Sequence record: NC_106513.1
Direction: 5' to 3' (one strand)
DNA: 64,000 nucleotides
Source of the DNA: Escherichia phage vB_EcoS_ESCO30
Part shown: positions 1 to 64,000 of the stretch, one piece after another
How the letters are laid out: each line of letters opens with the position of its first letter
How positions within the stretch are numbered: position 1 is the first letter of the stretch
Notes under the pieces: model-generated
What the model saw: the letters and a program-made list of their open reading frames with translations, nothing else
The model's database searches: none
What the model was told of the DNA's origin: nothing
Position numbers and translations under genes: made by a program

Positions 1-1313
1 GCTTCTGCATCTGTAGAGTCCGCTCCAGTATCTGTCAATTTACCTGTTGGAGTTAAGCCAACATAATCAAACAGAAGAACACGCAGCTGCTTAACAGAGT
101 TTGGGTTAAACGCCTCGTTCTGGTCTTTTTCTAGCTGAACGACTTCTGGATAAGTATACAGTTTCTCACGAGCCTTATTCAGGTTATGGGTTAACTGGTA
201 CTGTGCTTCTTTCAAGCGATCAATAGAAATTGGTACACCACGATCTTCAACACGTTGCAGGAACACGCAACCAGGCATCAAAACATCGTAGTATAGACTG
301 CAAAGTTTTTCATTCTTCTCAATTTTTGGTAAGAAGAAGTTGTGCAAACGTATGGTTGCATCGGTATCTTTTGCAGCGTAAGGCCACATAATATCAAACG
401 GAATTAAATCATAGGTGAAATCTTCTTTCTTGATTTTATGTGCTTTGCAGTAATCATCCTTGAACTTATCTAGTTCAAAGTCATAGTCACCCATATCGGT
501 GTACTTCATTGCTAGAGATTTCAAGCCGTGAGTACCACGACGTTCATCTAGAACATAATGCTGCAACATTGTATCATGGAGCCTGCGTTCTTTATGTGCT
601 TTATCAAAAGTAAGTCCCAGATGGTACTTATAAAAGTGCATATCAAACTTCAAGTTGTGAAAAACAATAGTGTGGTTTTCACTATCCAGAATTTTCTGGA
701 GATAATATACTGCAACCTCTGTGAGACAATCAGAATCGATATACACACCCTGATACTCTTGGTGAGACATAGAAACACCAAGCAGATAACCATCTCGACA
801 GTATAGTGCTGAGGTTTCGGAGTCGAATGCTACAGGTCCGATAACCATATTATACACCATCTTGATATATTCTTCCGCCTCGTCAGGGTCAGTAATAGGG
901 CGGTAATCACCAGCTTTTGCAATCTTCTCGCGACCATTGATAATATCGTGGATATTCTCTACTGTTGCATCAAAAACTGGTTTCATTTCAGGCTTAAAGT
1001 GTAACTGGGCTGGGCTGATACTCGCAATCCAGTTAGCATATCCATTATACTCTACACGTTTACCAGTATAGTCACCAATGCCTTTCTTACCTGCGAAGTA
1101 CAGGAAAGGTTCAGCACCTACTAGTATAACAAAATCGTAATCATTCGGATCAAATGGGTTTTCTGGTGTTCCAATAGTAATATGCTTTTTAAGCAAACGA
1201 CCAGATAACTTCTCGTTACACATATGGAATACATCAACTTCCTCGCCGTATAGCTGGAAATGTTTATCGTAACGAGTGTTGTTTAGCGCTTTATCAACTA
1301 CTGCGATTTTCAA
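1..1313 (-). CDS. DNA polymerase, family A (T5-like), N-terminal part with 3'-5' exonuclease domain; gene continues beyond window start
   Basis: Minus-strand frame open from TTG at 1311-1313 (GAGGAG SD at 1321-1326) to window edge; translation starts MKIAVVDKALNN and contains FDSETSALY exonuclease motif; absent from ORF track because truncated. Confidence 0.8.
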   Translation of the reverse strand, partial: MKIAVVDKALNNTRYDKHFQLYGEEVDVFHMCNEKLSGRLLKKHITIGTPENPFDPNDYDFVILVGAEPFLYFAGKKGIGDYTGKRVEYNGYANWIASISPAQLHFKPEMKPVFDATVENIHDIINGREKIAKAGDYRPITDPDEAEEYIKMVYNMVIGPVAFDSETSALYCRDGYLLGVSMSHQEYQGVYIDSDCLTEVAVYYLQKILDSENHTIVFHNLKFDMHFYKYHLGLTFDKAHKERRLHDTMLQHYVLDERRGTHGLKSLAMKYTDMGDYDFELDKFKDDYCKAHKIKKEDFTYDLIPFDIMWPYAAKDTDATIRLHNFFLPKIEKNEKLCSLYYDVLMPGCVFLQRVEDRGVPISIDRLKEAQYQLTHNLNKAREKLYTYPEVVQLEKDQNEAFNPNSVKQLRVLLFDYVGLTPTGKLTDTGADSTDAE

Positions 1314-1375
1314 ATTTAATCTCCTCTTGGTAAGTAAGTATAACTTCAGTGTTTCTTCTCTAACTTACCAATATA

Positions 1376-2266
1376 TTATACCAAATCTTTAAGCGATTCA
1401 GCAACTAAAATTTCAATACGTTTTGCTAACATATCAATTTCATCTTTGTTTAAATCACCCGGATCTTTACCTTCAGGCAGAAGAAAGTTAGCAACTACAG
1501 GTATTAAACGCGTTTTTGTACGAATTAACTTGGCCAACGCTTGTGCAGCCTTATTACCAGAAGCATCATTATCTAGTAAGATAACAACAACTTTTACACC
1601 AGCAATAATATAAGGGCTGAACTTATCCGCAATGTTATCCGAAGTAAACTGATGTGTACCAAAGCAGCAAGAAGCGTAGTCTATACCACTATCTTCTAGA
1701 TTCAGCATATCAAAGATACCCTCAACTAGAATAAGAACTGGAGTATTATATCGTACAGGAAAAATTGGTGGTGAAACTTGTTTTGGTTTTACTAAGTATT
1801 TAGGAGGGGCAGAACTGTTTATAGAACGACCCAAAAATAGGATATTGCGTCCAACAGCATCTGTGATTGGGAATACAATTCTGCCTTCCCAGTCTGCTTG
1901 GTGTTGGAAAGCAAAATATTTCTTCAAGGTCTTAGAACTTATACCTCGGAAATCACCTTCGAAAAGGTAAGCAGATTCAGGAATTGCAAGATTCGTTGAT
2001 CCATTCCTAATCTCTGAAATCTTTTTACGTACTTGCGATAGCCTTGGGGACTGTCGGTACTGAGTCTCATTAAAATAATGGTAAATGCTCGGTATACCTT
2101 TACCGAAGCCACAACTCAAGCAGTGCATAATACCTGTTTCAGGGTCAATACGCAAACTTGGGTGTTTATCGTCATGATCTGGATTTAAGCAACAGATTAA
2201 AATATCTCCACCAGTATCTTTATACTCAATTCCCTTAAGATCAAGTAATTCTGTTATTCTACTCAT
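1376..2266 (-). CDS. DNA primase (zinc-binding domain + TOPRIM)
   Basis: CxxH...CxxC zinc motif near N-terminus; TOPRIM Glu (LVEGIFD) and DxD (LLDNDASG). Confidence 0.75.
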   Translation of the reverse strand: MSRITELLDLKGIEYKDTGGDILICCLNPDHDDKHPSLRIDPETGIMHCLSCGFGKGIPSIYHYFNETQYRQSPRLSQVRKKISEIRNGSTNLAIPESAYLFEGDFRGISSKTLKKYFAFQHQADWEGRIVFPITDAVGRNILFLGRSINSSAPPKYLVKPKQVSPPIFPVRYNTPVLILVEGIFDMLNLEDSGIDYASCCFGTHQFTSDNIADKFSPYIIAGVKVVVILLDNDASGNKAAQALAKLIRTKTRLIPVVANFLLPEGKDPGDLNKDEIDMLAKRIEILVAESLKDLV

Positions 2267-2793
2267 GAATTTAGCTCCTCCAGTGAAGGATACTTAGTTG
2301 GATCAAAGATCTCTTGAACAGCATTTTCTCCATGTAATTGTAGACGTAGTTCATTGGCTTTAGTGACTGCAAGCTTTAGATCTGCGTAATTAAAGAGCCC
2401 ACCGTGAACTTTTTCTCCCGTAGAATTTACTACTCTTACATGCCATTTGTGATCCCGCTTAAACCAGAAAACTCCCAAGTATCCAGATTTACTTCTAGCT
2501 GTTTTATTTCTACTATTTTCTTGCCGGGTGGATGGCCTAATATTAATCCATCTATTATCCCAAGTAATTCGATTAATATGGTCTACTTCCTCTGGCATAT
2601 ATCCTTCCATATATAGGAAGGCTAGTTGGTGTGCAAAGTATAATTTTCTATCTACCTTTATCCGTATGTATCCACTATCTAGAGTACCCGCAATACTACC
2701 AGCTTTCTGATTGCCTCTAGATACTTTTCTAGTAAACTCCCCAGTCTCTGGGGAGTAGTCAAACAGTTCTTTTAGTCGTTCCTGTGTTATCAT
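2263..2793 (-). CDS. HNH homing endonuclease (HNH_3 + AP2-like)
   Basis: HQLAFLYMEGY...DHINRI...NRW motif; paralog of ORFs at 10169, 26421, 41862, 53980, 57429. Confidence 0.75.
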   Translation of the reverse strand: MITQERLKELFDYSPETGEFTRKVSRGNQKAGSIAGTLDSGYIRIKVDRKLYFAHQLAFLYMEGYMPEEVDHINRITWDNRWINIRPSTRQENSRNKTARSKSGYLGVFWFKRDHKWHVRVVNSTGEKVHGGLFNYADLKLAVTKANELRLQLHGENAVQEIFDPTKYPSLEELNS

Positions 2794-4262
2794 ATATCGC
2801 TGGCCTGTTCACCTGTTGAATTTTCAGTTTTGTCTTTCTTAGCACGTTTAGGTTGAGCCGGCTTATCCTTCTCAATAGGGATAACGAACTCAGCTTCCAT
2901 TTGAGATATATCTTCCATTGCTAGGTTGGTAGTGTTATCCATTCGCAGAGTTTCCCAGTTCATCTTAGGCATAAACTTCACGCTATCAGAAGAACGAGTT
3001 TTAACGAAGTCAAACATAATAGCACCTTGGCCATTATCAGCTTTTGCAGCATTAAGATTAGCAGCCATGTCTGCAGAATCAAGAATCCCCTTTGACATAC
3101 GTGTTCTACCATCTTGATCGATCTGGTAAGGAGCTACGCCAGCCACGTTATGTTTCTGGCAGATAGATTTGAAAGACGAGCTAACAACCATCTGTTCTTT
3201 CCAGTCATACATATCAATGGTTTTAGAATCTGGAAGTCGGGTTTGGTTAATATAGTCCAGTAAAGCTACTGTAACTTTATCACCATATCTAGCAACTAAT
3301 TTATTTAGTTCTACGTCAACTGTTGTAATGGACAGCTCAGGATCATAAACAATAATCATAGGAGTATGTAGTTCATATCCCTCTATTAGCTTACTCTCCA
3401 TATCGTAGAAATCACTCATCTTAGCCATTGTGTACTGTTTAACGAAGTTATCAAAAAGCTCTTCACCTCCATTAAACATTCTAGCTCTAGTTCTGGCCAA
3501 TCTCAACAGAGCTGCACCTTCTAGAGTATTATTACGCATTGCTAATGCTGATACACCAGCTAACATGGCTAGATTACGTCTAAATACTTCATGTTCTTTC
3601 ATCTCAATTGAGAAGTATGGAGCAATATCTCCATTCAAATATTGCTGAACCTGTATGTTTGAACAGATAATGGATTTACCAGTACCACGCCAACCACCAA
3701 GCAGTAACGTTTCTGTGCGAGCTAAACCGATTTGAGCGTCGAACTCATTACAAATACCAAGAGCGATTAAGTTCAGTTTGGTATCTTCTTCTCTCTGGAA
3801 AATACGCATGTTATCTGCGTTGAATACTTTTCCAGTATTCGTTACTTTCTCTTCTAATTTTAAGTGAAGGGAGGCAACTCGGTTGAGAATTTCTCCCTGA
3901 TCCAGCATTGTTAAATCTTGAAGCACGTCTGTTTCTAGAAGCTTCAGGAATAAATCCTGTGTATATTCGGCTTCTAGGACTTCAAGTGCCTGTTCCATGC
4001 TCACTTCTGGAATTTGAGTGTTAGCTAAGACGACTAGAGCTTGAGAAAGGCGGGCGTTCCTATTAGCTTCAAGCATAAGTGCGTCAATGGACGGCATTGT
4101 GTTATATTTTTTATAATAATTCTGGACGGCTTGGTAAATTGAGGAGAAAGCGTCATTAAAATGATCTTTATGCAGTTTTGAGAATGTTTCCAATGCTATT
4201 TGCTTCTGTTCGGAAGCTAGAAGCATCTTCAACACTACAGCTTGCACGTTAAACAAGGTCAT
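2790..4262 (-). CDS. replicative DNA helicase (DnaB-like)
   Basis: Walker A GGWRGTGKS; ATG at 4260-4262 with AAGGAG SD; ORF track extends to 4313 but that start sits inside a GC hairpin. Confidence 0.7.
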   Translation of the reverse strand: MTLFNVQAVVLKMLLASEQKQIALETFSKLHKDHFNDAFSSIYQAVQNYYKKYNTMPSIDALMLEANRNARLSQALVVLANTQIPEVSMEQALEVLEAEYTQDLFLKLLETDVLQDLTMLDQGEILNRVASLHLKLEEKVTNTGKVFNADNMRIFQREEDTKLNLIALGICNEFDAQIGLARTETLLLGGWRGTGKSIICSNIQVQQYLNGDIAPYFSIEMKEHEVFRRNLAMLAGVSALAMRNNTLEGAALLRLARTRARMFNGGEELFDNFVKQYTMAKMSDFYDMESKLIEGYELHTPMIIVYDPELSITTVDVELNKLVARYGDKVTVALLDYINQTRLPDSKTIDMYDWKEQMVVSSSFKSICQKHNVAGVAPYQIDQDGRTRMSKGILDSADMAANLNAAKADNGQGAIMFDFVKTRSSDSVKFMPKMNWETLRMDNTTNLAMEDISQMEAEFVIPIEKDKPAQPKRAKKDKTENSTGEQASDI

Positions 4263-4291
4263 TCTCCTTTGCACGCTTTCGTGCCTTCTAA

Positions 4292-4326
4292 ATGCAAAAA
4301 GGGGAAGGAGCATAGCCCCCTCCCCT
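4292..4326 (-). terminator. rho-independent terminator/attenuator between DNA-binding gene and helicase gene
   Basis: GGGGAAGG...CCTCCCC stem followed on minus strand by TTTTTGCATTT. Confidence 0.5.
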
Positions 4327-4344
4327 TAGGTTTAATTTACCAGA

Positions 4345-5112
4345 TTATTCAGCAGCCGCAGCTTTTGCATCCAGTTTAGCACGCTTAGCGGCACCATCAT
4401 AGTCCTTAGCAACCAGACCACGACGAGACAGCATAGATTTAACACCGCGCTCAGATTTACCAGTTTTCTCAGCGATCTCAGCAACAGTCATGTTAACCAG
4501 ATCCAGGCCTTCTAACAGATCTTCACGAGTTTTAGCACTTGAGGTTTCCTGTACCGGCATAGCAGCGATACGACCTTCACGAAGCAGACTCAGAGCTTTA
4601 CCGCGGATCTGCTTGATATTACGACCGAAGTGAGCAGCGATAGCTTCAATAGTAGCACCAGCAACAACCTGATTAACAAAATCAGTTTCTTCATCCGGAG
4701 TGAAGGAACGAACAGCAGCAGCTTTTTCGGTTGGCTTAACAGAAGCGGTCATTTCCAGACTCAGGATCTTACCCTGTACCTGTTTAGCACCGAACTGACC
4801 ACCAGCTACAGCAGCAGCGATTTCAGCATAGGTATACTGACCAGCATGAGCATTCAGGAAATCAACCAGTTCAGCTTCCTGCTCAGGAGTCCACGGGGAT
4901 TTCTGTACTTCGTTAGCTTTTTGTACTTCGAAACCTTCTTTACGCAGCTTAGAGCCAACAGAGCGAGCGGTAACGTCTTTGCCAGTTTCAGCAGCCAGTT
5001 CAGCGGCGATAGCAGCTACTTGTTCTTGAGAGATTACATCAACACCCAGAGCAGTGGCTTTTGCTTTCAGAGACTCGGTTACACCTTCTACGTTCCAGTT
5101 CAGTTTAGACAT
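4345..5112 (-). CDS. Ala-rich DNA-binding protein with three tandem HTH-like repeats
   Basis: Three repeats of AEIAAxxG...K/RxxxG...LS; locally GC-enriched. Confidence 0.5.
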   Translation of the reverse strand: MSKLNWNVEGVTESLKAKATALGVDVISQEQVAAIAAELAAETGKDVTARSVGSKLRKEGFEVQKANEVQKSPWTPEQEAELVDFLNAHAGQYTYAEIAAAVAGGQFGAKQVQGKILSLEMTASVKPTEKAAAVRSFTPDEETDFVNQVVAGATIEAIAAHFGRNIKQIRGKALSLLREGRIAAMPVQETSSAKTREDLLEGLDLVNMTVAEIAEKTGKSERGVKSMLSRRGLVAKDYDGAAKRAKLDAKAAAAE

Positions 5113-5884
5113 TATTATTTTTCTCCAATAGTTCTTTAATCGACAGGATTTCTATCCCATTCGTTTCGGCTTTCTTATAAGATGAGGAAGAACGCTTCGA
5201 TTCATCCTCACAGATTAGGTATTTGACGTCTTTGGTAACGGATTTCTTAACCGTATATCCTAGACCTTCTAAATAGTTTGTTGCATCCGTTCTATTTGCA
5301 AAATCTTGCAAAGATCCGGTAATACACACCGTGATTCCATTTGGCTGGGCAACTAATTCATCTGTAATGATGTCAGCTTTAGCACCCTTAATACCATTTG
5401 AGAATTTCCACGGTAGTTCGATAACATCCTTGCCTTGTGGGGAACTTAGCCAGGCTTTATAATTTTCTCCAGCCTTGCCGTCAGCCTTCACATCGTGGAA
5501 GCTAGTGCAATTTTGGGATAATTTCTTTGCTGCAACCTCTCCAATTAGAGGGATTCCTAAAGAACCGAGAACTGAACCAAAGTCAATGTCTCCGCGAACT
5601 TTAGTATTTAATTCGCTAATTAACTTAGCGGCAACCTTGCTACCCACGGCTCTAACCAAATCTTCTTCGGTTAGGTAAAACAGTTCTGAAATCTTCGTCA
5701 GCTCCAGCTTCTCAATAGTTTTTGGGCCAAAGCCCTTTAACTTCATTTTTGAACAGAAGTTCTCAATTAACTTACTTGATTGCGCTGGACAGTTGGACTT
5801 ATTCCGACAGAATAATTGTCCGTTGACAAGATCTAGCTTAGAACCACAAGAGGGACATTGTGTTGGAATTTCGATTTTCATCAA
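5105..5884 (-). CDS. NAD-dependent DNA ligase, C-terminal subunit (Zn finger, HhH, BRCT-like)
   Basis: CPSCGS...C...C zinc finger near N-terminus, glycine-rich HhH-like segments, BRCT-like C-terminus. Confidence 0.75.
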   Translation of the reverse strand: MMKIEIPTQCPSCGSKLDLVNGQLFCRNKSNCPAQSSKLIENFCSKMKLKGFGPKTIEKLELTKISELFYLTEEDLVRAVGSKVAAKLISELNTKVRGDIDFGSVLGSLGIPLIGEVAAKKLSQNCTSFHDVKADGKAGENYKAWLSSPQGKDVIELPWKFSNGIKGAKADIITDELVAQPNGITVCITGSLQDFANRTDATNYLEGLGYTVKKSVTKDVKYLICEDESKRSSSSYKKAETNGIEILSIKELLEKNNNV

Positions 5885-5911
5885 ATTTCTTCCTTATCAA
5901 TTTATATAAAT

Positions 5912-5940
5912 ATTATAGCAAGTATTTAAGCATTTAGCAA
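5912..5940 (-). promoter_or_regulatory. sigma70-type promoter (minus strand) for ligase C-terminal subunit gene
   Basis: minus-strand -35 TTGCTA (5935-5940), 17 bp spacer, -10 TATAAT (5912-5917). Confidence 0.6.
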
Positions 5941-6083
5941 CTACAATTTTAACTAACTTTGCTTACCCTCGCCATAACTTTCTATCCCTCAACTGAATGA
6001 TAATAGTATATACCTAAGCGGCGAAAATGTCAATAACCACTTTATAATTCCGATATGGTAGATGGGTAGCAAAGGGTTATGTA

Positions 6084-7055
6084 TTAATCGTATACTCTCT
6101 CTACTATGCACGGGATTACACCACCAGCACGAATCACTCGAATCTGGCAACCGATCTCTAGATCAAGAGAGTTAATATAATCAACGTTATTAAGAGTCGC
6201 TTTAACAATTGTAGCATCATCAATAATTACCGGTTCGAAATAACCAACTGGAGTTACTTTACCAGAAGCCCCTACCTGCCATTCAACTTTAGTAAGAGTT
6301 GTAATCTCGCCTTCTTCATCCTCTTTAATAGCGAATGCCCCGCGAGGGAATTTATTAGTCCAGCCTTCTCGGAAGAATTTGTTGTTGTCATTAATACGAA
6401 CAACTTTACCATCCGTCGGAATCCATTTAAAGAAGGAACGCACATTAACAACTGTTAAGAAGTTCTCATTCTCTAGCCAGAGCATATCTTTTAAATACGA
6501 TTCTGTAATACCTACAGATTCAGCAGAACATTGGATACCGTATGCAACGAAGATTAAACCACCTTCCCCGATACGTTGTGCGAAATCATCGCTATCTTTG
6601 AGGTTAATAGCACCAGAGGCAAAGTTACGTTTATTTTCTACTTCTTTTGTAATTAGAACTTCACCAGTGATTTGAGTAGGTACTTTTTGGGAAATCTTTT
6701 TAGGGATGTTCAGCAATCTTACGTTGCTTGTGACATCATTCCCTAGAATACCATTACCACGAGTTAGCGCTTGAACAAATTCGCCATTAATATATAACAG
6801 AGAAATCGCACAACCATCTAACTTATCAGTTTCTACCTGACCTAATGGGTTAAACGGAGGTTTATCTCCACGATTATAATAAACTTTCTGTAAAGAATAC
6901 ATACGATACAGATGTGGAATATCACCCTTAGGCCCGATCTCTTCCTCTAATGGGAAGCGTTTTACCAGGCGATCATATTCTTCATCAGAGATTAAAGACA
7001 TGCCTTGATAATATGCTTCTTGACAGCGTTTAATAAATTCTTTTACATTGGTCAT
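6084..7055 (-). CDS. NAD-dependent DNA ligase, N-terminal adenylation subunit
   Basis: KxDG adenylation motif (TDKLDGCAIS) and OB-fold-like region; separate ORF from C-terminal half. Confidence 0.75.
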   Translation of the reverse strand: MTNVKEFIKRCQEAYYQGMSLISDEEYDRLVKRFPLEEEIGPKGDIPHLYRMYSLQKVYYNRGDKPPFNPLGQVETDKLDGCAISLLYINGEFVQALTRGNGILGNDVTSNVRLLNIPKKISQKVPTQITGEVLITKEVENKRNFASGAINLKDSDDFAQRIGEGGLIFVAYGIQCSAESVGITESYLKDMLWLENENFLTVVNVRSFFKWIPTDGKVVRINDNNKFFREGWTNKFPRGAFAIKEDEEGEITTLTKVEWQVGASGKVTPVGYFEPVIIDDATIVKATLNNVDYINSLDLEIGCQIRVIRAGGVIPCIVERVYD

Positions 7056-7086
7056 TTATTTATATCTCTCATTAATTTATATAAAT

Positions 7087-7115
7087 ATTATATAACAAAA
7101 CTGAGTTGAAAGCAA
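7087..7115 (-). promoter_or_regulatory. sigma70-type promoter (minus strand) for ligase adenylation subunit gene
   Basis: minus-strand -35 TTGCTT (7110-7115), 17 bp spacer, -10 TATAAT (7087-7092). Confidence 0.65.
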
Positions 7116-7121
7116 ATACAT

Positions 7122-7433
7122 TTATTCTTTTTCCGCCAGGCGTCTAGCTTCTTTTTCTACTTCTAATAAAACCTCACTATTAGACAATATTTTAGTAAAT
7201 GCCTTAAATAAATGAGATGTTGTTTCTAGAGTGTATGGCATACTGAATCCACTTTTTGTTGGAAACCATTCGCCTTCTATATCTTGGAGCCAGTACCTAA
7301 TTCCTAAGTATAGATTCCCCCTAAACTCAGATACAGTTAGCCTAACCTGTTGGCCATCTTCTCTTTCCCAGATAACTATGGACTGATCATCTACATGCCC
7401 AACATAATCCTGATTTACATTATCTCCCGACAT
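7122..7433 (-). CDS. hypothetical protein
   Basis: 103-aa ORF in operon context; no recognisable motif. Confidence 0.45.
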   Translation of the reverse strand: MSGDNVNQDYVGHVDDQSIVIWEREDGQQVRLTVSEFRGNLYLGIRYWLQDIEGEWFPTKSGFSMPYTLETTSHLFKAFTKILSNSEVLLEVEKEARRLAEKE

Positions 7434-8080
7434 TTTATTGCTCCCTGACTTAGGAGATATTCCTCTGCCTCCTCTGGTTGAATATTAAAAAACTCAGTAG
7501 AACCATCAAATATTGATTCTGTAAATATCTGTGTAGTACTAAAAAATCTATGAGCTTTATTTTCTAGATTATACGCTGACTCATCATAAGAGTATACTCC
7601 ATGTATACTCAAGTCCTCCAGATTAGAGTCTTTTTTGATCTCTAAAAGTCTTCTATCTGGACTTTTAGATGTTCCTATTTTTGTTCCTAACCGTGGACTA
7701 TAGAATATATACAAATAGCTTGTAGTTACACAAATAGGACAAGACCTTCCTGCATTTTTAACTTTATCCACGCTACTAGTCCACCTATGCCCCTCTGCAC
7801 ACTCGAATACTGCTTGACTATGTGCATTGATATAGGGAGGTATAAGTTTTATGCCTCTATTGGCTAATTGTTGATTTATTTGCTCTATAGTAAGTTTAGC
7901 TTTACCGCTACAATGTGGGCAACCACTGCCTTTTCTTATATTATTTAGGTATGCCTTCCACTGGTGGCCTTTTGAGCATCTAAATATGGCGGGTGTTCTT
8001 ATGTTAATCCACTCACTTACTATACTAAAACCTCGCGGCTCTAATTCTTTATTTATTTGCTTTACTGTTAACTTTTTCAC
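7415..8080 (-). CDS. T5orf172/GIY-YIG-like putative endonuclease with two zinc-ribbon repeats
   Basis: Two C..GH.W...GxGCPxC repeats, then YLYIFYSP..GTKIGTS..P..RL motif. Confidence 0.6.
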   Translation of the reverse strand: MKKLTVKQINKELEPRGFSIVSEWINIRTPAIFRCSKGHQWKAYLNNIRKGSGCPHCSGKAKLTIEQINQQLANRGIKLIPPYINAHSQAVFECAEGHRWTSSVDKVKNAGRSCPICVTTSYLYIFYSPRLGTKIGTSKSPDRRLLEIKKDSNLEDLSIHGVYSYDESAYNLENKAHRFFSTTQIFTESIFDGSTEFFNIQPEEAEEYLLSQGAIKCREIM

Positions 8081-8127
8081 TATAACCCATATACAGCAAA
8101 GGAGAGCCGAAGCTCTCCTTTTCTTTA

Positions 8128-8418
8128 TTATTTTTTGCCTACTGGCGTAGCTCTATCAAGTTCACTAGACAATGAAGTGATACGTTTCACCTTATTTACA
8201 GGAATAAATCGGAAGCTGTCATTAGTGCGACTAAACACTAGAATTTCGTCATCTTTTGGTTGACGGATACGCTCCTGAGCAAAACGTTTACTTAGGTACT
8301 TATCAGAAAAATCCATAGTACCCTGAAGGTACGTAGTACCTTTTTGGCGTAGTTTCTCATAATGAAGGTAGAACTCATTATGGGCTTCACATGCGGAGAT
8401 AATTTCTTGTTTGTTCAT
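8128..8418 (-). CDS. hypothetical protein
   Basis: 96-aa ORF; no motif recognised. Confidence 0.45.
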   Translation of the reverse strand: MNKQEIISACEAHNEFYLHYEKLRQKGTTYLQGTMDFSDKYLSKRFAQERIRQPKDDEILVFSRTNDSFRFIPVNKVKRITSLSSELDRATPVGKK

Positions 8419-8432
8419 GTATAATCTCCCTA

Positions 8433-8843
8433 TTACTTAGTGATAGCTCGGATCGCTTCTGCCAGATGAGCAGCCGCTTTACCGGTCAGTTTGTCGATAA
8501 TTGCATCATCCAGAAAATCTGGTGCTAAGCCAGCATCAGAGAATGCTGAACGAAGGTCGGCATGGGCTTGAGCTTTGGAGGTACGAGAGCCACCGGAAGC
8601 TTTTTCTCCAGTAGATGCGCTAGATTTAGAAGCAGAACCAGCAGCTTTCTTAATATACAAGCCCGCTTTAGTCAGCTTCATACGAAAACCGTTCGGAGTT
8701 ACACCATTTTCCTGGGCAATTTCGCTAACAATTTCCATGCTAACACTCGGACGTTCATCCTCTGGGAATTGCTCCATACGAGCAACGTATTCGGAAGACA
8801 TTTTTTCGAACAGTTCATCAGTCCACTGAGTTGGAGTAGTCAT
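8433..8843 (-). CDS. hypothetical protein
   Basis: 136-aa ORF with Ser/Ala-rich linker; no motif recognised. Confidence 0.45.
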   Translation of the reverse strand: MTTPTQWTDELFEKMSSEYVARMEQFPEDERPSVSMEIVSEIAQENGVTPNGFRMKLTKAGLYIKKAAGSASKSSASTGEKASGGSRTSKAQAHADLRSAFSDAGLAPDFLDDAIIDKLTGKAAAHLAEAIRAITK

Positions 8844-8949
8844 ATTTTATATTTCCTTAATTAAGAATTAAACAGAATAGTTCTTTCAAACTATGAGAAT
8901 ATTATATCAAGAATTGTAGGATTAAGCAACTGAAATTTTTCGGTAATTG

Positions 8950-9210
8950 CTACACGTCTAGCTCAACAATCTCCCAATCATCCGCTAGAGCTTCATCTAG
9001 AGTTAATTCAACCTCTTCATCACTGGGCAGCAGCGTAGTATCTGAAGGCATCCACACGTACTGGCGTACAGTATTGCTGTCTACGTCAAATTTCAATAGT
9101 ACAGTATACTCTCTATTATTTTCCCAGCTATCCCGCTGGAGATATTTTACTTCCCCATCTTTAAGTAAATCAGTTAGTCTACTCACGGCGTTTTCCTTTT
9201 TCTTTATCAA
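8950..9210 (-). CDS. hypothetical acidic protein
   Basis: 86-aa ORF; no motif recognised. Confidence 0.4.
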   Translation of the reverse strand: MIKKKENAVSRLTDLLKDGEVKYLQRDSWENNREYTVLLKFDVDSNTVRQYVWMPSDTTLLPSDEEVELTLDEALADDWEIVELDV

Positions 9211-9883
9211 GTTTCAAGGCGGCCTTAACAGCTTCGTTAATCAACGTAATGACTTCTTCCCGAGTCCACTTATACCCCAGAGACTTTACATCAACCCCTA
9301 ACTTTTCCAGGTGTTTAACAGAAGCCAGTTCATAATTCATATAATGAACGTTCTGTTGTTTGCCTTCTGATAGAAGCCATACACGGTAACAACCAACAGG
9401 GTTATCCATTGCTTTTTTGATTTCACCGATACACTGGTATCCAGGAACCCAAACAAGCTCACCTACCTCAAATTCTTCTGCTACAGCATCGTCAGGAATA
9501 ATTGGTGGATTCAATGGATCTACAATATCGTTCAAACGAAGTAGAGCACCATATCGTTCCAGAACAGATTTAACCATTGCTACAGAGCGATAATTACGAT
9601 CGGCAATCTCTTCAAAAGAATCACCAGATAAATACTGCTCAATAACGTTGGCTAACTCAATGCCTTCAATGAGTGTGCCACGTTTCTTTTTCTTCATCTC
9701 GGCAACTTGAATTTGGCGATCTTGCCACTCTTCAATCATCCTTTCCATAGTTGGATTGGAGGATACTCCGAGCATTTCACATGCTGCTTTCTTAGTACCA
9801 CCGTTCTCCAGATGCTCTATAACTTTTTTAAAGACTTCATCCGGGATTTCATGGATATGTTTCTTTCTGCGAGAACCAGCCAT
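9179..9883 (-). CDS. putative HTH DNA-binding protein
   Basis: N-terminal HTH-like segment GGTKKAACEMLGVSSNPT; own promoter. Confidence 0.5.
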   Translation of the reverse strand: MAGSRRKKHIHEIPDEVFKKVIEHLENGGTKKAACEMLGVSSNPTMERMIEEWQDRQIQVAEMKKKKRGTLIEGIELANVIEQYLSGDSFEEIADRNYRSVAMVKSVLERYGALLRLNDIVDPLNPPIIPDDAVAEEFEVGELVWVPGYQCIGEIKKAMDNPVGCYRVWLLSEGKQQNVHYMNYELASVKHLEKLGVDVKSLGYKWTREEVITLINEAVKAALKLDKEKGKRRE

Positions 9884-9914
9884 ATTTAAACTCCTCTCTC
9901 AAATTTATGAATCT

Positions 9915-9943
9915 ATTATACAGAAAAATTTTCCTGAAAGCAA
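9915..9943 (-). promoter_or_regulatory. sigma70-type promoter (minus strand)
   Basis: minus-strand -35 TTGCTT (9938-9943), 17 bp spacer, -10 TATAAT (9915-9920), GAGAGGAG SD before ATG at 9883. Confidence 0.65.
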
Positions 9944-9951
9944 ATAAATTT

Positions 9952-10185
9952 TTACGATTCCTTGAGCAAAGAAGAAAGTTCAGCATATACTTTATCTAAT
10001 TCAAACCCTATGCGAAGAGATACGTTAGTCCTCCGTTGTTTAAGTAACCACTCGGATATGTTAGGGATGCCAGCTAGTCTGTGTGGTACCACCCTACATA
10101 GCTTTTCCGAAGTATCGTAAGCAGGAACTTTACGCTCTTTTACTGGAAACTTCCTTGTTTCCCATTTTTTATTCTTCACTGTCAT
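9952..10185 (-). CDS. hypothetical protein (start uncertain)
   Basis: ATG at 10185 with GGAGAG SD; track ORF extends to 10293 but overlaps HNH gene. Confidence 0.35.
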   Translation of the reverse strand: MTVKNKKWETRKFPVKERKVPAYDTSEKLCRVVPHRLAGIPNISEWLLKQRRTNVSLRIGFELDKVYAELSSLLKES

Positions 10186-10699
10186 ATCTCTCCGAGGGAT
10201 TAAATTCACCAAACAGCTCTTTAACTCCCCTAAGGTATAGCTGATGGGCTTCTTCCGGGGTATCTCGTCTACCAAAAATATGCTGCTTTCCATCGCAGTA
10301 AGCGTAGGCCATATACCTATTACCTCGTTTTACAACTCCAGTGAATCCGGTAGAATTAGTAGAACACTTCTTATTCTTTCCATTTTCGGAATAGGTAGCC
10401 TTACGTAAATTATCCCACAAGTTATTTAAACTATCACCGTCTTTATGGTCGATAGTTTTATCTCCAGGATCTTCGCCTGTCTTTATAAACCAGATTATTC
10501 TATGGGCTAAGTAAGCTGTCCGCTCCCCATTTATCGTAAACTCTAGTTGTCTCCCAGTTTTCATTTTGGAGCCCGCTACCTTTCCCTTCCTTGGGCCAGA
10601 TAACCAAATTAAGTCCCCAGTACTTTCGTCATACCTAAGCTTTTCTAGGATAAATGCCATAGGAGGCATTGGTTTATGCGTCTTCATTAGTTGCTCCAA
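10169..10699 (-). CDS. HNH homing endonuclease
   Basis: AYLAHRIIWF...IDHKDGD...NNL...NL HNH-like motif; diverged paralog of other HNH ORFs. Confidence 0.65.
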   Translation of the reverse strand: MEQLMKTHKPMPPMAFILEKLRYDESTGDLIWLSGPRKGKVAGSKMKTGRQLEFTINGERTAYLAHRIIWFIKTGEDPGDKTIDHKDGDSLNNLWDNLRKATYSENGKNKKCSTNSTGFTGVVKRGNRYMAYAYCDGKQHIFGRRDTPEEAHQLYLRGVKELFGEFNPSERYDSEE

Positions 10700-13538
10700 G
10701 TTCTGACAGTACTTCTTCTGCCATAGCCTTCTCTTCCTCTGTCATGAATTTGAAAGGAATCGGCATACACTCGATTTTACAATAGGTTCTGTACCAGTCT
10801 ACTATATTTTCAGTGTTCATATCCTTACCAATACCCATCATACCAAGATACATTCTAGCATATTTTGGGTTAGCACTCTGACCTGTTTTAAGGAAGAAGT
10901 CTTTCTTCTTACCTTTCAGAGCTTCTATGAAGGGTTTAATGGTTACATTTGAACACTTCTTAATGTCTTCCCAGAACATCTCGTGCATCTTATGGAAGAA
11001 TGCAGCTCGATCGTTCGGCTTATCTTTGATATATTGTTCAACATGCTCAACTGTTACATCTTTAATAGACTCAAGATGATAATAGCGAACAAGAAGTAGT
11101 TTAGCTTCATACGCATCCGCATGACGTGGAGCACAATAATCTGGAGTTGAATGCAGAATAGCTTTGATTCGCTCTTCTGTGTACTCTTTACCAGCACCTT
11201 CGATAGTTCCCCAGCTTTCACTGAAAATATCAATAGTTGCACCTTGATCAAGTAAGTAATAACGTAAAGTACTAGTATAGTTCCTAGATTCCAGCTCCCT
11301 GCGACGTGCGTATAATTGCTGTGCTAATTCCAGCCAGCCTTCATCAATATTATATTGTTCAGAACCTGCGGAGAATCCACTCGTAGATTTATCAATAAAA
11401 TAATAGATGTTCTGGGCACCACGGTCGCGCCTGATTGCTTGGAAACGCATGTTCGGCGCTTGATTACTGGTTCTAGTAATAACAAATACGTTATCAAAAT
11501 AGTTGAAGTCAACGCCACTCGTTACGGATGGACTACATAATAAACAGTCAATCTGTTGGTCAATTAGCTCATTAGTTGTATAATCCAGAATACGTCGAAT
11601 ATCCACATCTGAGGTGGAGTTTGAATGGATTTCCTTAACTAACGCACCAGTATTACGACGTAGTGCCATACCCTTCTCATTCAGCTCATCAGGGCCACAA
11701 TCAGATACCAGAATAGATTTCTCACCCATCTCTAGAGAAGTCTGAAGTGCAACCCAAATACTGGATTCATCAGGGAACTCATAAGCATGAGCTTTTGACA
11801 GCATCTTACGGTGATGATTATAGAATGCAACTGGTTTATCGAACTCAATCAAAGAACCATATGCTTCAATTGTTTCCGCACTAATATCACCATCGGATAG
11901 TATAATGATTTTTGCAGTTGCAAGAATATCCCGAAGAACCTGAATACACTCGCGACGTTGCTTAACAACCGGGGCGAATAATAGGTCATTCATTACTGCA
12001 TCACATTCATCAATAAAGATTGCATCAATTTGACCAATAAAACTTTTGAACTTATGTAAAGAGTGAATAGTTGTGGACATACGATCAATAGCACCACGCT
12101 TGAAATTAAGCATATCTACAGACTTATCATATTGTCCTGCACTAAATTTCTTGGCATTTGAAGATACCAGTGCTCTAGTATTTGTAATTGCTAAGAAATT
12201 ACCTTTAATAACCCCTGAATCTAACCAACGCACAACCGCCGTGGTTTTACCTGTGCCTAGACTTGCTTTTACAAAAGTCATATGACCTTCTGGTGGCACA
12301 GTGTTTAATTTCAAGAAATTATCTGTTTCTAGAGAGTTAGTTTCTAGCTTTTTAAGTGGAATACCTTTTAAAACATCAGGTATATCACGTTTAGAATTAT
12401 TAACAAATGCTTTCAGAGCCTGTTTTCGACCGTTATTAAAGTAATCTTGAATATTACGACTATTATCTTTAGTTGCAATATACTCAGATAAAGCTGGGCG
12501 GATCTCCTTCTCTAGCCAACCAAAATCTACACCATCCTCTAACGCTCGGTGATAGAGTTTAGGAATAATACGTAGATACACTCCATCTTCAGCTTCTTCT
12601 AGTTCGCTGATAGTTTCCTCTACTTTATCAGAGGCAGCTTTTTTACCTTTAATTTGATCGAGTAAAGAGTAGAATTCCTCTTTAAACTCTCCTCTAGTTG
12701 TTTCATAGTCAACTAGATTATTAGGTAAATTTACTTTTGAGCCTTTAACAAATACCAGACGTGAAGCACCATCCGCTTTAAACGGATCAACTATACCATC
12801 AGTAAATAAAGGATCTGCAAAATAGTGGAGCTGTACTGAAGAGTAATAAGCTAAGTCGGCAATATCAAAACCATACTTTTGTCTACTACTTTCGTTGATA
12901 GATGTAAATAAGAACTTGATCTGACCCTGTGTAACTTTAACATTAGATTCTAGTATTAAGTGCATTCGGATACCTGGTTTTAGTCCAGCCGAAGACGATG
13001 CATGAGCAATAAACCCTGCATCAAGAGGAAACATATCCTCACTAATACTATTCAACATCCTAATAATATGACGCGCCATGCCAACAAGATCAAACTTGTT
13101 ACAACCTCCTGTATCTACAATACCATCCACATCCATTGCGATTATATGACTTGGATTAGATACATTAAAGTTGCCCTTCTTACGTCGCACATTATTTTTA
13201 GGTGCAAGACATCGACCTCGTACCACAACGATATGAGGGTCAGACGTTAAACGTCTCATAAGAGGAAGCATTTCTACTAGGGTTTGAGGATCAACTTCAT
13301 CAATTACATCAAACTTGAAGGGCATTGAAGCTGGTTTACCTTCAGGATGCTTTGAGGAAAATCTTTTAGCAAAAAGATAATCTTCTGCTTTAACTTCTCG
13401 CCAATTGCCTGTGGCTAAATCGCGATGAAATCCTGCATGACCTTGTAGGATTGAAAACACAACAATACTCCTGTGTTGGAAATGAAATAAATTTTCTTTA
13501 GGACTATTCAGAAAGAATAGAACAACTGTTACTGTCAA
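10674..13538 (-). CDS. putative primase-helicase / replication initiation NTPase (start uncertain)
   Basis: Walker A SLGTGKTT and Walker B IFIDECD; N-terminal DxD-containing region; track ORF starts at TTG 13538, alternative ATG at 13325. Confidence 0.6.
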   Translation of the reverse strand: MTVTVVLFFLNSPKENLFHFQHRSIVVFSILQGHAGFHRDLATGNWREVKAEDYLFAKRFSSKHPEGKPASMPFKFDVIDEVDPQTLVEMLPLMRRLTSDPHIVVVRGRCLAPKNNVRRKKGNFNVSNPSHIIAMDVDGIVDTGGCNKFDLVGMARHIIRMLNSISEDMFPLDAGFIAHASSSAGLKPGIRMHLILESNVKVTQGQIKFLFTSINESSRQKYGFDIADLAYYSSVQLHYFADPLFTDGIVDPFKADGASRLVFVKGSKVNLPNNLVDYETTRGEFKEEFYSLLDQIKGKKAASDKVEETISELEEAEDGVYLRIIPKLYHRALEDGVDFGWLEKEIRPALSEYIATKDNSRNIQDYFNNGRKQALKAFVNNSKRDIPDVLKGIPLKKLETNSLETDNFLKLNTVPPEGHMTFVKASLGTGKTTAVVRWLDSGVIKGNFLAITNTRALVSSNAKKFSAGQYDKSVDMLNFKRGAIDRMSTTIHSLHKFKSFIGQIDAIFIDECDAVMNDLLFAPVVKQRRECIQVLRDILATAKIIILSDGDISAETIEAYGSLIEFDKPVAFYNHHRKMLSKAHAYEFPDESSIWVALQTSLEMGEKSILVSDCGPDELNEKGMALRRNTGALVKEIHSNSTSDVDIRRILDYTTNELIDQQIDCLLCSPSVTSGVDFNYFDNVFVITRTSNQAPNMRFQAIRRDRGAQNIYYFIDKSTSGFSAGSEQYNIDEGWLELAQQLYARRRELESRNYTSTLRYYLLDQGATIDIFSESWGTIEGAGKEYTEERIKAILHSTPDYCAPRHADAYEAKLLLVRYYHLESIKDVTVEHVEQYIKDKPNDRAAFFHKMHEMFWEDIKKCSNVTIKPFIEALKGKKKDFFLKTGQSANPKYARMYLGMMGIGKDMNTENIVDWYRTYCKIECMPIPFKFMTEEEKAMAEEVLSELGATNEDA

Positions 13539-13959
13539 TTTCTCAACAAATTAATCGCAAATACTGAAGTGGGGTGGCAACTTCCACTTTCACGCTACAC
13601 TGCCGCTTCACTATACCGCACAAATCCTTGAGGATGGCCGCTAAGCCAGATTTGCTCACCTAATGCTTCATGTACTAGCTCATACTAGATGTAGTATACC
13701 TTACGTCATCACTTCTCAGAGTTTTTCACTCTTCCCGTCTCACTTCACAACCACCTCACACTAGGTTGCTTCGAGGCCTTACCAGGGTTCCTACGGGATG
13801 TAGATCGCTAAGTATTCTATTAATTATTTGTTTAAAAACTAACACGTAACAGTTAAAACAACCCTTAATGGGGCAGCCTAACTGTTCCGTATCGCGGATT
13901 GTAAACAAGAAAAATTAGCAAAATCAATTTTTACTAATGTCTCTCAATTCAATATAAAT

Positions 13960-13988
13960 ATTATATCAAGATTTTGAGCATCGTGCAA
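13960..13988 (-). promoter_or_regulatory. sigma70-type promoter (minus strand)
   Basis: minus-strand -35 TTGCAC (13983-13988), 17 bp spacer, -10 TATAAT (13960-13965). Confidence 0.55.
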
Positions 13989-14030
13989 GTAAATTTTTAA
14001 AGAGAATGCTATCATTGGTCTTGAGTACGG

Positions 14031-14058
14031 ATAAAACCGAGCCAAAATGACTCGGTTA
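14031..14058 (-). terminator. rho-independent terminator (minus strand)
   Basis: AACCGAG...CTCGGTT stem followed on minus strand by TTTTAT. Confidence 0.5.
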
Positions 14059-14064
14059 CGTGGA

Positions 14065-14262
14065 TTAGACACTTAAAATACTTCTAATCTCTTCTATATA
14101 CTTATCTACTTTTTTAGCATCTACTTTGCTTAGTTTTTCTATATCAAAATTAGGATCAGTAAACATTCTAGCTATCTCTATCTCTAGAGACTTACTAATT
14201 TTCCCTGTAGTATTCCACTTAGAAATCTTCCCTTTTATTTTCCAAAATTCCTTATTCATCAT
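14065..14262 (-). CDS. hypothetical protein
   Basis: 65-aa ORF, last gene of minus-strand operon. Confidence 0.4.
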   Translation of the reverse strand: MMNKEFWKIKGKISKWNTTGKISKSLEIEIARMFTDPNFDIEKLSKVDAKKVDKYIEEIRSILSV

Positions 14263-14644
14263 TTAATCCCGGAACATAAATCCCAACACGATTTAATTGT
14301 TCTTTAGCTTCTGCGAGAATATCTGGAGTGTACTCCCAAATATCATTTTCCACCTGTAAAAGATGGGGCGAACAACCGTCATCAGGCACACGACATATGG
14401 CCAAACCACGTGGATGGAACAAAGAGAAATTTAGTGCAACAATTAAACCCATAGCAGACAACTCATTCCAATCCAATTCCCATTCCCTAGCGTAGCCTGA
14501 TAGGAAAACACCAATACAGGGATAGTCTATTTGCTGCTTCGGAAAAGTGAAGGAAGCTTGTCTTACCCCCAACCAACGTTGTAGCAGCTTCTCCGCACGC
14601 TTCACCAAACTAGGATCAATCTGACGCCAATATACTTGTTCCAT
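14252..14644 (-). CDS. hypothetical protein, paralog A
   Basis: Shares PCIG...W.ELD.MGL..ALN..LF.P...GxxxPGL pattern with adjacent ORF 14654-15082. Confidence 0.5.
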   Translation of the reverse strand: MEQVYWRQIDPSLVKRAEKLLQRWLGVRQASFTFPKQQIDYPCIGVFLSGYAREWELDWNELSAMGLIVALNFSLFHPRGLAICRVPDDGCSPHLLQVENDIWEYTPDILAEAKEQLNRVGIYVPGLNDE

Positions 14645-14653
14645 TGTGCCCCC

Positions 14654-15082
14654 TTAGGCAGTTAAACCAGGAATCTGATAACCAAAACGACGAAGTTTCT
14701 GGATACCATCATTTACCTCTTCCGGCGAGTAAGACCAACCGTAGTGTTCATTAACTTGAAAGCCCGGAGATTCACTGGTTTTATAATTAACAACAATACG
14801 GTGTTTATTGGGCATAAATAGCTTATAGTTTAATGCAAAAACCAATCCCATTTCATCCAGCTCTTTCCATCCGACAATCTCTTCAAGACCATCCTCTACC
14901 TGCACAATTAAACCAATACAGGGAGCCTCTTCAATCTCACCTTTAAAAGCAAAGGAGATTTCATTATTCTCACACCATATTTTCAGAGCATTAATAGCCT
15001 CGTTGTACAGGTTGGCTGGAAGAGTACGCCAAAAATTAACCAATATTGGGTTAGCTTCTTTAGAAAATACATTATTGAACAT
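14654..15082 (-). CDS. hypothetical protein, paralog B
   Basis: Same conserved pattern as 14252-14644; tandem paralogs. Confidence 0.5.
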   Translation of the reverse strand: MFNNVFSKEANPILVNFWRTLPANLYNEAINALKIWCENNEISFAFKGEIEEAPCIGLIVQVEDGLEEIVGWKELDEMGLVFALNYKLFMPNKHRIVVNYKTSESPGFQVNEHYGWSYSPEEVNDGIQKLRRFGYQIPGLTA

Positions 15083-15084
15083 AT

Positions 15085-15591
15085 TTACACCTTAAATTGT
15101 TGTAGGGCTTTACACATTTCAAGATCTGGACTAAATTCTAACATATAGCTAACAGCTCTTAAATCTTGAAGATTTATTCCAGTCCTACCGTTGACTATAA
15201 CCGTTGGATACTGATACATCATAGCACCCGCATCATCAAGCACACACCAATGTTTGAGCTTATGCTTTTCAACGAAACGAAGAACAGAATTACCCCTAGA
15301 TAATCCACCCCCAGTAAAATCCGTTGTACCAAGAAAACGATCGATAAGACCTAATCCGGTCATAATCTGAACGTTCTCCATCTCATTTCTGACAGAGAAC
15401 CAAGATGATACTCCAACAATCATTATCGGAGAAGGACGAATAAAGTCCTGAAAAGCCTTGAGAAGCGGTTTAAAAACCCAGTCACTTCCAAAGAAAATCT
15501 TTTCATCATCAGGTGCATGGTGATGAGAGATGCTCGAGTTGAGTACCCCATCAATATCTAGAAAAATAATTGGAGTATTACTTATTTCCAT
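15085..15591 (-). CDS. HAD-superfamily phosphatase (possible 5'-nucleotidase)
   Basis: HAD motif I FLDIDGVL near N-terminus. Confidence 0.6.
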   Translation of the reverse strand: MEISNTPIIFLDIDGVLNSSISHHHAPDDEKIFFGSDWVFKPLLKAFQDFIRPSPIMIVGVSSWFSVRNEMENVQIMTGLGLIDRFLGTTDFTGGGLSRGNSVLRFVEKHKLKHWCVLDDAGAMMYQYPTVIVNGRTGINLQDLRAVSYMLEFSPDLEMCKALQQFKV

Positions 15592-15760
15592 TTTTGTCCC
15601 TTTCTAAGAACGTATCATACTCAACCGTATCAACATATATGACACCATAGTCATCAGATTTATAGTCCATTTCCCATAGCTCACATCGATAACACCAACT
15701 ACCATCCGCCCATACAAATATATCATCGGGATGTGTATATACAGATTTAACTATGGACAT
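15578..15760 (-). CDS. hypothetical protein
   Basis: 60-aa ORF overlapping neighbours by a few codons. Confidence 0.35.
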   Translation of the reverse strand: MSIVKSVYTHPDDIFVWADGSWCYRCELWEMDYKSDDYGVIYVDTVEYDTFLERDKNGNK

Positions 15761-16583
15761 ATCTGTTTCCCCTCATCTCCGGTACATAAGGTCTACCCTC
15801 TAGATGGGCTTCTACACGAGCAATAAAATCAGGGTCACTGAAAGCATCTACCGCACCTTTACTCCAGTAAGGGATACCGCGTTCTTCCAACTGGTACATC
15901 TCACTACGAGTCATACCTTGATAGCCTGGTTCCGCCGCTAGGGCACTATCGTAGTAGTTAACTACCATAAGTTTCGCAGCAGTACGATTAAGAGTAGGAA
16001 ATAGTTCCCAGTAGAAGTTAATTACTTGGTTAGAGCAACCAACTACAACGATCATATCTTGACTGGTAATACCATCAAAAATATTGTACATTTCTGCGTA
16101 CGCTGGAGCATGCTCACCAAAGAAGATTACATTAGGTTTAACCCATTTATAATCATCTGGGTCAATAGAGTTATACCCAACATCAATAACTCGTTTATTA
16201 CTACTATTGTAGCTGTCAGCTACAACAACCTCTTTTAAATATCCGTGAATGTGCAGAATGTCACTATGTGGAACACCAGCACGCTCAATAAGATCATCAA
16301 CGTTAGTAGTCAAATTTACTACTTGACCCGGATATTTCTTATACCATTCACCAATACGCAGGTGTGCAAGATTGGGTTCAACAGTTTCTAACTCTTCACG
16401 ACGTTTGTTGTAAAACGTGTGGGTTTTATGATAAAAATTACCACGAAAGGCATGAATATTACATATCTCTTCTAAGTCATAATCATCCCACAATGCTTTA
16501 CCACTAGCAGTATCAGTACGGAAGGCTCGTACACCACTTTCAACACTCAAACCTGCACCGCTAATAATAATTAATCTACGCAT
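15747..16583 (-). CDS. SIR2-family (sirtuin-like) NAD-binding protein
   Basis: GAGLSVESGVRAFR, TTNVDDL, LHIHG, NVIFFGE and VVVGCS motifs in sirtuin order; no zinc-ribbon Cys pairs. Confidence 0.7.
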   Translation of the reverse strand: MRRLIIISGAGLSVESGVRAFRTDTASGKALWDDYDLEEICNIHAFRGNFYHKTHTFYNKRREELETVEPNLAHLRIGEWYKKYPGQVVNLTTNVDDLIERAGVPHSDILHIHGYLKEVVVADSYNSSNKRVIDVGYNSIDPDDYKWVKPNVIFFGEHAPAYAEMYNIFDGITSQDMIVVVGCSNQVINFYWELFPTLNRTAAKLMVVNYYDSALAAEPGYQGMTRSEMYQLEERGIPYWSKGAVDAFSDPDFIARVEAHLEGRPYVPEMRGNRYVHS

Positions 16584-16797
16584 TTTTCACCTGTTCTCTG
16601 AAGTTTTTACTAAGGTTATGGAGTATATCAGATACTTCTGGATGGGCTTTCCCAACTACAGAATTAGCCATAATATCCATTATTTTTGCACAAGATTCAA
16701 CCCCATCCTTATACCCAGCCTCCCACTGCTGCATCAATGCATTTTCCAGCGCAGCATTTAAGCCGTTATCGGGTAGCATCGGCTTCGAGAATGCCAT
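16576..16797 (-). CDS. hypothetical protein
   Basis: 73-aa ORF in operon. Confidence 0.4.
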   Translation of the reverse strand: MAFSKPMLPDNGLNAALENALMQQWEAGYKDGVESCAKIMDIMANSVVGKAHPEVSDILHNLSKNFREQVKNA

Positions 16798-16969
16798 AAA
16801 GTTTCTCCTCTAGTTCCATAATACGACTTTCATAAGAAGCACGCAACTTTTCAATTGCTAGCGCACGCACCATAACCTCATTAGAGTTAATAGCTAATTG
16901 AGCTAGCTCTTCAGTTTCCATACGTCCGTTATAGATTAAGCGATATTTAAGGTGTTTTACGTTTTTCAT
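16766..16969 (-). CDS. hypothetical protein
   Basis: 67-aa ORF in operon. Confidence 0.4.
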   Translation of the reverse strand: MKNVKHLKYRLIYNGRMETEELAQLAINSNEVMVRALAIEKLRASYESRIMELEEKLYGILEADATR

Positions 16970-17178
16970 TCTATGTCCTCAAACAATTCAATTTCTGCAT
17001 TTGCAATTAAAAGAGCTGGTTCCGATAAGCATATGCCTGATCTAGGGTCAATCTTCTCCTTATCCATCCAAGTATTTATTAAGCAAAATTTAGTAACATC
17101 TTCTCTTAGAATAGATCCATATGCTCCTGAGTCCATAACAAAATAGATACGATCTTTATCTACCTTATGAATCCTCAT
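16966..17178 (-). CDS. hypothetical protein
   Basis: 70-aa ORF, first gene after promoter. Confidence 0.4.
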   Translation of the reverse strand: MRIHKVDKDRIYFVMDSGAYGSILREDVTKFCLINTWMDKEKIDPRSGICLSEPALLIANAEIELFEDIE

Positions 17179-17206
17179 ATCTTTCTCCTCTCAAATTTAT
17201 AAATCT

Positions 17207-17235
17207 ATTATACATATATTTTTAGCTGAAAGCAA
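17207..17235 (-). promoter_or_regulatory. sigma70-type promoter (minus strand) for SIR2/HAD operon
   Basis: minus-strand -35 TTGCTT (17230-17235), 17 bp spacer, -10 TATAAT (17207-17212). Confidence 0.65.
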
Positions 17236-17277
17236 ATAAAATAAAAGCCAGGTCGACTAGCAACCTGGCTGATTATC

Positions 17278-19104
17278 TTACTTAAGATTTAAGTGTTTTA
17301 CTCTACCAAGCACTTCTTTTTGTTTCCCAGAATTGAAAGGCCTACTGCCCGGGGATCCCAGGTACCCGCAAACCCTACGTGTAACCTCTATTTCTTCAGA
17401 CCCACAACTTGGACATACAAACCCACGCTCAGAGGCAATAGATTCACCCATATATCCGCAGTTGAAACACTCGTCAATCGGTATATTAACACCGATATAA
17501 TGGCTACACTCTAGTCCCTTATCTACTACGTATTCAAGAGCTTTATGGAATTTTTTCATTTGTGGTAATTCCACAAACGATATATTACCCCCATTAGCTA
17601 TTTTGGTAAAATGAGCTTCGTACTCAAATTTAGTATCTGGGGCTACCTTCTCTCTTACGTCCAAATGGTGACTATTAGTAAGATAGCCTTTGTCTGTTAA
17701 CCAAGAATACTCTGGGAATCTACGTTCTAGTAATTTATTAAAACGATTACATAGAGACTCACTAGGAGTAGCGTATAAGCTAAATCCAAGATTAGTCTCA
17801 TTAGCTTTAACTTCGCAACGATTTTTTAAGTGAGTGAGAACTTCCTCTGTAAATTCAATACAGTCCCTATGAGTCTGTGGTAAACTAAACATTATTTGGC
17901 ACATCTCATAGACTCCAATATACCCAAGAGATACAGAAGATCTACCCTCAAAAATAGGCCATACATATTCTTCCCCCTCTAAACGTACACCAAAACCACC
18001 GTGCATATAAAGAATAGGGGCTTGTTTAGCCTTCACTTTCTTAAGTCTATCCAAGAAAAAATCATGAGCTTCAAAAGCCTCATCCACATATTTGTCCAGA
18101 ATATCCCAGAAATCTTCAAAAACCCCATCTGCCTCAGCAGCAACCATAGGTAGATTAATAGACACTACACCTAAATTATTGCGCCCTGCAATTTCTCCGG
18201 AGGGGATAGCAGATAAAAAGCTACGACAACCCATAGGGGCTTTAAAATCACCAGTAACAGCTACAACTTTCTCATAGCTTAAATAGTCTGGGTACATACG
18301 GGTAGCAGAACACTCAAGTGCTAGCTGTTTTATATCGTAGTTAGGATCGCCTGGATTTTTATTTAACCCTTCTTTAACTGAGAATACTAGTTTAGGGAAG
18401 ATAGGGGTTGACTCAGCAGCACCTAAACCTTTAATACGATTTTGGAGGATGGCTTTCTGAATCATCCTTTCCTCCCACTCCTGACCTAATCCAAAGCCAA
18501 GCGTAACAAAAGGGGTCTGCCCATTAGAGTTAAATAATGAATTAGTTTCATACTCTAGAGCTTGGAATGCATCATAACACTCTTTTTCAGTAAGCTCAGT
18601 GGCATACACAGCAGCTTTTCTTTCATCCTTGAGCCAACGTAGCCCACGACCCAGATGTTTATTGTAAGACTTTCTGACATACGGGGCTAGAACCTCGTCG
18701 ATACGATCAATAGAGGTGCCACCATACTGAGCACCAGATACTTGGGCAATAATCTGAGCAGTGATTGCACATGCAGTAGTTATGGATTTAGGAGTTTCAA
18801 TATTTGCATTACCAATTTTAGTACCATTCTTCAGCATGCCACCAAGGTCTACTAAGCAACAGTTAGTGTACCCCTGCGCCCTGTAATCCATATCATGAAT
18901 GTGTATCTTACCTAGATTATGGGCGTCTAATAGATGTTTGGGTAATTCCTGCGATACTAAATACTTGTTGATTTCTCCGGCCAATAAGTCTCTTTGAGTA
19001 TGGAACATCTCACTAGGCTTATTAGCATTATTATGTTGTAAGTCTTTATCCGCAGTTAGAGTGAGCAGACCTTTGCAATTCTCAATTAATTCATTCTCTG
19101 TCAT
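17278..19104 (-). CDS. nrdD: anaerobic ribonucleoside-triphosphate reductase (class III)
   Basis: C-terminal glycyl-radical motif RRVCGYLG and CxxC...CPSC zinc ribbon; 608 aa. Confidence 0.85.
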   Translation of the reverse strand: MTENELIENCKGLLTLTADKDLQHNNANKPSEMFHTQRDLLAGEINKYLVSQELPKHLLDAHNLGKIHIHDMDYRAQGYTNCCLVDLGGMLKNGTKIGNANIETPKSITTACAITAQIIAQVSGAQYGGTSIDRIDEVLAPYVRKSYNKHLGRGLRWLKDERKAAVYATELTEKECYDAFQALEYETNSLFNSNGQTPFVTLGFGLGQEWEERMIQKAILQNRIKGLGAAESTPIFPKLVFSVKEGLNKNPGDPNYDIKQLALECSATRMYPDYLSYEKVVAVTGDFKAPMGCRSFLSAIPSGEIAGRNNLGVVSINLPMVAAEADGVFEDFWDILDKYVDEAFEAHDFFLDRLKKVKAKQAPILYMHGGFGVRLEGEEYVWPIFEGRSSVSLGYIGVYEMCQIMFSLPQTHRDCIEFTEEVLTHLKNRCEVKANETNLGFSLYATPSESLCNRFNKLLERRFPEYSWLTDKGYLTNSHHLDVREKVAPDTKFEYEAHFTKIANGGNISFVELPQMKKFHKALEYVVDKGLECSHYIGVNIPIDECFNCGYMGESIASERGFVCPSCGSEEIEVTRRVCGYLGSPGSRPFNSGKQKEVLGRVKHLNLK

Positions 19105-19954
19105 TGATTATTTCCTCGATAAACTTTATAGCTACTTTTGGTTCAATATTGAAGAATTCCGTAGCGCCGTCAAAATCTTTGTACTGGCAATTCTGCTCTT
19201 TAAAGTAGTTATGGGCTAATTTTTCTATTCGAACTGCACTACTATATTCTCCAATTTCAAATACTTTAATTATTTCCAAATCAGTAAGGTGGCTACTAGA
19301 TCTAATTTGTAGAAGCCTACGCTCTGGGTTGTTAGATCTACCTATTTTAACCCCATGTGAGGGGCTATGCATAATATATATCCTAGTACTTTCTAAATCT
19401 CTATAATTACAGTAAGGACAACCGTTCCCTCTTAATACAGATCCTGGAGTAGCTTCCCACCTATGCCCTGCACCACAAAGAAAGGCGGTCTTAGTATTCG
19501 CGTTACTATACTCACCCACTATTCTGATATTTCTGGCAGCAAGACGATCATTTATAGTATTAACACTAAGTTTTTGTTTATTAGTAGCACAAGATGGGCA
19601 GCCACTACCTCTATTAATTATACTATTAAGTGTAGTAGCCCACTCATGACCACAAACACACCTAAATTTAGTATTTATATCGGCACTATTTTTATAGCCG
19701 TTCAACAATGTAATACCTCTGTCCTGTAATACAGTATTAATTCTATCAATATCTAGTTTACGGCTACTAATAGAGCAAGTAGGACAATTGGTCTTTCCAT
19801 TCCTAATAGCGTCAAATTTAGCTGTCCATTGGTGACCGTATTCACACTGATACGTATGCCTATACCTAGAATTTTGATATGGCTTATCCACCATAGTAAA
19901 ACCACGCTCGGCTAGGCATTTATCTACTTCTTCTTGAGTTAATTTTTTCGGCAT
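19091..19954 (-). CDS. T5orf172/GIY-YIG-like putative endonuclease with three zinc-ribbon repeats
   Basis: Three C..GH.W...G.GCPxC repeats, then IYIMHSP..GVKIGRS..P..RL motif; ATG at 19952-19954 with GGAGAAG SD; track start is GTG at 19996. Confidence 0.6.
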   Translation of the reverse strand: MPKKLTQEEVDKCLAERGFTMVDKPYQNSRYRHTYQCEYGHQWTAKFDAIRNGKTNCPTCSISSRKLDIDRINTVLQDRGITLLNGYKNSADINTKFRCVCGHEWATTLNSIINRGSGCPSCATNKQKLSVNTINDRLAARNIRIVGEYSNANTKTAFLCGAGHRWEATPGSVLRGNGCPYCNYRDLESTRIYIMHSPSHGVKIGRSNNPERRLLQIRSSSHLTDLEIIKVFEIGEYSSAVRIEKLAHNYFKEQNCQYKDFDGATEFFNIEPKVAIKFIEEIINDRE

Positions 19955-20007
19955 TCCACTTCTCCACAGAATTTTTACGGCATTCCACTTCTCCACAGAA
20001 TTTTTAC
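19950..20007. repeat. perfect 2 x 29 bp tandem direct repeat (GGCATTCCACTTCTCCACAGAATTTTTAC)
   Basis: Identical copies at 19950-19978 and 19979-20007; each carries SD + ATG of the downstream minus-strand gene. Confidence 0.9.
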
Positions 20008-20011
20008 ACCT

Positions 20012-20040
20012 ATTATACTAAACATTATCCACTATGTCAA
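20012..20040 (-). promoter_or_regulatory. sigma70 consensus promoter (minus strand) for endonuclease/nrdD unit
   Basis: minus-strand -35 TTGACA (20035-20040), 17 bp spacer, -10 TATAAT (20012-20017). Confidence 0.6.
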
Positions 20041-20177
20041 TTAAAATTTTCTTTCGTCATCTAATACTGTAATATTTCGCATATAAATAAATGATTATCT
20101 AGTATCATATTTCTACCTTTATAAGCAAGTAAATTTTTTACTTAAAAGCAATATCATAGGTTTATTTAAAATTATAC

Positions 20178-20206
20178 TTGCTTTTTGCTGTAAACCTTGT
20201 TATAAT
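20178..20206 (+). promoter_or_regulatory. strong early promoter (TTGCTT-17-TATAAT)
   Basis: -35 TTGCTT 20178-20183, -10 TATAAT 20201-20206, AT-rich upstream. Confidence 0.7.
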
Positions 20207-20282
20207 ATATTTGTAAGTTGATAAACAAGATCTCTTTGTTGATCCTCTGTTAGAAGCGAAGTACACTATAGGAGTGTTATTT

Positions 20283-21035
20283 ATGGGAAAAGCACGTCAA
20301 AAAAGAGAGAACCGCAATGGTTCAAGAAAGCGTGGCAACAAATATGAGAATAACGTAATTCAGGCTGATTTTTCTAATGATTACGCTAATCCAGTTGCTA
20401 AATCCCTAGTAGGTAAAAACCGCGAGCAAAAATCATATATCAATATGATCAAGAACAACACAGTGACTGTGGGTATTGGTGAGCCAGGTACAGGTAAAAC
20501 CTTTATTCCGTCTGTTCTTGCAGCTCAGGAACTCGTAGACATTCACTCAGATATTGAGCAAGTGATCCTCGTACGTCCTAATGAACCTCTAGGTAAGTCT
20601 CTTGGTATGCTTCCTGGTGATCTAGCGGAAAAGCTAGAGCCTTGGTTAGAGCCAATAGCTGATGGTATGAAATGGGCCATCGGTGATCATGCCTATAAGG
20701 GATATGTCGAACGTCAGAAAATTAAATTTTTGGCTATAGAACATGCTCGTGGCAGAACTTTCAACAACTCCTATGTAATTGTCGATGAAGCTCAGAATAT
20801 TTCCGTTGAGGCAATGGTTTGTCTCCTAACTCGTGTAGGACAAGACTGCCGTTTAATTATCTGCGGAGATATAGCTCAGAAAGACATTAAAGGTGACTCA
20901 GGTCTAGCACTACTTATGGAAGTCTATGAGAAATACGAAAATGCCCCATTCTCAATGATCGAATTGATTGATAACGTTCGTTCTGTTGAGTCTAAAGCAT
21001 TCTATGATATTTTTAAAGACATGGGGAAGGTGTAA
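20283..21035 (+). CDS. phoH: PhoH-like ATPase
   Basis: Walker A GEPGTGKTF, Walker B VIVDEAQN; ATG 20283 with AGGAG SD (track starts at GTG 20274). Confidence 0.75.
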   Translation: MGKARQKRENRNGSRKRGNKYENNVIQADFSNDYANPVAKSLVGKNREQKSYINMIKNNTVTVGIGEPGTGKTFIPSVLAAQELVDIHSDIEQVILVRPNEPLGKSLGMLPGDLAEKLEPWLEPIADGMKWAIGDHAYKGYVERQKIKFLAIEHARGRTFNNSYVIVDEAQNISVEAMVCLLTRVGQDCRLIICGDIAQKDIKGDSGLALLMEVYEKYENAPFSMIELIDNVRSVESKAFYDIFKDMGKV

Positions 21036-21037
21036 TA

Positions 21038-21234
21038 TGGGAAACGTCGTACATCTACACCGTAAAACTAAAATACATCGTACTTCACTGAGTGCTGCTA
21101 ATATGATTACACGTAAGGAAGGGGAAGAAAGTCCTAAGACTACCCTAGCGTGGAAAATTGTAACCTCAAATCCAAATCGGCCCTTCAATTATAATGAACT
21201 AAGTACCTCAATAGATATTCTGCTGAGAACTTAA
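21038..21234 (+). CDS. hypothetical protein
   Basis: ATG overlapping phoH stop (TAATATG), GGGAAGG SD; 65 aa. Confidence 0.4.
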
Positions 21235-21261
21235 GTGGCCAAAAACTAGACTGACAACACA

Positions 21262-21296
21262 GAAGGCCTGGGTATGAAAATACTCGGGCCTTTTCT
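21262..21296 (+). terminator. rho-independent terminator
   Basis: AAGGCC...GGCCTT stem followed by TTTTCT. Confidence 0.5.
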
Positions 21297-21379
21297 ATCA
21301 GAAAATTTTATTTGCCAAATGACTGAGAATAAAGTAAACTATTTCCTAAATCCCGATAACCATAAAAAAGGAAAACCAA

Positions 21380-23710
21380 ATGAGCCATCGCATTGAAAAA
21401 GTAATTAAACGTGACGGTACTGTAGAAGACTTTGCTCCTGAAAAACTCAATGGTTGGGCAGAGTATGGTTGCAAAACAGTTGATGTAAGTTGGTCAGCCA
21501 TTACTATGGCTGCTCAAAAAACTCTGCCTAAAGGGGTTGTAGATTCCGATACTCTGATGGATGCGTTAATTAAAGCTGCTGAAAGTCTTATCAAAGATAA
21601 TCCAGCATACGACGTACCAGCAAAGGAACTACGTCTTGCGCAGATGCGTAAACGTCTTTATGATTCCTTCGAACCACCTTCTCTACGCTTCTTCCACGAT
21701 CATATGGTTAGTGTAGGTGCATGGGAAGACATGAGTGCATGGATTACCGATGAGCAGTTTGAGGCTTTGAATCAGGTTATTGACCATGATCGCGACCGAC
21801 TTTTTACTAGTGGTGGACTGAAGCAGTTCTTTGATAAGTATTCCCGTCGTAACATAGCCACTGGTGAAATTTATGAAACTCCGCAGTTTGCCTACATGGG
21901 TATGGCAATGGCGATGCTATCTCAACCTAACTGGACAATTCTAGATGCAATCGACCTCTACAACGCAATGTCACTCCACAAAATCAACGTTCCTACGCCG
22001 CCACTGGTTGGTCTGCGCTCTAGTGACCGTGGATTTGCTAGTTGTTGCCTCGTTGATTCCACTGACACATTGGATTCAATCGACACAGCCGAGCACATCG
22101 TCTTCAAAATGGTCGCAGCCAGAGCGGGAATCGGGTATCATCTTGAAAGCCGATCAATTGCTGATCCGGTGCGAAATGGGGCATTCCCGCATTCCGGAAA
22201 ACTGCCATATTATCGACACATTGACCGCTCAGTAAAGGCCAATACTCAGCAAACTCGTGGTGGTTCTGCTACAGTGTCTTATTCATACTTTGACCCTGAA
22301 ATCATTCAATTGATGCAGGTTAAGCAGCAACGTGCTACAGATGAGAATAAAATCGATAAGATGGATTATTCTCTGAGCTTCAACAATCTTTTGTTAAAAC
22401 GTTATCTGAAAAATGAAGATATTACGCTAATGTCATACTTCTATGCTCCAGAAGTTCATGAAGCGTTTTATAGTGATGACGAGGCTAAATTTGAAGAAAT
22501 CTATGTGGCAGCGGAGAAACGTGTGGCATCTCTTACAAAGATCGACCACGAAGGAAAAACAGTTCCAGCAGCTCCTAAAGTCTCTGCAAAAGAAATCCTA
22601 GATACTTGGCTACGTATCCGAATGGAAACAGGACGTATGTATGCCCACCACATCGGGGAATCTAATCGTCACGGTAACTTCCTTGATCCGATCCGTATGA
22701 CAAACCTTTGTGTTGAGATTACTCAGCCTACACGCCCGTTCCATCATATCACGGAACTGTATAAAACAAAAGAACAACTTGATCAAATGAAGCCGGAGGA
22801 TATTGGTGAAGTATCTCTGTGTAACTTAGGTGGTGTTGTACTTGGACGCATGGAATCTCTGGCTGAGTGGGAAAAAACTTGCTACATCCTTCTGAAATTC
22901 GTTGATACAATTATCGAAATTCAGGATTATCCGTTCCCAACTATGGAATATACGGCTAAGAAACGTCGTAATGTTGGTATTGGCCTAATGAACGCAGCAG
23001 GTGCAATGGCCGCAGAAGGTCTGGCTTACGAAGGTATTGAAGCCCGTAACTGGATTCACCGTGAGGCTGAAAAACTGTCCTACTTCCTGCATAAAGCCTC
23101 TGTACGCCTAGCTAAAGAACAGGGTGCATGTGAGTGGTTTGATCGTACTAAACCATCTAAAGGAATTCTGGTAATCGACACGTACAAGAAAACTGTTGAT
23201 GAACTGGTATCCGTAGGTCTAGAAATGGATTGGGAGTCTCTACGTGCAGATATTCTGAAATATGGTATGCGTAACTCTGTTCTGACTGCTCAGATGCCGG
23301 GAGAAAGTTCTTCTGTTCTGTTAGGTGTTACTAACTCTATCGAACCACCACGTAAGATTGTATCTATCAAGGGTAGTGCAGTAAATAAAGTAATTGCAAT
23401 TGCTCCAGGTGCAACCGATTGGGAAACGTTAATGAGCTATAAACTGGCTTATGATGTAGATCGTATCGAGTGGATCAAATGGGTAGCAACTATGCAGAAA
23501 TTCTTCAGTCAGTCTATCAGTACGAATATGTACTATGACTACACCAAGTTTGAGAATGAAATCATTCCTGGCCCAGTAGTAGTTCGTGATTTCATGACTG
23601 CTGTTAAGTATGGGTGGAAAACCTTCTACTACGCAAACTTCAACACCGAAAATGGTGGGGGTGCTGGAGAAGAAGCAGCCGGTTGTGCATCCGGTGGTTG
23701 TACTATTTAA
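21380..23710 (+). CDS. nrdA: ribonucleoside-diphosphate reductase large subunit (class Ia)
   Basis: 776 aa; N-terminal ATP-cone, NLCVEITQP catalytic motif, C-terminal CASGGC pair. Confidence 0.9.
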   Translation: MSHRIEKVIKRDGTVEDFAPEKLNGWAEYGCKTVDVSWSAITMAAQKTLPKGVVDSDTLMDALIKAAESLIKDNPAYDVPAKELRLAQMRKRLYDSFEPPSLRFFHDHMVSVGAWEDMSAWITDEQFEALNQVIDHDRDRLFTSGGLKQFFDKYSRRNIATGEIYETPQFAYMGMAMAMLSQPNWTILDAIDLYNAMSLHKINVPTPPLVGLRSSDRGFASCCLVDSTDTLDSIDTAEHIVFKMVAARAGIGYHLESRSIADPVRNGAFPHSGKLPYYRHIDRSVKANTQQTRGGSATVSYSYFDPEIIQLMQVKQQRATDENKIDKMDYSLSFNNLLLKRYLKNEDITLMSYFYAPEVHEAFYSDDEAKFEEIYVAAEKRVASLTKIDHEGKTVPAAPKVSAKEILDTWLRIRMETGRMYAHHIGESNRHGNFLDPIRMTNLCVEITQPTRPFHHITELYKTKEQLDQMKPEDIGEVSLCNLGGVVLGRMESLAEWEKTCYILLKFVDTIIEIQDYPFPTMEYTAKKRRNVGIGLMNAAGAMAAEGLAYEGIEARNWIHREAEKLSYFLHKASVRLAKEQGACEWFDRTKPSKGILVIDTYKKTVDELVSVGLEMDWESLRADILKYGMRNSVLTAQMPGESSSVLLGVTNSIEPPRKIVSIKGSAVNKVIAIAPGATDWETLMSYKLAYDVDRIEWIKWVATMQKFFSQSISTNMYYDYTKFENEIIPGPVVVRDFMTAVKYGWKTFYYANFNTENGGGAGEEAAGCASGGCTI

Positions 23711-23718
23711 TAAAAACA

Positions 23719-23746
23719 AGGAGATCTTCGGGTCTCCTTTTTCTTT
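23719..23746 (+). terminator. rho-independent terminator
   Basis: GGAGATC-TTCG-GGTCTCC hairpin followed by TTTTTCTTT. Confidence 0.7.
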
Positions 23747-23756
23747 GAAATTTTAC

Positions 23757-23785
23757 TTGCTAATCGCTATCAGATTTGCTATAAT
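23757..23785 (+). promoter_or_regulatory. strong early promoter
   Basis: -35 TTGCTA 23757-23762, 17 bp spacer, -10 TATAAT 23780-23785. Confidence 0.7.
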
Positions 23786-23816
23786 ATTCCTGAAATAGTG
23801 AGAAAGAGGAAAATCA

Positions 23817-24962
23817 ATGACTACTTTACTAAACCTGAATTGGGATCATACTAACGCTGACCTTTTCCTGGGAGATTCTCTCGGTATCGCAGATTATGTA
23901 CGTGTAGCACATCCAGAACTAGAACGTCTGGCACTTCTGCAACGCTCTCAATTTTGGACTGAGACAGAAATCAGTCTGGAGGCAGATAAGAAACAATGGC
24001 CTAATCTCCCGCGTGAAATTCAGGAAATTACACTCCTGAACTTAGCATGGCAGACTCAAACTGATTCCTTTATCAGTCGTGCCCCTGAAGCAGCTATTAT
24101 GCCACTTGTAAGTCGTCCAGAATTGGAAGGTATGCTCAAACAGTGGAGCTATTTTGAAGACCTGCATAGTCGTGCTTATAGCAATATTATTCGTAATGTG
24201 CTGACTGATCCAGCAGAATTTATTGATTCTGTAACCAAAAACCAAGAAGCATTCGCGCGCATCGCTGATTCTGTTGAACTATTCGATGAACTGTACCAGT
24301 TAGGTCAGTATTTCATCGCAGTACGCGATCATCGTGGCGACAATACATACCCAGAAACGGAGTTCCCTGAAGTTAAACGTGAAACTCAGGCTAAACTATT
24401 AGACGCTTACTTTGCGATCTATGGTCTGGAAGCAATGCAGTTTTACGCATCCTTTGCATGTACCTTTGCATTAGCAGAGAACGATATTCTGCAAGGTATT
24501 GCTAAAAATCTGCAATTAATCGCTAAAGATGAAGCTCTGCACACTCAGATGTCAAAAGCAATCATCCAGATTATGTTTCAGCAATTTGACAAAGATCTGG
24601 TAGATGAGGCAGTGGCTAAAGCACCAGCACAGCTCCTGAAAACTCTGAAAACTGAAATTGAATGGGGTCATTTCATTTTCAAAGGTCGTAGTCTGATTGG
24701 CTTGAATGCAGAACTTCTAGAAGAATATCTGTACTTTGTGGGGCGCAATGCATTTATGCACATCGGTATAGAATGGCCAAGTAATCTGCCGGTAATCACC
24801 AAAAACCCTATTCCGTGGATCATGAACTGGTTGGATACTACTTCTCTACAGCCTGCTCCGCAAGAAATCCAGATTGGTGCAGCTTACCGTGTAGGTCAGG
24901 TAACTGAGACCTCTACTGATACTCTGAAAGATCTGGGCAATGAATTTGGAGATTTCCTATGA
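23817..24962 (+). CDS. nrdB: ribonucleoside-diphosphate reductase small subunit
   Basis: 381 aa; di-iron/tyrosyl-radical family pattern (E...H pairs); follows nrdA. Confidence 0.85.
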   Translation: MTTLLNLNWDHTNADLFLGDSLGIADYVRVAHPELERLALLQRSQFWTETEISLEADKKQWPNLPREIQEITLLNLAWQTQTDSFISRAPEAAIMPLVSRPELEGMLKQWSYFEDLHSRAYSNIIRNVLTDPAEFIDSVTKNQEAFARIADSVELFDELYQLGQYFIAVRDHRGDNTYPETEFPEVKRETQAKLLDAYFAIYGLEAMQFYASFACTFALAENDILQGIAKNLQLIAKDEALHTQMSKAIIQIMFQQFDKDLVDEAVAKAPAQLLKTLKTEIEWGHFIFKGRSLIGLNAELLEEYLYFVGRNAFMHIGIEWPSNLPVITKNPIPWIMNWLDTTSLQPAPQEIQIGAAYRVGQVTETSTDTLKDLGNEFGDFL

Positions 24963-25492
24963 TTACAGCAATGTATGCAGTTGGGCCGAATGGGGAGTTC
25001 GGCCTCCGAGGTAAGCTTCCCTGGGGTTCTTTTAAAGAAGAACTAGATGCTTTTTATTCACAATTAGATGTACTAAATCCTGATAATATTATTATTGGGG
25101 CGGGTACTTATTTAGCTCTTCCATATGCCGTTAGGGAACGTATGATTGGAGCTTCTGACCTATTTATTCGTGCTGATCGTCCACTGCCAGACGATATTAC
25201 ACATGATATTTACACCCCAATTTCTAAGATTGGGGATACATTGCCCACGTTCTTAAAAGATCAACAGACAGTGGTTTTAGGTGGCGCAACATTACTGTAC
25301 GAAATGTATATTCATGGTCATATTGAAAGTGCTTTCGTATCCACAATCTTTAGTAATCAAAAACTAGAGGCAGATGTACATCTGGATAATACGATTCTAG
25401 ATTACAACTATGAATCTACTCGTTTAGTTTACGCAACTGGCGCAAACAGTGATAACAGCCTGCGATTTGTACAGGAATTGGTTACTTATTAA
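24959..25492 (+). CDS. folA: dihydrofolate reductase
   Basis: N-terminal GxxGxLPW motif (GLRGKLPW); 177 aa; ATGA overlap with nrdB. Confidence 0.7.
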
Positions 25493-26346
25493 TGGATCAG
25501 TATATCGAAGTTGGAAAACGTATTCTATCAGAGGGTCAGTGGGTAACGAATCCTAGAACAGGGGTTCGTTGCCTCACTATTATTGACGCAGACTTTACTT
25601 TTAACGTAGGTGCAGGGGAATTCCCCCTTATTACTACTCGTAAGGCGTTTGCAAAACAAGCAATAATGGAAATGATTGGGTATCTACGTGGGTATGACTC
25701 AGCAGCACAATTCCGCGCTATTGGTGTTAACACATGGAATGCTAATGCAAATGAAAACTTAGCTTGGCTAGACAATCCATACCGTAAAGGTGAGGATGAT
25801 ATGGGACGAGTCTATGGTGTTCAAGGACGTCAGTGGACTAATTCCGATGGTCTTATGTTTGACCAATTAGCCAAGATTTATCATAATCTGAAAAAGGGCA
25901 TTGATGATCGTGGGGAAATTCTAACCTTCTGGAATCCTGGAGAGTTCTCGAAAGGTTGCTTACGTCCATGTATGCATACTCATCAGTTCTCTATTTTGGG
26001 GGGTACATTATACCTGAACTCTTTCCAGAGATCTAATGACTTCCTGTTAGGCCAAGTATTTAACATGGTTCAGTGCTATACGCTTCTAGCATTAATGGCA
26101 CAGATTACGGGCCTTAAACCAGGAATTGCACGCCAGAAGATTATCAATCTTCATATCTATGAGGATCAGTATAATGTTTTGATGGAGCACAAGCAATTCG
26201 ATCGTGAACCTTTTGCACTCCCAACTCTAGAAATTAATCCAAATATTAAGACTTTAGATGACGTATTGACTTGGGTAAGTAAGGATGATTTTACTGTTCA
26301 AGGTTATGAACATCATCCAGCTATTGCATATCCATTCACTGTTTAA
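25492..26346 (+). CDS. thyA: thymidylate synthase
   Basis: [12 protein letters not shown] active-site Cys region and QRSND motif; 284 aa. Confidence 0.8.
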
Positions 26347-26359
26347 TTTAAAATATTAT

Positions 26360-26389
26360 TTGCTTTAATCCCAGTACTTATAGTATAAT
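26360..26389 (+). promoter_or_regulatory. strong early promoter
   Basis: -35 TTGCTT 26360-26365, 18 bp spacer, -10 TATAAT 26384-26389. Confidence 0.65.
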
Positions 26390-26420
26390 ATCTCCTATAT
26401 ACATTATAGGAGATATATTT

Positions 26421-26975
26421 ATGATCGTACAAGAGGGGTGGACAAAAGAATCCGCACGTAATAGGTTTATCTATAATCCTCTTACTGGGGAGATTTTAAA
26501 TAGAATTAACAGTGGTAGGGCTAAGAAAGGACAGACAGCCGGGTACCTCGACAAGTCTACTGGATATATTCGGGTAACATTGGCAGGAAAAAGAATGAAA
26601 GGACATCAGTTAGCCTTCTTATACATGGAAGGATATATACCTGATACTATAGATCACATCAACAGAATAAAATCTGATAATAGATGGTGTAATTTAAAGG
26701 AATCTTCACCCCAAGAGAATGCTAGAAATATTAAAGCAAGAAGTAAATCTGGTTATTTAGGGGTTGGGTGGCATAAGCCAAGTCAAAAATGGTGGGTATA
26801 TACTAAAGATGTAAAAGGAGCGCAGATTAATGGTGGTTACTTTGATTATACGAAATTAGAGGAAGCAGTCAATAAAGCTAATGAACTCCGTCAGCAATTA
26901 CATGGACATACTGCTATTTTAGAAGTTTTTAATCCTGATCAACCAATACCTACCATAGAGGAACTTAATAAATGA
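26421..26975 (+). CDS. HNH homing endonuclease
   Basis: HQLAFLYMEGY...DHINRI...NRW motif; inserted between thyA and RNase H. Confidence 0.8.
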   Translation: MIVQEGWTKESARNRFIYNPLTGEILNRINSGRAKKGQTAGYLDKSTGYIRVTLAGKRMKGHQLAFLYMEGYIPDTIDHINRIKSDNRWCNLKESSPQENARNIKARSKSGYLGVGWHKPSQKWWVYTKDVKGAQINGGYFDYTKLEEAVNKANELRQQLHGHTAILEVFNPDQPIPTIEELNK

Positions 26976-27448
26976 GTGTTTTCCACATTTACACAGATGG
27001 TGCTTGTAAGTCTAATCCAGGTCCAGGTGCTTGGGGTTTTATTGTCTATGATGATAACGACGATCGTTTAGGTTCTAAATCTGGTTATAATCCTAAAACC
27101 ACAAATAACGAGATGGAACTCACAGCTATTGTAGAAGCTCTACGTTGGTCCGTTAAAAAAGATAATAGACCAATTGCTATCTATACTGACTCTGCTTATT
27201 GCAAAAATGGTATGGAAAGTTGGATGTTTTCTTGGCAAAAGAAAGGCTGGAAGAAAGCAGATGGTGAAATCCCTCTTAATCTAGAACTTTGGCAAGAAGC
27301 ATTTAAATTAACTCAGCAATACATTAACTTCCACAATACTAATCCTACTTTTATTAAAGTAAAAGGGCACTCAGGAATTAGTGGTAATGAAGCTGTAGAT
27401 GCACTATGTAATACAGTTATTACTGAAGCTGAAATGGCTGAGATGTGA
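26972..27448 (+). CDS. rnh: ribonuclease H
   Basis: YTDGAC...NNEMEL...YTDS...KGHSG...NE.VD catalytic pattern; 158 aa. Confidence 0.8.
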   Translation: MSVFHIYTDGACKSNPGPGAWGFIVYDDNDDRLGSKSGYNPKTTNNEMELTAIVEALRWSVKKDNRPIAIYTDSAYCKNGMESWMFSWQKKGWKKADGEIPLNLELWQEAFKLTQQYINFHNTNPTFIKVKGHSGISGNEAVDALCNTVITEAEMAEM

Positions 27449-27469
27449 TAAATAAATTAAAAATTTTCT

Positions 27470-27497
27470 TGCTTAAAGCCCTTTAATTTAGTATAAT
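27470..27497 (+). promoter_or_regulatory. strong early promoter
   Basis: -35 TTGCTT 27470-27475, -10 TATAAT 27492-27497. Confidence 0.65.
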
Positions 27498-27523
27498 ATT
27501 CGTATTGAAAGTGAGGGGGCTTT

Positions 27524-27802
27524 ATGCGAATTTATAACTCAAATTCATTAGGATTTAAACCGTTGAGAAAACGTGCGCAATCACCTCGTCAAATAAGAAA
27601 GGCTAATATTGGTGAACCAGAAACACGTCTTCCACCTCCCCCAGAACAACGTTTAGTTTATCTGGATGAAGAATTAGCTGAACGCGAAAGAAAAGCTCAA
27701 GAAGAGATTGAGCGTAAGAAAATGTGTACTGCTCCAGCGTATAATAAAGGAGCGTATCAATACGTTTCTGATGAAGAACAAGCTAAGCTGGTCGGCAGAT
27801 AA
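27524..27802 (+). CDS. hypothetical protein
   Basis: 92-aa ORF with own promoter and SD; no motif. Confidence 0.5.
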   Translation: MRIYNSNSLGFKPLRKRAQSPRQIRKANIGEPETRLPPPPEQRLVYLDEELAERERKAQEEIERKKMCTAPAYNKGAYQYVSDEEQAKLVGR

Positions 27803-27818
27803 TTTTTAAAAAATTCAT

Positions 27819-27847
27819 TTGCTAAACGCTTCAAATTCTCGTATAAT
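27819..27847 (+). promoter_or_regulatory. strong early promoter
   Basis: -35 TTGCTA 27819-27824, 17 bp, -10 TATAAT 27842-27847. Confidence 0.7.
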
Positions 27848-27885
27848 ATACTTCATAAATTGATAAACAAAAAGGAAAACAAATA

Positions 27886-28401
27886 ATGGCTAAGCAGAAA
27901 AACGCAAAAACTCAAGCAGCTACTACAGTTAAAACTTTCCCGCAGACTGAGGCTAACCGCAAAGCTCGTCTGGAACGCCACCTACGCAAGCACCCTACTG
28001 ATGCTCAGGCTGCACAGGCACTGAATCGTCCGGCCCCGATTCGTCAAAAGCCGAAGGCTAAGAATGCTACTCGTTCTGTAGCCCGCCTTGTGACCTATGT
28101 ACAGGGTTATGGTCACAAATCTGTTCCAGTAACACTGAGTTTCAATGCTGGAGCTGAATTGTTCTCTCGTAATGGCATGGCCATGAAAGATTATGAGAAA
28201 GCAGTTAACCAGAAACGTAAACCAACGGCAGATGTACTGCGTGATACTCGTGGCCAGTTTGGTTCTGTTAAGCCAAATATCTTTGGCGTAGAATATAGCA
28301 AGGATAATGTTCGTGCTCTGTGTTACGGTGTGGGTATTAAATTCACAGGCGATTCTGCTCGTAAATCTGCTAAACCAGCTCGCAAACGTAAAGTGAAGTA
28401 A
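27886..28401 (+). CDS. hypothetical basic protein
   Basis: 171-aa Lys/Arg-rich ORF with AAAGGAAAA SD. Confidence 0.5.
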   Translation: MAKQKNAKTQAATTVKTFPQTEANRKARLERHLRKHPTDAQAAQALNRPAPIRQKPKAKNATRSVARLVTYVQGYGHKSVPVTLSFNAGAELFSRNGMAMKDYEKAVNQKRKPTADVLRDTRGQFGSVKPNIFGVEYSKDNVRALCYGVGIKFTGDSARKSAKPARKRKVK

Positions 28402-28460
28402 TAGATAGGGGCGAAAGCCCCTACAGTCAACTAATTCTCTAACCAATCAAGGATATTTTT

Positions 28461-28676
28461 ATGTTCTCTAAGAAACCACGTTCCGTTACTGAAATCGTTG
28501 CTTCCTTTACTACTATTACTGATGAACTTCAAGCTCGTATTGAGGCTGATCAGAAAATTGCTGCTGATATTCAGAAACAACAGGAAGAACTTGCCCTGAA
28601 ACTGGCCGAAACTACTAAGAGTGAAAAATCTGCCCAAACTATTATGGAAAATATCCTTAAACTGCTGGGCAAGTAA
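28461..28676 (+). CDS. hypothetical protein (coiled-coil-like)
   Basis: 71-aa ORF. Confidence 0.45.
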   Translation: MFSKKPRSVTEIVASFTTITDELQARIEADQKIAADIQKQQEELALKLAETTKSEKSAQTIMENILKLLGK

Positions 28677-28718
28677 TTTAAGTTAGGGGGCGAAAGCCCC
28701 TCTTAGTTTGGAGAAACT

Positions 28719-28955
28719 ATGCGTAATTTTGTAGCAAAGAATGATTTTAACCGTGCTAGCACTCATAAGTCCGCTAGAGATTATACACGACTTTCTAGTC
28801 ATGAGGTAATGGATACCTGTTATGAAGAGCTGGAAGATAACTGGAATGAATGGCCAGACTTTTCTATGGAAGAAAACTGGGATGTCAGTGAGGATATGCT
28901 TCCTAGTTTTAAAGACCCCAAGAAGTGGGAGTCTATTAAAGAGACAGCTCTTTAA
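28719..28955 (+). CDS. hypothetical acidic protein
   Basis: 78-aa ORF. Confidence 0.45.
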   Translation: MRNFVAKNDFNRASTHKSARDYTRLSSHEVMDTCYEELEDNWNEWPDFSMEENWDVSEDMLPSFKDPKKWESIKETAL

Positions 28956-28983
28956 TAGTTTTCTACACAATAAAGGATAAGTT

Positions 28984-29685
28984 ATGAAAGTAAAACCATT
29001 TGGTATGTTAGATATTGAATCTCTAGGAACCCCAGGAGATTGTGGTACTACTCATATCGTAATGCCTTCTTTCGCTTTTGTGGCTATGCATGGAATTGAT
29101 AAAGATCCTGATCTAGTGTTTGTTACTTTGGATGTACAAGATCAGCTTAATTCTGGAGCCAAAGTTACGGCATCTACTCTAGCATTCTGGATGGATCAAG
29201 CTAAAAATAGCCCATCAGCTCTCCATATTATGGAAGCTATGAAGGAATGCAATCCAAAGCTGATTGCTTTTCAAGATGGTAAACATCACTGTACTAATAA
29301 GCTTGGCTCTAACTATGCAGCTTATTCTATGGCTAAAAACATTATGGAGTTGGCTCTAGGCGAAAATACTTTGTATTATGGCAATGGCCCAGAATTTGAT
29401 ATGACTATCTATTCTGCAAATACGTTCCATGCTGGAACCAATGAAGAGGTAATTCCGTGGAAATTCTGGAATTTGGGTAATGTTCGATCTCTTCGTAATC
29501 TCTGGATGCAAGCTGGATATAGTTACAAAGACCTAGAAGCTGAGGGGATTAGCTGGGCAAAAGCTAAGATGGAGAAGATGGACACCATTCGTTATGGGAT
29601 CTATCCGGTTAAGCATGATCCTGCATTTGATGCCTTAGTTGAAAGCTATTGTGTTGCAGCTATGATCGAAAAAATGAAAATTTGA
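28984..29685 (+). CDS. putative DEDDh-type 3'-5' exonuclease
   Basis: DIESLG (Exo I D-x-E) near N-terminus and H-x4-D (HDPAFD) near C-terminus. Confidence 0.45.
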   Translation: MKVKPFGMLDIESLGTPGDCGTTHIVMPSFAFVAMHGIDKDPDLVFVTLDVQDQLNSGAKVTASTLAFWMDQAKNSPSALHIMEAMKECNPKLIAFQDGKHHCTNKLGSNYAAYSMAKNIMELALGENTLYYGNGPEFDMTIYSANTFHAGTNEEVIPWKFWNLGNVRSLRNLWMQAGYSYKDLEAEGISWAKAKMEKMDTIRYGIYPVKHDPAFDALVESYCVAAMIEKMKI

Positions 29686-29686
29686 T

Positions 29687-29715
29687 TTGCTTCCGGCTCC
29701 AAAATTCTGTATAAT
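29687..29715 (+). promoter_or_regulatory. strong early promoter
   Basis: -35 TTGCTT 29687-29692, 17 bp, -10 TATAAT 29710-29715. Confidence 0.7.
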
Positions 29716-29755
29716 ATATTCATAAATTTGAGAAAACAATAAAAGGAAAACAAAT

Positions 29756-29938
29756 ATGCCAGTATCTAAAAATGTTCGTAAAAATGGTAAGAAAGCTACT
29801 CGTAATCTTGGTATCCGTCGTATGGCTGAACGTCAATCAGGTATCCAGAAAATCTTTGATCTGTTAAATCGTGCTAATCCTAAAATTGATAACAGTAATG
29901 ATACTGTTCTGCGCACTCTGCTGGCAATTGGTCTGTAA
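29756..29938 (+). CDS. hypothetical small basic protein
   Basis: 60-aa ORF after promoter. Confidence 0.45.
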   Translation: MPVSKNVRKNGKKATRNLGIRRMAERQSGIQKIFDLLNRANPKIDNSNDTVLRTLLAIGL

Positions 29939-29991
29939 TAGATCAAATTTAAACAAATTCAAATCTCAAACTTCATATAAGGAAGCAAATA

Positions 29992-30630
29992 ATGACTACT
30001 CGTATTTCTAAAACTCGCGCTCTGGCAACTATCAAATCTCTGGAAGCTAAAATCCGTAAAGCTACTGAACAACAGCTTCTGATCGCTGTTGGTGAAGGTA
30101 AGGATAAAAATAAGGTTGTAGTTGGCGCTGCAATCGAAGTAGACGATCTGTCTAATCGTATTAGGACAGATTTCCAGTCTCTGCTGGATATGATGTCCCA
30201 GCGTGACCGAATCAAAGCAGCTTTGATTAAGAGCAATGCGGAAACAATCGTTGAGATTGGTTCTCGTAAAATGACTGTTGCAGAAGCAATTGAAGCTAAA
30301 CGTTCTATGGAGCTTAAAGCTCAGTTGCTGGCTAATATGCGTAAGCAGTTCCATGCCGCTACGGTTAAGTTTAATACGCAGAAAGCACAGTTTGATGCTA
30401 AATATGAGCGTTTGCAGGATAGCATGGCTACCCGCGATAAGAAAACTTCCGAAGATGAAGTTAAAATGCAGCTCAACCTGCTGGAACTCAAGAATACTCC
30501 ATTCTTGATTGATCCGCTGGAACTGGAGAAGCTGATTAAACAGCATGACGAGGAATACCAGGACTTTGCAACAAATGTTGACTTTGTTCTGTCCGAGTCT
30601 AACGCCTCTACTTTCATTGAAGTAGAGTAA
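29992..30630 (+). CDS. hypothetical protein
   Basis: 212-aa ORF with AAGGAAG SD; antisense ORF 29959-30771 judged spurious. Confidence 0.5.
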   Translation: MTTRISKTRALATIKSLEAKIRKATEQQLLIAVGEGKDKNKVVVGAAIEVDDLSNRIRTDFQSLLDMMSQRDRIKAALIKSNAETIVEIGSRKMTVAEAIEAKRSMELKAQLLANMRKQFHAATVKFNTQKAQFDAKYERLQDSMATRDKKTSEDEVKMQLNLLELKNTPFLIDPLELEKLIKQHDEEYQDFATNVDFVLSESNASTFIEVE

Positions 30631-31013
30631 TAATTTAAAAGCTAGTAAATCGGTAGACGAAAGCCCAAGCATCTTACCTCGCAGCAGCGGTTGAAATACG
30701 AGGTTAAATAAGACCGCTGACCATACTATAAAGTATAATCTATTGGAGATTATGTTTATTACATCAGACATTTAATCTGACACGTAAAAACAAAGCGTCG
30801 TTGATATTACCGACACAACTTCAAAGATCAACATTTAAGTATGAAAGCTGAAAAGTTTAAAGAACTCAAACTTCTAAACTTCTAAAGCTAAAAGATGCAA
30901 AGTATTCGTTGATGATTCAAACCCTAGATCAAAGGTACATGGCTCGTAAGATATGGCCTGTGGCGCCTCTAGGCTGTTTATCGGTTTACTAGTTTCACAA
31001 TTTAAAAATGTAT

Positions 31014-31042
31014 TTGCTAATTTATTAAGTTTTCTGTATAAT
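31014..31042 (+). promoter_or_regulatory. strong early promoter
   Basis: -35 TTGCTA 31014-31019, 17 bp, -10 TATAAT 31037-31042. Confidence 0.7.
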
Positions 31043-31072
31043 ATATTTTTAAATTGATGAAACGAGGCTATT

Positions 31073-31390
31073 ATGACTTTTCATATTTTGATTGATGATG
31101 TGCGTAATCTTCACGGAATGGACATTATCATTCGAACCCCAGAAGCCGCTGTCGAGTTTCTGAATAAAACTGATACCACAGGCCACTTCGTTTATATGGA
31201 TAATGACTTGGCTGTAGATGGTATGGAAGGTTATCAAATTCTTCGTTTACTCTTAGAATTTGGGCAGAGACCAAAGAAAGTGGTACTAGTAACCTCGAAT
31301 CCCGTAGCTAAGCAAACTATGCGTAATGATTTGCTTGACTTGGGATACAAAGAAAACCCCAATCGTATTGAATATGATTGGCAGGAGTAA
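31073..31390 (+). CDS. hypothetical protein
   Basis: 105-aa ORF. Confidence 0.5.
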   Translation: MTFHILIDDVRNLHGMDIIIRTPEAAVEFLNKTDTTGHFVYMDNDLAVDGMEGYQILRLLLEFGQRPKKVVLVTSNPVAKQTMRNDLLDLGYKENPNRIEYDWQE

Positions 31391-31395
31391 AAAGA

Positions 31396-31845
31396 ATGAA
31401 GGCAGCTTTGCTTTTAGTAGCTGCCCTTACCTTCAGCTTTAGTAGTCAGGCATCGCACGATGCAAAAGAAATAGATTGCATTGCTAAAAATATCTATTTC
31501 GAAAGTCGTGGTGAGGGCATAAAGGGAATGACGGCGATTGCACATGTTACTAAAAACCGTGTAAACTCCGGTAAATTCCCAGATTCCTACTGTAAAGTAG
31601 TATATCAGTCTAACCAGTTCTCTTGGGTATCTAAGAGACCAAAAGTTGATAAAACTGATGAGGCTTGGCAAACCGCTAAGAATTTAGCTAGAGTGATATA
31701 CTACGTTGATTTACCACAAGATCCTACATATGGAGCACTTTACTTCCATAGTGGTAAAGATAAACCTTACTGGACAAAGAAGTTTAAGAAAACAACTAAG
31801 ATTAAGGGACATACGTTTTATAAACCTGTTGTCACTAAAACTTAA
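31396..31845 (+). CDS. secreted SleB-like cell wall hydrolase
   Basis: Signal peptide MKAALLLVAALTFSFSSQA; SleB-like pattern AKNIYFESRGE...AHVTKNRV...YCKVVYQ..QFSW; alternative start 31378. Confidence 0.6.
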   Translation: MKAALLLVAALTFSFSSQASHDAKEIDCIAKNIYFESRGEGIKGMTAIAHVTKNRVNSGKFPDSYCKVVYQSNQFSWVSKRPKVDKTDEAWQTAKNLARVIYYVDLPQDPTYGALYFHSGKDKPYWTKKFKKTTKIKGHTFYKPVVTKT

Positions 31846-31853
31846 AAATTTAC

Positions 31854-31882
31854 TTGCTTAAATACTTAAATTTCCGTATAAT
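31854..31882 (+). promoter_or_regulatory. strong early promoter
   Basis: -35 TTGCTT 31854-31859, 17 bp, -10 TATAAT 31877-31882. Confidence 0.7.
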
Positions 31883-31913
31883 ACTTCCATAAATTAATGA
31901 GAGGAAGCGAAAT

Positions 31914-32084
31914 ATGAAATCAGTTGTAATTATTGGTGTTAACACTCGCGGTATTCGTACTACGAAAACTGTTAAAACTTCTAACGTTGCTGAGATCACT
32001 ACGAACCCTAAAAAGTTTGATTTCGCCAAAGTCTCAGCAGTTATGACAGAACAATCTTTTAACCAAGCGTTAGGAATGAAATAA
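31914..32084 (+). CDS. hypothetical small protein
   Basis: 56-aa ORF below track cut-off; GAGGAAG SD; TAATG overlap with next gene. Confidence 0.4.
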   Translation: MKSVVIIGVNTRGIRTTKTVKTSNVAEITTNPKKFDFAKVSAVMTEQSFNQALGMK

Positions 32085-32527
32085 TGGAAGAGAATATTTT
32101 AGATGTTTTGCGTAGAGCTTTGCAGGATTCTAAGTTTAATGGTTCTGATAAAGAAGTCGCTAAAAGCTATCAGACCATAATCGGGGATCTTCAGCGTATT
32201 GATAAAGATTTCATCACTTCTGAACAATTTGTGTCTTATCTCAAAGCTCAACTAAAAAGCATTAACCAGATGAAAGCTAAACTTCATGGTCAAGATCTTG
32301 ATAGTTATAGCTTGCAGTCCGCTCAGTATGAATACATTCTAAATAAGTGGTTGCAGGAGTATCTGCCTCCTCAGTTATCTGATACTGAGATTCGTAAATA
32401 CTTTGCAGAATTAGTTAAGCTAAACCCTGGAATTACAAAAGGTATGCTGATGAAAGCGATTAAGGAAGAATTTCCTGGGCGTTATGATGGTGGTACTGCT
32501 GCTCAGATTGCTGGCGAATTTAATTAA
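32084..32527 (+). CDS. hypothetical protein with YqeY/GatB-like C-terminal region
   Basis: C-terminal ...ITKGMLMKAIKEEFPGRYDGGTAAQIAGEF resembles YqeY-type domain (low certainty). Confidence 0.45.
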   Translation: MEENILDVLRRALQDSKFNGSDKEVAKSYQTIIGDLQRIDKDFITSEQFVSYLKAQLKSINQMKAKLHGQDLDSYSLQSAQYEYILNKWLQEYLPPQLSDTEIRKYFAELVKLNPGITKGMLMKAIKEEFPGRYDGGTAAQIAGEFN

Positions 32528-32535
32528 AAATTTAT

Positions 32536-32564
32536 TTGCTAAATGCTTATAAATTCTGTATAAT
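32536..32564 (+). promoter_or_regulatory. strong early promoter driving ORF-free RNA region
   Basis: -35 TTGCTA 32536-32541, 17 bp, -10 TATAAT 32559-32564; no SD/ORF downstream. Confidence 0.65.
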
Positions 32565-33361
32565 ATATTCATAAATTAGAGAACAGCGAGCCGATTACGC
32601 TGAGTGCAGAATCCCAACCGGAGCGCATTGAATAGAGTCGGTGGGTTAGTTGGAAAACTAGTACACAGGGGGCGGCAATCCCGGTTAGTGGCTAGAACGT
32701 GTAAAATGAGGCGTCTGAAACCTCTCCCCTAAACTCTTCTCTAATTTACTGATAGTGGGGTGTGGAAATCACTTATGTAGTAACACTGCCGATCTAGTAT
32801 AAACGGTATTATCAAGCCGTAACTGGTGGAAGATGTAGGTTCGAATCCTACGGTCGGTAAGAACTGGATAACTGGTGCTTTTAACGTAAAAGCTTCCGAG
32901 GTTAGTTGCGCACTGCCTAAACCACGCGGTAGTTGGTTCCAGACTAACCAACCAGTCTGCTGAATAGTTTTATTACGATTTAACTATGTCCAGGCATAAA
33001 GAAGAACTTTAGAAGGTATTCTAGGTAGTGAAGTTTTTCCTCCATATCGGAGTAGTTTTTCAAGCTATCCACAAAGTGGGAAATGATGGCATGAGAGATG
33101 CCACTAATGGTGCACAATAGCACAGGTAATTCGCGATAACCCCTGTTGAGTAGCAGCAAAAAGGTGGGGAGTCATGACCCTAACCTAACCGAGTCCTCAG
33201 TATACCGCAGGACATAACCACTAAGTCACCTTGACTTAAACTGGAAAATAATAGACGTTACTGTATTTTGTCTTGAAATACTTAATGAGTGAGACTTATG
33301 ACTCTCCCGGTATCGTCTGTATTTTTAAGAGTTTTTACGAGAGTTCTTAAAAATACTTAAA

Positions 33362-33436
33362 CGGGGTGTAGTCTAAGGGAGAGGCAGGAGTCTTCTAAAT
33401 TCCTTTATGCAGGTTCGAATCCTGTCACCTCGGCCA
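33362..33436 (+). tRNA. tRNA-Arg (anticodon TCT)
   Basis: Hand-folded: acceptor CGGGGTG/CACCTCG, D-stem GTCT/AGGC, anticodon loop CTTCTAA, T-arm GCAGG-TTCGAAT-CCTGT, CCA encoded. Confidence 0.65.
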
Positions 33437-33470
33437 ATTTTATTAACTGTAACTAAGACAAAGGAAATAT

Positions 33471-34418
33471 ATGTTTAATACTAAAAATATGAAAGAACTG
33501 ACTTCTGAGCAAAAAGTAATTCGCACTATTAAACGTTGGGGTATTGGTGCTGTAGTTGGTTTAGCAGGTTTAATCCTAGCTTTTAATTCATATACTATTG
33601 TTTCTGATGGTACGGTTAAAACCCAAACATTTCTGGGTAAAGTAGATCCTAACCCAGTATTACCTGGTTTCCATCTTGTAAACCCATTTGCATCTTTCGA
33701 TACTTTTAGTACAAAAGATATTGCTGTAAAATTAGATAAACTTCAGGTTCCTAGCCAGGATAAGTTTAAATCCACTGTTGACCTGACTGTTATGTTACAA
33801 TTTGATGGTTCTAAGGCACCGATCAACCGTATTAACGCAGGTACTCAGGATCAGGCGTTAGATAAGTATGTAACTGAGAAATTGCTATCTACTATTCGTG
33901 AATTTGGTAAGTCTGTTCCTAAAGCACAAGATTTGTTTGACGCTAAAATTCAGGCACAATTGCAAACCGCAATTCAACAGGAAGTTGAAGAGTATGCACG
34001 CCCCTATGGTTACACAGTTAAGCAAGTATTCCTTCAGGATATTACATTGCCACCGGTAATTATGGAACAGGTACAGAATACCAAAGTTCGTGAAGAACAA
34101 GTTAATGCTGCGAAAGCTGAATTGGCTCGTGTTGAACAAGAAGCACAGCAGAAGGTTAAACAAGCAGAAGCAGATCGTGAAGCTCGTAACAACCAAGCTA
34201 TTGCAAACGAACGTGATGCAGATGCTAAACTGTACGCAGCTAAGAAAGAAGCTGAAGCTAACGCTGCTCTGCAACGTACTATTACTCCTGAGATGATTCG
34301 TTGGAAACAACTAGAAGTTGAAATGATTCGTGCTCAGAAATATCAAGGTGGTGTACCGCAAACAGTAGTTGGCACTGGTTACGATGGCCAGATGATTATG
34401 GATATGCGTAACAAGTAA
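33471..34418 (+). CDS. SPFH/band-7 domain membrane protein
   Basis: N-terminal TM helix, SPFH-like core and long Ala/Gln/Glu coiled-coil tail. Confidence 0.65.
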   Translation: MFNTKNMKELTSEQKVIRTIKRWGIGAVVGLAGLILAFNSYTIVSDGTVKTQTFLGKVDPNPVLPGFHLVNPFASFDTFSTKDIAVKLDKLQVPSQDKFKSTVDLTVMLQFDGSKAPINRINAGTQDQALDKYVTEKLLSTIREFGKSVPKAQDLFDAKIQAQLQTAIQQEVEEYARPYGYTVKQVFLQDITLPPVIMEQVQNTKVREEQVNAAKAELARVEQEAQQKVKQAEADREARNNQAIANERDADAKLYAAKKEAEANAALQRTITPEMIRWKQLEVEMIRAQKYQGGVPQTVVGTGYDGQMIMDMRNK

Positions 34419-34442
34419 TACCCACATGTAATATTCGAAGTA

Positions 34443-34477
34443 AGCCCTGCGTTCCCTGGAGAGCGCAGGGCTTTTCT
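34443..34477 (+). terminator. rho-independent terminator
   Basis: AGCCCTGCG...CGCAGGGCT 9-bp stem followed by TTTTCT. Confidence 0.75.
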
Positions 34478-34488
34478 GTATTTAAGGT

Positions 34489-34532
34489 AAAAGAAAAGCC
34501 CCTAAGTCTTTCGACTAGGGGCTTTATTGTTT
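34489..34532. terminator. bidirectional rho-independent terminator between convergent units
   Basis: GCCCCTA...TAGGGGC stem flanked by AAAAGAAAA upstream and TTTATTGTTT downstream. Confidence 0.6.
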
Positions 34533-34742
34533 GGTTCTTTAGAACCATATACTCTTATTACAGCAACCACCCATACGGGAGGCCAATCTTGACTGAAAAT
34601 CTACTCTAGGGGGCAGGATAAGAGTAGGCTTAAAGGCAAAGGGATTGAACGCCGGTATTTGTGTAAACATTGCTGGAGAGCAACAACGTGCTACAGGCAT
34701 TGGGCAGCACGAAACAGATTTTCTGCAACACATAATTCCTCC

Positions 34743-35159
34743 TTAGGAGTTATTATCACCATTTTGAGCTTTTGCAACTTGGCTTTGGCAGAAGCTATTA
34801 AACTTACCCATAAGTGATACAAGCTGTTTCCCATCCTCTGTCTTTGCGAAGTCTTCGAAAAGGGCTAGTACTGCCTGTCCTTCCGCAGAAACCTGCGGTT
34901 GTTGGGTTTGTTGCTGAACTTGCTGCTGAGCCACCTGTTGCTGCATTTGTTGAGGCATTTGCGACTGCCCGCTCATTTGCTGCATCATTTGCATAGGACT
35001 CACACTTCCAGGGTTTTGCTGGAGTTGTTGCTGCATCTGTTGCGCTTCTGCTAAACGCTGTTGCAACTGTTGTAGGTAAGGGTTATCCAGTCCCGGAACG
35101 GGCTGCTGGGAGCCCATTTGTTGATTAAATCCGTTGTTTACAAAACCATATTTACTCAT
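34743..35159 (-). CDS. glutamine-rich low-complexity protein
   Basis: 138-aa ORF, about 30% Gln with QQMQQQ repeats; convergent to neighbours. Confidence 0.5.
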   Translation of the reverse strand: MSKYGFVNNGFNQQMGSQQPVPGLDNPYLQQLQQRLAEAQQMQQQLQQNPGSVSPMQMMQQMSGQSQMPQQMQQQVAQQQVQQQTQQPQVSAEGQAVLALFEDFAKTEDGKQLVSLMGKFNSFCQSQVAKAQNGDNNS

Positions 35160-35180
35160 AATGGGCTCCTCCCCTTAATT

Positions 35181-36161
35181 TTAAGCCGGCAGTTTAGCCT
35201 GCAGACCAGCCAGAGTCTGAGTGATAGCACCAAGACTTACAGCGATTTGGTTGATTACCTGACCGTTTGCACCACTACCTGCAGCGATTGCTTCGCGCAG
35301 ACGGCATTCATTCAGTTCGTCCTGGATACGTGCAGTAGTTACACCAGCGATTGCAGTCTGAAGCTCACAGCAACATTCAGCAAGCTGACGTTCGATAGCG
35401 TTCTGGTTAGCACACATCTGAGCCTGAACAGCGGCAAACTGGTTGTTGGTCTGAATAGACTGCTGGAAAGCAATCTGAGCAGAGTCAAACTTATCTTGAG
35501 CACGTGCTATCTGGTTAGCAGCGAAAGACTGATCCATCTGACGAGAAAGATCGAACTGACCCTGAATAACGTTACGAGTTTCAGCACAGATCTGATTTGA
35601 CAGATTAGCACCTGTACCATAGATAGTAGTCAGAACTTGCTGAGTGCTAGCAGCTTGAGCAGCTCCCACACCGTTTACTGCGCTTAGAACAGCCCCAGTG
35701 CCCTGGTTAGCTTCTGTACGAGTAGTATTGATTGCAGCTAGAATACTTGCAGTATCTTGGTTAGAAAGGATCGCGTCCACAGCAGTTCCTTCAGCGGCAA
35801 CACCAACACCGCGACCAAAACCACCAAAACCACCAAATCCGCCTGTTAATAGAGCACCGATTAGGATAGCTCCGAATAGACCCATACCTTCTCCACCGAA
35901 AGCACTTGCGTTAGCTGGGAATGCACCCATGCCAGGGAAGCCGTTAGTAAATACGTTTACTGGTTCTTGCATTTTATGTTTTCCATATTTATGACAATGT
36001 TCATCATCGTCATCTTCTTCATCTTTATCATCGTGTTCACGATGTTCTTCTTCGTAGGCTTTGACTTTCTCCCACTTTTTCTTATCTGATTCCTCGTGAC
36101 GATGCAGTTCTGCTGCTACGCTAGCGACGGTTTCAGGACTCTTAGCTACTTCTTCTGTCAT
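35181..36161 (-). CDS. Gly/Gln/Ala-rich protein with acidic N-terminus and hydrophobic GGFGGFGGFG segment
   Basis: ATG at 36159-36161 with AGGAGGTG SD; acidic DEEDDDDEH stretch, hydrophobic MGLFGAILIGALLTGGFGGFGGFG, long Q/A/N-rich tail with CCC motif. Confidence 0.5.
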   Translation of the reverse strand: MTEEVAKSPETVASVAAELHRHEESDKKKWEKVKAYEEEHREHDDKDEEDDDDEHCHKYGKHKMQEPVNVFTNGFPGMGAFPANASAFGGEGMGLFGAILIGALLTGGFGGFGGFGRGVGVAAEGTAVDAILSNQDTASILAAINTTRTEANQGTGAVLSAVNGVGAAQAASTQQVLTTIYGTGANLSNQICAETRNVIQGQFDLSRQMDQSFAANQIARAQDKFDSAQIAFQQSIQTNNQFAAVQAQMCANQNAIERQLAECCCELQTAIAGVTTARIQDELNECRLREAIAAGSGANGQVINQIAVSLGAITQTLAGLQAKLPA

Positions 36162-36223
36162 TTTTTGACACCTCCTAGTATATAGAAAATGTGTGTCTCT
36201 TTGATCACTCATCCATAACATAT

Positions 36224-36252
36224 ACTTTACACTACCCCGGCGAAAATGTCAA
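36224..36252 (-). promoter_or_regulatory. candidate promoter (minus strand) for low-complexity gene pair
   Basis: minus-strand -35 TTGACA (36247-36252), 17 bp, -10 TAAAGT (36224-36229), weaker -10. Confidence 0.35.
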
Positions 36253-36368
36253 GGGGTCTTTAAAAATTGCCCCCGGATTTTTAGTGGGGTCACAAATTTT
36301 GGTCCTCACCACTTATCTGCTACCCTTAAGTGCCCTATGATTTTCCCCTAAAAAGTTAAAAAATTTGA

Positions 36369-36397
36369 TTGCTTGAATGCTAAATTCTCTGTATAAT
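36369..36397 (+). promoter_or_regulatory. strong early promoter
   Basis: -35 TTGCTT 36369-36374, 17 bp, -10 TATAAT 36392-36397. Confidence 0.7.
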
Positions 36398-36427
36398 ATA
36401 TCTATAAATTTGAGAGAGGAACCAAAT

Positions 36428-36946
36428 ATGAATGTTGATGAGCTAACACAGCACCTCTTATCTAGGGGATTTGATACTGATAAATATCATTGCTGGTTAA
36501 GTCCGGAAGGATGGCTAACAGTCCCGTTGTATGATTTCTCTGGGATGTTGAGGGGCTATCAAACTTATAATCCTTCTGCTCCAAAAGGTCATGGTAAGTG
36601 CCCCCTTGAAGCTAAATACTTTACTTATTCTACCACCCAGTGTGTATGGGGACTAGAAACTCTCAATGGAGATGAAAAAGTAGTATTGATCGCTGAATCT
36701 GTATTTAAGGCAGTTGCGTTACATAACGCTGGTTATCCAGCCATAGCAATGTTGGGTTCTTCTCCAGGAAAAGCGTTATTAAAGCAACTAAAATTACTAC
36801 CTTTTAAATTGGTAGCTGTTGGTGATAATGATCCTGCTGGTGAAAAATTTGCTAGAAAATTAAACGGTTTTGTTTCTCCCGTAGATGTGGATGAGATGTC
36901 TACCGAAAACTTGAAAAATTTTCTTGCTATGAAGCTAAATTTCTAA
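36428..36946 (+). CDS. small TOPRIM-domain protein
   Basis: ATG 36428 after GAGAGAGGAA SD; TOPRIM-like Glu (VLIAES) and DxD (VGDNDPAG); track start 36377 lies inside promoter. Confidence 0.5.
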   Translation: MNVDELTQHLLSRGFDTDKYHCWLSPEGWLTVPLYDFSGMLRGYQTYNPSAPKGHGKCPLEAKYFTYSTTQCVWGLETLNGDEKVVLIAESVFKAVALHNAGYPAIAMLGSSPGKALLKQLKLLPFKLVAVGDNDPAGEKFARKLNGFVSPVDVDEMSTENLKNFLAMKLNF

Positions 36947-36967
36947 TATAATATATCTTATAAATTC

Positions 36968-37056
36968 GGAAGAATAGCATAACGGTATTGCAGCAGATTG
37001 CTAATCTGTCGGTTTGAAATATAGCCTTGTGGGTTCGATTCCCACTTCTTCCGCCA
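36968..37056 (+). tRNA. tRNA-Ser (anticodon GCT), class II
   Basis: Acceptor GGAAGAA/TTCTTCC perfect, anticodon loop TTGCTAA, long variable arm, T-arm GTGGG-TTCGATT-CCCAC, CCA encoded. Confidence 0.75.
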
Positions 37057-37062
37057 GATTTT

Positions 37063-37140
37063 GGTTCTCAAGCTCATATGGTATGAGCACCCGGCTCATA
37101 ACCGGAAGGTACGTAGGTTCGAATCCTCGGGGAGCCACCA
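37063..37140 (+). tRNA. tRNA with anticodon CAT (Met or Ile-lysidine type)
   Basis: Acceptor GGTTCTC/GGGAGCC, D-stem GCTC/GAGC, anticodon loop CTCATAA, T-loop TTCGAAT but T-stem only 3 bp; CCA encoded. Confidence 0.5.
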
Positions 37141-37160
37141 ACTTAATTAGGGGATTACAA

Positions 37161-37349
37161 GTGGAATTATACATAGTTTATGTTGTGTTCATTCAAGATA
37201 GAGAATACCCTGATGAATATAAAAAAGGATATAGATTAGCCAGAGCTACCTCTGAAGCCCAAGCTATGGATAAAGTGGCAGATTATATGATTACGGTAGA
37301 AAACGTACACTATATCGACTACCTTGAAGCCTCAAAAGTAATTGACTAG
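37161..37349 (+). CDS. hypothetical protein (GTG start)
   Basis: Track ORF 37014-37349 overlaps two tRNAs; trimmed to GTG 37161 after AGGGGA SD. Confidence 0.3.
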   Translation: MELYIVYVVFIQDREYPDEYKKGYRLARATSEAQAMDKVADYMITVENVHYIDYLEASKVID

Positions 37350-37358
37350 GGAGACTAT

Positions 37359-37544
37359 ATGTCTAAGTTTCAAGAACTCAAGCAAGAGCTAGAAGAATGT
37401 GCCTGCCCTGAATGTCTGGGGATTGGAGAAAGTTCTGATGCAGAAGCAGGAGATACTTTTTGCAATATCTGGGTTTGCCCAAATTGCAATGGTACAGGTA
37501 TTAATCCTAACTGTGGTATTTCTCTAGATATTGAAAGAGGATAA
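37359..37544 (+). CDS. hypothetical zinc-ribbon protein
   Basis: CACPECLG...CPNCNGTG Cys pairs; 61 aa. Confidence 0.45.
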   Translation: MSKFQELKQELEECACPECLGIGESSDAEAGDTFCNIWVCPNCNGTGINPNCGISLDIERG

Positions 37545-37646
37545 TACCTGTGAAACTAAAAGATTATTATATTGGTTGGTTTGTGGGACTAGTAGTAGGA
37601 TTTTCACTAGGCTATAATATGTATCAACTAATAAACTGATTACACG

Positions 37647-37723
37647 GGGGGTGTAATCGAATTGGCATAGGTACTGGACTTAAAATTCAGGTTTTGTGGG
37701 TTCGAATCCCACCACCCCTACCA
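37647..37723 (+). tRNA. tRNA, anticodon TAA (Leu-like), type uncertain
   Basis: Acceptor GGGGGTG/CACCCCT, anticodon stem CTGGA/TTCAG with loop CTTAAAA, T-arm GTGGG-TTCGAAT-CCCAC, CCA encoded; D-stem only 3 bp. Confidence 0.5.
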
Positions 37724-37738
37724 AATTAAGGAAATAAG

Positions 37739-37906
37739 ATGTATAGACATCCACCTCCGCCAACACGTCGTTCTAGGGAAGTCATCCTTATGGAATTGAC
37801 TAAAAACTTCAAGGCAACTCTTGAAGATAGAGATCTAGGCACGGATGAAGATATTGATTTTATTTGTAGACTATTAAAGATGAAACTGGAGAAACAACAT
37901 GGCTAA
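37739..37906 (+). CDS. hypothetical small protein
   Basis: 55-aa ORF below track cut-off, AAGGAAATAAG SD. Confidence 0.35.
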   Translation: MYRHPPPPTRRSREVILMELTKNFKATLEDRDLGTDEDIDFICRLLKMKLEKQHG

Positions 37907-38105
37907 TCCTGAAATTACCGCACAACGTTTCATGCTTAAAGGCATGATTGCTGAGGCAGGTATAACTCAAGAGGTTGCAGATTTTCATAAGCAATTTCTT
38001 GACATTATAACTCTAGCTAAAGAGACTGGAGAAAAAGAACATGGAGCGGCAATTATGGCTATATCTCTTATTAGTCTAGACTTGGCTGAAGAATCTGGAG
38101 TTTAG
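37899..38105 (+). CDS. hypothetical protein
   Basis: 68-aa ORF. Confidence 0.45.
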   Translation: MANPEITAQRFMLKGMIAEAGITQEVADFHKQFLDIITLAKETGEKEHGAAIMAISLISLDLAEESGV

Positions 38106-38135
38106 CTCCTCCAAACAGAATTTTTAAAAATGTAC

Positions 38136-38165
38136 TTGCCTTTTGCTTTAAATTTCTGATATAAT
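38136..38165 (+). promoter_or_regulatory. early promoter
   Basis: -35 TTGCCT 38136-38141, 18 bp, -10 TATAAT 38160-38165. Confidence 0.6.
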
Positions 38166-38195
38166 AGTTATATAAATTGATGAAGGAGTTAACGA

Positions 38196-38471
38196 ATGCA
38201 AAATCGTGTTATAGCAGCTGGTATTGAAAGTGCAATCTGTAAATCCTGGGAAGGCTGGGAAGGTGAGATTGAATGGCTTTATTTCTATGATGTAGAACTT
38301 CTGCCGGAAGTTAAAGCTAAATGTGTTAAAGCTGGCATGGCTCCGGATGCAAAAGCTGATATTGATATTTCAATGTCTGAACTTAAAGGTCGTGTAGTTA
38401 CCGTTAGTAATGAGGGGGAAGAAGTTTTCGAACTTCCATTCTCCTTAACTGTCACTCCTAAGTTCGACTAA
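38196..38471 (+). CDS. hypothetical protein
   Basis: 91-aa ORF with AAGGAG SD. Confidence 0.5.
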   Translation: MQNRVIAAGIESAICKSWEGWEGEIEWLYFYDVELLPEVKAKCVKAGMAPDAKADIDISMSELKGRVVTVSNEGEEVFELPFSLTVTPKFD

Positions 38472-38507
38472 CTAATACAGCACTGAGCAAGTTCTTTAAA
38501 ATTTGAC

Positions 38508-38536
38508 TTGCTCAGTGCCTTAAAACTTGGTATAAT
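38508..38536 (+). promoter_or_regulatory. early promoter upstream of tRNA-Tyr, overlapped by 12-bp inverted repeat
   Basis: -35 TTGCTC 38508-38513, 17 bp, -10 TATAAT 38531-38536; palindrome GCACTGAGCAAG...CTTGCTCAGTGC spans 38479-38518. Confidence 0.6.
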
Positions 38537-38601
38537 AGTTATCTAATTTGGAAACATATTTAAAAGTGTTTAAATTAGAATTTTTGAATACTTCTAAATA
38601 T

Positions 38602-38689
38602 GGGCGTTTATTCCGTAAGTGGTAGCGGAGGGGATTGTAAATCCCTGGTCATTGCGACTCGAGTGGTTCGACTCCATTAACGCCCACCA
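38602..38689 (+). tRNA. tRNA-Tyr (anticodon GTA), class II
   Basis: Acceptor GGGCGTT/AACGCCC perfect, anticodon stem GGGGA/TCCCT with loop TTGTAAA, variable arm hairpin, T-arm AGTGG-TTCGACT-CCATT, CCA encoded. Confidence 0.75.
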
Positions 38690-38706
38690 AATTAAAGGTA
38701 AAGGAT

Positions 38707-39198
38707 ATGTATATTGATCGGATAATTCAAGAAGCTGCAAATAGAGGTATTATACAGTTGGGTTCACCAGCTGATATAAATAAAGATCTAATATTAGAAA
38801 GCCTCACATTTGGTACAGCTAACTTTGGTCGCGATAGTAATCGTCGATATAGCTTGAAGTTATCTGCACTATCTTTTATCAAGTATAACAAAAGTATTGG
38901 AGAAAAATCCAGCTGTGGTTTTATTTACGCAATAACTAACCCAGCTTGGGATAACTATGTAAAAATTGGTATGTCTTCTGATCCTAAAACAAGATTAAGA
39001 AATTACCAAACCTATTCTCCTTTACGTGATTATAAGTTAATACATTGGTCATTTTGGTTTAATGCTAGAGAAGCGGAGAAAATGCTTCATAATAGCTTTC
39101 CTGAACGGCTTAATGAATGGGTAGTGTTAGACAGAGGTGTAGACGAAATACTTTCCGAGTTTAACAATTTATCCAATAAGCAATTTAAGTCCTGTTAG
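38707..39198 (+). CDS. T5orf172/GIY-YIG-like putative endonuclease
   Basis: GFIYAITNPAWDNYVKIGMSSDPKTRL motif; 3' end overlaps tRNA-Glu. Confidence 0.6.
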   Translation: MYIDRIIQEAANRGIIQLGSPADINKDLILESLTFGTANFGRDSNRRYSLKLSALSFIKYNKSIGEKSSCGFIYAITNPAWDNYVKIGMSSDPKTRLRNYQTYSPLRDYKLIHWSFWFNAREAEKMLHNSFPERLNEWVVLDRGVDEILSEFNNLSNKQFKSC

Positions 39199-39265
39199 AC
39201 AAACTGGTAAAGTCACTACCCTTTCAAGGTAGGATTTGCGGGTTCGATCCCCGCACAGGACGCCA
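39189..39265 (+). tRNA. tRNA-Glu (anticodon TTC)
   Basis: Acceptor GTCCTGT/ACAGGAC perfect, anticodon stem CTACC/GGTAG with loop CTTTCAA, T-arm GCGGG-TTCGATC-CCCGC, CCA encoded. Confidence 0.75.
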
Positions 39266-39273
39266 ATTTCTGC

Positions 39274-39350
39274 ATTCCTAGAGTGTTACTGGACAGCATG
39301 TCGGTCTCCAAAACCGTACGGTCTAGGTTCGAGTCCTAGTAGGTTTGCCA
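39274..39350 (+). tRNA. tRNA-Trp (anticodon CCA), acceptor stem imperfect
   Basis: Anticodon stem-loop TCGGT-CTCCAAA-ACCGT, T-arm CTAGG-TTCGAGT-CCTAG, CCA encoded; acceptor has two U-U mismatches. Confidence 0.5.
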
Positions 39351-39356
39351 AAATTT

Positions 39357-39431
39357 GCACCTTTAGCTGAGATGGATTAGCGCTTGCCTGAAGAGCTTGA
39401 GAGGTTCGTTCGATTCGAACAGGGTGCACCA
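39357..39431 (+). tRNA. tRNA-Phe (anticodon GAA), anticodon stem imperfect
   Basis: Acceptor GCACCTT/AGGGTGC, anticodon loop CTGAAGA, T-arm GTTCG-TTCGATT-CGAAC, CCA encoded. Confidence 0.55.
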
Positions 39432-39433
39432 AT

Positions 39434-39721
39434 TTGAAGGAGATGCTGATGCATCCTGAAAACTTCTTTATTTACTGCGCGGATAAGTCGCTGAAACGTA
39501 GAATTAATAAAGTCTATCATTATCGTGCTAGTCAACAGCCTTATGTATATGCTTTTGACGGTGATCACATCCCACTAGAACAATTATCTTGTGATTACAT
39601 GATATTGAAGAACTTTGACGAGACGAAGATCTCAAGCGTTCATAATCGACAGAATCCTTTAACGTGGAAATATAAGAGGAAAAAGAAAGGCATCAAATTC
39701 TTAAAAAATGTAGTTGCTTAG
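39434..39721 (+). CDS. hypothetical protein
   Basis: 95-aa ORF directly after tRNA-Phe. Confidence 0.45.
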   Translation: MKEMLMHPENFFIYCADKSLKRRINKVYHYRASQQPYVYAFDGDHIPLEQLSCDYMILKNFDETKISSVHNRQNPLTWKYKRKKKGIKFLKNVVA

Positions 39722-39742
39722 TTTCCAAAAGTTCTGTATAAT
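39714..39742 (+). promoter_or_regulatory. strong early promoter
   Basis: -35 TTGCTT 39714-39719, 17 bp, -10 TATAAT 39737-39742. Confidence 0.7.
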
Positions 39743-39771
39743 AATTACATAAATTGAACTGGAGAAGCGAC

Positions 39772-39996
39772 ATGACAGAACAAGAATTGAATGAACGTAA
39801 GTTGGTAATGCTTCGCTTACTAAATATTTTCTCTGGTATGGATGGTGGAATTGACTTTGTTCATCTACGTTCTTTCGTAGAAGAAGCCGAGGGCGAATCT
39901 ATCACTAAAATCCTTAAACACATGGGATTACTTTTAGACGCTGCTAATGTGGCTACTGAATATAAACTAGAAGATCTACCAGAGCGTGTTAAATGA
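39772..39996 (+). CDS. hypothetical protein
   Basis: ATG 39772 after GGAGAAG SD (track start 39754). Confidence 0.5.
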   Translation: MTEQELNERKLVMLRLLNIFSGMDGGIDFVHLRSFVEEAEGESITKILKHMGLLLDAANVATEYKLEDLPERVK

Positions 39997-40184
39997 AACG
40001 ATTAGTTAGATTTAAGTGTTGTGGTTCCGAGCACATTTTCACACATCTTCGTGAATTTAAAATGTGCGATTGTGGTAAATCAGGCTATGACTCAGGAGAT
40101 GGGTTCTACACCCGTACTCTAGGGAACTTCAATGATCTAGAATTTGAAGATCTCGAAAAACAAGATAAATCGACCGTTGGCTGA
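39993..40184 (+). CDS. hypothetical Cys-containing protein
   Basis: 63-aa ORF with CCGS...CDCG Cys pairs. Confidence 0.45.
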   Translation: MKRLVRFKCCGSEHIFTHLREFKMCDCGKSGYDSGDGFYTRTLGNFNDLEFEDLEKQDKSTVG

Positions 40185-40246
40185 ATGGCTTAGGCGAAGG
40201 ATTGCAAATCCTTTTTATGTGAGTTCAAATCTCATGCGGTCGTCCA
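40171..40246 (+). tRNA. tRNA-Cys (anticodon GCA)
   Basis: Acceptor CGACCGT/GCGGTCG, anticodon stem AAGGA/TCCTT with loop TTGCAAA, T-arm GTGAG-TTCAAAT-CTCAT, CCA encoded. Confidence 0.7.
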
Positions 40247-40398
40247 ATTTGCTGAAAGAATTGTTAAATCAATTCAGGCACGCGTAGGAACACTGTCTCC
40301 GTAATTGAAAGATGAGGCACGGTTTGGAGAGGTATGCCGCTACACGCTACGGTGCTAACTCCGTCTAGGTGAAAATCCTAGTCAGCAATATAAATTTA

Positions 40399-40481
40399 GG
40401 GTCGTTAGCCAAGCGGTTTGGCGGTGGACTGTTAATCCATGTCGAAAGACAACGTAGGTTCGAATCCTACACGGCCCGCCA
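40399..40481 (+). tRNA. tRNA-Asn (anticodon GTT) with extended variable arm
   Basis: Acceptor GGGTCGT/ACGGCCC, D-stem GCCA/TGGC, anticodon loop CTGTTAA, T-arm GTAGG-TTCGAAT-CCTAC, CCA encoded. Confidence 0.65.
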
Positions 40482-40583
40482 AATTCTGTGTAGAGTTAAG
40501 TAAACCGGTAGCCAACCAGCTATCATTGCTGACATCGAATTCAGCCACAGATACCATTTTCATTAATAATTGAGGAAACAAGC

Positions 40584-40769
40584 ATGTCCAAGAATGTAAT
40601 TGCACAGCTAGAAGTTCATCGTGATAGCACTATCAACAATATTGAAGTTGAGAAGAAATACATCGAAGAACTTAAACATGATATACTAGTAAGTCTCAAT
40701 CGTCTTAATGTACGAAAAGAGTTTCTTAAAGAACTTAATGCAGCTATTGAAAAACTCAAAGCTGAGTAA
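40584..40769 (+). CDS. hypothetical protein
   Basis: 61-aa ORF with GAGGAAA SD. Confidence 0.45.
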   Translation: MSKNVIAQLEVHRDSTINNIEVEKKYIEELKHDILVSLNRLNVRKEFLKELNAAIEKLKAE

Positions 40770-40778
40770 ATAAATTAT

Positions 40779-40855
40779 GCGACCGGGGCTGGCTTGGTAA
40801 TGGTACTCCCCTGTCACGGGAGGGAATGTGGGTTCAAATCCCATCGGTCGCGCCA
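40779..40855 (+). tRNA. tRNA-Asp (anticodon GTC)
   Basis: Acceptor GCGACCG/CGGTCGC perfect, anticodon stem CTCCC/GGGAG with loop CTGTCAC, T-arm GTGGG-TTCAAAT-CCCAT, CCA encoded. Confidence 0.75.
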
Positions 40856-40880
40856 AATTAATTTAGTATGAGAATATACT

Positions 40881-41228
40881 ATGCGTAATGCCAAAGAAGA
40901 GTTGTTACTTGCCTTAAAAAATACTAATTCTGAAGTTAAGTGTATTAAAATAGAATTCGGGTATTATGGGGATAAAAAAGTTTGGGTATTACCTTTAGGT
41001 TATACAGAAGAAGACATTGAGGATTTTCTTAATAACCTAGACTTTGAATATGATTCTGGATATGGTGGACAATTACTTTATGGTAATGTATGGTTTGCCG
41101 ACGGAACTTGGCTAGAACGTGGGGAATATGACGGTGCTGAGTGGTGGGAATACAAGGCCACCCCGGCAATCCCAGAGGAATGCCGAACAATTAATGGTGA
41201 AGTAGACAATACTTTACGGTTAAACTAA
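40881..41228 (+). CDS. hypothetical protein
   Basis: 115-aa ORF. Confidence 0.5.
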   Translation: MRNAKEELLLALKNTNSEVKCIKIEFGYYGDKKVWVLPLGYTEEDIEDFLNNLDFEYDSGYGGQLLYGNVWFADGTWLERGEYDGAEWWEYKATPAIPEECRTINGEVDNTLRLN

Positions 41229-41236
41229 TAAAATTT

Positions 41237-41312
41237 CAGTGCGTAGCGCAGTTGGTAGCGTGGGATCCTTGGATGATTCGGGTCGCAGGTTCGAGTCCTG
41301 CCGCACTGACCA
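41237..41312 (+). tRNA. tRNA-Pro (anticodon TGG)
   Basis: Acceptor CAGTGCG/CGCACTG perfect, D-stem GCGC/GCGT, anticodon loop CTTGGAT, T-arm GCAGG-TTCGAGT-CCTGC, CCA encoded. Confidence 0.8.
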
Positions 41313-41318
41313 AACAAT

Positions 41319-41394
41319 TGCGGGTGGGAGGCATAGAGTTCTTCTTAGTCTCATAAGCTAAGTAAGTCCAGGGCAGTACTGGAACCCGCTACCA
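41319..41394 (+). tRNA. tRNA-like gene with anticodon CAT and non-canonical T-loop
   Basis: Anticodon stem-loop TTAGT-CTCATAA-GCTAA, T-arm TCCAG-GGCAGTA-CTGGA (no TTC), CCA encoded; one U-U mismatch at acceptor end. Confidence 0.45.
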
Positions 41395-41412
41395 ATTTCA
41401 AGAAAAACGCAG

Positions 41413-41441
41413 TTGCTTAATGCTTAATTTCTTGTTATAAT
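41413..41441 (+). promoter_or_regulatory. strong early promoter
   Basis: -35 TTGCTT 41413-41418, 17 bp, -10 TATAAT 41436-41441. Confidence 0.7.
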
Positions 41442-41679
41442 ATTTATATAAATTGATGAGGAGAAATCCTCATCATAGTTCACTAAGGTATTAGCTCGAC
41501 CTAGGACTGGCTGCCAAAAAGCACGATCCCTACTATTTGGGAGAAGTTCTAGATTAGTCCACTAGATTCAGCGGCAACTGAATAGTGTATTGGGTTTGCG
41601 AGATGACGCAGTTCCTTCCGCTCGAAGCGAAGGTGCTGTAGTTACGCCGAGCTAATAGCCTTAGTAAACTAAAGAATTT

Positions 41680-41754
41680 GGGCGAATAGTGTCAGCGGGA
41701 GCACACCAGACTTGCAATCTGGTAGGGAGGGTTCGAGTCCCTCTTTGTCCACCA
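41680..41754 (+). tRNA. tRNA-Ala (anticodon TGC)
   Basis: Acceptor GGGCGAA/TTTGTCC, anticodon stem CCAGA/TCTGG with loop CTTGCAA, T-arm GAGGG-TTCGAGT-CCCTC, CCA encoded. Confidence 0.75.
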
Positions 41755-41759
41755 AATTC

Positions 41760-41844
41760 GGGGCTATGCTGGAACTGGTAGACAATACGGCCTTAGATTC
41801 CGTAGCTTAAATGCGTGGGAGTTCGAGTCTCCCTAGCCCCACCA
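41760..41844 (+). tRNA. tRNA-Leu (anticodon TAG), class II
   Basis: Acceptor GGGGCTA/TAGCCCC perfect, anticodon stem TACGG/CCGTA around ...CTTAGAT..., long variable arm, T-arm GGGAG-TTCGAGT-CTCCC, CCA encoded. Confidence 0.65.
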
Positions 41845-41861
41845 ACTCATAGGATTTATGT

Positions 41862-42446
41862 ATGCAGTTTGTACCAGTAAAAGATGCACCAGGGTATTTA
41901 GTAAATGAGGCGGGGGATGTGTTCTCTACATTTACTAATAAAGTTTTATCAAGATATATAGTTGATGGATACCCTGCTGTAAAATTACAGATAAATGGTA
42001 AACAAACCTCTGTACTTATACACCGAATTATTTCTCATGTATTTGGGGACTTATATAATCTATTTGACCCTGAATTAGAGGTAGATCATAAGGATAGAGA
42101 TAGACTGAATCTATCTAAAGATAATCTTCAAGTCCTATCAAAAATAGAACATCAGAGGAAAACTAATAAAGATAATGGGTGGTCTGACAGTAGAGTACCT
42201 TGCCCCCTATGTGGGAGTCTAATGCTTCAGAGATCTGTAACATGTACAAATTGTAAGCCAAAACCTACAGGAAGGTTGATAAAACCAGAATTGTCTTTAG
42301 ACGACATAACTGAAAAGGTTTTATTAATGGGGTGGGTTAAGGCAGCTAAAGAGTTAGAAGTATCAGAGTCCACTTTGCGCAGGAGGTATACTAAACTAAC
42401 TGGATTAAGCCCAAAAGTATTAACAGAACAACGGAAAAGCAAATAG
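41862..42446 (+). CDS. HNH endonuclease
   Basis: HRIISHVFG...EVDHKDRDRLNLSKDNL HNH motif; 3' end overlaps tRNA-Ser 5' end. Confidence 0.7.
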   Translation: MQFVPVKDAPGYLVNEAGDVFSTFTNKVLSRYIVDGYPAVKLQINGKQTSVLIHRIISHVFGDLYNLFDPELEVDHKDRDRLNLSKDNLQVLSKIEHQRKTNKDNGWSDSRVPCPLCGSLMLQRSVTCTNCKPKPTGRLIKPELSLDDITEKVLLMGWVKAAKELEVSESTLRRRYTKLTGLSPKVLTEQRKSK

Positions 42447-42526
42447 ACTGGCGACTAAACCCGATTGGAAATCGGTTGAGTAATAGCAATATTGCCTTAT
42501 GGGTTCAACTCCCATCTTTTCCGCCA
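42433..42526 (+). tRNA. tRNA-Ser (anticodon GGA), class II
   Basis: Acceptor GGAAAAG/CTTTTCC perfect, anticodon stem CCGA/TCGG with loop TTGGAAA, long variable arm, T-arm ATGGG-TTCAACT-CCCAT, CCA encoded. Confidence 0.65.
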
Positions 42527-42533
42527 AACAAAT

Positions 42534-42623
42534 GGAAGATAGGACGTAGTGGTACGTAACTGGTCTTGAAAACCAGCCCGCTGTAGTGATACGGTGATGG
42601 TTCGACTCCATTATCTTCTGCCA
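42534..42623 (+). tRNA. tRNA-Ser (anticodon TGA), class II
   Basis: Acceptor GGAAGAT/ATCTTCT, D-stem ACGT/ACGT, anticodon stem CTGGT/ACCAG with loop CTTGAAA, long variable arm, T-arm GATGG-TTCGACT-CCATT, CCA encoded. Confidence 0.7.
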
Positions 42624-42639
42624 ACTTATAGGGTAATAT

Positions 42640-42822
42640 ATGTCTTTAACGAAAACTGTGAAGGTTACACTAACTGATGGCACAGAGTTTAGTGCACAAA
42701 TAACCTTACTAGAAGACGGTTATTGGGAAGTATATCTTCCACACGTTAATTCTACTGGTAGAGGATGGACTCAACAACAGGCTATTGTTGATGCTTTAAA
42801 TGAGGCTTCCGCTGGTTTATAA
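42640..42822 (+). CDS. hypothetical protein
   Basis: 60-aa ORF. Confidence 0.45.
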   Translation: MSLTKTVKVTLTDGTEFSAQITLLEDGYWEVYLPHVNSTGRGWTQQQAIVDALNEASAGL

Positions 42823-43189
42823 AAATTCTTGGAATATGCCGGAATTGGTAGACGGGACTGCCCAATAGGTTTACTAGGAACATCCACTCCTAGAAATATA
42901 CCTTAAAAGCGGTTGAGTTAAATGGTCTAACTCATGAAGGTTCAAGTCCTTCTGCTTCTTGATACATCTATGGCTCAAAGTGTAACGGTGCTATTTGATG
43001 CTCTTGGAAAGACTTTCCCGACAGGCGTTCGGGGGTAAGCTTCTGAGGCTAGAATAGAAGAGTTTCTGAGAGCCGCCACAATTGAAAATTCGTACTCGTC
43101 TTGAGCTGCGTGCAATAGGAGATAACTTGATTAGTATTCTAGAACATGCTAATTGAGGATGGTTTCGCTAACCCTGCGAGTTTTCAATT

Positions 43190-43266
43190 GTGGCTATATC
43201 ATAATTGGTTAATGATCCTGATTGTGAATCAGGCCTATGTGGATTCGAATTCCACTAGCCACCCCA
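43190..43266 (+). tRNA. tRNA-His (anticodon GTG)
   Basis: Acceptor GTGGCTA/TAGCCAC perfect, D-stem TCAT/ATGA, anticodon stem CCTGA/TCAGG with loop TTGTGAA, T-arm GTGGA-TTCGAAT-TCCAC, CCA encoded. Confidence 0.8.
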
Positions 43267-43291
43267 AATTAACTTAAATAGGAAATAAAAT

Positions 43292-43489
43292 ATGGCTGAT
43301 TTCTGCAAACAATGCTCCATTGATATGTGGGGCAGAGATACTGGTGATCTTTCTGGTTTGATTACAGAAGCCGAAGTCAAAGAAGGTTATGGTGCAGTTG
43401 TGATTTGCGAAGGATGCGGAGTTATTCGAGTAGATCATGAAGGCAAACGTTTAGAAGAACCGGAAAATTTAGGAGAAACAAATGAGTAA
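43292..43489 (+). CDS. hypothetical Cys-containing protein
   Basis: 65-aa ORF with CKQC...CEGC pairs. Confidence 0.45.
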   Translation: MADFCKQCSIDMWGRDTGDLSGLITEAEVKEGYGAVVICEGCGVIRVDHEGKRLEEPENLGETNE

Positions 43490-43718
43490 TGCTTTAATTA
43501 GTGAAATTATGTTAACACGTCTTGCAGAACTGCAAACTCTTCGAGATGAATCTCAGAATAACTTAGCCTATCATAAACAGATGGTAGATACTCTTACTAC
43601 TCGTATTGAAACTTACGAGCGTGATATTGCAGCATTACAAGCTCTTTTCTCTGTATCAGCACCAGATACATTAGAACAGCCTGCCGTATCTCAGCCGGTA
43701 GAAACAGCATCTAGTTAA
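43482..43718 (+). CDS. hypothetical protein
   Basis: 78-aa ORF. Confidence 0.45.
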   Translation: MSNALISEIMLTRLAELQTLRDESQNNLAYHKQMVDTLTTRIETYERDIAALQALFSVSAPDTLEQPAVSQPVETASS

Positions 43719-43727
43719 TAGCATTCT

Positions 43728-43803
43728 TGGAGTGTAGATCAATTGGCAGATCGTCGGCCTCTGACTCCGAAGGTTCCTGGTTCGATCCCAGGCACTCCAG
43801 CCA
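43728..43803 (+). tRNA. tRNA-Gln (anticodon CTG)
   Basis: Acceptor TGGAGTG/CACTCCA perfect, D-stem GATC/GATC, anticodon loop CTCTGAC, T-arm CCTGG-TTCGATC-CCAGG, CCA encoded. Confidence 0.7.
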
Positions 43804-43809
43804 AACAAT

Positions 43810-43885
43810 TGGAGAGTAGTGTAACGGTTAGCACAACGGCCTTTGACTCCGTTAATGGTAGGTTCGATTCCTCCTTCTCCAGCCA
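43810..43885 (+). tRNA. tRNA-Gln (anticodon TTG)
   Basis: Acceptor TGGAGAG/TTCTCCA, anticodon loop CTTTGAC, same architecture as adjacent Gln tRNA, T-loop TTCGATT, CCA encoded. Confidence 0.7.
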
Positions 43886-43893
43886 AACAATAA

Positions 43894-43969
43894 GCGGTTA
43901 AGCACACGGGTTGTGTCGCAGGCCTTCCAAGCCTCGCTGAGTAGGGTTCGATTCCCTCTAGCCGCTCCA
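43894..43969 (+). tRNA. tRNA-Gly (anticodon TCC)
   Basis: Acceptor GCGGTTA/TAGCCGC, D-stem CACA/TGTG, anticodon stem AGGC/GCCT with loop CTTCCAA, T-loop TTCGATT, CCA encoded. Confidence 0.7.
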
Positions 43970-43985
43970 ACTTTAAGGAAACGTT

Positions 43986-44207
43986 ATGCACGTTTTTGAG
44001 TTTCGTAATAAAAGTACCAATAAACGAGTTATTGTTATTGGGGAAACATATCGAGCATATGAACAAACTGACGGCTCTGTTATCTTGAATGATGAGAAAG
44101 GGGGTTTTAGCTTTTATCCAGAAGAAACGTATGAGGGGTTTCGTACTAAGTTTCTTTTACCAGACTGGCTAGCAGTAGCCGAGCAACGAGAATCCGAAGA
44201 TGGCTGA
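43986..44207 (+). CDS. hypothetical protein
   Basis: 73-aa ORF after tRNA-Gly. Confidence 0.45.
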   Translation: MHVFEFRNKSTNKRVIVIGETYRAYEQTDGSVILNDEKGGFSFYPEETYEGFRTKFLLPDWLAVAEQRESEDG

Positions 44208-44364
44208 TAACCTAAAATTAAGAGTTGACAAACAAAAGAAATACGTTGAGGTTGAATTAGGCGAAGAACGCTTAAAGCTAACTTTCGAGTTTCTTCAGCA
44301 GTTGGCTATGACAGTTATGACTGATAAGTCTCCTGTTATTGAAAAAGAAATCCCGTTGAAATAA
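44200..44364 (+). CDS. hypothetical small protein
   Basis: 54-aa ORF below track cut-off; ATGGCTGA overlap with upstream stop. Confidence 0.3.
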   Translation: MADNLKLRVDKQKKYVEVELGEERLKLTFEFLQQLAMTVMTDKSPVIEKEIPLK

Positions 44365-44374
44365 CGGGATTATC

Positions 44375-44449
44375 GCTCCTAAAGCATTGCTGGCGATGCA
44401 GCTGCCTTGTAAGCATCTGAACCGGGTTCGATTCCTGGTGGGAGCACCA
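44375..44449 (+). tRNA. tRNA-Thr (anticodon TGT)
   Basis: Acceptor GCTCCTA/TGGGAGC, D-stem GCAT/ATGC, anticodon loop CTTGTAA, T-arm CCGGG-TTCGATT-CCTGG, CCA encoded. Confidence 0.75.
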
Positions 44450-44464
44450 AATTTAAAAATTCAT

Positions 44465-44493
44465 TTGCCTTCTCTCTTATTTCTTGTTATAAT
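44465..44493 (+). promoter_or_regulatory. early promoter
   Basis: -35 TTGCCT 44465-44470, 17 bp, -10 TATAAT 44488-44493. Confidence 0.65.
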
Positions 44494-44523
44494 ATTTATA
44501 TAAGTTAATGAGAGGGAAACCAA

Positions 44524-44817
44524 ATGAAACGTTATCTTTCTGTTGTGTTCCAAACTGGTGGTCAACGCTATACCTATGAATTTCCTAGCTCTTGGAAGAT
44601 CAAAGAAGGTGATCAAGTAGTAGTGTTAACACCGCGTGAGGGTTTCAAGGTAGTAACGGTTAAGCAAGTATTTCCAAAAGAGCATGAACCAGCTAAAGGC
44701 ATTCGCTATAAGATGATTCATGGTGTAGTTCGTCAAGTACCACGAGTGGAGGTCGAAATCAAAGTAGATAAAGATGGTAAACTTAAATATACCTCTTGCT
44801 TAGACGAGTTGCTATAA
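44524..44817 (+). CDS. hypothetical protein
   Basis: 97-aa ORF with GAGAGGGAAA SD. Confidence 0.5.
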   Translation: MKRYLSVVFQTGGQRYTYEFPSSWKIKEGDQVVVLTPREGFKVVTVKQVFPKEHEPAKGIRYKMIHGVVRQVPRVEVEIKVDKDGKLKYTSCLDELL

Positions 44818-45023
44818 TGAGGATTACTTTTACAGAAAAGATCATGAGTAATGGTGTTATGATCATTACCGCATGGGATGGCAATCAGTGGTGTAGTGTT
44901 TCAGGTATTAAGCCTGAAAAACAAACACTAGAAAATATCTCAAAGATTAAGCGAAGAATGGCAGAACGTGCACGACTTCCAGGTGCACCTAGAAATGGCA
45001 AACGTTCTGCTGTAAAATGTTAA
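44817..45023 (+). CDS. hypothetical protein
   Basis: ATG 44817 overlapping upstream stop (TAATG); track start 44796. Confidence 0.4.
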   Translation: MRITFTEKIMSNGVMIITAWDGNQWCSVSGIKPEKQTLENISKIKRRMAERARLPGAPRNGKRSAVKC

Positions 45024-45024
45024 T

Positions 45025-45101
45025 GCTTCGGTAGCTTAGCGATCTAAAGCACTCGGCTGATAACCGAGAGATCGGGGGTTTAAATCCCTCCCGGAGTACC
45101 A
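45025..45101 (+). tRNA. tRNA-Ile (anticodon GAT)
   Basis: Acceptor GCTTCGG/CCGGAGT, D-stem GCTT/AAGC, anticodon stem CTCGG/CCGAG with loop CTGATAA, T-arm GGGGG-TTTAAAT-CCCTC, CCA encoded. Confidence 0.7.
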
Positions 45102-45197
45102 AATTTAGGAATTAAGACTATGCGTCCAGGAAAGTTTAAAAAAGCTAATTGGACTAAAGAGTATAAAGAATACTTACTTAGCCTAATAAAACATAAT

Positions 45198-45270
45198 AGT
45201 TAGTTGGCAGAGTGGTTATGCACCTCCTTCATACGGAGCGACTACAGTGGTTCAAATCCACTACTAACTA
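45198..45270 (+). tRNA. tRNA with anticodon CAT (Met or Ile-lysidine type), no encoded CCA
   Basis: Acceptor AGTTAGT/ACTAACT perfect, D-stem GCA/TGC, anticodon loop TTCATAC, T-arm AGTGG-TTCAAAT-CCACT. Confidence 0.6.
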
Positions 45271-45310
45271 TCATTAAAAGAGCTAGAGATAGCTAACTTT
45301 AGGAGCAGCT

Positions 45311-45505
45311 ATGTTAACAATTAAAATAATGTCAGCCAAGAATGGGGAACAGATTCATACAGGCAAAAGTGTAAGCTTTAATCCTAGAAATAAAAGATTG
45401 GCTATAGTTGGAGTAGACCAAGCCATCTTTTTAAAAGAAGATGAAGTAGCATATGTCATGAACCAAACTGGTAAGACAGTTTCCGTATACTATGGAAAAG
45501 TATAA
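45311..45505 (+). CDS. hypothetical protein
   Basis: 64-aa ORF with AGGAG SD. Confidence 0.45.
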   Translation: MLTIKIMSAKNGEQIHTGKSVSFNPRNKRLAIVGVDQAIFLKEDEVAYVMNQTGKTVSVYYGKV

Positions 45506-45547
45506 AGAATAAATAGCTGAGCCAAATTCTAACATCGGGGAGATCTA

Positions 45548-45916
45548 ATGAAAGCATATCAAAATCTTAAATCTGGCGTAATTAACCTTGTTCATGAAAA
45601 TCAGATTATTCAGCTATACTCCGACAATGGTGAACTTAAACAGAAAGTTCTAGTTGAAGATCTAGAAGGTATCACACCACAATTCGATCCAGAAGCCTTC
45701 CGTGAAGTCAAAGTGGAAGTCGCCCCTCAAATCGAAGGTGGTCAGCACCTAAATGTCAATGTATTAAGCCGTGATCAGCTTTTGGATGCACAGAAACATC
45801 CTGAAAAATACCCTCAATTAACTATCCGTGTTTCAGGGTACGCTGTACGTTTTAATGCACTGACTCGTGAACAGCAGAACGACGTTATTAGTCGTACATT
45901 TACTCAGGCGATGTAA
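45548..45916 (+). CDS. grcA: autonomous glycyl-radical cofactor (GrcA/YfiD-like)
   Basis: C-terminal [11 protein letters not shown]...[21 protein letters not shown]...[12 protein letters not shown] matches the glycyl-radical domain pattern. Confidence 0.8.
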
Positions 45917-45997
45917 TGGGGTTTGGATACGATTTCTCCGAACTACGTGAGGTAGTCGAGCAAATTCCATTTATCTCCCAAGTTTTAGGAGAAATGT

Positions 45998-46303
45998 GTG
46001 GATCGAGCATTAAGACGCCATCATCGGCAACGTGTGAAGAACAACCGCAAGAAGTATTGGACAGTCTTCCCACATGAAGAAAGCCCTAAGCGGTTAGGTA
46101 TTATCACTACTACTCCTTGCATTTGTTCTTGTTGGATGTGTGGGAACCCTCGCAAATACTATAAAAATAGTAAAGCAGGTATGAAAACCTCGGAGATCAG
46201 GAAAATGGAAGCGATGATTGCGGACATCACCTATACTGGTGGTATTTCAAATGATGAATTTGATGGCTTCGTAGCGTTCGAAGATGAACGTCCCGATCTG
46301 TAA
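45998..46303 (+). CDS. hypothetical protein
   Basis: 101-aa ORF, basic N-terminus. Confidence 0.4.
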   Translation: MDRALRRHHRQRVKNNRKKYWTVFPHEESPKRLGIITTTPCICSCWMCGNPRKYYKNSKAGMKTSEIRKMEAMIADITYTGGISNDEFDGFVAFEDERPDL

Positions 46304-46312
46304 TTAATAACA

Positions 46313-46349
46313 AACCCCAGCTATTGAATAAGTAGTCTGGGGTTTTTCT
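46313..46349 (+). terminator. rho-independent terminator
   Basis: AACCCCAG...CTGGGGTT stem followed by TTTTTCT. Confidence 0.7.
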
Positions 46350-46424
46350 GTATACAGGAAAATAGTTTATGTATAATAAAATTCATCCACATTAGGTTAA
46401 TTTAAAAGACTTAATGGAGGTAAT

Positions 46425-46772
46425 ATGAGCCGTACTTATCGTAGACAATCTGGTGATCAGTGGTGGAAGTCTAAAGAACAATTCTCTCAAGAATATTCTT
46501 TCCTTAAAGAAAATGGCTACTGGATTCGTGTTATTTATGCTAAATCCTGGGATGATGTAGAACAGGAAATGAAGGAAGCAACCATTCGTAATGAGAAAAA
46601 GGATGGTTATAACTGGAATTCTATTAGTAAGAATGTTAAGTGGCATTCTAATAAAATGGTTCGTCAAGGGAATCGTCAAGAACTCCACCGCGTGATGAAA
46701 GATCCAGAAAATGATGATTATAATCGCGATCATGACATGCGTAAGCGTGGGTTATGGTGGCGCTATGACTAA
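46425..46772 (+). CDS. hypothetical protein
   Basis: 115-aa Trp-rich ORF with GGAGG SD. Confidence 0.5.
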   Translation: MSRTYRRQSGDQWWKSKEQFSQEYSFLKENGYWIRVIYAKSWDDVEQEMKEATIRNEKKDGYNWNSISKNVKWHSNKMVRQGNRQELHRVMKDPENDDYNRDHDMRKRGLWWRYD

Positions 46773-46789
46773 ATTCTGAAATAATTCAT

Positions 46790-46818
46790 TTGCTAAACCT
46801 CTCTTTTCTTGCTATAAT
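46790..46818 (+). promoter_or_regulatory. strong early promoter
   Basis: -35 TTGCTA 46790-46795, 17 bp, -10 TATAAT 46813-46818. Confidence 0.7.
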
Positions 46819-46848
46819 ATGTTTATAAATTGATGAGAGAGGTTTGAA

Positions 46849-47130
46849 ATGAAAACTCGTCTAGACTGTGCTGTTCATGTTCTTGAACATGATGTTGCGG
46901 GAACCTGTATGTCTTACCACGAAGCAGGTCGTTTAATTAAAGAACGTGTGGCAGATGTGTGCGGATTGAAGATTACTGCTGAGGAAGCTGATGATCTTTT
47001 AGGTCAAGCACTGGAGAAAACCGAAATGTTTCTCTGCGATTCTTGTTCTTGGTGGTGTGAAGCTCACGAACGTTCTTTCAACGATTATGATGTATGTCGT
47101 GATTGTAGTGGGGAGGATGAAGATGAATAA
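46849..47130 (+). CDS. hypothetical Cys-rich protein with acidic tail
   Basis: 93 aa, ends ...CRDCSGEDEDE. Confidence 0.5.
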   Translation: MKTRLDCAVHVLEHDVAGTCMSYHEAGRLIKERVADVCGLKITAEEADDLLGQALEKTEMFLCDSCSWWCEAHERSFNDYDVCRDCSGEDEDE

Positions 47131-47422
47131 GTTTATTATTGCACTGATGATCTCCGCAGTTAGTTTCGGTTCTCTGGCGTCTACCAAAGTTTCTATGAAA
47201 AATGGTAATGTTAAAGTCCAACAGAACGGCATTATTACAGAGTATGGTAAAGTTCGTGATGTTAAGGAACGTAATGGTAAAGTAGAAATATATACTAATA
47301 AAAACTTCTCTACTCCGGCTGTTACTGTTAGCAAACGTGGTGAGATAACTACTCAACGTACTAATAGCTCTAGTTCTTTTACTTGTCGTTATGATTGCGA
47401 CTTCGAAGGTGAAGATGAATAA
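47123..47422 (+). CDS. hypothetical secreted protein
   Basis: ATG 47123; signal peptide MNKFIIALMISAVSFGSLAS; ends ...CDFEGEDE (track start 47057). Confidence 0.5.
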   Translation: MNKFIIALMISAVSFGSLASTKVSMKNGNVKVQQNGIITEYGKVRDVKERNGKVEIYTNKNFSTPAVTVSKRGEITTQRTNSSSSFTCRYDCDFEGEDE

Positions 47423-47810
47423 TTTAGATCCTAGAATTAAATTTGCAATTACAGAAATCCAAGATCAAATTGATGAGGACTTCACTGTTTGGTCAAGGTC
47501 CGGTAATGGGGAATACTGCCAGCTTTATAGCATGAAAATGGGCATTTCAATCGAGCTTAACATTAACTCTGAAGGTAGAGTAGAAGCCCAACCACTATTC
47601 AGTGTTCCAGGCTTCTCTGGATTTGTTGCAGGTATGAAATTGTGTCTACCAAATAACCATCTTCATCGAGTTATTTGTCAGCTAGAGACTATTAAACATT
47701 TCTTGCCAGAAGGTAACATTAATGACTACTACCATGAAGTTGTAGCAGCTCATATGATGAAAGAACGCAAACGTCGGAGAGAAGAACGTGAAAAAGCTAA
47801 ACATCAATAG
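47415..47810 (+). CDS. hypothetical protein
   Basis: ATG 47415 in a GAAGATGAATAA junction like the previous gene (track start 47391). Confidence 0.45.
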   Translation: MNNLDPRIKFAITEIQDQIDEDFTVWSRSGNGEYCQLYSMKMGISIELNINSEGRVEAQPLFSVPGFSGFVAGMKLCLPNNHLHRVICQLETIKHFLPEGNINDYYHEVVAAHMMKERKRRREEREKAKHQ

Positions 47811-48084
47811 CACAGTGCAGATTCCAGCAACTAAGGACATCTTAACATTCCTGCGTAGTGAGAATACACAATTTTGGCATGACTATATTCAGGAAAATAA
47901 AAATAATCCAGATATAGTGGCTTTTGCCAAAACCCGTATTGGGGAATACAAAGATCCAGAAATTAAAGATGGCATGATTACTATGCAGTTATGGATAGCC
48001 ATGAAAACATTTGGACCTACTATGAGTTTAGGATTTGCCCCTCTGTTTACTAATATTCTAATTAATGAAAAGGATCTGAAATGA
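47788..48084 (+). CDS. hypothetical protein
   Basis: 98-aa ORF, GTG start. Confidence 0.4.
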   Translation: MKKLNINSTVQIPATKDILTFLRSENTQFWHDYIQENKNNPDIVAFAKTRIGEYKDPEIKDGMITMQLWIAMKTFGPTMSLGFAPLFTNILINEKDLK

Positions 48085-48365
48085 TTGTTTCTCCATTTGC
48101 TCTTTGGTTCGTCATCGGCTCTGTGGTTGCTATTTATAGTCTAATAGATGATTTATTCATCTCCAAGAATAGAGATGTGATCTTATATGTTGTACATAAA
48201 ACACGTCCATCAGACCTAGCACCTCTTGATGATAAAACGTTGCTCAGGTGTGCTAGATCTGCAATATTTATTATAGACATTCTTTTAGGCCCAACATCTG
48301 TATTTTTCTATTACCGAAAAACTCGTAATATGAAAAAATTTAAAGCAGAAATGCAGAATAACTAA
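48081..48365 (+). CDS. hypothetical membrane protein
   Basis: N-terminal hydrophobic helix. Confidence 0.45.
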   Translation: MIVSPFALWFVIGSVVAIYSLIDDLFISKNRDVILYVVHKTRPSDLAPLDDKTLLRCARSAIFIIDILLGPTSVFFYYRKTRNMKKFKAEMQNN

Positions 48366-48475
48366 AGAACTCGCGTAGGACCGAGTTGCGTCACCTGCAA
48401 CTGTTACGGATAAGGGAGTCGTGCCCCTTAGTGCGGTAAGTGGTGAGTTGGTCGCTGACCTTAACTGGAGATGAT

Positions 48476-48820
48476 ATGACTATAGTATTAATTCTTGTTA
48501 CCACTTGGTTTTTAATTGGTGCTGGGTATGCAGTAGCCATACTTAGACACTTAGATGAATATTCTGCTGAATGGTTCATTAAACACCTTCGTATAGACAA
48601 CAAGGATCACGAGTTTGAAAACGAAAAACAAAGAAAAGCAGTTGAAGAAATGACAGGCGAAGAATGTTTATTCTATATGCGTGCAATAGGATTCTTAGGA
48701 TTATTTAGTGCTGGCCCACTAGGTTTTACCATAGCTCCTTATAAAGAAACAGTAGACGATATTAAGTTATGGAGAAATGCAGGGGTACTACGCAAAGCTA
48801 GAGAAACTAATATTACATAA
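48476..48820 (+). CDS. hypothetical membrane protein
   Basis: ATG 48476 after GGAGATG; two hydrophobic helices (track start 48440). Confidence 0.45.
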   Translation: MTIVLILVTTWFLIGAGYAVAILRHLDEYSAEWFIKHLRIDNKDHEFENEKQRKAVEEMTGEECLFYMRAIGFLGLFSAGPLGFTIAPYKETVDDIKLWRNAGVLRKARETNIT

Positions 48821-48864
48821 GATTGACACTAAGTCAACTTACTAGCAAAAGCAAATAATGACAA

Positions 48865-48899
48865 AGCCCAGCCTGCACTTTTGCGACTGGGCTATTTTT
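48865..48899 (+). terminator. rho-independent terminator
   Basis: AGCCCAG...CTGGGCT stem followed by ATTTTTG. Confidence 0.55.
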
Positions 48900-48914
48900 G
48901 TAATAAAATTTTAG

Positions 48915-48943
48915 TTGCATAGATGCCCAAACTTTTGTATAAT
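48915..48943 (+). promoter_or_regulatory. early promoter
   Basis: -35 TTGCAT 48915-48920, 17 bp, -10 TATAAT 48938-48943. Confidence 0.65.
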
Positions 48944-48974
48944 ATATTCATAGATTGAGGCAAGAGGATTAAAT

Positions 48975-49673
48975 ATGAGGATCATTTCTAAATTCGCAGA
49001 TGTGTATGATTTGCAGAACAGTTTGTTTGACCCCGATCGTGTTTGGGAGCGTAAAACTGAAGAGTTACTGGTTAAGGTAACTGATGACGCAGAAAAGAAC
49101 ATTGTACATACTCGCCAAGTATTTCGTGAAGGTTCACTATCTTTCCGTGGCGACTTCGAATACTTTGTAAACCCACTGTTTGTTGCAGGTGAAGTTTACT
49201 GGCTACACGAGTTGTACTGCCGGCATCCAGCGTTTAGCTTTAAAACGTTCGACCTCGACACTATGTTCGATAAAATGGAAGAGATGGGGTTGCATGCTCG
49301 CTCCTACTTAATGGATAAGAGTCGTGGAGATGTTCGTGAAACAATGCGTGATTTGCTCGTTGAAGCAAAACCTAAAGCAGAACGTATCTTGTCCGAACTG
49401 CGTGTACCGATTGCATATGTGAAAGGTATCAAGAAGAACGATAACGATGATGTTCGTAACTTCGTGATTCAGACTAACATTCGTTTCCATCAGTCAGGTA
49501 TTCCGTGGCAGGAAATTGAAAGTAACTTATACCGTTTGCACCAAGTTCTCGAACAGTATATCTTCGGTGTACTAGGAACTGGTGAGCCTGATATGATTAC
49601 TGTATCAGATAAAGACCGCCTAGCAGCACATGGATTTGATACGGTTACGTCATTCAGGAATATGAAAAGATGA
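48975..49673 (+). CDS. hypothetical protein
   Basis: 232-aa ORF with GAGGATTAAAT SD. Confidence 0.5.
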   Translation: MRIISKFADVYDLQNSLFDPDRVWERKTEELLVKVTDDAEKNIVHTRQVFREGSLSFRGDFEYFVNPLFVAGEVYWLHELYCRHPAFSFKTFDLDTMFDKMEEMGLHARSYLMDKSRGDVRETMRDLLVEAKPKAERILSELRVPIAYVKGIKKNDNDDVRNFVIQTNIRFHQSGIPWQEIESNLYRLHQVLEQYIFGVLGTGEPDMITVSDKDRLAAHGFDTVTSFRNMKR

Positions 49674-50113
49674 TAAAAAACTTTATTAGTTCTCTATGGC
49701 AAGGTAAATGGTATATCCTGGGAGCTGGTTTGGCGATAGGCATCGGATTCGGTGCTTATCACCTAGTAAATAAGGTTGAGACTCTATCAGGTGATCTTGC
49801 AGTAGCTACTAAAAAGATCTCTTCTCTAGAAACCTCCTTAAACAAGATTAAAGTTGAAAGTGAACAACGTGAAACACGTATGAATCAATATTTCACTTTC
49901 CATAATATTTCTCAACAAGATCTTGATAAGAAGATCTCCCAGCTTGATAAAGCACTTAGTCGTCAAGATATTATAGCTGCAAAGCCTGGATTGGTAACAT
50001 TAATTGCTAAAAAGCAGAGTAAAGAGTTCGAGGAAAGATTAGCATGTTTAACTGGAAGCTTGGAATACTGCTCGCAGCCGCAATCACCGTCACAGGCTGT
50101 GCAGAAACGGTAG
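49670..50113 (+). CDS. candidate i-spanin (Rz-like)
   Basis: N-terminal TM helix YILGAGLAIGIGFGAY then coiled-coil-like periplasmic part; 3' end overlaps next ORF. Confidence 0.45.
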   Translation: MIKNFISSLWQGKWYILGAGLAIGIGFGAYHLVNKVETLSGDLAVATKKISSLETSLNKIKVESEQRETRMNQYFTFHNISQQDLDKKISQLDKALSRQDIIAAKPGLVTLIAKKQSKEFEERLACLTGSLEYCSQPQSPSQAVQKR

Positions 50114-50397
50114 TACCAGAGCCGTCACATGAGTTAAAGCAAGCCCATGTGGATTGGCCTAAAGGACTTCAGCCTTGTAGCTTTGATTTCAAATTCGAAA
50201 AGAAATTAGCTACAAATGGCGAAGATGGCGTAGTAGTTGTTGTACCATATAAAGACTGGAATATGTTGGCAAAATGCCGTGAGGCAGAATATTCATATAT
50301 CTCACGATTGACTAGTATGGTTTGCTTCTATCGCCAAGATTTACAAGAAAAACGTTGCTTAATTTACTATCCACCCATTAACAATAGGAAAGATTAA
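50044..50397 (+). CDS. candidate o-spanin (Rz1-like lipoprotein)
   Basis: Lipoprotein signal LLAAAITVTGC (lipobox Cys); starts inside 3' end of previous ORF in another frame. Confidence 0.45.
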   Translation: MFNWKLGILLAAAITVTGCAETVVPEPSHELKQAHVDWPKGLQPCSFDFKFEKKLATNGEDGVVVVVPYKDWNMLAKCREAEYSYISRLTSMVCFYRQDLQEKRCLIYYPPINNRKD

Positions 50398-51149
50398 TGT
50401 CAGTATTAGTAGGTTTACATGGCGAGGCAGGTGCAGGAAAAGACACTGTTGCAAAATTAATTATCGATTGGTGTAATGACACGTATCCAACGTGTTTACC
50501 TCGTCGTTACAGTTTTGCTAAGCCCGTTTATGAACTTGCATCCGTAATCCTCGGTGTAACTCCAGAGTTTCTAGGAGAGCGCAGGGGGAAAGAGATTAAC
50601 CAATGGTTTACGGTCACACAATCTCAATTGGAGCGAGCTAGAGACGTATGGTTTAAATACGGTATCGATAAGTTTGAAGACTTCTCGTACGTTTGGCCGA
50701 TTTTTGAGGAAAAATATCTTAATCCTCAACAACTTATCTCAGAGAATAAAGAAGACGGACTTTATAGTTTATTTATTTCTCCGAGAAAAATGTTACAGCT
50801 CGTAGGAACAGAGCTAGGAAGGCAGCTGGTACATGAACGCATTTGGCTCATAATTCTGGAGCAATCCATCGCTAAAGACGACCCAGATGTCGCCGTAATA
50901 ACAGATGTGAGATTCCCCAATGAAGGAGAGTTACTCAGAGAAACGAACCATTTAGATATGGATTCTTTACTAGTAAATGTAGTGCCCGCTGAGCAGAAGT
51001 TCACTATTAAATCAGATCATCCATCTGAAAGTGGTATTCCTGCAAAATATATCACTCACGAATTAGTTAATAAATTCGATGGTATCAATAACCTTAAACT
51101 AGAAGTGTATAACTTCTGTGACTTAGAGCTAGAACCACTAGTTGGATAA
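50397..51149 (+). CDS. dnk: deoxynucleoside monophosphate kinase (P-loop)
   Basis: P-loop GLHGEAGAGKDTVA at N-terminus; 250 aa. Confidence 0.6.
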   Translation: MSVLVGLHGEAGAGKDTVAKLIIDWCNDTYPTCLPRRYSFAKPVYELASVILGVTPEFLGERRGKEINQWFTVTQSQLERARDVWFKYGIDKFEDFSYVWPIFEEKYLNPQQLISENKEDGLYSLFISPRKMLQLVGTELGRQLVHERIWLIILEQSIAKDDPDVAVITDVRFPNEGELLRETNHLDMDSLLVNVVPAEQKFTIKSDHPSESGIPAKYITHELVNKFDGINNLKLEVYNFCDLELEPLVG

Positions 51150-51161
51150 TCAAGGATCGCT

Positions 51162-51761
51162 ATGACTAATAAAAAAGAAGAAAAGACTAACCTGTTTCAC
51201 TCCATTCGCCAATCTAACGAGTATACCTTTTTCTTTGATGAAGAACTTGGTCCGCCGGATGAATACCGTGATTTATCAATGGTACTTATGCAGGCAAATG
51301 AGGACGACGAAATTAATCTGATGATTAATGGCCCTGGTGGTTATGTTGATACTGCTGCACAGTTATCTAACTTAATTGCTAATTGCCGTGGAACAGTTAT
51401 AGGACACCTGATTGGTCCTAGTGCTTCTGCTTACTGCACAATTTTCCTATCTTGTCATGGATGGGTAGTACATCCACATGCTACGCTAATGGGACATACG
51501 TTCTCTGGCGGGTTCTGTGAGAAAGGTCAAGAAATCAAGAAAGCCTATGAATCTTACAACAAGTTCGTAGAAGATATGATGCTAGATGTCTACTATCCGT
51601 TCTTCTCAATAGATGAAATCGACGAGATGGTAAAAGACAACAAAAATATCTATCTAGATAGCAAGGAAATTCATAAGCGTATTGAAATCTTGGCAAAATA
51701 TCGATCTGAGCAATATAATAAAACGCAGTTACCTCAATCCGAGGAGCACAACGAAGAGTAA
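51162..51761 (+). CDS. ClpP-like serine peptidase family protein
   Basis: INGPGG motif and GPSASAY Ser region. Confidence 0.5.
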   Translation: MTNKKEEKTNLFHSIRQSNEYTFFFDEELGPPDEYRDLSMVLMQANEDDEINLMINGPGGYVDTAAQLSNLIANCRGTVIGHLIGPSASAYCTIFLSCHGWVVHPHATLMGHTFSGGFCEKGQEIKKAYESYNKFVEDMMLDVYYPFFSIDEIDEMVKDNKNIYLDSKEIHKRIEILAKYRSEQYNKTQLPQSEEHNEE

Positions 51762-51770
51762 GTAATTTTA

Positions 51771-51802
51771 AGCCAGGGTTTAACGACCCTGGCTTTTCTT
51801 TT
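51771..51802 (+). terminator. rho-independent terminator
   Basis: AGCCAGGGT...ACCCTGGCT 9-bp stem followed by TTTTCTTTT. Confidence 0.75.
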
Positions 51803-51864
51803 ATCTAAAATTCTTCTTGACAACGACATAATTTTATGCTCCAAATGTAACATTTAAAAACCCA

Positions 51865-51893
51865 TTGAAATTTTCCTCCAAAATTAGTATAAT
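51865..51893 (+). promoter_or_regulatory. promoter of lysis cassette
   Basis: -35 TTGAAA 51865-51870, 17 bp, -10 TATAAT 51888-51893. Confidence 0.6.
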
Positions 51894-51918
51894 GGTACTG
51901 GTTAGAGGAGGTTACAAA

Positions 51919-52575
51919 TTGGAAAAGTTCTTACAATTATTAACAGTACTGCTCCAAGAAGCGAAAGACCCAGCATCGCTTCTTAAACGTCTGCTAACTA
52001 TCTTAGTTGCTGTCATTATTTTCTTATTTGTTAGTAATACTAGTGAAGTGATGTCATTCTTAAAGACTTTTTCCACGTCTGCAGTTTTACAGGATTTACA
52101 AACCCAGAGGATAGATAACTTCCCTAATGTGGCGAGGGAAAAGAGCATGGTTCTCTTCTCTCAGACGGGTGCAGATGCTGTTTTTGTAGTCAAGTATAAA
52201 CCAGATGCTATCAATGATTATTCCAATATTATTGCATGGGAAAGTAATGCGCAATTAGATAGGGCTGACTTGGCCGATAAAGCGGTAAATAAAACGTCTG
52301 AATTATACAGACGTCATTTAGAGGGCTTTAACTACGCATCGGATTTAAGTGTAAGAGTAAATAAATATATGGGGTTAAATATACCTGCGTTTAAAAACGT
52401 TACTTTTAATTACATATACACTTGTCCATACTTCAATCTAAAAAATATCTATGCTGGGTACATTGGTATTGCTTGGAAAGATAATCCGGTAGATACAGCT
52501 GATTCCGAACAGTTCAAGGAATATTTAGCAAAGCTCTGTTCCCCACAACAGAGATCTTTAGGTAGGTCAATATGA
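51919..52575 (+). CDS. putative holin
   Basis: TTG start at 51919 after GAGGAGG SD; TM segment LTILVAVIIFLFV; stop overlaps endolysin start (track start 51865 lies in promoter). Confidence 0.5.
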   Translation: MEKFLQLLTVLLQEAKDPASLLKRLLTILVAVIIFLFVSNTSEVMSFLKTFSTSAVLQDLQTQRIDNFPNVAREKSMVLFSQTGADAVFVVKYKPDAINDYSNIIAWESNAQLDRADLADKAVNKTSELYRRHLEGFNYASDLSVRVNKYMGLNIPAFKNVTFNYIYTCPYFNLKNIYAGYIGIAWKDNPVDTADSEQFKEYLAKLCSPQQRSLGRSI

Positions 52576-52985
52576 GTTTTAAATTTGGTAAAAATAGTGA
52601 AAAACAATTAGCTACCGTTAAGCCCGAGCTACAAAAAGTAGCTCGTAGGGCTTTAGAACTATCTCCGTATGATTTCACAATCGTGCAAGGTATTCGTACA
52701 GTAGCACAAAGTGCCCAGAACATTGCTAATGGTACTTCATTTCTAAAAGATCCTAGTAAAAGCAAACATATTACTGGGGATGCTATTGATTTTGCTCCAT
52801 ATATTAATGGCAAAATTGATTGGAATGACTTAGAAGCATTTTGGGCAGTTAAAAAGGCTTTTGAACAAGCTGGTAAAGAGCTAGGCATTAAACTTCGTTT
52901 TGGTGCTGATTGGAATGCTTCGGGAGACTATCACGATGAAATAAAACGTGGTACCTATGATGGCGGTCATGTCGAACTAGTTTAA
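52572..52985 (+). CDS. lys: endolysin, L-alanyl-D-glutamate peptidase type
   Basis: 137 aa; HITGDAIDF and GGHVELV metal-binding His/Asp pattern; follows holin. Confidence 0.75.
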   Translation: MSFKFGKNSEKQLATVKPELQKVARRALELSPYDFTIVQGIRTVAQSAQNIANGTSFLKDPSKSKHITGDAIDFAPYINGKIDWNDLEAFWAVKKAFEQAGKELGIKLRFGADWNASGDYHDEIKRGTYDGGHVELV

Positions 52986-52996
52986 TTAATAACTTA

Positions 52997-53019
52997 GGCG
53001 GGAATATTCCCGCCTTTTT
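52997..53019 (+). terminator. rho-independent terminator
   Basis: Perfect palindrome GGCGGGAATATTCCCGCC followed by TTTTT. Confidence 0.8.
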
Positions 53020-53062
53020 AGGCAAAGGGGGCTTTAATAATTTTTGAAGATAGGAGAAAGCC

Positions 53063-53479
53063 ATGTTTGCAGAACTATTCACTATGATGCTGCTAGGTAT
53101 CTGGAAAATAAGTCTAGTAGTATTCGTTTTAATGATAGTCTTTACTATCATTGCATTAACTACCCGAAATAGCTTATTAATAAAGGTTATTCACGGACTA
53201 GAGTATATAATTATGGGTTCATTCGGCGTTTGTAAATGCAATTGCCATAGAGATACGAAATATTGTTGGTTATGGATGGAACTAGAGAATCCTATATCCA
53301 TAGCTTTGGCTGTTTCATTCGGTATGATTCTTATGGCCCTTACTCTAGCATTAATACCTTTGATGTTAGCTGGGGGAGTTACAGCGTATTTCACCCTTTT
53401 CTCCCCGATACTTATGTACTCAATTTACCCAATAACTATGTATCTAGTTAGGAAAAGATTTATACATGCAGTAGATTAA
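53063..53479 (+). CDS. hypothetical polytopic membrane protein
   Basis: 138 aa, several hydrophobic helices. Confidence 0.45.
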   Translation: MFAELFTMMLLGIWKISLVVFVLMIVFTIIALTTRNSLLIKVIHGLEYIIMGSFGVCKCNCHRDTKYCWLWMELENPISIALAVSFGMILMALTLALIPLMLAGGVTAYFTLFSPILMYSIYPITMYLVRKRFIHAVD

Positions 53480-53492
53480 GATAAAAAAGTAG

Positions 53493-53521
53493 TTGACTTT
53501 TAGCCCTAGTTATTGTATAAT
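53493..53521 (+). promoter_or_regulatory. near-consensus sigma70 promoter
   Basis: -35 TTGACT 53493-53498, 17 bp, -10 TATAAT 53516-53521. Confidence 0.7.
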
Positions 53522-53554
53522 ATATACATAAATTAGTTAAGAGAGGTATATAAT

Positions 53555-53983
53555 ATGTCTGATCGTTTCTACACTCAAATGGCGGAACATTTTCGTATAC
53601 CACATTACGAGCTAAACATTGCACTCCGCGATCATGATTCTCCTGAGTACAAAAAGCTCGAAAAGAAAGCGGAAAAATCTATTGATACAAAGGTAGGTGC
53701 TCCTATGTCTAAAGGCAAAAAGTTAACTCGTCTTGATCTTAATAAAATTTTAACTGAACTTTTGGGTACTGATATTGAAGGTGCTAAATTACCACTTCTA
53801 GTACTAGAGACTATGATTAAAAAGGTCAAAAATAAAGAGTATAAGAAGGTAGAAGTCCCAGAAGGCAGATTAAAGGCTCCTTATCAGGAAGCATTAACCG
53901 AGTGTTTGGGTGTAAATCTTGATCTGAGCACCGCAACTGTTAAGTGCATGAAAAATTTCTTAGAAGCTATTAATAAACTATGA
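53555..53983 (+). CDS. hypothetical protein
   Basis: 142-aa Lys-rich ORF. Confidence 0.5.
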   Translation: MSDRFYTQMAEHFRIPHYELNIALRDHDSPEYKKLEKKAEKSIDTKVGAPMSKGKKLTRLDLNKILTELLGTDIEGAKLPLLVLETMIKKVKNKEYKKVEVPEGRLKAPYQEALTECLGVNLDLSTATVKCMKNFLEAINKL

Positions 53984-54510
53984 TTACACAGGATACTCTT
54001 AAACAGATGTTCAATTACGACCCTGAAACGGGAATCTTTACATGGAAAGTAAGTAGAGGACCGAAAAAGAAGGGCGATATAGCAGGAACACTCACTAAAG
54101 ATGGATACATTAGAATAACCGTTAATAAACGCCCTTATTATGCGCAGCAATTAGCATGTCTATACATGACTGGAGAATGGCCAGAGCATGAGATGGACCA
54201 TGAAAATCGCATAACCTATGATAATAGGTGGTGTAATATTCGTAATGCTACTAAACAGGAAAATCTAAGAAATAGGAAAGCATGGAGTAAATCCGGCTAT
54301 TTAGGAGTTTCATGGAATCGAGGTAAGTGGCAAGTCTACGTCGTGAACTCAAATGGAGAAAGTATATCAGGCGGGCGTTTTGAACATAAAGATTTAGAAT
54401 TGGCAGTTAAATCAGCCAATACTTTAAGACAAAAACTACACGGAGAGCGTGCTGTTTTAGAGGTATTTAATGGAGTTATTCCAAGTATTGAGGATTTAAA
54501 TAATGAGTAA
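53980..54510 (+). CDS. HNH homing endonuclease
   Basis: AQQLACLYMTGEW...DHENRI...NRW motif. Confidence 0.8.
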   Translation: MITQDTLKQMFNYDPETGIFTWKVSRGPKKKGDIAGTLTKDGYIRITVNKRPYYAQQLACLYMTGEWPEHEMDHENRITYDNRWCNIRNATKQENLRNRKAWSKSGYLGVSWNRGKWQVYVVNSNGESISGGRFEHKDLELAVKSANTLRQKLHGERAVLEVFNGVIPSIEDLNNE

Positions 54511-54796
54511 TAAATTAGTATATCTATTGAAAGGTTCTACTTGCAATCCTTGCAAAATGTTTGAGCCAGTATTTGATAAAGTAGTCAGTGACTATAATTT
54601 GGAAATCCATAAAGAGACTGATAATACAGAATTAATGCAGAAATTTGGTGTGCGCCAAGTTCCTGTAGTAGTTCTGGCGGATCGCTTACCTAATGGTCGA
54701 GTAGAAGCTAATCATATTTTGATTGGACGTCAGCTTCGTAAAGAAACTATGCACGAAGCTATTAAAAATTTCCTGGATGATAATCCAGAGGACTAA
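54503..54796 (+). CDS. thioredoxin/glutaredoxin-like protein (CxxC)
   Basis: CNPC redox motif near N-terminus; 97 aa. Confidence 0.55.
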   Translation: MSNKLVYLLKGSTCNPCKMFEPVFDKVVSDYNLEIHKETDNTELMQKFGVRQVPVVVLADRLPNGRVEANHILIGRQLRKETMHEAIKNFLDDNPED

Positions 54797-54802
54797 TAAA
54801 CA

Positions 54803-54835
54803 AAGCCTGATCTTAGCTGATCAGGCTTTTATTTT
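54803..54835 (+). terminator. rho-independent terminator
   Basis: AAGCCTGATC...GATCAGGCTT 10-bp stem followed by TTTATTTT. Confidence 0.8.
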
Positions 54836-54837
54836 AC

Positions 54838-54866
54838 TTGCTTTTTGCTAAAAATTTTGGTATAAT
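54838..54866 (+). promoter_or_regulatory. strong early promoter
   Basis: -35 TTGCTT 54838-54843, 17 bp, -10 TATAAT 54861-54866. Confidence 0.7.
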
Positions 54867-54893
54867 AGTTATATAAATTGATTGGAGGATTAA

Positions 54894-55139
54894 ATGTTAG
54901 CGGAACAAGCAAAACGTTTAGCCAGGATAAATAGAGCCGCGTCCCTTAAGAGCCGAAAGAAAACGTATAGATGGGTTAAGCGGAGGATAGTATCTTCTGT
55001 AGAGATTGGGGGTTCTTTTGTACAGCTTAATCGTGACGAAATTAGTTATGAAGCTATAAAAGCCCTCTATAAAGAGGGTTATACTCTCCAACTATCTAAT
55101 GATTATGGCACAACTATTTTAACTGTTATTTGGGAATAA
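54894..55139 (+). CDS. hypothetical protein
   Basis: 81-aa ORF with GGAGG SD. Confidence 0.45.
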   Translation: MLAEQAKRLARINRAASLKSRKKTYRWVKRRIVSSVEIGGSFVQLNRDEISYEAIKALYKEGYTLQLSNDYGTTILTVIWE

Positions 55140-55141
55140 TT

Positions 55142-55993
55142 ATGAAAAAAGAATTTAATGTACATAAAACTCTAGTAGTGCCGGATGACGCTAACTTGTT
55201 TTTCGTTGGTGATATTCATGGATGCAATGATTTGCTAGAAGATGCGTTGAAATTAGCTGGGTATAATAGCAAAAAAGATTGCGTAGTATGTGTTGGTGAC
55301 TTAATTGATCGAGGCACGCAGAACCTACAAGTTCTAGCTAAATTCCTGTATAACCCACGTTTTATCAGTGTCCGTGGTAATCATGATCAATTTATGATTG
55401 TGGGAGATTGGGCTAATTGGATGTATAATGGTGGTATGTGGGCCATGAATGAACTAGATGCTGACACCATTAAAAATATTGCCGAAGATATGGCTGAAAA
55501 AATGCCAGTATTCCTAACTGTTAGACATCGTGGTAAGAAGTTTGGTGTTGTTCATGGTGCGGTTCCCTACAGGCATAAAGGGGATAATAACGTATCTAAA
55601 ATCCCAAATTGGGACACTCTTATTCTGGAGGCAGAGCAGGCCAAAGGGCTTGATTTAGCAGATATTATAGACGATGCTCTATGGGATAGGGATGTGATCC
55701 AAGATGTATTTTCCCATATGTCTGAGGATGCTGACCACCCATATTTTCAAAGATATGCTGGACTTCCAGAAAACTTAATTAATCCCATTCCTAAGGTAGA
55801 AGGAGTAGAATTCGTATTTCACGGGCATACTGGAGTTCCTTACCCAATATTACATAAGAACCGTGTCTATCTTGATACTGGCGGTGTTTTCAACGGGCAG
55901 TTGACGGTTGCGCAAGTTAATGATGAAACTGGCAAAATCACAACATTTACCACGCTTCGAGAAGATAGCTGTGGCATACAGAGGATTCTTTAA
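55142..55993 (+). CDS. serine/threonine protein phosphatase (PPP-family metallophosphatase)
   Basis: GDIHGC, GDLIDRG and RGNHD motifs in order; ATG 55142 (track start 55130). Confidence 0.8.
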   Translation: MKKEFNVHKTLVVPDDANLFFVGDIHGCNDLLEDALKLAGYNSKKDCVVCVGDLIDRGTQNLQVLAKFLYNPRFISVRGNHDQFMIVGDWANWMYNGGMWAMNELDADTIKNIAEDMAEKMPVFLTVRHRGKKFGVVHGAVPYRHKGDNNVSKIPNWDTLILEAEQAKGLDLADIIDDALWDRDVIQDVFSHMSEDADHPYFQRYAGLPENLINPIPKVEGVEFVFHGHTGVPYPILHKNRVYLDTGGVFNGQLTVAQVNDETGKITTFTTLREDSCGIQRIL

Positions 55994-56514
55994 TGAAAGT
56001 CTGCTTTTGGAGTGATCTCCACTTAGGACATGCAAATATTACTAAATTCAGACCAATCTTCTCTACTATGGAAGAGCATGATGAATTTATTATGGATACT
56101 ATTACATCCATGAAAGATAAGCGTACAGTATTTTATATTTTAGGAGATGCATTTGTATCTAGAAATGGTTTGGAGAAGTTTGAAAAACTCTTTAGTAATG
56201 TTAGAACTACATTAGTTTTGGGGAACCACGACTTAGAGCGAGAAGGATTATCTTTCAAAGACTTAGTAGGAGTTGTGGATAACGTACAATCACTAGTTAA
56301 ATATAAAAACTTTTGGCTTTCCCATGCTCCAGTACACCCAGAGGAGCTGAGGGGTAAAAAGAACTTACATGGGCATACCCACTTTGAGTTAATGGGAGAC
56401 CCTCGTTATATTAACGTTTGTGTTGAGTACGCAAAATCACCAGTACGACTGGAAGACATCATGAGTGGTAGGTATACTTCCCATGATAAAACTAGCTGGA
56501 TGTTAAATGTCTAA
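55993..56514 (+). CDS. calcineurin-like metallophosphoesterase
   Basis: SDLHLGH, ILGDAF, GNHD and GHTH motifs. Confidence 0.65.
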   Translation: MKVCFWSDLHLGHANITKFRPIFSTMEEHDEFIMDTITSMKDKRTVFYILGDAFVSRNGLEKFEKLFSNVRTTLVLGNHDLEREGLSFKDLVGVVDNVQSLVKYKNFWLSHAPVHPEELRGKKNLHGHTHFELMGDPRYINVCVEYAKSPVRLEDIMSGRYTSHDKTSWMLNV

Positions 56515-56614
56515 TCACGGATATTATTAAACGTATCATACAAACAGTAGCAATACTTATAATCATTTGTATTGCTATTGGTACAGGATTGGGCATTTTA
56601 ATTAAAAGTTTTAT

Positions 56615-56643
56615 TTGCTAAAATGCTTAAGTTTCTGTATAAT
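56615..56643 (+). promoter_or_regulatory. strong early promoter
   Basis: -35 TTGCTA 56615-56620, 17 bp, -10 TATAAT 56638-56643. Confidence 0.7.
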
Positions 56644-56673
56644 TACTTTATAAATTGATGAGAAGGAATAAAA

Positions 56674-57105
56674 ATGAACAAAGTTGATAAAGCTCTAGTT
56701 TTTGCAGCAGCAGATAAGTTTGAACAAGTTAAAGCTACTTTCCGAACCCTGTTTCAGTCCTACGTTCAGGATAAGTCTAATCCTATCTCTGAACGATTGA
56801 TGGTTTGGGAGTGTCATGCTTGCAATGCCTTGCTAATTGCTGATTACCGCAGTGATATAGATAAAGATCTTTGTGAAACCCTTATCCCCGAGGAAGCAGA
56901 ACGTTATCAGCTAATCTCTTTCCAAGATTTGGCAGAGCACATCATCCCTGACGATCTTTGGGACAGATATTACGGTGATCCTGAAGATGAAGGAATGACT
57001 CCAGAAGCATGTATTGAGTTAATCTGTAAAGATCATCCTGAAATTGCAGAAAAATTTGAGAAAGTTTTTGCTTCTGAGTTCTCTGGTGTTGTTAACGATT
57101 GGTAA
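56674..57105 (+). CDS. hypothetical protein
   Basis: 143-aa acidic ORF. Confidence 0.5.
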   Translation: MNKVDKALVFAAADKFEQVKATFRTLFQSYVQDKSNPISERLMVWECHACNALLIADYRSDIDKDLCETLIPEEAERYQLISFQDLAEHIIPDDLWDRYYGDPEDEGMTPEACIELICKDHPEIAEKFEKVFASEFSGVVNDW

Positions 57106-57121
57106 GGAATTAAAAAATTCA

Positions 57122-57150
57122 GTTGCTTTAAGCCTTAAAATTCTGTATAA
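57122..57150 (+). promoter_or_regulatory. strong early promoter
   Basis: -35 TTGCTT 57122-57127, 17 bp, -10 TATAAT 57145-57150. Confidence 0.7.
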
Positions 57151-57183
57151 TAAGTTCATAAATTAATGAGAGAGGAAATTCTA

Positions 57184-57432
57184 ATGGAAAACATGACTAA
57201 AAATGAAATGGCTAACGTTCTGGCAATTCTCCTCGACATGCAAGGATTTGAGGGGCAACTGATGAAAATGTCTATTCCGGCGATGAAGAAGATGTACGAT
57301 TCTCTTAACAAGAACGCTATGGCCTTTAACTTAGCGAAACAAGAGGCACGATTTGCTAAGGAGCATCAAGCAGTGGCAGAACGCCGAGCAGCTAGCTTTG
57401 AGCGCGAAGTCAAGCAATTAAAGAAAAAATGA
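57184..57432 (+). CDS. hypothetical protein
   Basis: ATG 57184 after GAGAGAGGAAA SD (track start 57166). Confidence 0.45.
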   Translation: MENMTKNEMANVLAILLDMQGFEGQLMKMSIPAMKKMYDSLNKNAMAFNLAKQEARFAKEHQAVAERRAASFEREVKQLKKK

Positions 57433-57965
57433 TAACACAAGAAAGATTAAAAGAATTATTTGAATACCGCCCGGAAACGGGCGAGTTTATAAGGAAAGTC
57501 AGTAGGGGGCGAGGTAAAGCAGGTAGTATTGCTGGCAGTCCTGATAAGGATGGTTATATATTTATTGGAATAAATAGAAAAAGATATGCAGCCCATAGAT
57601 TAGCCTTTTTGTACATGGAGGGGTATATTCCAAATCTAGTACACCACTTAAACAATATAAGAAAAGATAATAGATGGTGTAATTTAAAAGATTGTACGTC
57701 CCAAGAGAATAATCGTAGCAAAATCGCTCAATCTAATTCGGGGTACTTAGGAGTTACCTGGAAAAAAGATCGACAACAATGGAGAGTCCAGGTCAGAAGC
57801 GCCGAAAGTATTACAGTACACGGAGGCTACTTTAGGTATTTAGATTTAGAGTTAGCAGTTCAAAGAGCTAATGAACTACGTTTAGAACTACATGGGTCTA
57901 ACGCTGTTATAGAAACTTTTGATCATACAAAACCATTACCTACTTTAGAGGAATTAAATAAATGA
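57429..57965 (+). CDS. HNH homing endonuclease
   Basis: AHRLAFLYMEGY...NRW motif. Confidence 0.8.
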   Translation: MITQERLKELFEYRPETGEFIRKVSRGRGKAGSIAGSPDKDGYIFIGINRKRYAAHRLAFLYMEGYIPNLVHHLNNIRKDNRWCNLKDCTSQENNRSKIAQSNSGYLGVTWKKDRQQWRVQVRSAESITVHGGYFRYLDLELAVQRANELRLELHGSNAVIETFDHTKPLPTLEELNK

Positions 57966-58243
57966 TTACAGAAATTCTTATTGGGTTACTAGTTCTTACT
58001 ACGCTAGTAGCGATTGGTGGGGTTATTGGTATTGTAAGCATGCGAAAAAATATAGAGAGTATGCTTACTACTAATAGTGGACTTCACTGCCGCTTAATAG
58101 AACAAGAACAAGATATTGAACTAGCACAAAGACGCTCAGATATTCTAAAAGAAAAACTAAACAATATTGAAGCAATAGCTGGGAATAATAAATTACCTGC
58201 TAAAGTAATGCGTACACAGATAATCACGGAGATTAAAAAATGA
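57962..58243 (+). CDS. hypothetical membrane protein
   Basis: N-terminal TM helix. Confidence 0.45.
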   Translation: MITEILIGLLVLTTLVAIGGVIGIVSMRKNIESMLTTNSGLHCRLIEQEQDIELAQRRSDILKEKLNNIEAIAGNNKLPAKVMRTQIITEIKK

Positions 58244-58485
58244 TGATGTTTATTCTAGCATTTTATCTAATCGTGGTGGGAGTTCTAGTTACCAAGCACC
58301 ACACATGGGCACCAAAGAATATAGCTAAGGTAGCATTATTTGTTATTCCAGTCCCACTTATTATACTTTCTATGTTACTGGTGATGTTAATCGGTAAAGT
58401 GACGAAGACCGATGTTAAGCGCATTGTTGACGAATTGCAACAGTCCTGTGATATGATTGAGGATATTCTTAAAGATGAAACTTAA
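58240..58485 (+). CDS. hypothetical membrane protein
   Basis: Two hydrophobic helices. Confidence 0.45.
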   Translation: MMMFILAFYLIVVGVLVTKHHTWAPKNIAKVALFVIPVPLIILSMLLVMLIGKVTKTDVKRIVDELQQSCDMIEDILKDET

Positions 58486-58801
58486 TTTTAGCGAATTAAA
58501 TACTTTGCATGAGTTGTTACAGTTTGTAAATAATAATATTAGTATTCCAGATGACACACTAGAAGTTCTCTTGTTAATTGAGAAAAAGGTAGGGATTGAA
58601 ATTGAGGACTCTTGGAAACCACTTTCTGTATTAACGCCCCTTAATATGAAAGTGATTGTTAAAAATATCAATACCGGAGAAGAACGTGAGATGGTTCGTA
58701 CAGAACTGGCGGATAGTTACTCTCCAACGTCTGTAGTGATGAAACATGATGATGTTTCCGAAGTTCTACAGACAGCTAATTACGTATGGCGTCTCCCATG
58801 A
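58475..58801 (+). CDS. hypothetical protein
   Basis: ATG 58475 (track start 58457). Confidence 0.45.
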   Translation: MKLNFSELNTLHELLQFVNNNISIPDDTLEVLLLIEKKVGIEIEDSWKPLSVLTPLNMKVIVKNINTGEEREMVRTELADSYSPTSVVMKHDDVSEVLQTANYVWRLP

Positions 58802-58944
58802 TTGATTTAGTACCAATTACTGCGGGACTAATAGCACTATTAGTGCTCGCAGTTTTCATTATTGTGGAGCAGGCCAAAGTAATAAGGAGACTTAAAAACA
58901 ATGATAAAACGTCTTGTTTATCAGGCACCAAAGATTGTAACTGA
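58798..58944 (+). CDS. hypothetical small membrane protein
   Basis: 48-aa ORF below track cut-off, ATGA overlap with upstream stop. Confidence 0.3.
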   Translation: MIDLVPITAGLIALLVLAVFIIVEQAKVIRRLKNNDKTSCLSGTKDCN

Positions 58945-59101
58945 GTATTTTGTATTACTGCCTCAGATTGTATTTCTAACAGCATTATTTAATATACTTT
59001 TTCGACATCTAGGAATAACGGAAAATATATTCTATACTTCTGGGTTACTTCCCTTTATGTACGAAGGCATCATTATGGCGATTAACGGGGTTCGTAAATG
59101 A
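58901..59101 (+). CDS. hypothetical membrane protein
   Basis: AAGGAGA SD; hydrophobic 66-aa ORF. Confidence 0.4.
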   Translation: MIKRLVYQAPKIVTEYFVLLPQIVFLTALFNILFRHLGITENIFYTSGLLPFMYEGIIMAINGVRK

Positions 59102-59559
59102 CAGCACTACAACAACTACAGAATTACTGGTTTGATAACCAATTTAACGATCTTTTCATCCAGTTGTTTGTCGAAACGAACGGACGCTTCAACTACCGAT
59201 TCTTTAATAAGTTTCATGAAACAAAATTCTCGCATACAGAAATTAATGCAGCGATCCAAGACCTAACTGGTTCTAAGGTAATTCAGTATCGCGAAGTAGA
59301 CTTTACACCAGATTGTTTTGGATTTGAATTGTTTAAGAAAGCGTATAAATTTGGTAAGTTTGAAGACGCTCGTCAATGGGTTCACGATTTTTGGTATAAC
59401 ACCGATATTGTTCCTAGTCGCGTGCTGATTCTTAACTGGATTGCTAAACAACATCCGCCTAAAACGCAATCATCCTTCTTACCGACTGACACAGGAAACC
59501 TCTACCATGACAGAAAAGAAAAATCCATTATTGGAGCAGATGAAGGAGTGGGAGAGTAA
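59098..59559 (+). CDS. hypothetical protein
   Basis: 153-aa ORF. Confidence 0.5.
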   Translation: MTALQQLQNYWFDNQFNDLFIQLFVETNGRFNYRFFNKFHETKFSHTEINAAIQDLTGSKVIQYREVDFTPDCFGFELFKKAYKFGKFEDARQWVHDFWYNTDIVPSRVLILNWIAKQHPPKTQSSFLPTDTGNLYHDRKEKSIIGADEGVGE

Positions 59560-59878
59560 TATTGAAACTGGTCTAATAGACGGTGAAGATATTGTCAACT
59601 CCATGCTAGAAGTAACAGTAGATAATATTAATCCTATTTTGGCTGGAGAAACCTCAGATCTTATAGGACTCTCTAGCACATTTGATTCTTTGGCTAAATT
59701 AGCTTTAGACGATGAAGAGATAACCAAAGAAGATCTCGCTACAGCTATGAATATGGCTATTAACGCTTACATTGGTAAACGTACCGATGAACTTGGTAAA
59801 CAGATCAATAAGCGTGATACTACGCTAGGTCTTATGGAAACGGCCACTATGTTAAGAAGTGGTAAACAACTTCATTAA
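59507..59878 (+). CDS. hypothetical protein
   Basis: ATG 59507 (track start 59441); overlaps 3' end of previous ORF. Confidence 0.4.
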   Translation: MTEKKNPLLEQMKEWESNIETGLIDGEDIVNSMLEVTVDNINPILAGETSDLIGLSSTFDSLAKLALDDEEITKEDLATAMNMAINAYIGKRTDELGKQINKRDTTLGLMETATMLRSGKQLH

Positions 59879-59884
59879 TTTTAG

Positions 59885-59920
59885 GAGGCCAGGACTTAAT
59901 TGTTCTGGCCTTTTGTGTTT
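59885..59920 (+). terminator. rho-independent terminator
   Basis: AGGCCAG...CTGGCCT stem followed by TTTTGTGTTTT. Confidence 0.7.
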
Positions 59921-59934
59921 TCAAGGAACTTCAA

Positions 59935-60138
59935 ATGCAAGTATATGTCCTTACCAGAGATATAACTGAGTATAATCAGGATGGTGAGTATTTTGTAAAA
60001 GTATTCGCTGAAAAGCCAAGTAAACAACAATTATTAGATGTTGGAGTACCGGAAGACCAAGCTAAGTGTTTACTACAAGATAAAGAGTTTACTGGAGATG
60101 CTTACGAATGTTTCTACCTTAACTGTGAGACTATTTAA
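59935..60138 (+). CDS. hypothetical protein
   Basis: 67-aa ORF. Confidence 0.4.
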   Translation: MQVYVLTRDITEYNQDGEYFVKVFAEKPSKQQLLDVGVPEDQAKCLLQDKEFTGDAYECFYLNCETI

Positions 60139-60139
60139 T

Positions 60140-60586
60140 ATGAGAGAGAAAGTAAATGAATTATTAATCGAGGAAGCTAACAACTTTCCAATAAATAGGT
60201 TCATAAAATCGGATGGGTCTATTAATAGAACTAAAATTAAGCAACTACATCCCGACTTTCAACAAGAAGCACTAAACCTTATATTTATCAAGAAAGCTGT
60301 TGCAGCTCATGGAGCTTTCTTCGGGTATGAGCGTGTAAATTATAAGACAATGCAGCAGCAAGTCGAGATCTATTGCCCAGATCACGATGGTTATTACTGG
60401 CAAACTGCTAGATCTCATTTAGAAGGGCATGGATGTCGACTGTGTGCACACAAGGTTGTGCAGCGTGTCACGGATTATGGAACTTATACCATACCAGCAT
60501 GTTACCATAAATTTGTAATTGACGATAATCACATAGTTTGGTATAATAAGTTTTCAAAGCTAAGAATGGAGATAAGTAGTGAGTAG
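60140..60586 (+). CDS. hypothetical Cys/His-rich protein
   Basis: ATG 60140; CPDHDGYYW...HLEGHGCRLCAH cluster. Confidence 0.45.
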   Translation: MREKVNELLIEEANNFPINRFIKSDGSINRTKIKQLHPDFQQEALNLIFIKKAVAAHGAFFGYERVNYKTMQQQVEIYCPDHDGYYWQTARSHLEGHGCRLCAHKVVQRVTDYGTYTIPACYHKFVIDDNHIVWYNKFSKLRMEISSE

Positions 60587-60869
60587 CTATATTGTATGGT
60601 CAAATCCACTAGCAGCACTTAGTAACAAACTATTTAAAACAACTTGGGGATATAATGAGATAGACTTAGGTAGTCGTCCAATACCAAACAAACACCCTTT
60701 AGTTCCAGAGCTGTATAGGGTAGTGATAAATGGCGCGGAGTATTTGGTTGATAAATTTGACAGAAAACGTTTACTAGAGGGTATCTACGATAATTCTACA
60801 TCGATAAATGAATTAGTAGAACATGCCCAAATATATGATAAAAGCTGGATGTTAATATGGAGATCATAG
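60579..60869 (+). CDS. hypothetical protein
   Basis: 96-aa ORF. Confidence 0.45.
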   Translation: MSSYIVWSNPLAALSNKLFKTTWGYNEIDLGSRPIPNKHPLVPELYRVVINGAEYLVDKFDRKRLLEGIYDNSTSINELVEHAQIYDKSWMLIWRS

Positions 60870-61090
60870 TAATTATTTTAGCAGTTATGTTATTTATTGT
60901 AACATTTGTATCATTTGCTATTATGCGCAGAGCTAGAGAACTAGCGGAAGATATAACAAAATTACGTGGTGAGTTGGCTGCTCTTAAATTACAGCGAGAG
61001 GCTTTAAAGCTGTTTGTGGTTCAGGGTAGCGTAGAACATACAACAGAAGACTTCATCATATACCTCAAACGCTATATGGGAATTAAATAA
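60857..61090 (+). CDS. hypothetical membrane protein
   Basis: N-terminal TM helix. Confidence 0.4.
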   Translation: MEIIVIILAVMLFIVTFVSFAIMRRARELAEDITKLRGELAALKLQREALKLFVVQGSVEHTTEDFIIYLKRYMGIK

Positions 61091-61275
61091 TGGAAACTCT
61101 TTTTCTTTTAATGCTCGTAGGTTCGTTAGTAGTTATATTAGCACTTCTATTAATCTGTAGTATTCTTAATAAGGAGAACCTAGAACTAAAGTGTGAGAAC
61201 CAAATCCTTAATCGTGAACTCAAACAATATAATCTAGCAGCCCATAAACTGTTAGACAAACTGGAGAATAAATAA
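61090..61275 (+). CDS. hypothetical membrane protein
   Basis: N-terminal TM helix. Confidence 0.4.
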   Translation: METLFLLMLVGSLVVILALLLICSILNKENLELKCENQILNRELKQYNLAAHKLLDKLENK

Positions 61276-61877
61276 TGTTTACACAACAACCTATTCAAGT
61301 AGTACCAGACCATGAACTGAACACATGGGATTATAGCTTTAAAGATTTAACTGCTACTGTACAATTCAAATCTATGAAGCTAACCTTTGCACACACTAAT
61401 ATTAGAGCATGTAAAGGTTTTGAAGGTAGGCTCAACAACGCTCGTGAGATTTTTGGCAAGGCTCGCATTCCAGCTGATAACCTTATTAACGCATTAATAG
61501 ATGCTGGCTATAAACTCGTGAAGACTGAGGTGAACCGTCCTAGTACTCCTGTGACTGTTGGAGGTTCCTGGACCAAAAGTGGTATCGCATTTAATCCTAA
61601 AATAACGTCGGAAATGCACAATGTTCCATGCGGTGGCACTATAGAAAATAGTTCCTCATATCGAGTTGGTGAAGATTATGGACCTTCTGCACAGTTGAAA
61701 CATACTCAAGAAGCTTTTGAATCTGATATGCGAAGCGTAGCACCTGCGGATGCTGGAGTTTCTAGGAGTTCTGTTTGTACTATTCATTTTAATAATCCTA
61801 GTAAACATGGAAGTTTAGAAGATGCTATTATGGAGGCATTGGGAGCTGCTATTAACGAGAGTAAAAAAGATCAATAA
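61275..61877 (+). CDS. hypothetical protein
   Basis: 200-aa ORF. Confidence 0.5.
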   Translation: MFTQQPIQVVPDHELNTWDYSFKDLTATVQFKSMKLTFAHTNIRACKGFEGRLNNAREIFGKARIPADNLINALIDAGYKLVKTEVNRPSTPVTVGGSWTKSGIAFNPKITSEMHNVPCGGTIENSSSYRVGEDYGPSAQLKHTQEAFESDMRSVAPADAGVSRSSVCTIHFNNPSKHGSLEDAIMEALGAAINESKKDQ

Positions 61878-61948
61878 AGATCGTTAACTAATTTATAGGT
61901 CTACGCCTCTCCAGACCTTTTAATAGGAGAGGCATATTAGGAGAATTT

Positions 61949-62338
61949 ATGTTACATTATATTATTGCTATAAATCGTCAAATTACTAGCCAAACTCGTG
62001 TTACTGTTCGTAAAGTGGATGCAGGTTATCTTTATCCTGAAGAAACTACTGGAGAGGTAATTGTAGTCGCTTTAGTTACTAACGGAGTTGAGGAAATAAT
62101 CTATGAATCCCCAGTCTTTGAGGTTGATTATATAGATGATGCAGTAGAATTAATCGATGAGCTTATTAACCAACTGATAGAACTAAAACCTAACCGTAAG
62201 ATCTTCAAGGAATCCTTTATTAATGAATTAAGATACATTCAAAAGACAGCATCAGATTGCCTGTCTTTTGAATTCTTTACATTACATTATCAAGCTACCG
62301 AAGATTTCTATACAGAAGATAAAGCTCAGGAGGTTTAA
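61949..62338 (+). CDS. hypothetical protein
   Basis: 129-aa ORF with AGGAG SD. Confidence 0.5.
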   Translation: MLHYIIAINRQITSQTRVTVRKVDAGYLYPEETTGEVIVVALVTNGVEEIIYESPVFEVDYIDDAVELIDELINQLIELKPNRKIFKESFINELRYIQKTASDCLSFEFFTLHYQATEDFYTEDKAQEV

Positions 62339-62340
62339 CA

Positions 62341-63051
62341 ATGAATAAAGCAGAAAAACTAAAGCACCTTATTGCGCTAGCAAAAGAATCAAACCAGAAA
62401 TGTTTCTCCGAGCTAACAGATGAACAAAAATATGCGGTAATGTTCCTATCAGATTATCGTCCTGCACGTTGGGAAGCTCATAAAATTAAATATGATAGGA
62501 ATAGCTCAAAGGTAGTATTAGCAGGCTCCTACGTTGAAACTAATAAAGCATTAAAATCTTTAGATCCTAGTGCGAAAGGTATTAATGCTAGTTCTATTCT
62601 AGTATTGATTGATGAAGTGCTCCCAGCCTATGAAGAAACAGATTTCTTAACAGCATTACTTAGTGATGATAAGATTCCGAGAAAGAAGGGAGAATTTGCA
62701 CATCTTCCTGAGCTAGAGAAACAGAAACCTTCTCTTAATAAGGAAGAAACGTATCGTGGAATTGGCATGACTATAGCGAGTTTGCACGTAGCCATTACCA
62801 AAGATCTAGAATTAACTCCTACAGAGAAAGCCATTCACTATGCGATTCATAGAGATAAAGAAGCATTCAAATCATTATGTAATTCGCTAGGATTGCCAAG
62901 TACTACGATTATTAATCTAGAGCCAGAATATAAGAGGTACGTGAAAGGAACTCTCTCTTACGAAGAGACAGGATCTGCTATGTCCTATTTAGCAACTTAT
63001 ATCTACTTCGCATCTCTTGGTATCAAACTCAAAGCCAAAGTAAAAGAATAA
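62341..63051 (+). CDS. hypothetical protein
   Basis: 236-aa ORF, last coding gene before repeat region. Confidence 0.5.
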   Translation: MNKAEKLKHLIALAKESNQKCFSELTDEQKYAVMFLSDYRPARWEAHKIKYDRNSSKVVLAGSYVETNKALKSLDPSAKGINASSILVLIDEVLPAYEETDFLTALLSDDKIPRKKGEFAHLPELEKQKPSLNKEETYRGIGMTIASLHVAITKDLELTPTEKAIHYAIHRDKEAFKSLCNSLGLPSTTIINLEPEYKRYVKGTLSYEETGSAMSYLATYIYFASLGIKLKAKVKE

Positions 63052-63058
63052 ACGTTAC

Positions 63059-63087
63059 TTGACGTTCATCCATCTGCATGTTATAAT
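63059..63087 (+). promoter_or_regulatory. near-consensus sigma70 promoter with no ORF downstream
   Basis: -35 TTGACG 63059-63064, 17 bp, -10 TATAAT 63082-63087; about 200 nt downstream has no SD/ORF. Confidence 0.55.
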
Positions 63088-63356
63088 AATCACATAGATT
63101 AAAAACAACTCTTGTTTTGAACTCTAGGGGCGATGATTATTACACGAGACTTCGTTAACTCTTTGCGACCGAGCAACAGGGGTATGACAGTCGAGGACTT
63201 ACGTAATTAATCACGCGCCCCACGAGTAAGCACACATGTAATGGGGGCTACTTTACTTTTAATTTACCTTATAATATTTAAAGGCAATATCTGTGTTCAA
63301 GATGATACACCTGTTGCCGCTCTTCTGCTAGGATGGCACAACACTTTCTTCTAGAC

Positions 63357-64000
63357 TCCTAAGTTTCTAGGAATACTCACTCTTTCTAGGGCGGTTCTCC
63401 TAAGTTTCTAGGAACATATACTAGGCGGTTAATACAGGGCGGTTATAGGGAGGGCGGTTATTTCTAGGAGACATTTTTTGAAAACACATTCCCAGAAATT
63501 ACTGTCGGATTTGCACACTGACAAGAGTTTAAAAACTGGTCGGATTTGCACAAACGCCTAAGTTTTTAGGAACTCTTACTCTCCTGAAAATAGCAGCATT
63601 ATTTCGGGCCGAAGGCCCATGATTGCCTGAGTTTTTAGAGCCACAAGAATTTTCACTTGTCAAGCTATTTTGCCCCGTTTTGCTAATAAAATTTTACTTT
63701 TTCTGCACCTATCTCAAATCTTCCCAAATTATCTCAACTCTTCCCCAAAATCCCCGCAAATCAGGTGCTCCGCACCAATCCTGCGCCCACATCCTTCTAG
63801 CCTCCCAAATTTTTCTCGCTCTCTCATCTTCTCCTCAAACCTATACAATCACACACCCTCTCATCGAAGTCACAAAAATCTTGTCGGATTCGCACATCCC
63901 ACCACATGTCGGATTTGCACATACTCTAGCTAATTCCACAGGATTGATGCGCAGCATCGGATTGCTGGAGTTTTTGGGAAAATTCATTGTCGGATTTGCA
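63357..64000. repeat. non-coding array of short direct repeats (continues beyond window end)
   Basis: TGTCGGATTTGCACA x5 (63503, 63540, 63881 variant, 63908, 63986), CCTAAGTTTCTAGGAA x3-4 (63358, 63399, 63557, degenerate 63626), GGGCGGTT x4 (63389-63460), GGGCCGAAGGCCC palindrome, pyrimidine-rich tract 63700-63870. Confidence 0.8.

What the first reader, a model, noticed from the sequence alone, without database searches (positions are those of the whole stretch)
19950..20007. Perfect 29-bp tandem duplication of the SD + start codon of an endonuclease gene
GGCATTCCACTTCTCCACAGAATTTTTAC occurs twice back to back. On the minus strand each copy reads ...GGAGAAGTGGAATGCC, a ribosome-binding site and ATG. 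The downstream copy starts the zinc-ribbon/T5orf172 protein (MPKKLTQ...). The upstream copy's ATG is out of frame and opens a two-codon uORF (M-P-stop). It sits beside the divergent promoter zone, so it could be a translational control element or a recent slippage scar in a mobile gene.
Basis: seen in the sequence. Interest (0 to 1): 0.5.

Follow-up and report, generated by a model that had tools for sequence, protein, structure and literature searches.

The report
Private 29-bp duplication before endonuclease gene
A T5-like phage carries a one-off, back-to-back 29-base duplication of the ribosome-binding site and start codon of a homing-endonuclease gene; it has the structure of an ordinary replication-slippage mutation, is absent from every relative examined, and adds a tiny two-codon decoy reading frame rather than being an evolved control element.

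Summary
Window 19950-20007 holds two perfect head-to-tail copies of a 29-bp unit, and no shuffle of the window produced a match. The window is a T5-like phage (Tequintavirus). On the minus strand a perfect sigma-70 consensus promoter (20040-20012) predicts a start near 20005. The unit is therefore almost exactly the whole short leader, the GGAG ribosome-binding site, the ATG and codon 2 of a 287-aa zinc-ribbon/T5orf172 endonuclease. That gene's stop overlaps the nrdD start.

The downstream copy starts the endonuclease. The upstream copy opens ATG-CCG-TAA (Met-Pro-stop), out of frame, ending 20 nt before the real ATG.

All relatives have one copy: 39 phage records, 3 IMG/VR contigs and 20 ENA/Logan contigs. 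The junction 20-mer is absent from IMG/VR and the genome collection, and its single metagenome hit is an unrelated chance match. In the ancestral sequence the unit is flanked by GTAAAAATT and GAAAAAATT, the mark of a microhomology-mediated (slippage) tandem duplication.

There is no RNA structure, no Rfam match and no conservation. It is therefore a recent private mutation, or less likely an assembly error, that creates a bar-like two-codon minigene. Its effect on expression is untested and probably modest. Interest is low.

The parts
19979..20007 (-). Upstream (promoter-proximal) copy of the 29-bp unit. It runs from predicted position -2 through the leader, SD1 (GGAG, 19994-19991) and ATG1 (19983-19981) to the first two bases of CCG.
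   Evidence: Absent from all relatives.
19950..19978 (-). Downstream copy of the 29-bp unit, carrying SD2 (GGAG, 19965-19962) and the authentic endonuclease start ATG2 (19954-19952).
   Evidence: It corresponds to the single copy of relatives, where the annotated RBS and CDS start lie at this position.
19941..19949 (-). GAAAAAATT, a partial third copy. It is the downstream microhomology partner of GTAAAAATT at the start of the unit (8 of 9 bases, 7 contiguous). It is also codons 2-5 of the endonuclease.
19975..19983 (-). New two-codon minigene ATG CCG TAA (fMet-Pro-stop). It is out of frame with the endonuclease ORF, and its stop lies 20 nt upstream of ATG2 and 9 nt upstream of SD2.
   Evidence: It exists only because of the duplication junction CCG|TAAAAATT.
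20012..20040 (-). Perfect sigma-70 consensus promoter TTGACA-17-TATAAT, with predicted +1 at about 20005 (A). The duplicated unit therefore starts at about -2.
   Evidence: 12 of 12 hexamer positions. Conserved in all 27 related loci read. The transcription start is inferred, not mapped.
19091..19954 (-). Free-standing homing-endonuclease-like gene of 287 aa, with repeated treble-clef zinc-ribbon/CapR-homology modules and a C-terminal T5orf172/MUG113 (GIY-YIG-related) domain. It is intact.
   Evidence: Window 17174-19978 (nrdD plus this gene) aligns without gaps to Shivani, whose homologue gp141 is also 287 aa.
17278..19104 (-). nrdD (anaerobic ribonucleotide reductase). Its ATG overlaps the endonuclease stop by 14 nt, so it lies in the same transcription unit downstream of the duplicated leader.
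20283..21035 (+). Divergently transcribed phoH-like gene, given as context. It is not affected by the duplication.

Best explanation
This is a recent, lineage-private tandem duplication produced by microhomology-mediated replication slippage in a T5-like phage. In the ancestral single-copy sequence the 29-bp segment begins with GTAAAAATT and is followed by GAAAAAATT. A nascent strand that had just copied one of these repeats re-paired with the other, 29 nt back, and copied the segment a second time. The segment runs from about -2 of the predicted transcript through the leader, GGAG and ATG to CCG.

The result is an mRNA with two identical translation-initiation regions 29 nt apart. The downstream one is the unchanged start of the T5orf172 homing-endonuclease gene, which is followed by the overlapping nrdD. 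The upstream one is a decoy that makes only fMet-Pro and stops at UAA, 20 nt before the real AUG.

Inferred consequence (not shown): the two sites are too close to be occupied by two initiating ribosomes at once. Met-Pro-stop is likely to be a slow unit, in both peptide-bond formation and release after Pro. The decoy therefore most likely lowers independent initiation at the real start modestly, partly offset by re-initiation after termination. The net effect is small, and the allele should revert readily by the reverse slippage. It is a mutation, not an evolved regulatory device.
For: Shown:
- The repeat is perfect and cannot be chance.
- Copy number is one in all 39 phage records that share the region. 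Their spans are 132-133 nt against 161 in the window, and proportionately 29 nt shorter in the three records matched only to query position 155-156.
- Copy number is also one in 27 of 27 loci read base by base, including 20 independent ENA/Logan assemblies. All 301-aa cluster members begin MFSIIGVKILWRSG-MPKKL, a reading possible only with one copy.
- The junction 20-mer is absent from IMG/VR and the genome collection. Its only metagenome hit is an unrelated GC-rich contig.
- The microhomology G(T/A)AAAAATT sits at both ends of the ancestral unit, no filler bases lie at the junction, and the middle repeat is of the upstream type, as backward slippage predicts.
- Against Shivani, window 17174-22251 differs structurally only by this 29-bp insertion and two single-A indels.
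- The same A-tract is also the endpoint of an independent 673-bp microhomology (AATTAA) deletion in other relatives, so it is prone to illegitimate recombination.
- The endonuclease ORF, SD2 and ATG2 are intact.

From the literature:
- Tandem duplications flanked by 5-8-bp microhomology pairs, reverting about 100 times faster than they form, are a described mutation class (PMC8639346).
- Two-codon minigenes in leaders change expression of the next cistron up or down according to spacing (PMC3262186, PMC8708949).

Model-based: the predicted cost of opening the authentic initiation region rises from 4.1 to 6.1 kcal/mol with two copies.
Against: No reads are available, so a mis-assembly cannot be excluded. 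The window's own genome was not found in any collection, so there is no independent assembly of it. The microhomology is AT-rich and has one mismatch, and the strictly unambiguous junction overlap is only 1 nt; short AT-rich microhomologies are reported to be poor substrates (PMC8639346). The transcription start is predicted, not mapped. The direction and size of any effect on translation are inferred only. Published two-codon minigenes more often stimulate the downstream gene, so the sign could be the opposite of what I propose. That the two-copy allele is the assembled consensus of a phage stock could reflect selection rather than a bottleneck.
Confidence: 0.78

Rival explanations
1. Assembly or sequencing artefact: the phage has one copy and the second was introduced by the assembler or by polishing.
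For: The duplication is unique among more than 60 related loci. The source genome could not be found elsewhere for an independent check. A related draft record (H8) shows a clear sequencing error at this very spot, an extra C after ATGCC.
Against: A 29-bp perfect tandem is shorter than any current read, so reads span it and assemblers do not normally invent it. It lies in mid-genome, not at a contig end or terminal repeat. The surrounding 5 kb has no other structural anomaly, and the neighbouring ORFs are intact. Its boundaries fall exactly on a microhomology pair, as expected of a biological slippage event.
Confidence: 0.1
2. Selected regulatory change: the slippage allele was retained because the Met-Pro-stop minigene usefully tunes expression of the endonuclease-nrdD operon. 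It could damp a costly nuclease, or load ribosomes and protect the short leader, as the LEE1 and axe-txe minigenes do. It might act as a reversible switch in the phage population.
For: The decoy has a full SD at ideal spacing (7 nt) and lies on the predicted transcript. Its stop is 20 nt from the real AUG, a range in which published two-codon minigenes act in cis (PMC3262186, PMC8708949). The two-copy form is the consensus of the sequenced stock even though such alleles are expected to revert quickly (PMC8639346).
Against: It is found in one genome only. There is no sign of recurrence, no structure, and no enrichment of such minigenes. Plaque purification alone can fix a neutral variant.
Confidence: 0.1
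3. Break-repair scar rather than replication slippage: a double-strand break near the endonuclease gene (its own or a co-infecting phage's nuclease) was repaired with template switching at the microhomology, duplicating 29 bp.
For: The site lies at the 5' edge of a homing-endonuclease gene, a region of presence/absence polymorphism. A phage homing endonuclease (SegB) has been shown to promote tandem amplification with microhomology at the unit ends (PMC13096335).
Against: Nothing in the sequence separates this from plain slippage. The cleavage site of this enzyme is unknown. The SegB amplifications are 718-bp units in many copies under selection, not a 29-bp doubling.
Confidence: 0.1
4. The duplication creates an N-terminally extended endonuclease starting at GTG 19996 (MEKWNAVKILWRSG-MPKKL..., 301 aa), which is in frame because of the extra 29 nt.
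For: The mechanical ORF list gives this 301-aa ORF.
Against: The GTG lies inside SD1, only about 9 nt from the predicted 5' end, with no SD of its own on the transcript. The ATG with GGAG at 7 nt is the start annotated in Shivani and conserved in every relative read.
Confidence: 0.02
5. Target-site duplication or excision footprint of a transposable element.
For: Direct repeats of host sequence are what transposition leaves behind.
Against: The copies abut with nothing between them. At 29 bp the repeat is far longer than usual target duplications (my own knowledge). The boundaries coincide with pre-existing microhomology, which transposition does not require.
Confidence: 0.01

Closest known systems
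Microhomology-mediated tandem duplications / slipped-strand mispairing between short direct repeats (PMC8639346; the classical Streisinger-type slippage is cited from my own knowledge)
   Same: It is a head-to-tail doubling of a short segment that is single-copy in relatives. The ancestral segment is bounded by a short direct repeat (7 contiguous, 8 of 9 bases), the junction is clean, and fast reversion is expected.
   Different: The microhomology here is AT-rich and imperfect. Formation and reversion were not observed, only the product.
Two-codon minigenes: phage lambda bar (the sequence AUG AUA UAA is from my own knowledge; the bar paper appears in the reference list of PMC2490762), EHEC LEE1 leader AUG AAA UAG (PMC3262186) and axe-txe mg2 (PMC8708949)
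   Same: It has an SD, an AUG, one sense codon and a stop on an mRNA leader, followed by an A-rich stretch and lying close upstream of the next cistron. [quoted passage not shown]
   Different: Those are conserved or experimentally characterised elements. This one is a by-product of a duplication in a single genome, encodes Met-Pro, and has no functional data. Its SD and AUG are an exact copy of those of the downstream gene.
Expression control of free-standing phage homing-endonuclease genes, such as I-TevI autorepression and delayed translation, and mobE in Aeh1 (from my own knowledge; I-TevI's repressor role is mentioned in PMC10448857)
   Same: It is a free-standing GIY-YIG-related nuclease gene next to ribonucleotide-reductase genes, with a feature at its translation start that could limit its expression.
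   Different: The known cases use RNA hairpins that sequester the RBS, or operator binding by the nuclease. No such structure is predicted here, and the feature is not conserved.
Homing-endonuclease-promoted tandem amplification (SegB in T6, PMC13096335)
   Same: It is a tandem repeat at a homing-endonuclease locus with microhomology at the unit boundaries.
   Different: The SegB units are 718 bp, multi-copy, include a tRNA gene and were selected by a defence system. Here a non-functional 29 bp is doubled once.

Membership tests
Microhomology-mediated (slippage) tandem duplication | The segment is single-copy in related genomes and present as exactly two head-to-tail copies here. | tested here: met
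Microhomology-mediated (slippage) tandem duplication | In the ancestral sequence, a short direct repeat lies at the start of the segment and immediately after its end. | tested here: met
   GTAAAAATT and GAAAAAATT lie 29 nt apart in all single-copy relatives. There are 7 contiguous identical bases.
Microhomology-mediated (slippage) tandem duplication | The junction is clean, without filler or foreign bases. | tested here: met
   Perfect periodicity over 59 nt.
Microhomology-mediated (slippage) tandem duplication | High-frequency reversion to one copy. | not testable with these tools
   Needs passage of the phage with amplicon sequencing.
Two-codon minigene (lambda bar / LEE1 / axe-txe mg2 type) | A Shine-Dalgarno sequence at functional spacing, an AUG, one sense codon and a stop codon. 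| tested here: met
   GGAG, 7 nt, then ATG CCG TAA at 19994-19975.
Two-codon minigene (lambda bar / LEE1 / axe-txe mg2 type) | It lies on a transcribed leader upstream of a cistron. | tested here: inconclusive
   A perfect consensus promoter places +1 at about 20005, upstream of the minigene. The start site is not mapped.
Two-codon minigene (lambda bar / LEE1 / axe-txe mg2 type) | It is translated, and it either affects the downstream gene in cis or causes peptidyl-tRNA drop-off. | not testable with these tools
   Needs reporter fusions, toeprinting and pth(ts) hosts.
Evolved cis-regulatory leader (uORF or attenuator) | Conservation of the element among relatives. | tested here: not met
   None of 39 phage records and none of the 27 loci read base by base carry it.
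Evolved cis-regulatory leader (uORF or attenuator) | Alternative or stable RNA structure coupling uORF translation to the downstream RBS or a terminator. | tested here: not met
   Minimum free energies are no better than shuffles (z = +1.57, +0.86 and 0.00). No Rfam family reaches threshold.
T5orf172 (GIY-YIG-related) free-standing homing endonuclease gene | A T5orf172/MUG113 nuclease domain with DNA-binding modules. | tested here: met
   PF10544 46.9 bits, PF13455 47.5, PF14311 57.6 and PF21817 45.0, all above their cut-offs.
T5orf172 (GIY-YIG-related) free-standing homing endonuclease gene | Presence/absence polymorphism at a fixed site between conserved genes of related phages. | tested here: met
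   The gene is intact in 25 records, carries a 673-bp deletion in 8, and is a decayed remnant in the DT57C group. It always lies between the same promoter and nrdD.
T5orf172 (GIY-YIG-related) free-standing homing endonuclease gene | Site-specific cleavage and homing. | not testable with these tools
   Needs biochemical and co-infection assays.
Transposon target-site duplication | The direct repeats flank an inserted element, or match the characteristic length of a known element. | tested here: not met
   The copies abut directly.

The most novel reading that the evidence does not exclude
The 29-bp doubling is a reversible, slippage-driven switch. Phage subpopulations would toggle between one and two copies. 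The two-copy state would insert a slow Met-Pro-stop minigene that retunes translation of the homing endonuclease and the coupled anaerobic ribonucleotide reductase. That would amount to a contingency locus in a lytic phage.
Probability: 0.06. Interest if true: 0.4.

Novelty: new member of a known kind. Interest (0 to 1): 0.13.

Why it matters
It matters little beyond annotation. The duplication explains why mechanical ORF calling gives a spurious 301-aa GTG-start product here, and the true product is the 287-aa protein starting at 19954. It marks the A-rich start of this endonuclease gene as a hotspot for microhomology-mediated rearrangement: a duplication here and a 673-bp deletion in relatives. 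That fits the usual gain, decay and loss cycle of homing-endonuclease genes. If the phage is available, it provides a natural isogenic pair for testing how an upstream duplicate initiation site with a two-codon ORF affects translation, but the principle is already known.

Tried and rejected
- **RNA structure:** I folded the one-copy and two-copy leaders. No fold was better than shuffles. There is only a weak new pairing between the two UUCUGUGGAGAA stretches, and the opening cost rises by about 2 kcal/mol.
- **Rfam:** an E-value-mode scan of 19000-20400 gave only a sub-threshold DnaX-like hit inside the start of phoH, which I take as chance.
- **Junction search:** the junction 20-mer gave no hits in IMG/VR or the genome collection. 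The one metagenome hit is an unrelated GC-rich contig matching by chance.
- **Exact-protein look-ups:** neither the window's 287-aa product nor the 301-aa product is on record.
- **The 301-aa cluster representative:** it looked at first like a signature of the duplication. Its extension, MFSIIGVKILWRSG, comes instead from an ATG inside the -10 box of single-copy loci, so the equal length is a coincidence.
- **Minigene enrichment:** SD-plus-two-codon ORFs number 4 in the window against 7.1 +/- 2.7 in shuffles, so they are not enriched.
- **A correction:** I first read the deletion in the Kenya-K36/HildyBeyeler group as in frame. Recalculation shows 673 bp, out of frame with the ATG.
- **Other 29-mer copies:** none occur elsewhere in the window with up to 3 mismatches, so it is not a dispersed repeat or a cassette end.
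- **Readings considered and rejected:** target-site duplication and a GTG-start extended isoform. The reasons are under rival explanations.
- **Literature:** a search for slippage duplications in phages returned nothing specific.

Full report

Yes. The plus strand at 19950-20007 reads GGCATTCCACTTCTCCACAGAATTTTTAC twice without a gap or mismatch. None of 100 dinucleotide-preserving shuffles of the window gave a match with up to three mismatches. Tandem Repeats Finder calls 19941-20007 with period 29, 2.3 copies and score 127, far above the next array in the window at 49. Perfect 29-nt periodicity covers 59 nt (20007 to 19949). It is followed by one mismatch and then seven more matching bases.

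**2. What surrounds it?**

- The window is a T5-like phage. A 3-kb query around the site hits 439 phage records, and the records examined are Tequintavirus of the Demerecviridae.
- On the minus strand a 12-of-12 sigma-70 consensus promoter, TTGACA-17-TATAAT, lies at 20040-20012. This places the predicted +1 at about A20005. The start is inferred, not mapped.
- The repeat unit on that strand is GTAAAAATTCTGTGGAGAAGTGGAATGCC. It begins at about -2 and contains the whole short leader, GGAG at 7 nt from the ATG, the ATG itself and most of codon 2.
- The downstream ATG (19954) opens a 287-aa ORF with DUF4379 treble-clef zinc-finger, CapR-homology, T5orf172 and MUG113 domains, all above the Pfam cut-offs. 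This is a free-standing GIY-YIG-related homing-endonuclease-like gene.
- T5orf172 genes are abundant in T5-like phages and often sit beside ribonucleotide-reductase genes (PMC10448857).
- The endonuclease stop overlaps the ATG of nrdD by 14 nt, so the duplicated leader heads an endonuclease-nrdD transcription unit.
- phoH is transcribed divergently from 20283.
- The upstream ATG (19983) is 29 nt away, out of frame, and reads ATG CCG TAA. Its stop lies 20 nt before the real ATG and 9 nt before the second GGAG.

**3. Copy number elsewhere**

- With a 161-nt query across the site, every phage record that holds the intact gene matches over 132 nt (133 in the H8 working draft, which has an extra C). 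Three records matched only to query position 155-156 span 126-127 nt. In every case that is exactly 29 nt less than the query.
- A more sensitive blastn found 39 records, with the same result.
- I read 27 related loci base by base: 7 phage or IMG/VR records and 20 independent ENA/Logan metagenome or SRA assemblies. All have one copy. The promoter, leader, SD and ATG are almost invariant.
- The protein cluster of this endonuclease has 88 members. All the 301-aa members I read start MFSIIGVKILWRSG-MPKKL, which arises only in single-copy loci.
- The junction-specific 20-mer GGAATGCCGTAAAAATTCTG is absent from IMG/VR and from 185,579 species' genomes. Its one metagenome match is a chance hit in an unrelated GC-rich contig.
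- The window's own genome is not in any collection I could query, so there is no second assembly of it.

**4. Origin**

- In all single-copy relatives the unit starts with GTAAAAATT and is immediately followed by GAAAAAATT. That is 8 of 9 bases, 7 of them contiguous. A further AGAAG match lies six bases on.
- The product here is R2'-unit-R1'-unit-R1' on the plus strand, with the middle repeat of the R1 type. This is what results if a nascent plus strand that had just copied AATTTTTAC slipped back onto the template of AATTTTTTC and copied the 20 intervening bases and the repeat again. This step is my inference from the sequence.
- This is the described class of microhomology-mediated tandem duplication. 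In that class, 5-8-bp microhomology pairs flank the unit, and reversion is about 100-fold faster than formation (PMC8639346).
- Against Shivani, window 17174-22251 aligns with no structural difference other than this 29-bp insertion and two single-A indels in an intergenic stretch. The locus is not generally error-ridden.
- The same A-tract is one endpoint of an independent rearrangement in the relatives Kenya-K36, K42, K44, phA11, phC11, phC17 and HildyBeyeler. That rearrangement is a 673-bp deletion between two AATTAA motifs that removes most of the endonuclease gene.
- The DT57C, DT571/2 and Gostya9 group keeps only a decayed remnant. The locus therefore shows the usual invasion, decay and loss series of a homing-endonuclease gene, and its A-rich 5' end is prone to illegitimate recombination.

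**5. What does it do?**

- Nothing suggests an evolved device. The element is not conserved.
- There is no fold better than shuffles for the one-copy or two-copy leaders (z from 0 to +1.6).
- No Rfam family reaches threshold.
- SD-plus-two-codon ORFs are not over-represented in the window (4 against 7.1 +/- 2.7).

What the sequence does establish is a second, identical initiation site with a minimal ORF. The following steps are inferred:

- A 29-nt spacing is less than the mRNA stretch covered by an initiating ribosome, so the two sites should compete.
- fMet-Pro formation and release after a C-terminal Pro are slow steps (my own knowledge). The shortest minigenes are the most prone to peptidyl-tRNA drop-off and to ribosome recycling on the same mRNA (PMC2490762).
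- A ribosome sitting on CCG-UAA would reach to about the second GGAG. After termination it is 20 nt from the real AUG and could re-initiate.
- Published two-codon minigenes in the LEE1 and axe-txe leaders raise or lower expression of the next cistron according to spacing (PMC3262186, PMC8708949).
- A simple accessibility calculation gives a 2 kcal/mol higher cost of opening the authentic initiation region in the two-copy leader.

My best estimate is a modest reduction, or no net change, in endonuclease translation. I put low confidence on the sign.

**6. Rivals**

- **Assembly artefact (about 0.1).** It cannot be excluded without reads. However, the repeat is shorter than a read, lies in mid-genome, and has biologically sensible microhomology boundaries.
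- **A selected tuning allele or reversible switch (about 0.1).** This is compatible with a slippage origin but has no support beyond the allele being the consensus of the stock.
- **Break-induced template switching near a nuclease gene (about 0.1).** It cannot be distinguished from slippage using the sequence. A precedent exists for SegB in T6, at a very different scale (PMC13096335).
- **A GTG-start 301-aa isoform, or a transposon footprint.** Both are rejected on anatomy.

**7. Comparison with what is known, and verdict**

It works like, and passes the testable criteria for, a microhomology-mediated tandem duplication. By sequence it also qualifies as a two-codon minigene, but it fails the conservation and structure criteria for an evolved regulatory leader. 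It is a new instance of a known kind of mutation at a known kind of locus.

Of the two readings offered, the slippage scar is the supported one. Interest is low, about 0.13. The practical value is correct annotation of the 287-aa start at 19954, and possibly a natural test case for duplicate initiation sites.

Noticed in passing
window about 19266-19938 (minus-strand endonuclease gene); L003 1337-1591, L004: Relatives Kenya-K36, K42 and K44, phA11, phC11, phC17 and HildyBeyeler carry a 673-bp deletion of the endonuclease gene between two AATTAA motifs. One motif lies in the same A-tract that bounds the duplication. The deletion is out of frame with the ATG and leaves an 18-aa ORF. Gene callers annotate 64-67-aa remnants from other starts.
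   Followed up: yes
L005 (DT571/2) 1105-1240; also DT57C and Gostya9: These phages keep the same promoter and leader, but only a decayed remnant of the 3' end of the endonuclease gene, without an ATG, lies upstream of nrdD. This is a later stage of homing-endonuclease loss.
   Followed up: partly
window 21380-23710 (nrdA), break at about 22251-22256: The window's nrdA (776 aa) lacks a segment of about 916 bp that Shivani's nrdA has, annotated there as containing an intein splice site. SelmaRatti's nrdA is also annotated as intein-containing. The intein is therefore polymorphic among close relatives.
   Followed up: partly
window 23790-23803 (between nrdA and nrdB): Shivani has a 525-bp HNH homing-endonuclease gene (gp145) between nrdA and nrdB, and the window lacks it. 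The nrd cluster is thus a mosaic of mobile-nuclease presence and absence, while the window keeps the T5orf172 gene before nrdD.
   Followed up: partly
L001 (Escherichia phage H8 working draft), minus strand near position 2505: The draft reads ATGCCCGAAAAAATT, with one extra C after the start codon of the endonuclease. This would frameshift the gene and is probably a draft sequencing error.
   Followed up: no
window 20104-20133 (minus strand) and about 20170-20200 (plus strand): A second, weaker promoter-like site on the minus strand (TTTACT-18-TATGAT) is preceded by AAAAAATTTA. It lies about 90 nt upstream of the consensus promoter. By eye, a TTGCTT-17-TATAAT site on the plus strand faces phoH. 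The intergenic region looks like a compact divergent early-promoter zone.
   Followed up: no
window 21037-21234 (small ORF after phoH); L002 3508-3705: The homologous 65-aa ORF in RefSeq records of relatives is named 'tail length tape measure protein'. That name is implausible for a 65-aa early-region product and is probably a propagated misannotation.
   Followed up: no
window 32787-45272: There is a cluster of 22 tRNA genes on the plus strand, typical of T5-like phages. It includes tRNA-Pro (UGG), which may decode the CCG codon of the new minigene.
   Followed up: no
window 20011-20024 (minus strand, GATAATGTTTAGTATAAT): In single-copy relatives an ATG overlapping the spacer and -10 box is in frame with the endonuclease. 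Several gene callers therefore annotate a spurious 301-aa product (MFSIIGVKILWRSG-MPKKL...). In the window the 29-bp insertion puts this ATG out of frame, and a different spurious 301-aa ORF (GTG 19996) appears instead.
   Followed up: yes

What the first reader, a model, noticed from the sequence alone, without database searches (positions are those of the whole stretch)
32536..33361. Promoter-driven ~800 nt ORF-free region with a tRNA-like 3' minihelix
A strong promoter (32536-32564) is followed by about 800 nt without any SD-ATG ORF. It contains GCCGATC...GTAGG-TTCGAAT-CCTAC-GGTCGGT (32787-32858), a good acceptor plus T-arm with no foldable D or anticodon arm, then inverted repeats such as GTTGGTT...AACCAAC (around 32920-32945), before tRNA-Arg at 33362. 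This suggests a processed precursor carrying non-tRNA structured RNAs or a tRNA pseudogene.
Basis: seen in the sequence. Interest (0 to 1): 0.5.

Follow-up and report, generated by a model that had tools for sequence, protein, structure and literature searches.

The report
Phage T5 stable RNA "RNAX" gene
The promoter-driven, ORF-free 0.8 kb stretch is the already-annotated but functionally unknown "RNAX" stable-RNA gene of T5-like phages. Here it proves to be a large, modular, conserved structured RNA whose tRNA-shaped part is a built-in non-decoding domain, not a decaying tRNA gene.

Summary
A near-consensus sigma-70 promoter (32536-32564) is followed by about 790 nt with no conserved ORF, a tRNA-like element (32788-32859), several hairpins, and then tRNA-Arg(UCU) at 33362.

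The window is a T5-like phage. This locus is the gene rnaX ("RNAX, stable RNA with unknown functions") annotated in the BF23 and DT57C GenBank records. T5 annotates the tRNA-like element as a pseudo-tRNA. So the feature itself is already known.

What the analysis adds:
- Homologous ORF-free RNAs of 0.65-1.3 kb sit behind the same type of promoter in five Demerecviridae genera.
- Sequence islands stay 80-100% identical where synonymous sites of neighbouring genes have fallen to about 40%.
- Two domains show strong covariation: 17 of 41 and 20 of 47 pairs have compensatory changes.
- The tRNA-like element sits on top of a covarying 12-bp helix. It keeps the acceptor arm, T arm and D/T-loop elbow, but in no lineage has a 7-nt anticodon loop.
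- An invariant palindromic hairpin loop (AGUCAUGA) and a 17-bp terminal hairpin just before the tRNA-Arg 5' end are conserved.

Most likely this is a trans-acting structured ncRNA released by RNase P. Its function is still unknown. Its nearest analogues are the GOLLD and ROOL RNAs, but it is not a member of either family.

The parts
32536..32564 (+). Early sigma-70 promoter: -35 TTGCTA (32536-41), 17-nt spacer, -10 TATAAT (32559-64). Predicted start near A32571; the BF23 annotation maps the RNA start to about 32578.
   Evidence: The start-site position is inferred by analogy with T5 early promoters (own knowledge).
32571..33361 (+). RNAX non-coding RNA (rnaX). The 3' end is the RNase P site at the 5' end of tRNA-Arg.
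   Evidence: 97% identical to the annotated BF23 rnaX and 98.8% to chee24. No conserved ORF. G+C 0.42-0.475 against 0.33-0.36 in the flanks. + strand folding z = -2.35 against -1.04 for the - strand.
32572..32748 (+). Domain 1. The 5'-terminal helix P1 (32572-82 with 32738-48) closes optional 'module A' (32583-32737), which contains hairpins 32584-88/32598-602 and 32622-31/32638-47.
   Evidence: T5 and DT57C lack module A and keep P1 as a plain 13-bp hairpin. DU_PP_V keeps the helix with two compensatory changes (by eye).
32755..32762 (+). Single-stranded G-rich motif GUGGGGUG, invariant in 4 of the 5 genera sampled (Proteus phage L109 has GGGUGUG); partner unknown.
32764..32897 (+). Domain 2, a three-way junction: Pb (32764-67/32894-97), the 12-bp helix Pa (32768-81/32863-76, three 4-bp blocks separated by C.C and G.G) and hairpin Pc (32877-82/32888-93).
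   Evidence: 90.6% of cells paired against 30-42% with slid partners; 17 pairs changed on both sides; 0 of 500 shuffles reach this; Pa is 100% paired. A covariance model finds it in DU_PP_V (84 bits) and a Proteus phage (64 bits), neither of which was used for training. The single-sequence MFE gives the same fold.
32788..32859 (+). Non-decoding tRNA-like domain at the tip of Pa: acceptor 32788-94/32852-58, D stem 32797-99/32810-12, short 'anticodon' hairpin 32815-18/32825-28 with a 6-nt loop, and T arm 32835-39/32847-51 with loop UUCGAAU.
   Evidence: U8, A14, G18G19, A15:U48 and U54-A58 are all present (read from the sequence).
32933..32953 (+).
33076..33221 (+). 3' core domain closed by GUGG/CCAC (33076-79/33218-21). 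Internal helices: 33088-92/33098-102, 33124-26/33142-44 and 33193-97/33209-13.
   Evidence: 96% paired against 32-51% with slid partners; 20 of 47 pairs changed on both sides.
33166..33181 (+). Hairpin GGGG/CCCU presenting the 8-nt loop AGUCAUGA (invariant in the 17-sequence 3'-domain alignment), which contains the palindrome UCAUGA (GUCAUGAC with the closing pair). AAGUCAUGAC recurs in all five genera. Candidate kissing-loop or protein-binding site.
   Evidence: The role is inferred.
33223..33246 (+). Hairpin AAGUCA-CCU-UGACUU followed by AAACUGGAA, conserved in Tequintavirus and Epseptimavirus (diverged in Pectobacterium phage DU_PP_V).
33319..33356 (+). Terminal 17-bp hairpin with a UACG loop, ending 5 nt before the tRNA-Arg 5' end. 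About 93% identical across subfamilies.
   Evidence: Only G.U to A-U or G-C changes are seen.
33362..33436 (+). tRNA-Arg(UCU) with encoded CCA. Its RNase P site defines the RNAX 3' end.
33471..34473 (+). Downstream SPFH/Band-7 ORF (33471-34418) and the first intrinsic terminator (34442-34473). Together these show that RNAX heads an operon.

Best explanation
The region is rnaX, a phage gene for a large (about 790 nt) structured non-coding RNA.

Shown or annotated:
- It is transcribed from a strong early promoter as the first element of an operon: RNAX, tRNA-Arg, Band-7 ORF.
- It has no conserved ORF.
- It folds into at least four modules whose helices covary.
- It is conserved across five genera of Demerecviridae.

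Inferred biogenesis:
- RNase P cleavage at the 5' end of tRNA-Arg releases RNAX.
- The 5'-terminal helix P1 and the 17-bp UACG-capped 3' hairpin protect it from 5'-end-dependent and 3' exonucleolytic decay. This would explain why it was recorded as a 'stable RNA'.

Inferred function (least certain):
- It acts in trans as an RNA scaffold or mimic.
- A tRNA-shaped domain with an intact elbow and acceptor arm, but no anticodon loop, is displayed on a conserved three-way junction. It could engage factors that recognise tRNA shape.
- An invariant palindromic hairpin loop could mediate self-association or bind a dimeric protein.
- It is dispensable in the laboratory, so it most likely gives an accessory advantage, such as handling of the tRNA pool or countering host responses.
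For: Identity with the annotated rnaX and its promoter. T5 pseudo-tRNA annotation.

Operon layout: there is no terminator before 34442.

Non-coding.

RNA-level selection:
- Domain 2: 90.6% paired, 17 compensatory pairs, 0 of 500 shuffles, slid controls 30-42%.
- 3' domain: 96% paired, 20 compensatory pairs, slid controls 32-51%.
- Many strand-specific G.U pairs occur in these helices.

Breadth: Tequintavirus, Epseptimavirus, Sugarlandvirus, Hongcheonvirus and Novosibvirus. Covariance-model hits of 84 and 64 bits fall on sequences outside the training set.

Selection relative to neutral sites: 4-fold-degenerate sites of neighbouring genes are 0.40-0.42 identical to Sugarlandvirus and DU_PP_V. 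The RNAX islands and terminal hairpin stay 80-100% identical.

Retention: about as many database phages carry RNAX (524 records) as carry the neighbouring endolysin at 60% identity or more (518 records).

tRNA-like domain: compensatory changes occur in the acceptor, D, T and short AC stems.

Composition and folding: higher G+C than the flanks and a + strand folding bias.
Against: - I found no transcript-mapping data or publication on RNAX. 'Stable RNA' rests on the GenBank annotation alone.
- The whole locus is missing from the viable T5 st0 deletion mutant.
- The middle region and module A are swapped, lost or interrupted by HNH or other ORFs between lineages.
- In three Epseptimavirus loci sampled (L029, L046, L050) and in the Proteus phage, a plain hairpin replaces the tRNA-like apex. 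The tRNA shape is therefore not universally required.
- RNase P might also cut at the internal tRNA-like domain, so the mature species may be fragments rather than one 790-nt RNA.
- The alignments contain few independent lineages, so the covariation counts are inflated by shared ancestry.
Confidence: 0.7

Rival explanations
1. RNAX is a cis-acting leader or processing scaffold. In this view it is a long structured 5' region whose job is to stabilise the operon transcript, direct RNase P or RNase III processing, and tune the output of tRNA-Arg and the downstream ORFs. It would have no function of its own once cut off.
For: There is no terminator between RNAX and the downstream genes. RNAX always heads the transcription unit, before tRNA-Arg directly or before one or two ORFs and then tRNA-Arg. 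The most conserved piece is the hairpin immediately before the tRNA 5' end or the next Shine-Dalgarno sequence.
Against: A length of 0.65-1.3 kb with at least four independently conserved domains is far more than any known leader needs. That includes a tRNA mimic on a three-way junction and an invariant palindromic loop 180 nt from the junction. It is annotated as a stable species. In Sugarlandvirus it is separated from tRNA-Arg by two ORFs. The two readings are not mutually exclusive.
Confidence: 0.17
2. The region is a graveyard of decayed tRNA genes and recombination scars in the hypervariable tRNA region. It is transcribed only because it lies behind a promoter, and the tRNA-like element is a true pseudogene.
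For: T5 and RefSeq flag the element as a pseudo-tRNA or tRNA-OTHER. The region is mosaic, with indels and homing-endonuclease insertions. It is deleted in T5 st0.
Against: Only one tRNA-like hit appears even at E<=10. Compensatory substitutions maintain helices inside and outside the tRNA-like element. Islands stay conserved at distances where synonymous sites are about 40% identical. The non-canonical anticodon arm is already present in a different subfamily, which does not fit ongoing decay.
Confidence: 0.05
3. The region encodes one or more small proteins, as several genome annotations assume.
For: IrisVonRoten, SB13, the K7_rec Klebsiella phages and others annotate 3-6 'hypothetical protein' CDSs here.
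Against: In the window there is no ATG-initiated ORF on the + strand, and all ORFs are 60 aa or less. Every ORF is broken by stops or frameshifts in other genera even where the nucleotides are conserved. One lies in module A, which T5 lacks. Another overlaps the T arm.
Confidence: 0.03
4. The conservation reflects a DNA-level element such as a replication origin, nick site or protein-binding palindrome, rather than an RNA.
For: GTCATGAC is a DNA palindrome. T5 genomes carry site-specific nicks and poorly defined origins (own knowledge). A nick is annotated about 1 kb downstream.
Against: The helices are kept by G.U pairs, which would be A.C mismatches on the other strand. Folding is biased to the + strand. 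The region has a promoter and a tRNA context.
Confidence: 0.03

Closest known systems
rnaX ('RNAX, stable RNA with unknown functions') of phages BF23 (AJ604530 / NC_042564) and DT57C (NC_027356), and the pseudo-tRNA annotated in T5 (AY587007)
   Same: Same locus: promoter P16-17, then RNAX, then tRNA-Arg. The window is 97% identical to BF23, with the same 784-nt extent of 32578-33361.
   Different: Nothing of substance; the window carries the long BF23-type form, with module A. The records give no structure, family breadth or function. Those are what this analysis adds.
GOLLD and ROOL large 'ornate' RNAs of phages and prophages
   Same: Size of 0.6-0.8 kb or more. Phage-encoded and located in tRNA islands. 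Unknown function and non-essential. GOLLD has a conserved 3' part, a variable 5' part and sometimes tRNAs inside a variable linker (PMC12286853). RNAX likewise has a variable 5' module, a conserved 3' core and an embedded tRNA-like domain.
   Different: No Rfam match to either family, even at E<=10. The sequence and helices are unrelated. Oligomerisation of RNAX is only a guess from one palindromic loop.
Bacterial and phage Y RNAs of the YrlA type (tRNA-mimicking Ro60/Rsr partners)
   Same: A non-decoding tRNA-like module with a conserved T arm and D arm is carried on a stem. D. radiodurans Yrn1 has a 6-nt 'anticodon' loop. A GNCGAA-type motif lies 5' of the module; GUCGAA or GCCGAA stands at the base of Domain 2 in four of the five genera. 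M. smegmatis YrlA, which has a 7-bp acceptor stem, is cut by RNase P (PMC4201824).
   Different: YrlA is 80-130 nt and its tRNA module is permuted, with a closed acceptor-like stem-loop. It lies within 4 kb of a Ro60/TROVE gene. RNAX is 790 nt with normal tRNA arm order. No TROVE gene is annotated nearby. The window itself has GUGGAA, not GNCGAA.
Small stable RNAs of phage tRNA clusters: T4 species 1 and 2 (own knowledge), and T5 RNA I, RNA III, RNA1 and RNA2H (annotated in AY692264)
   Same: Non-tRNA RNAs co-transcribed with phage tRNAs. Their ends are presumably defined by tRNA processing enzymes. Their function has been unknown for decades. The T5 ones are also present in this window.
   Different: They are 100-170 nt. 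RNAX is five to eight times larger and has no sequence similarity to them or to anything else in the window.

Membership tests
T5/BF23 rnaX locus | Lies between the early promoter P16-17 and tRNA-Arg(UCU), with high nucleotide identity to the annotated misc_RNA | tested here: met
   97.0% identity over 806 nt to BF23 rnaX, 98.6-98.8% to chee24, same flanking genes.
T5/BF23 rnaX locus | Accumulates as a stable RNA in infected cells | not testable with these tools
   This rests only on the GenBank note. No paper was found.
Canonical tRNA (Rfam RF00005) | Covariance-model score above the gathering threshold | tested here: met
   36.8 bits against 29. ARAGORN calls tRNA-Ser(act).
Canonical tRNA (Rfam RF00005) | 5-bp anticodon stem with a 7-nt loop presenting an anticodon | tested here: not met
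   Infernal skips 18 nt here. The conserved form is a 3-4 bp stem with a 6-nt loop. Sugarlandvirus has a 6+5 bp extended arm and DU_PP_V a 5-6 bp stem with a 3-5 nt loop.
Canonical tRNA (Rfam RF00005) | Free acceptor end (mature 5' end, 3' CCA) | tested here: inconclusive
   No CCA is encoded (A-AGA follows). The flanks pair with each other in the 12-bp helix Pa. G1.U72 becomes G1xA72 and U5xU68 is mismatched in most lineages. Processing was not testable.
GOLLD / ROOL | Match to the Rfam covariance models | tested here: not met
   Nothing but tRNA in E-value scans of the window locus and of the Sugarlandvirus, Epseptimavirus and Proteus loci.
GOLLD / ROOL | Large covarying multi-domain RNA encoded by phages next to tRNA genes | tested here: met
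   This is a functional resemblance only.
GOLLD / ROOL | Homo-oligomeric cage assembly | not testable with these tools
   Only an invariant palindromic loop (33170-77) hints at self-pairing.
YrlA / bacterial Y RNA | Encoded within about 4 kb of a Ro60 (TROVE) gene on the same strand | tested here: not met
   Annotated neighbours are endolysin, a weak YqeY-like ORF, a Band-7 protein, primase and small ORFs.
YrlA / bacterial Y RNA | GNCGAAN0-1G motif 5' of the tRNA-like module | tested here: inconclusive
   GUCGAA or GCCGAA occurs in Epseptimavirus, Sugarlandvirus, DU_PP_V and the Proteus phage, but without the trailing G. The window has GUGGAA, and these bases pair in helix Pb.
YrlA / bacterial Y RNA | Permuted tRNA-like module (T arm, closed acceptor-like stem-loop, D arm), 80-130 nt overall | tested here: not met
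   RNAX has the normal arm order: acceptor, D, AC, T, acceptor. It is 790 nt long.

The most novel reading that the evidence does not exclude
RNAX is the founding member of an undescribed family of large 'ornate' phage RNAs, absent from Rfam and specific to T5-like phages (Demerecviridae). In this reading it works like GOLLD or ROOL. It would be an abundant RNA-only or RNA-scaffold particle that self-associates through the invariant palindromic loop AGUCAUGA. It would display a non-decoding tRNA mimic to capture or divert host factors that read tRNA shape, such as processing or modification enzymes, tRNA-directed defence nucleases, or Ro60-type quality control in Salmonella and Klebsiella.
Probability: 0.2. 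Interest if true: 0.8.

Novelty: already known. Interest (0 to 1): 0.55.

Why it matters
T5 is a classical model phage, yet its largest non-coding RNA has sat in GenBank as 'stable RNA with unknown functions'. I could find no literature on it, no Rfam family and no structural model.

This analysis shows that it is a conserved, covarying, modular RNA of 0.65-1.3 kb present in five Demerecviridae genera. That places it in the small set of very large structured bacterial or phage RNAs (GOLLD, ROOL, OLE, HEARO) whose biology is still open, and in a genetically tractable E. coli phage.

It also corrects a routine annotation error in two ways. The 'pseudo-tRNA', 'tRNA-Sec' or 'tRNA-Ser' calls are a structural domain of RNAX. 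The small 'hypothetical proteins' annotated here are spurious.

The practical consequences for phage biology depend on a function that remains to be found.

Tried and rejected
- **Rfam.** Gathering-threshold and E-value scans of the window and of homologous loci found only tRNA. The weak SpF41, Hrs13 and other hits are far below threshold.
- **Literature.** Searches for RNAX, BF23 or T5 stable RNA, Tequintavirus transcriptomes and Demerecviridae ncRNA found nothing on this RNA.
- **Host origin.** No blastn match in 5,426 E. coli genomes.
- **Module A as a mobile element.** It occurs only at this locus, once per genome.
- **Paralogues in the window.** None.
- **More lineages.**
  - IMG/VR and metagenome pattern scans returned only known genera, some recombinants and chance hits.
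  - The 15-base pattern scan of bacterial genomes gave hits in taxonomically unrelated genomes, as expected by chance; they were not examined further.
- **Link to the upstream 'tRNA amidotransferase / YqeY' ORF.**
  - The Pfam match is sub-threshold (25.4 against 27 bits).
  - The gene is not adjacent in Sugarlandvirus and was not detected in Hongcheonvirus, so I dropped it as evidence.
- **SD-like GGGGUG followed by AUG-UAG (32775-80) as a start-stop mini-ORF.** The AUG lies in the covarying helix Pa and is absent in DU_PP_V, so I rejected it.
- **Loop-loop pairing of the AC hexaloop GUAAC with GUUAC at 33257-61.** It is not conserved in Epseptimavirus, so I rejected it.
- **Band-7 codon comparison with L051.** I used wrong coordinates and discarded the result; it was redone with L052.
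Full report
**1. Observation**

- TTGCTA-17-TATAAT lies at 32536-32564 and matches 10 of 12 consensus positions.
- From there to tRNA-Arg(UCU) at 33362-33436, the + strand carries only GTG/TTG-initiated ORFs of 45 aa or less. The - strand carries ORFs of 60 aa or less.
- The acceptor and T-arm motif is at 32788-32858, with discriminator A32859.
- The GTTGGTT/AACCAAC repeat is at 32933-39/32947-53.
- One detail is wrong. tRNA software does call the element: ARAGORN gives tRNA-Ser(act) and Infernal scores 36.8 bits against a gathering score of 29.
- However, Infernal has to skip 18 nt where the anticodon arm should be.

**2. What the locus is**

The window is a T5-like phage. It is 98.8% identical over this stretch to phages chee24 and IrisVonRoten.
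- In the BF23 tRNA-region record (NC_042564 / AJ604530) the homologous 784 nt, corresponding to window 32578-33361, are annotated as misc_RNA rnaX: 'RNAX, stable RNA with unknown functions'. Promoter P16-17 precedes it and tRNA-Arg follows.
- DT57C carries the same annotation on a shorter 636-nt form.
- T5 (AY587007) annotates the tRNA-like element as a pseudo-tRNA. Other records call it tRNA-OTHER, tRNA-Ser or tRNA-Sec.
- The whole locus lies inside the deletion of the viable T5 st0 mutant. It is therefore dispensable in the laboratory.
- I found no paper that describes RNAX.
- The first intrinsic terminator downstream is at 34442-34473, after the Band-7 ORF. RNAX is therefore the first element of an operon.

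**3. Not coding, not host-derived, not repeated**
- Every ORF in the region is broken by stops or frameshifts in other genera, even where the nucleotide sequence is conserved. One ORF lies in a module that T5 lacks.
- No E. coli genome matches the region.
- Nothing else in the window resembles it.

**4. Breadth and selection**

blastn finds the region in 524 phage records. This is about the number that carry the neighbouring endolysin at 60% identity or more (518 records).

Homologues exist in five genera:
- Tequintavirus, in a long form and a short form that lacks 32583-32731;
- Epseptimavirus;
- Sugarlandvirus of Klebsiella, with a 1.3-kb ORF-free stretch;
- Hongcheonvirus (Pectobacterium phage DU_PP_V, subfamily Mccorquodalevirinae);
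- Novosibvirus (Proteus phage M4H10_20).

In each case a T5-type promoter is followed by 0.65-1.3 kb without conserved ORFs, ending at or near tRNA-Arg.

The RNA is mosaic.
- Conserved islands lie at 32568-32606, 32753-32897, 32998-33070, 33076-33250 and 33310-33361.
- These islands alternate with segments that are replaced, lost or interrupted. Interruptions include an HNH endonuclease gene and a 169-aa ORF placed at domain boundaries.

Four-fold-degenerate sites of neighbouring genes give a neutral benchmark.
- They are 0.61-0.77 identical between the window and Epseptimavirus.
- They are only 0.40-0.42 identical to Sugarlandvirus and DU_PP_V.
- At those distances the islands remain 80-100% identical, and the terminal hairpin is about 93% identical.

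G+C is 0.42-0.475 in RNAX against 0.33-0.36 in the flanks.

**5. Structure**

*Domain 2 (32764-32897)* is a three-way junction with three helices:
- Pb, GGAA/UUCC;
- Pa, a 12-bp helix (32768-81/32863-76) made of three 4-bp blocks separated by C.C and G.G mismatches;
- Pc, a hairpin (32877-93).

The evidence for this fold:
- On 26 distinct sequences, 90.6% of cells pair, against 30-42% when partners are slid.
- 17 of 41 pairs show changes on both sides, and no shuffle of 500 reaches these values.
- Pa is 100% paired, with 5 compensatory pairs.
- The single-sequence MFE reproduces the fold.
- A covariance model built from this alignment finds the domain in DU_PP_V (84 bits, E about 1e-21) and in the Proteus phage (64 bits, E about 1e-15). 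Neither was in the training set. Ordinary tRNAs score 25 bits or less.

*The tRNA-like element* is the apex of Pa.
- It keeps a 7-bp acceptor stem. In most lineages this stem has recurrent G1.U72 or G1xA72 and U5xU68 irregularities.
- It keeps a D arm with G18G19, an A15:U48 Levitt pair and a canonical T arm and loop.
- Compensatory changes occur in all stems.
- The 'anticodon arm' is a 3-4 bp stem with a 6-nt loop in Tequintavirus and Epseptimavirus.
- It is a 6+5 bp extended arm in some Sugarlandvirus, and a 5-6 bp stem with a tiny loop in DU_PP_V.
- In no lineage is there a 7-nt anticodon loop. The 'tRNA-Sec(tca)' and 'tRNA-Ser(act)' calls are therefore artefacts.
- In three Epseptimavirus loci sampled (L029, L046, L050) and in the Proteus phage, a plain hairpin replaces the apex while the junction is kept.

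*The 3' core (33076-33221)* is closed by GUGG/CCAC and followed by further hairpins.
- On 17 sequences, 96% of cells pair, against 32-51% with slid partners.
- 20 of 47 pairs are compensatory.
- The core contains a short hairpin (33166-81) whose 8-nt loop AGUCAUGA is invariant in this 17-sequence alignment. AAGUCAUGAC, including the palindrome GUCAUGAC, is present in all five genera.

*The two ends.*
- At the 5' end, helix P1 (32572-82/32738-48) closes module A. In T5 and DT57C, module A is absent and P1 is a simple terminal hairpin.
- At the 3' end, a 17-bp hairpin with a UACG loop (33319-56) stops 5 nt before the tRNA-Arg 5' end. It varies only by G.U to A-U or G-C changes.

*Strand.* The many G.U pairs and the stronger folding bias of the + strand (z = -2.35 against -1.04) indicate that selection acts on the + strand RNA, not on the DNA.

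**6. How it most likely works**

Shown or annotated: a strong early promoter, a non-coding transcript, a conserved modular fold, and co-transcription with tRNA-Arg.

Inferred from established E. coli RNA metabolism:
- RNase P cleavage at 33361/33362 creates the RNAX 3' end.
- The adjacent long hairpin blocks 3' exonucleases.
- The base-paired 5' end hinders 5'-end-dependent RNase E attack.
- Together these give a long-lived RNA, which fits the 'stable RNA' label.
- RNase P may also cut at G32788. In that case helix Pa could still hold the halves together.

The function is not established. My best guess, with low confidence, is a trans-acting scaffold or mimic.
- The tRNA domain keeps exactly the parts read by shape-recognising factors (elbow, acceptor arm, T arm). 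It discards the part needed for decoding.
- The invariant palindromic loop is the kind of element that mediates kissing-loop dimerisation in other RNAs (own knowledge, for example the HIV-1 DIS).
- Retention in essentially all natural isolates, combined with dispensability in the laboratory, fits an accessory role such as host takeover or counter-defence.

**7. Rivals**
- A purely cis-acting leader or processing scaffold is the main alternative, and it is not exclusive of the main model.
- A 'tRNA graveyard' is contradicted by the covariation and by the age of the non-canonical anticodon arm.
- Small-protein coding is contradicted.
- A DNA-level element is contradicted by the strand-specific G.U pairs.

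**8. Comparison with known families**

The locus is a member of the annotated rnaX locus.
- It is not a canonical tRNA, because the anticodon arm fails.
- It resembles GOLLD and ROOL in size, phage and tRNA-island context, variable 5' and conserved 3' organisation, embedded tRNA and unknown function (PMC12286853). It does not match their models.
- It shares with YrlA-type Y RNAs a non-decoding tRNA mimic on a stem and a GNCGAA-like motif (PMC4201824). It differs from them in size and arm topology, and it lacks a Ro60 neighbour.
- It is five to eight times larger than the other stable RNAs of phage tRNA clusters. Four of the T5 ones are also in this window.

**9. Verdict**

The feature itself is already annotated, so its novelty is 'already known'.

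The added value is evidence that RNAX is a conserved, covarying, modular large ncRNA family of Demerecviridae. As far as I could find, the family has no published description and no Rfam entry. The so-called pseudo-tRNA is one of its structural domains.

The limits of this analysis:
- no expression data;
- few independent lineages behind the covariation counts;
- alignments partly made by hand;
- no model for the middle region;
- no functional evidence.

Noticed in passing
window 41489-41660; 42828-42971; 42972-43078; 43083-43188: Four more non-tRNA 'stable RNAs' annotated in T5 st0 (rna2H, rna1, rnaI, rnaIII) are present in the window at 94-100% identity. They sit directly upstream of tRNA-Ala and tRNA-His. 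Like RNAX, they have no known function.
   Followed up: partly
window 37063-37137; 38602-38689; 42433-42526: The tRNA callers disagree. Rfam finds a tRNA at 37063-37137 (40.3 bits) that ARAGORN misses. ARAGORN's tRNA-Tyr (38602) and tRNA-Ser(gga) (42433) do not reach the Rfam gathering score.
   Followed up: no
L030 1755-2237; L026 2375-2884 (also L052, L053, L088, L090): In Epseptimavirus, an HNH endonuclease gene sits between the promoter and the RNAX core. A conserved 169-aa ORF with no Pfam match sits between the terminal hairpin and tRNA-Arg. Insertions therefore respect the domain boundaries of the RNA.
   Followed up: partly
L109 5647-6450 (Proteus phage M4H10_20): The RNAX homologue has its modules in a different order. 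The AAGTCATGAC palindrome (around 6188) lies upstream of the Domain 2 junction (6245-6362). A separate acceptor and T-arm minihelix (5949-6012) lies elsewhere and is not scored as a tRNA by Rfam.
   Followed up: partly
L093 and L101 (human-gut metagenome contigs), L099, L108: These are natural recombinants inside the tRNA-like domain. L093 and L101 join a T5-type 5' half to an Epseptimavirus-type 3' half, which leaves a T-stem mismatch. L099 is otherwise Tequintavirus-type but carries the Sugarlandvirus-type extended 'anticodon' arm. L108 has a D-arm deletion.
   Followed up: no
window 32528-32582 and other sites in each T5-like genome (for example L001 107-156 and 947-997): The roughly 50-nt promoter block is repeated at 78-88% identity in front of several early transcription units. 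It is annotated 'repeat c' in T5 (AY587007).
   Followed up: no
window 32084-32527: The ORF just upstream is variously annotated 'tRNA amidotransferase', 'recombination-related exonuclease' or 'YqeY-like'. It matches Pfam YqeY only below threshold (25.4 against 27 bits, C-terminal part only). It is not adjacent to RNAX in Sugarlandvirus.
   Followed up: partly
window 32757-32780: An SD-like GGGGUG is followed 12 nt later by AUG-UAG, a start-stop pair, in most lineages. The AUG lies in the covarying helix Pa and is missing in DU_PP_V, so this is probably coincidental.
   Followed up: yes
window 32941-32959: The loop CCAGACU of the 32933-53 hairpin is complementary to AGUCUG at 32954-59. This could form an H-type pseudoknot in Tequintavirus. 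It is not conserved in the Epseptimavirus relatives that share the hairpin.
   Followed up: partly
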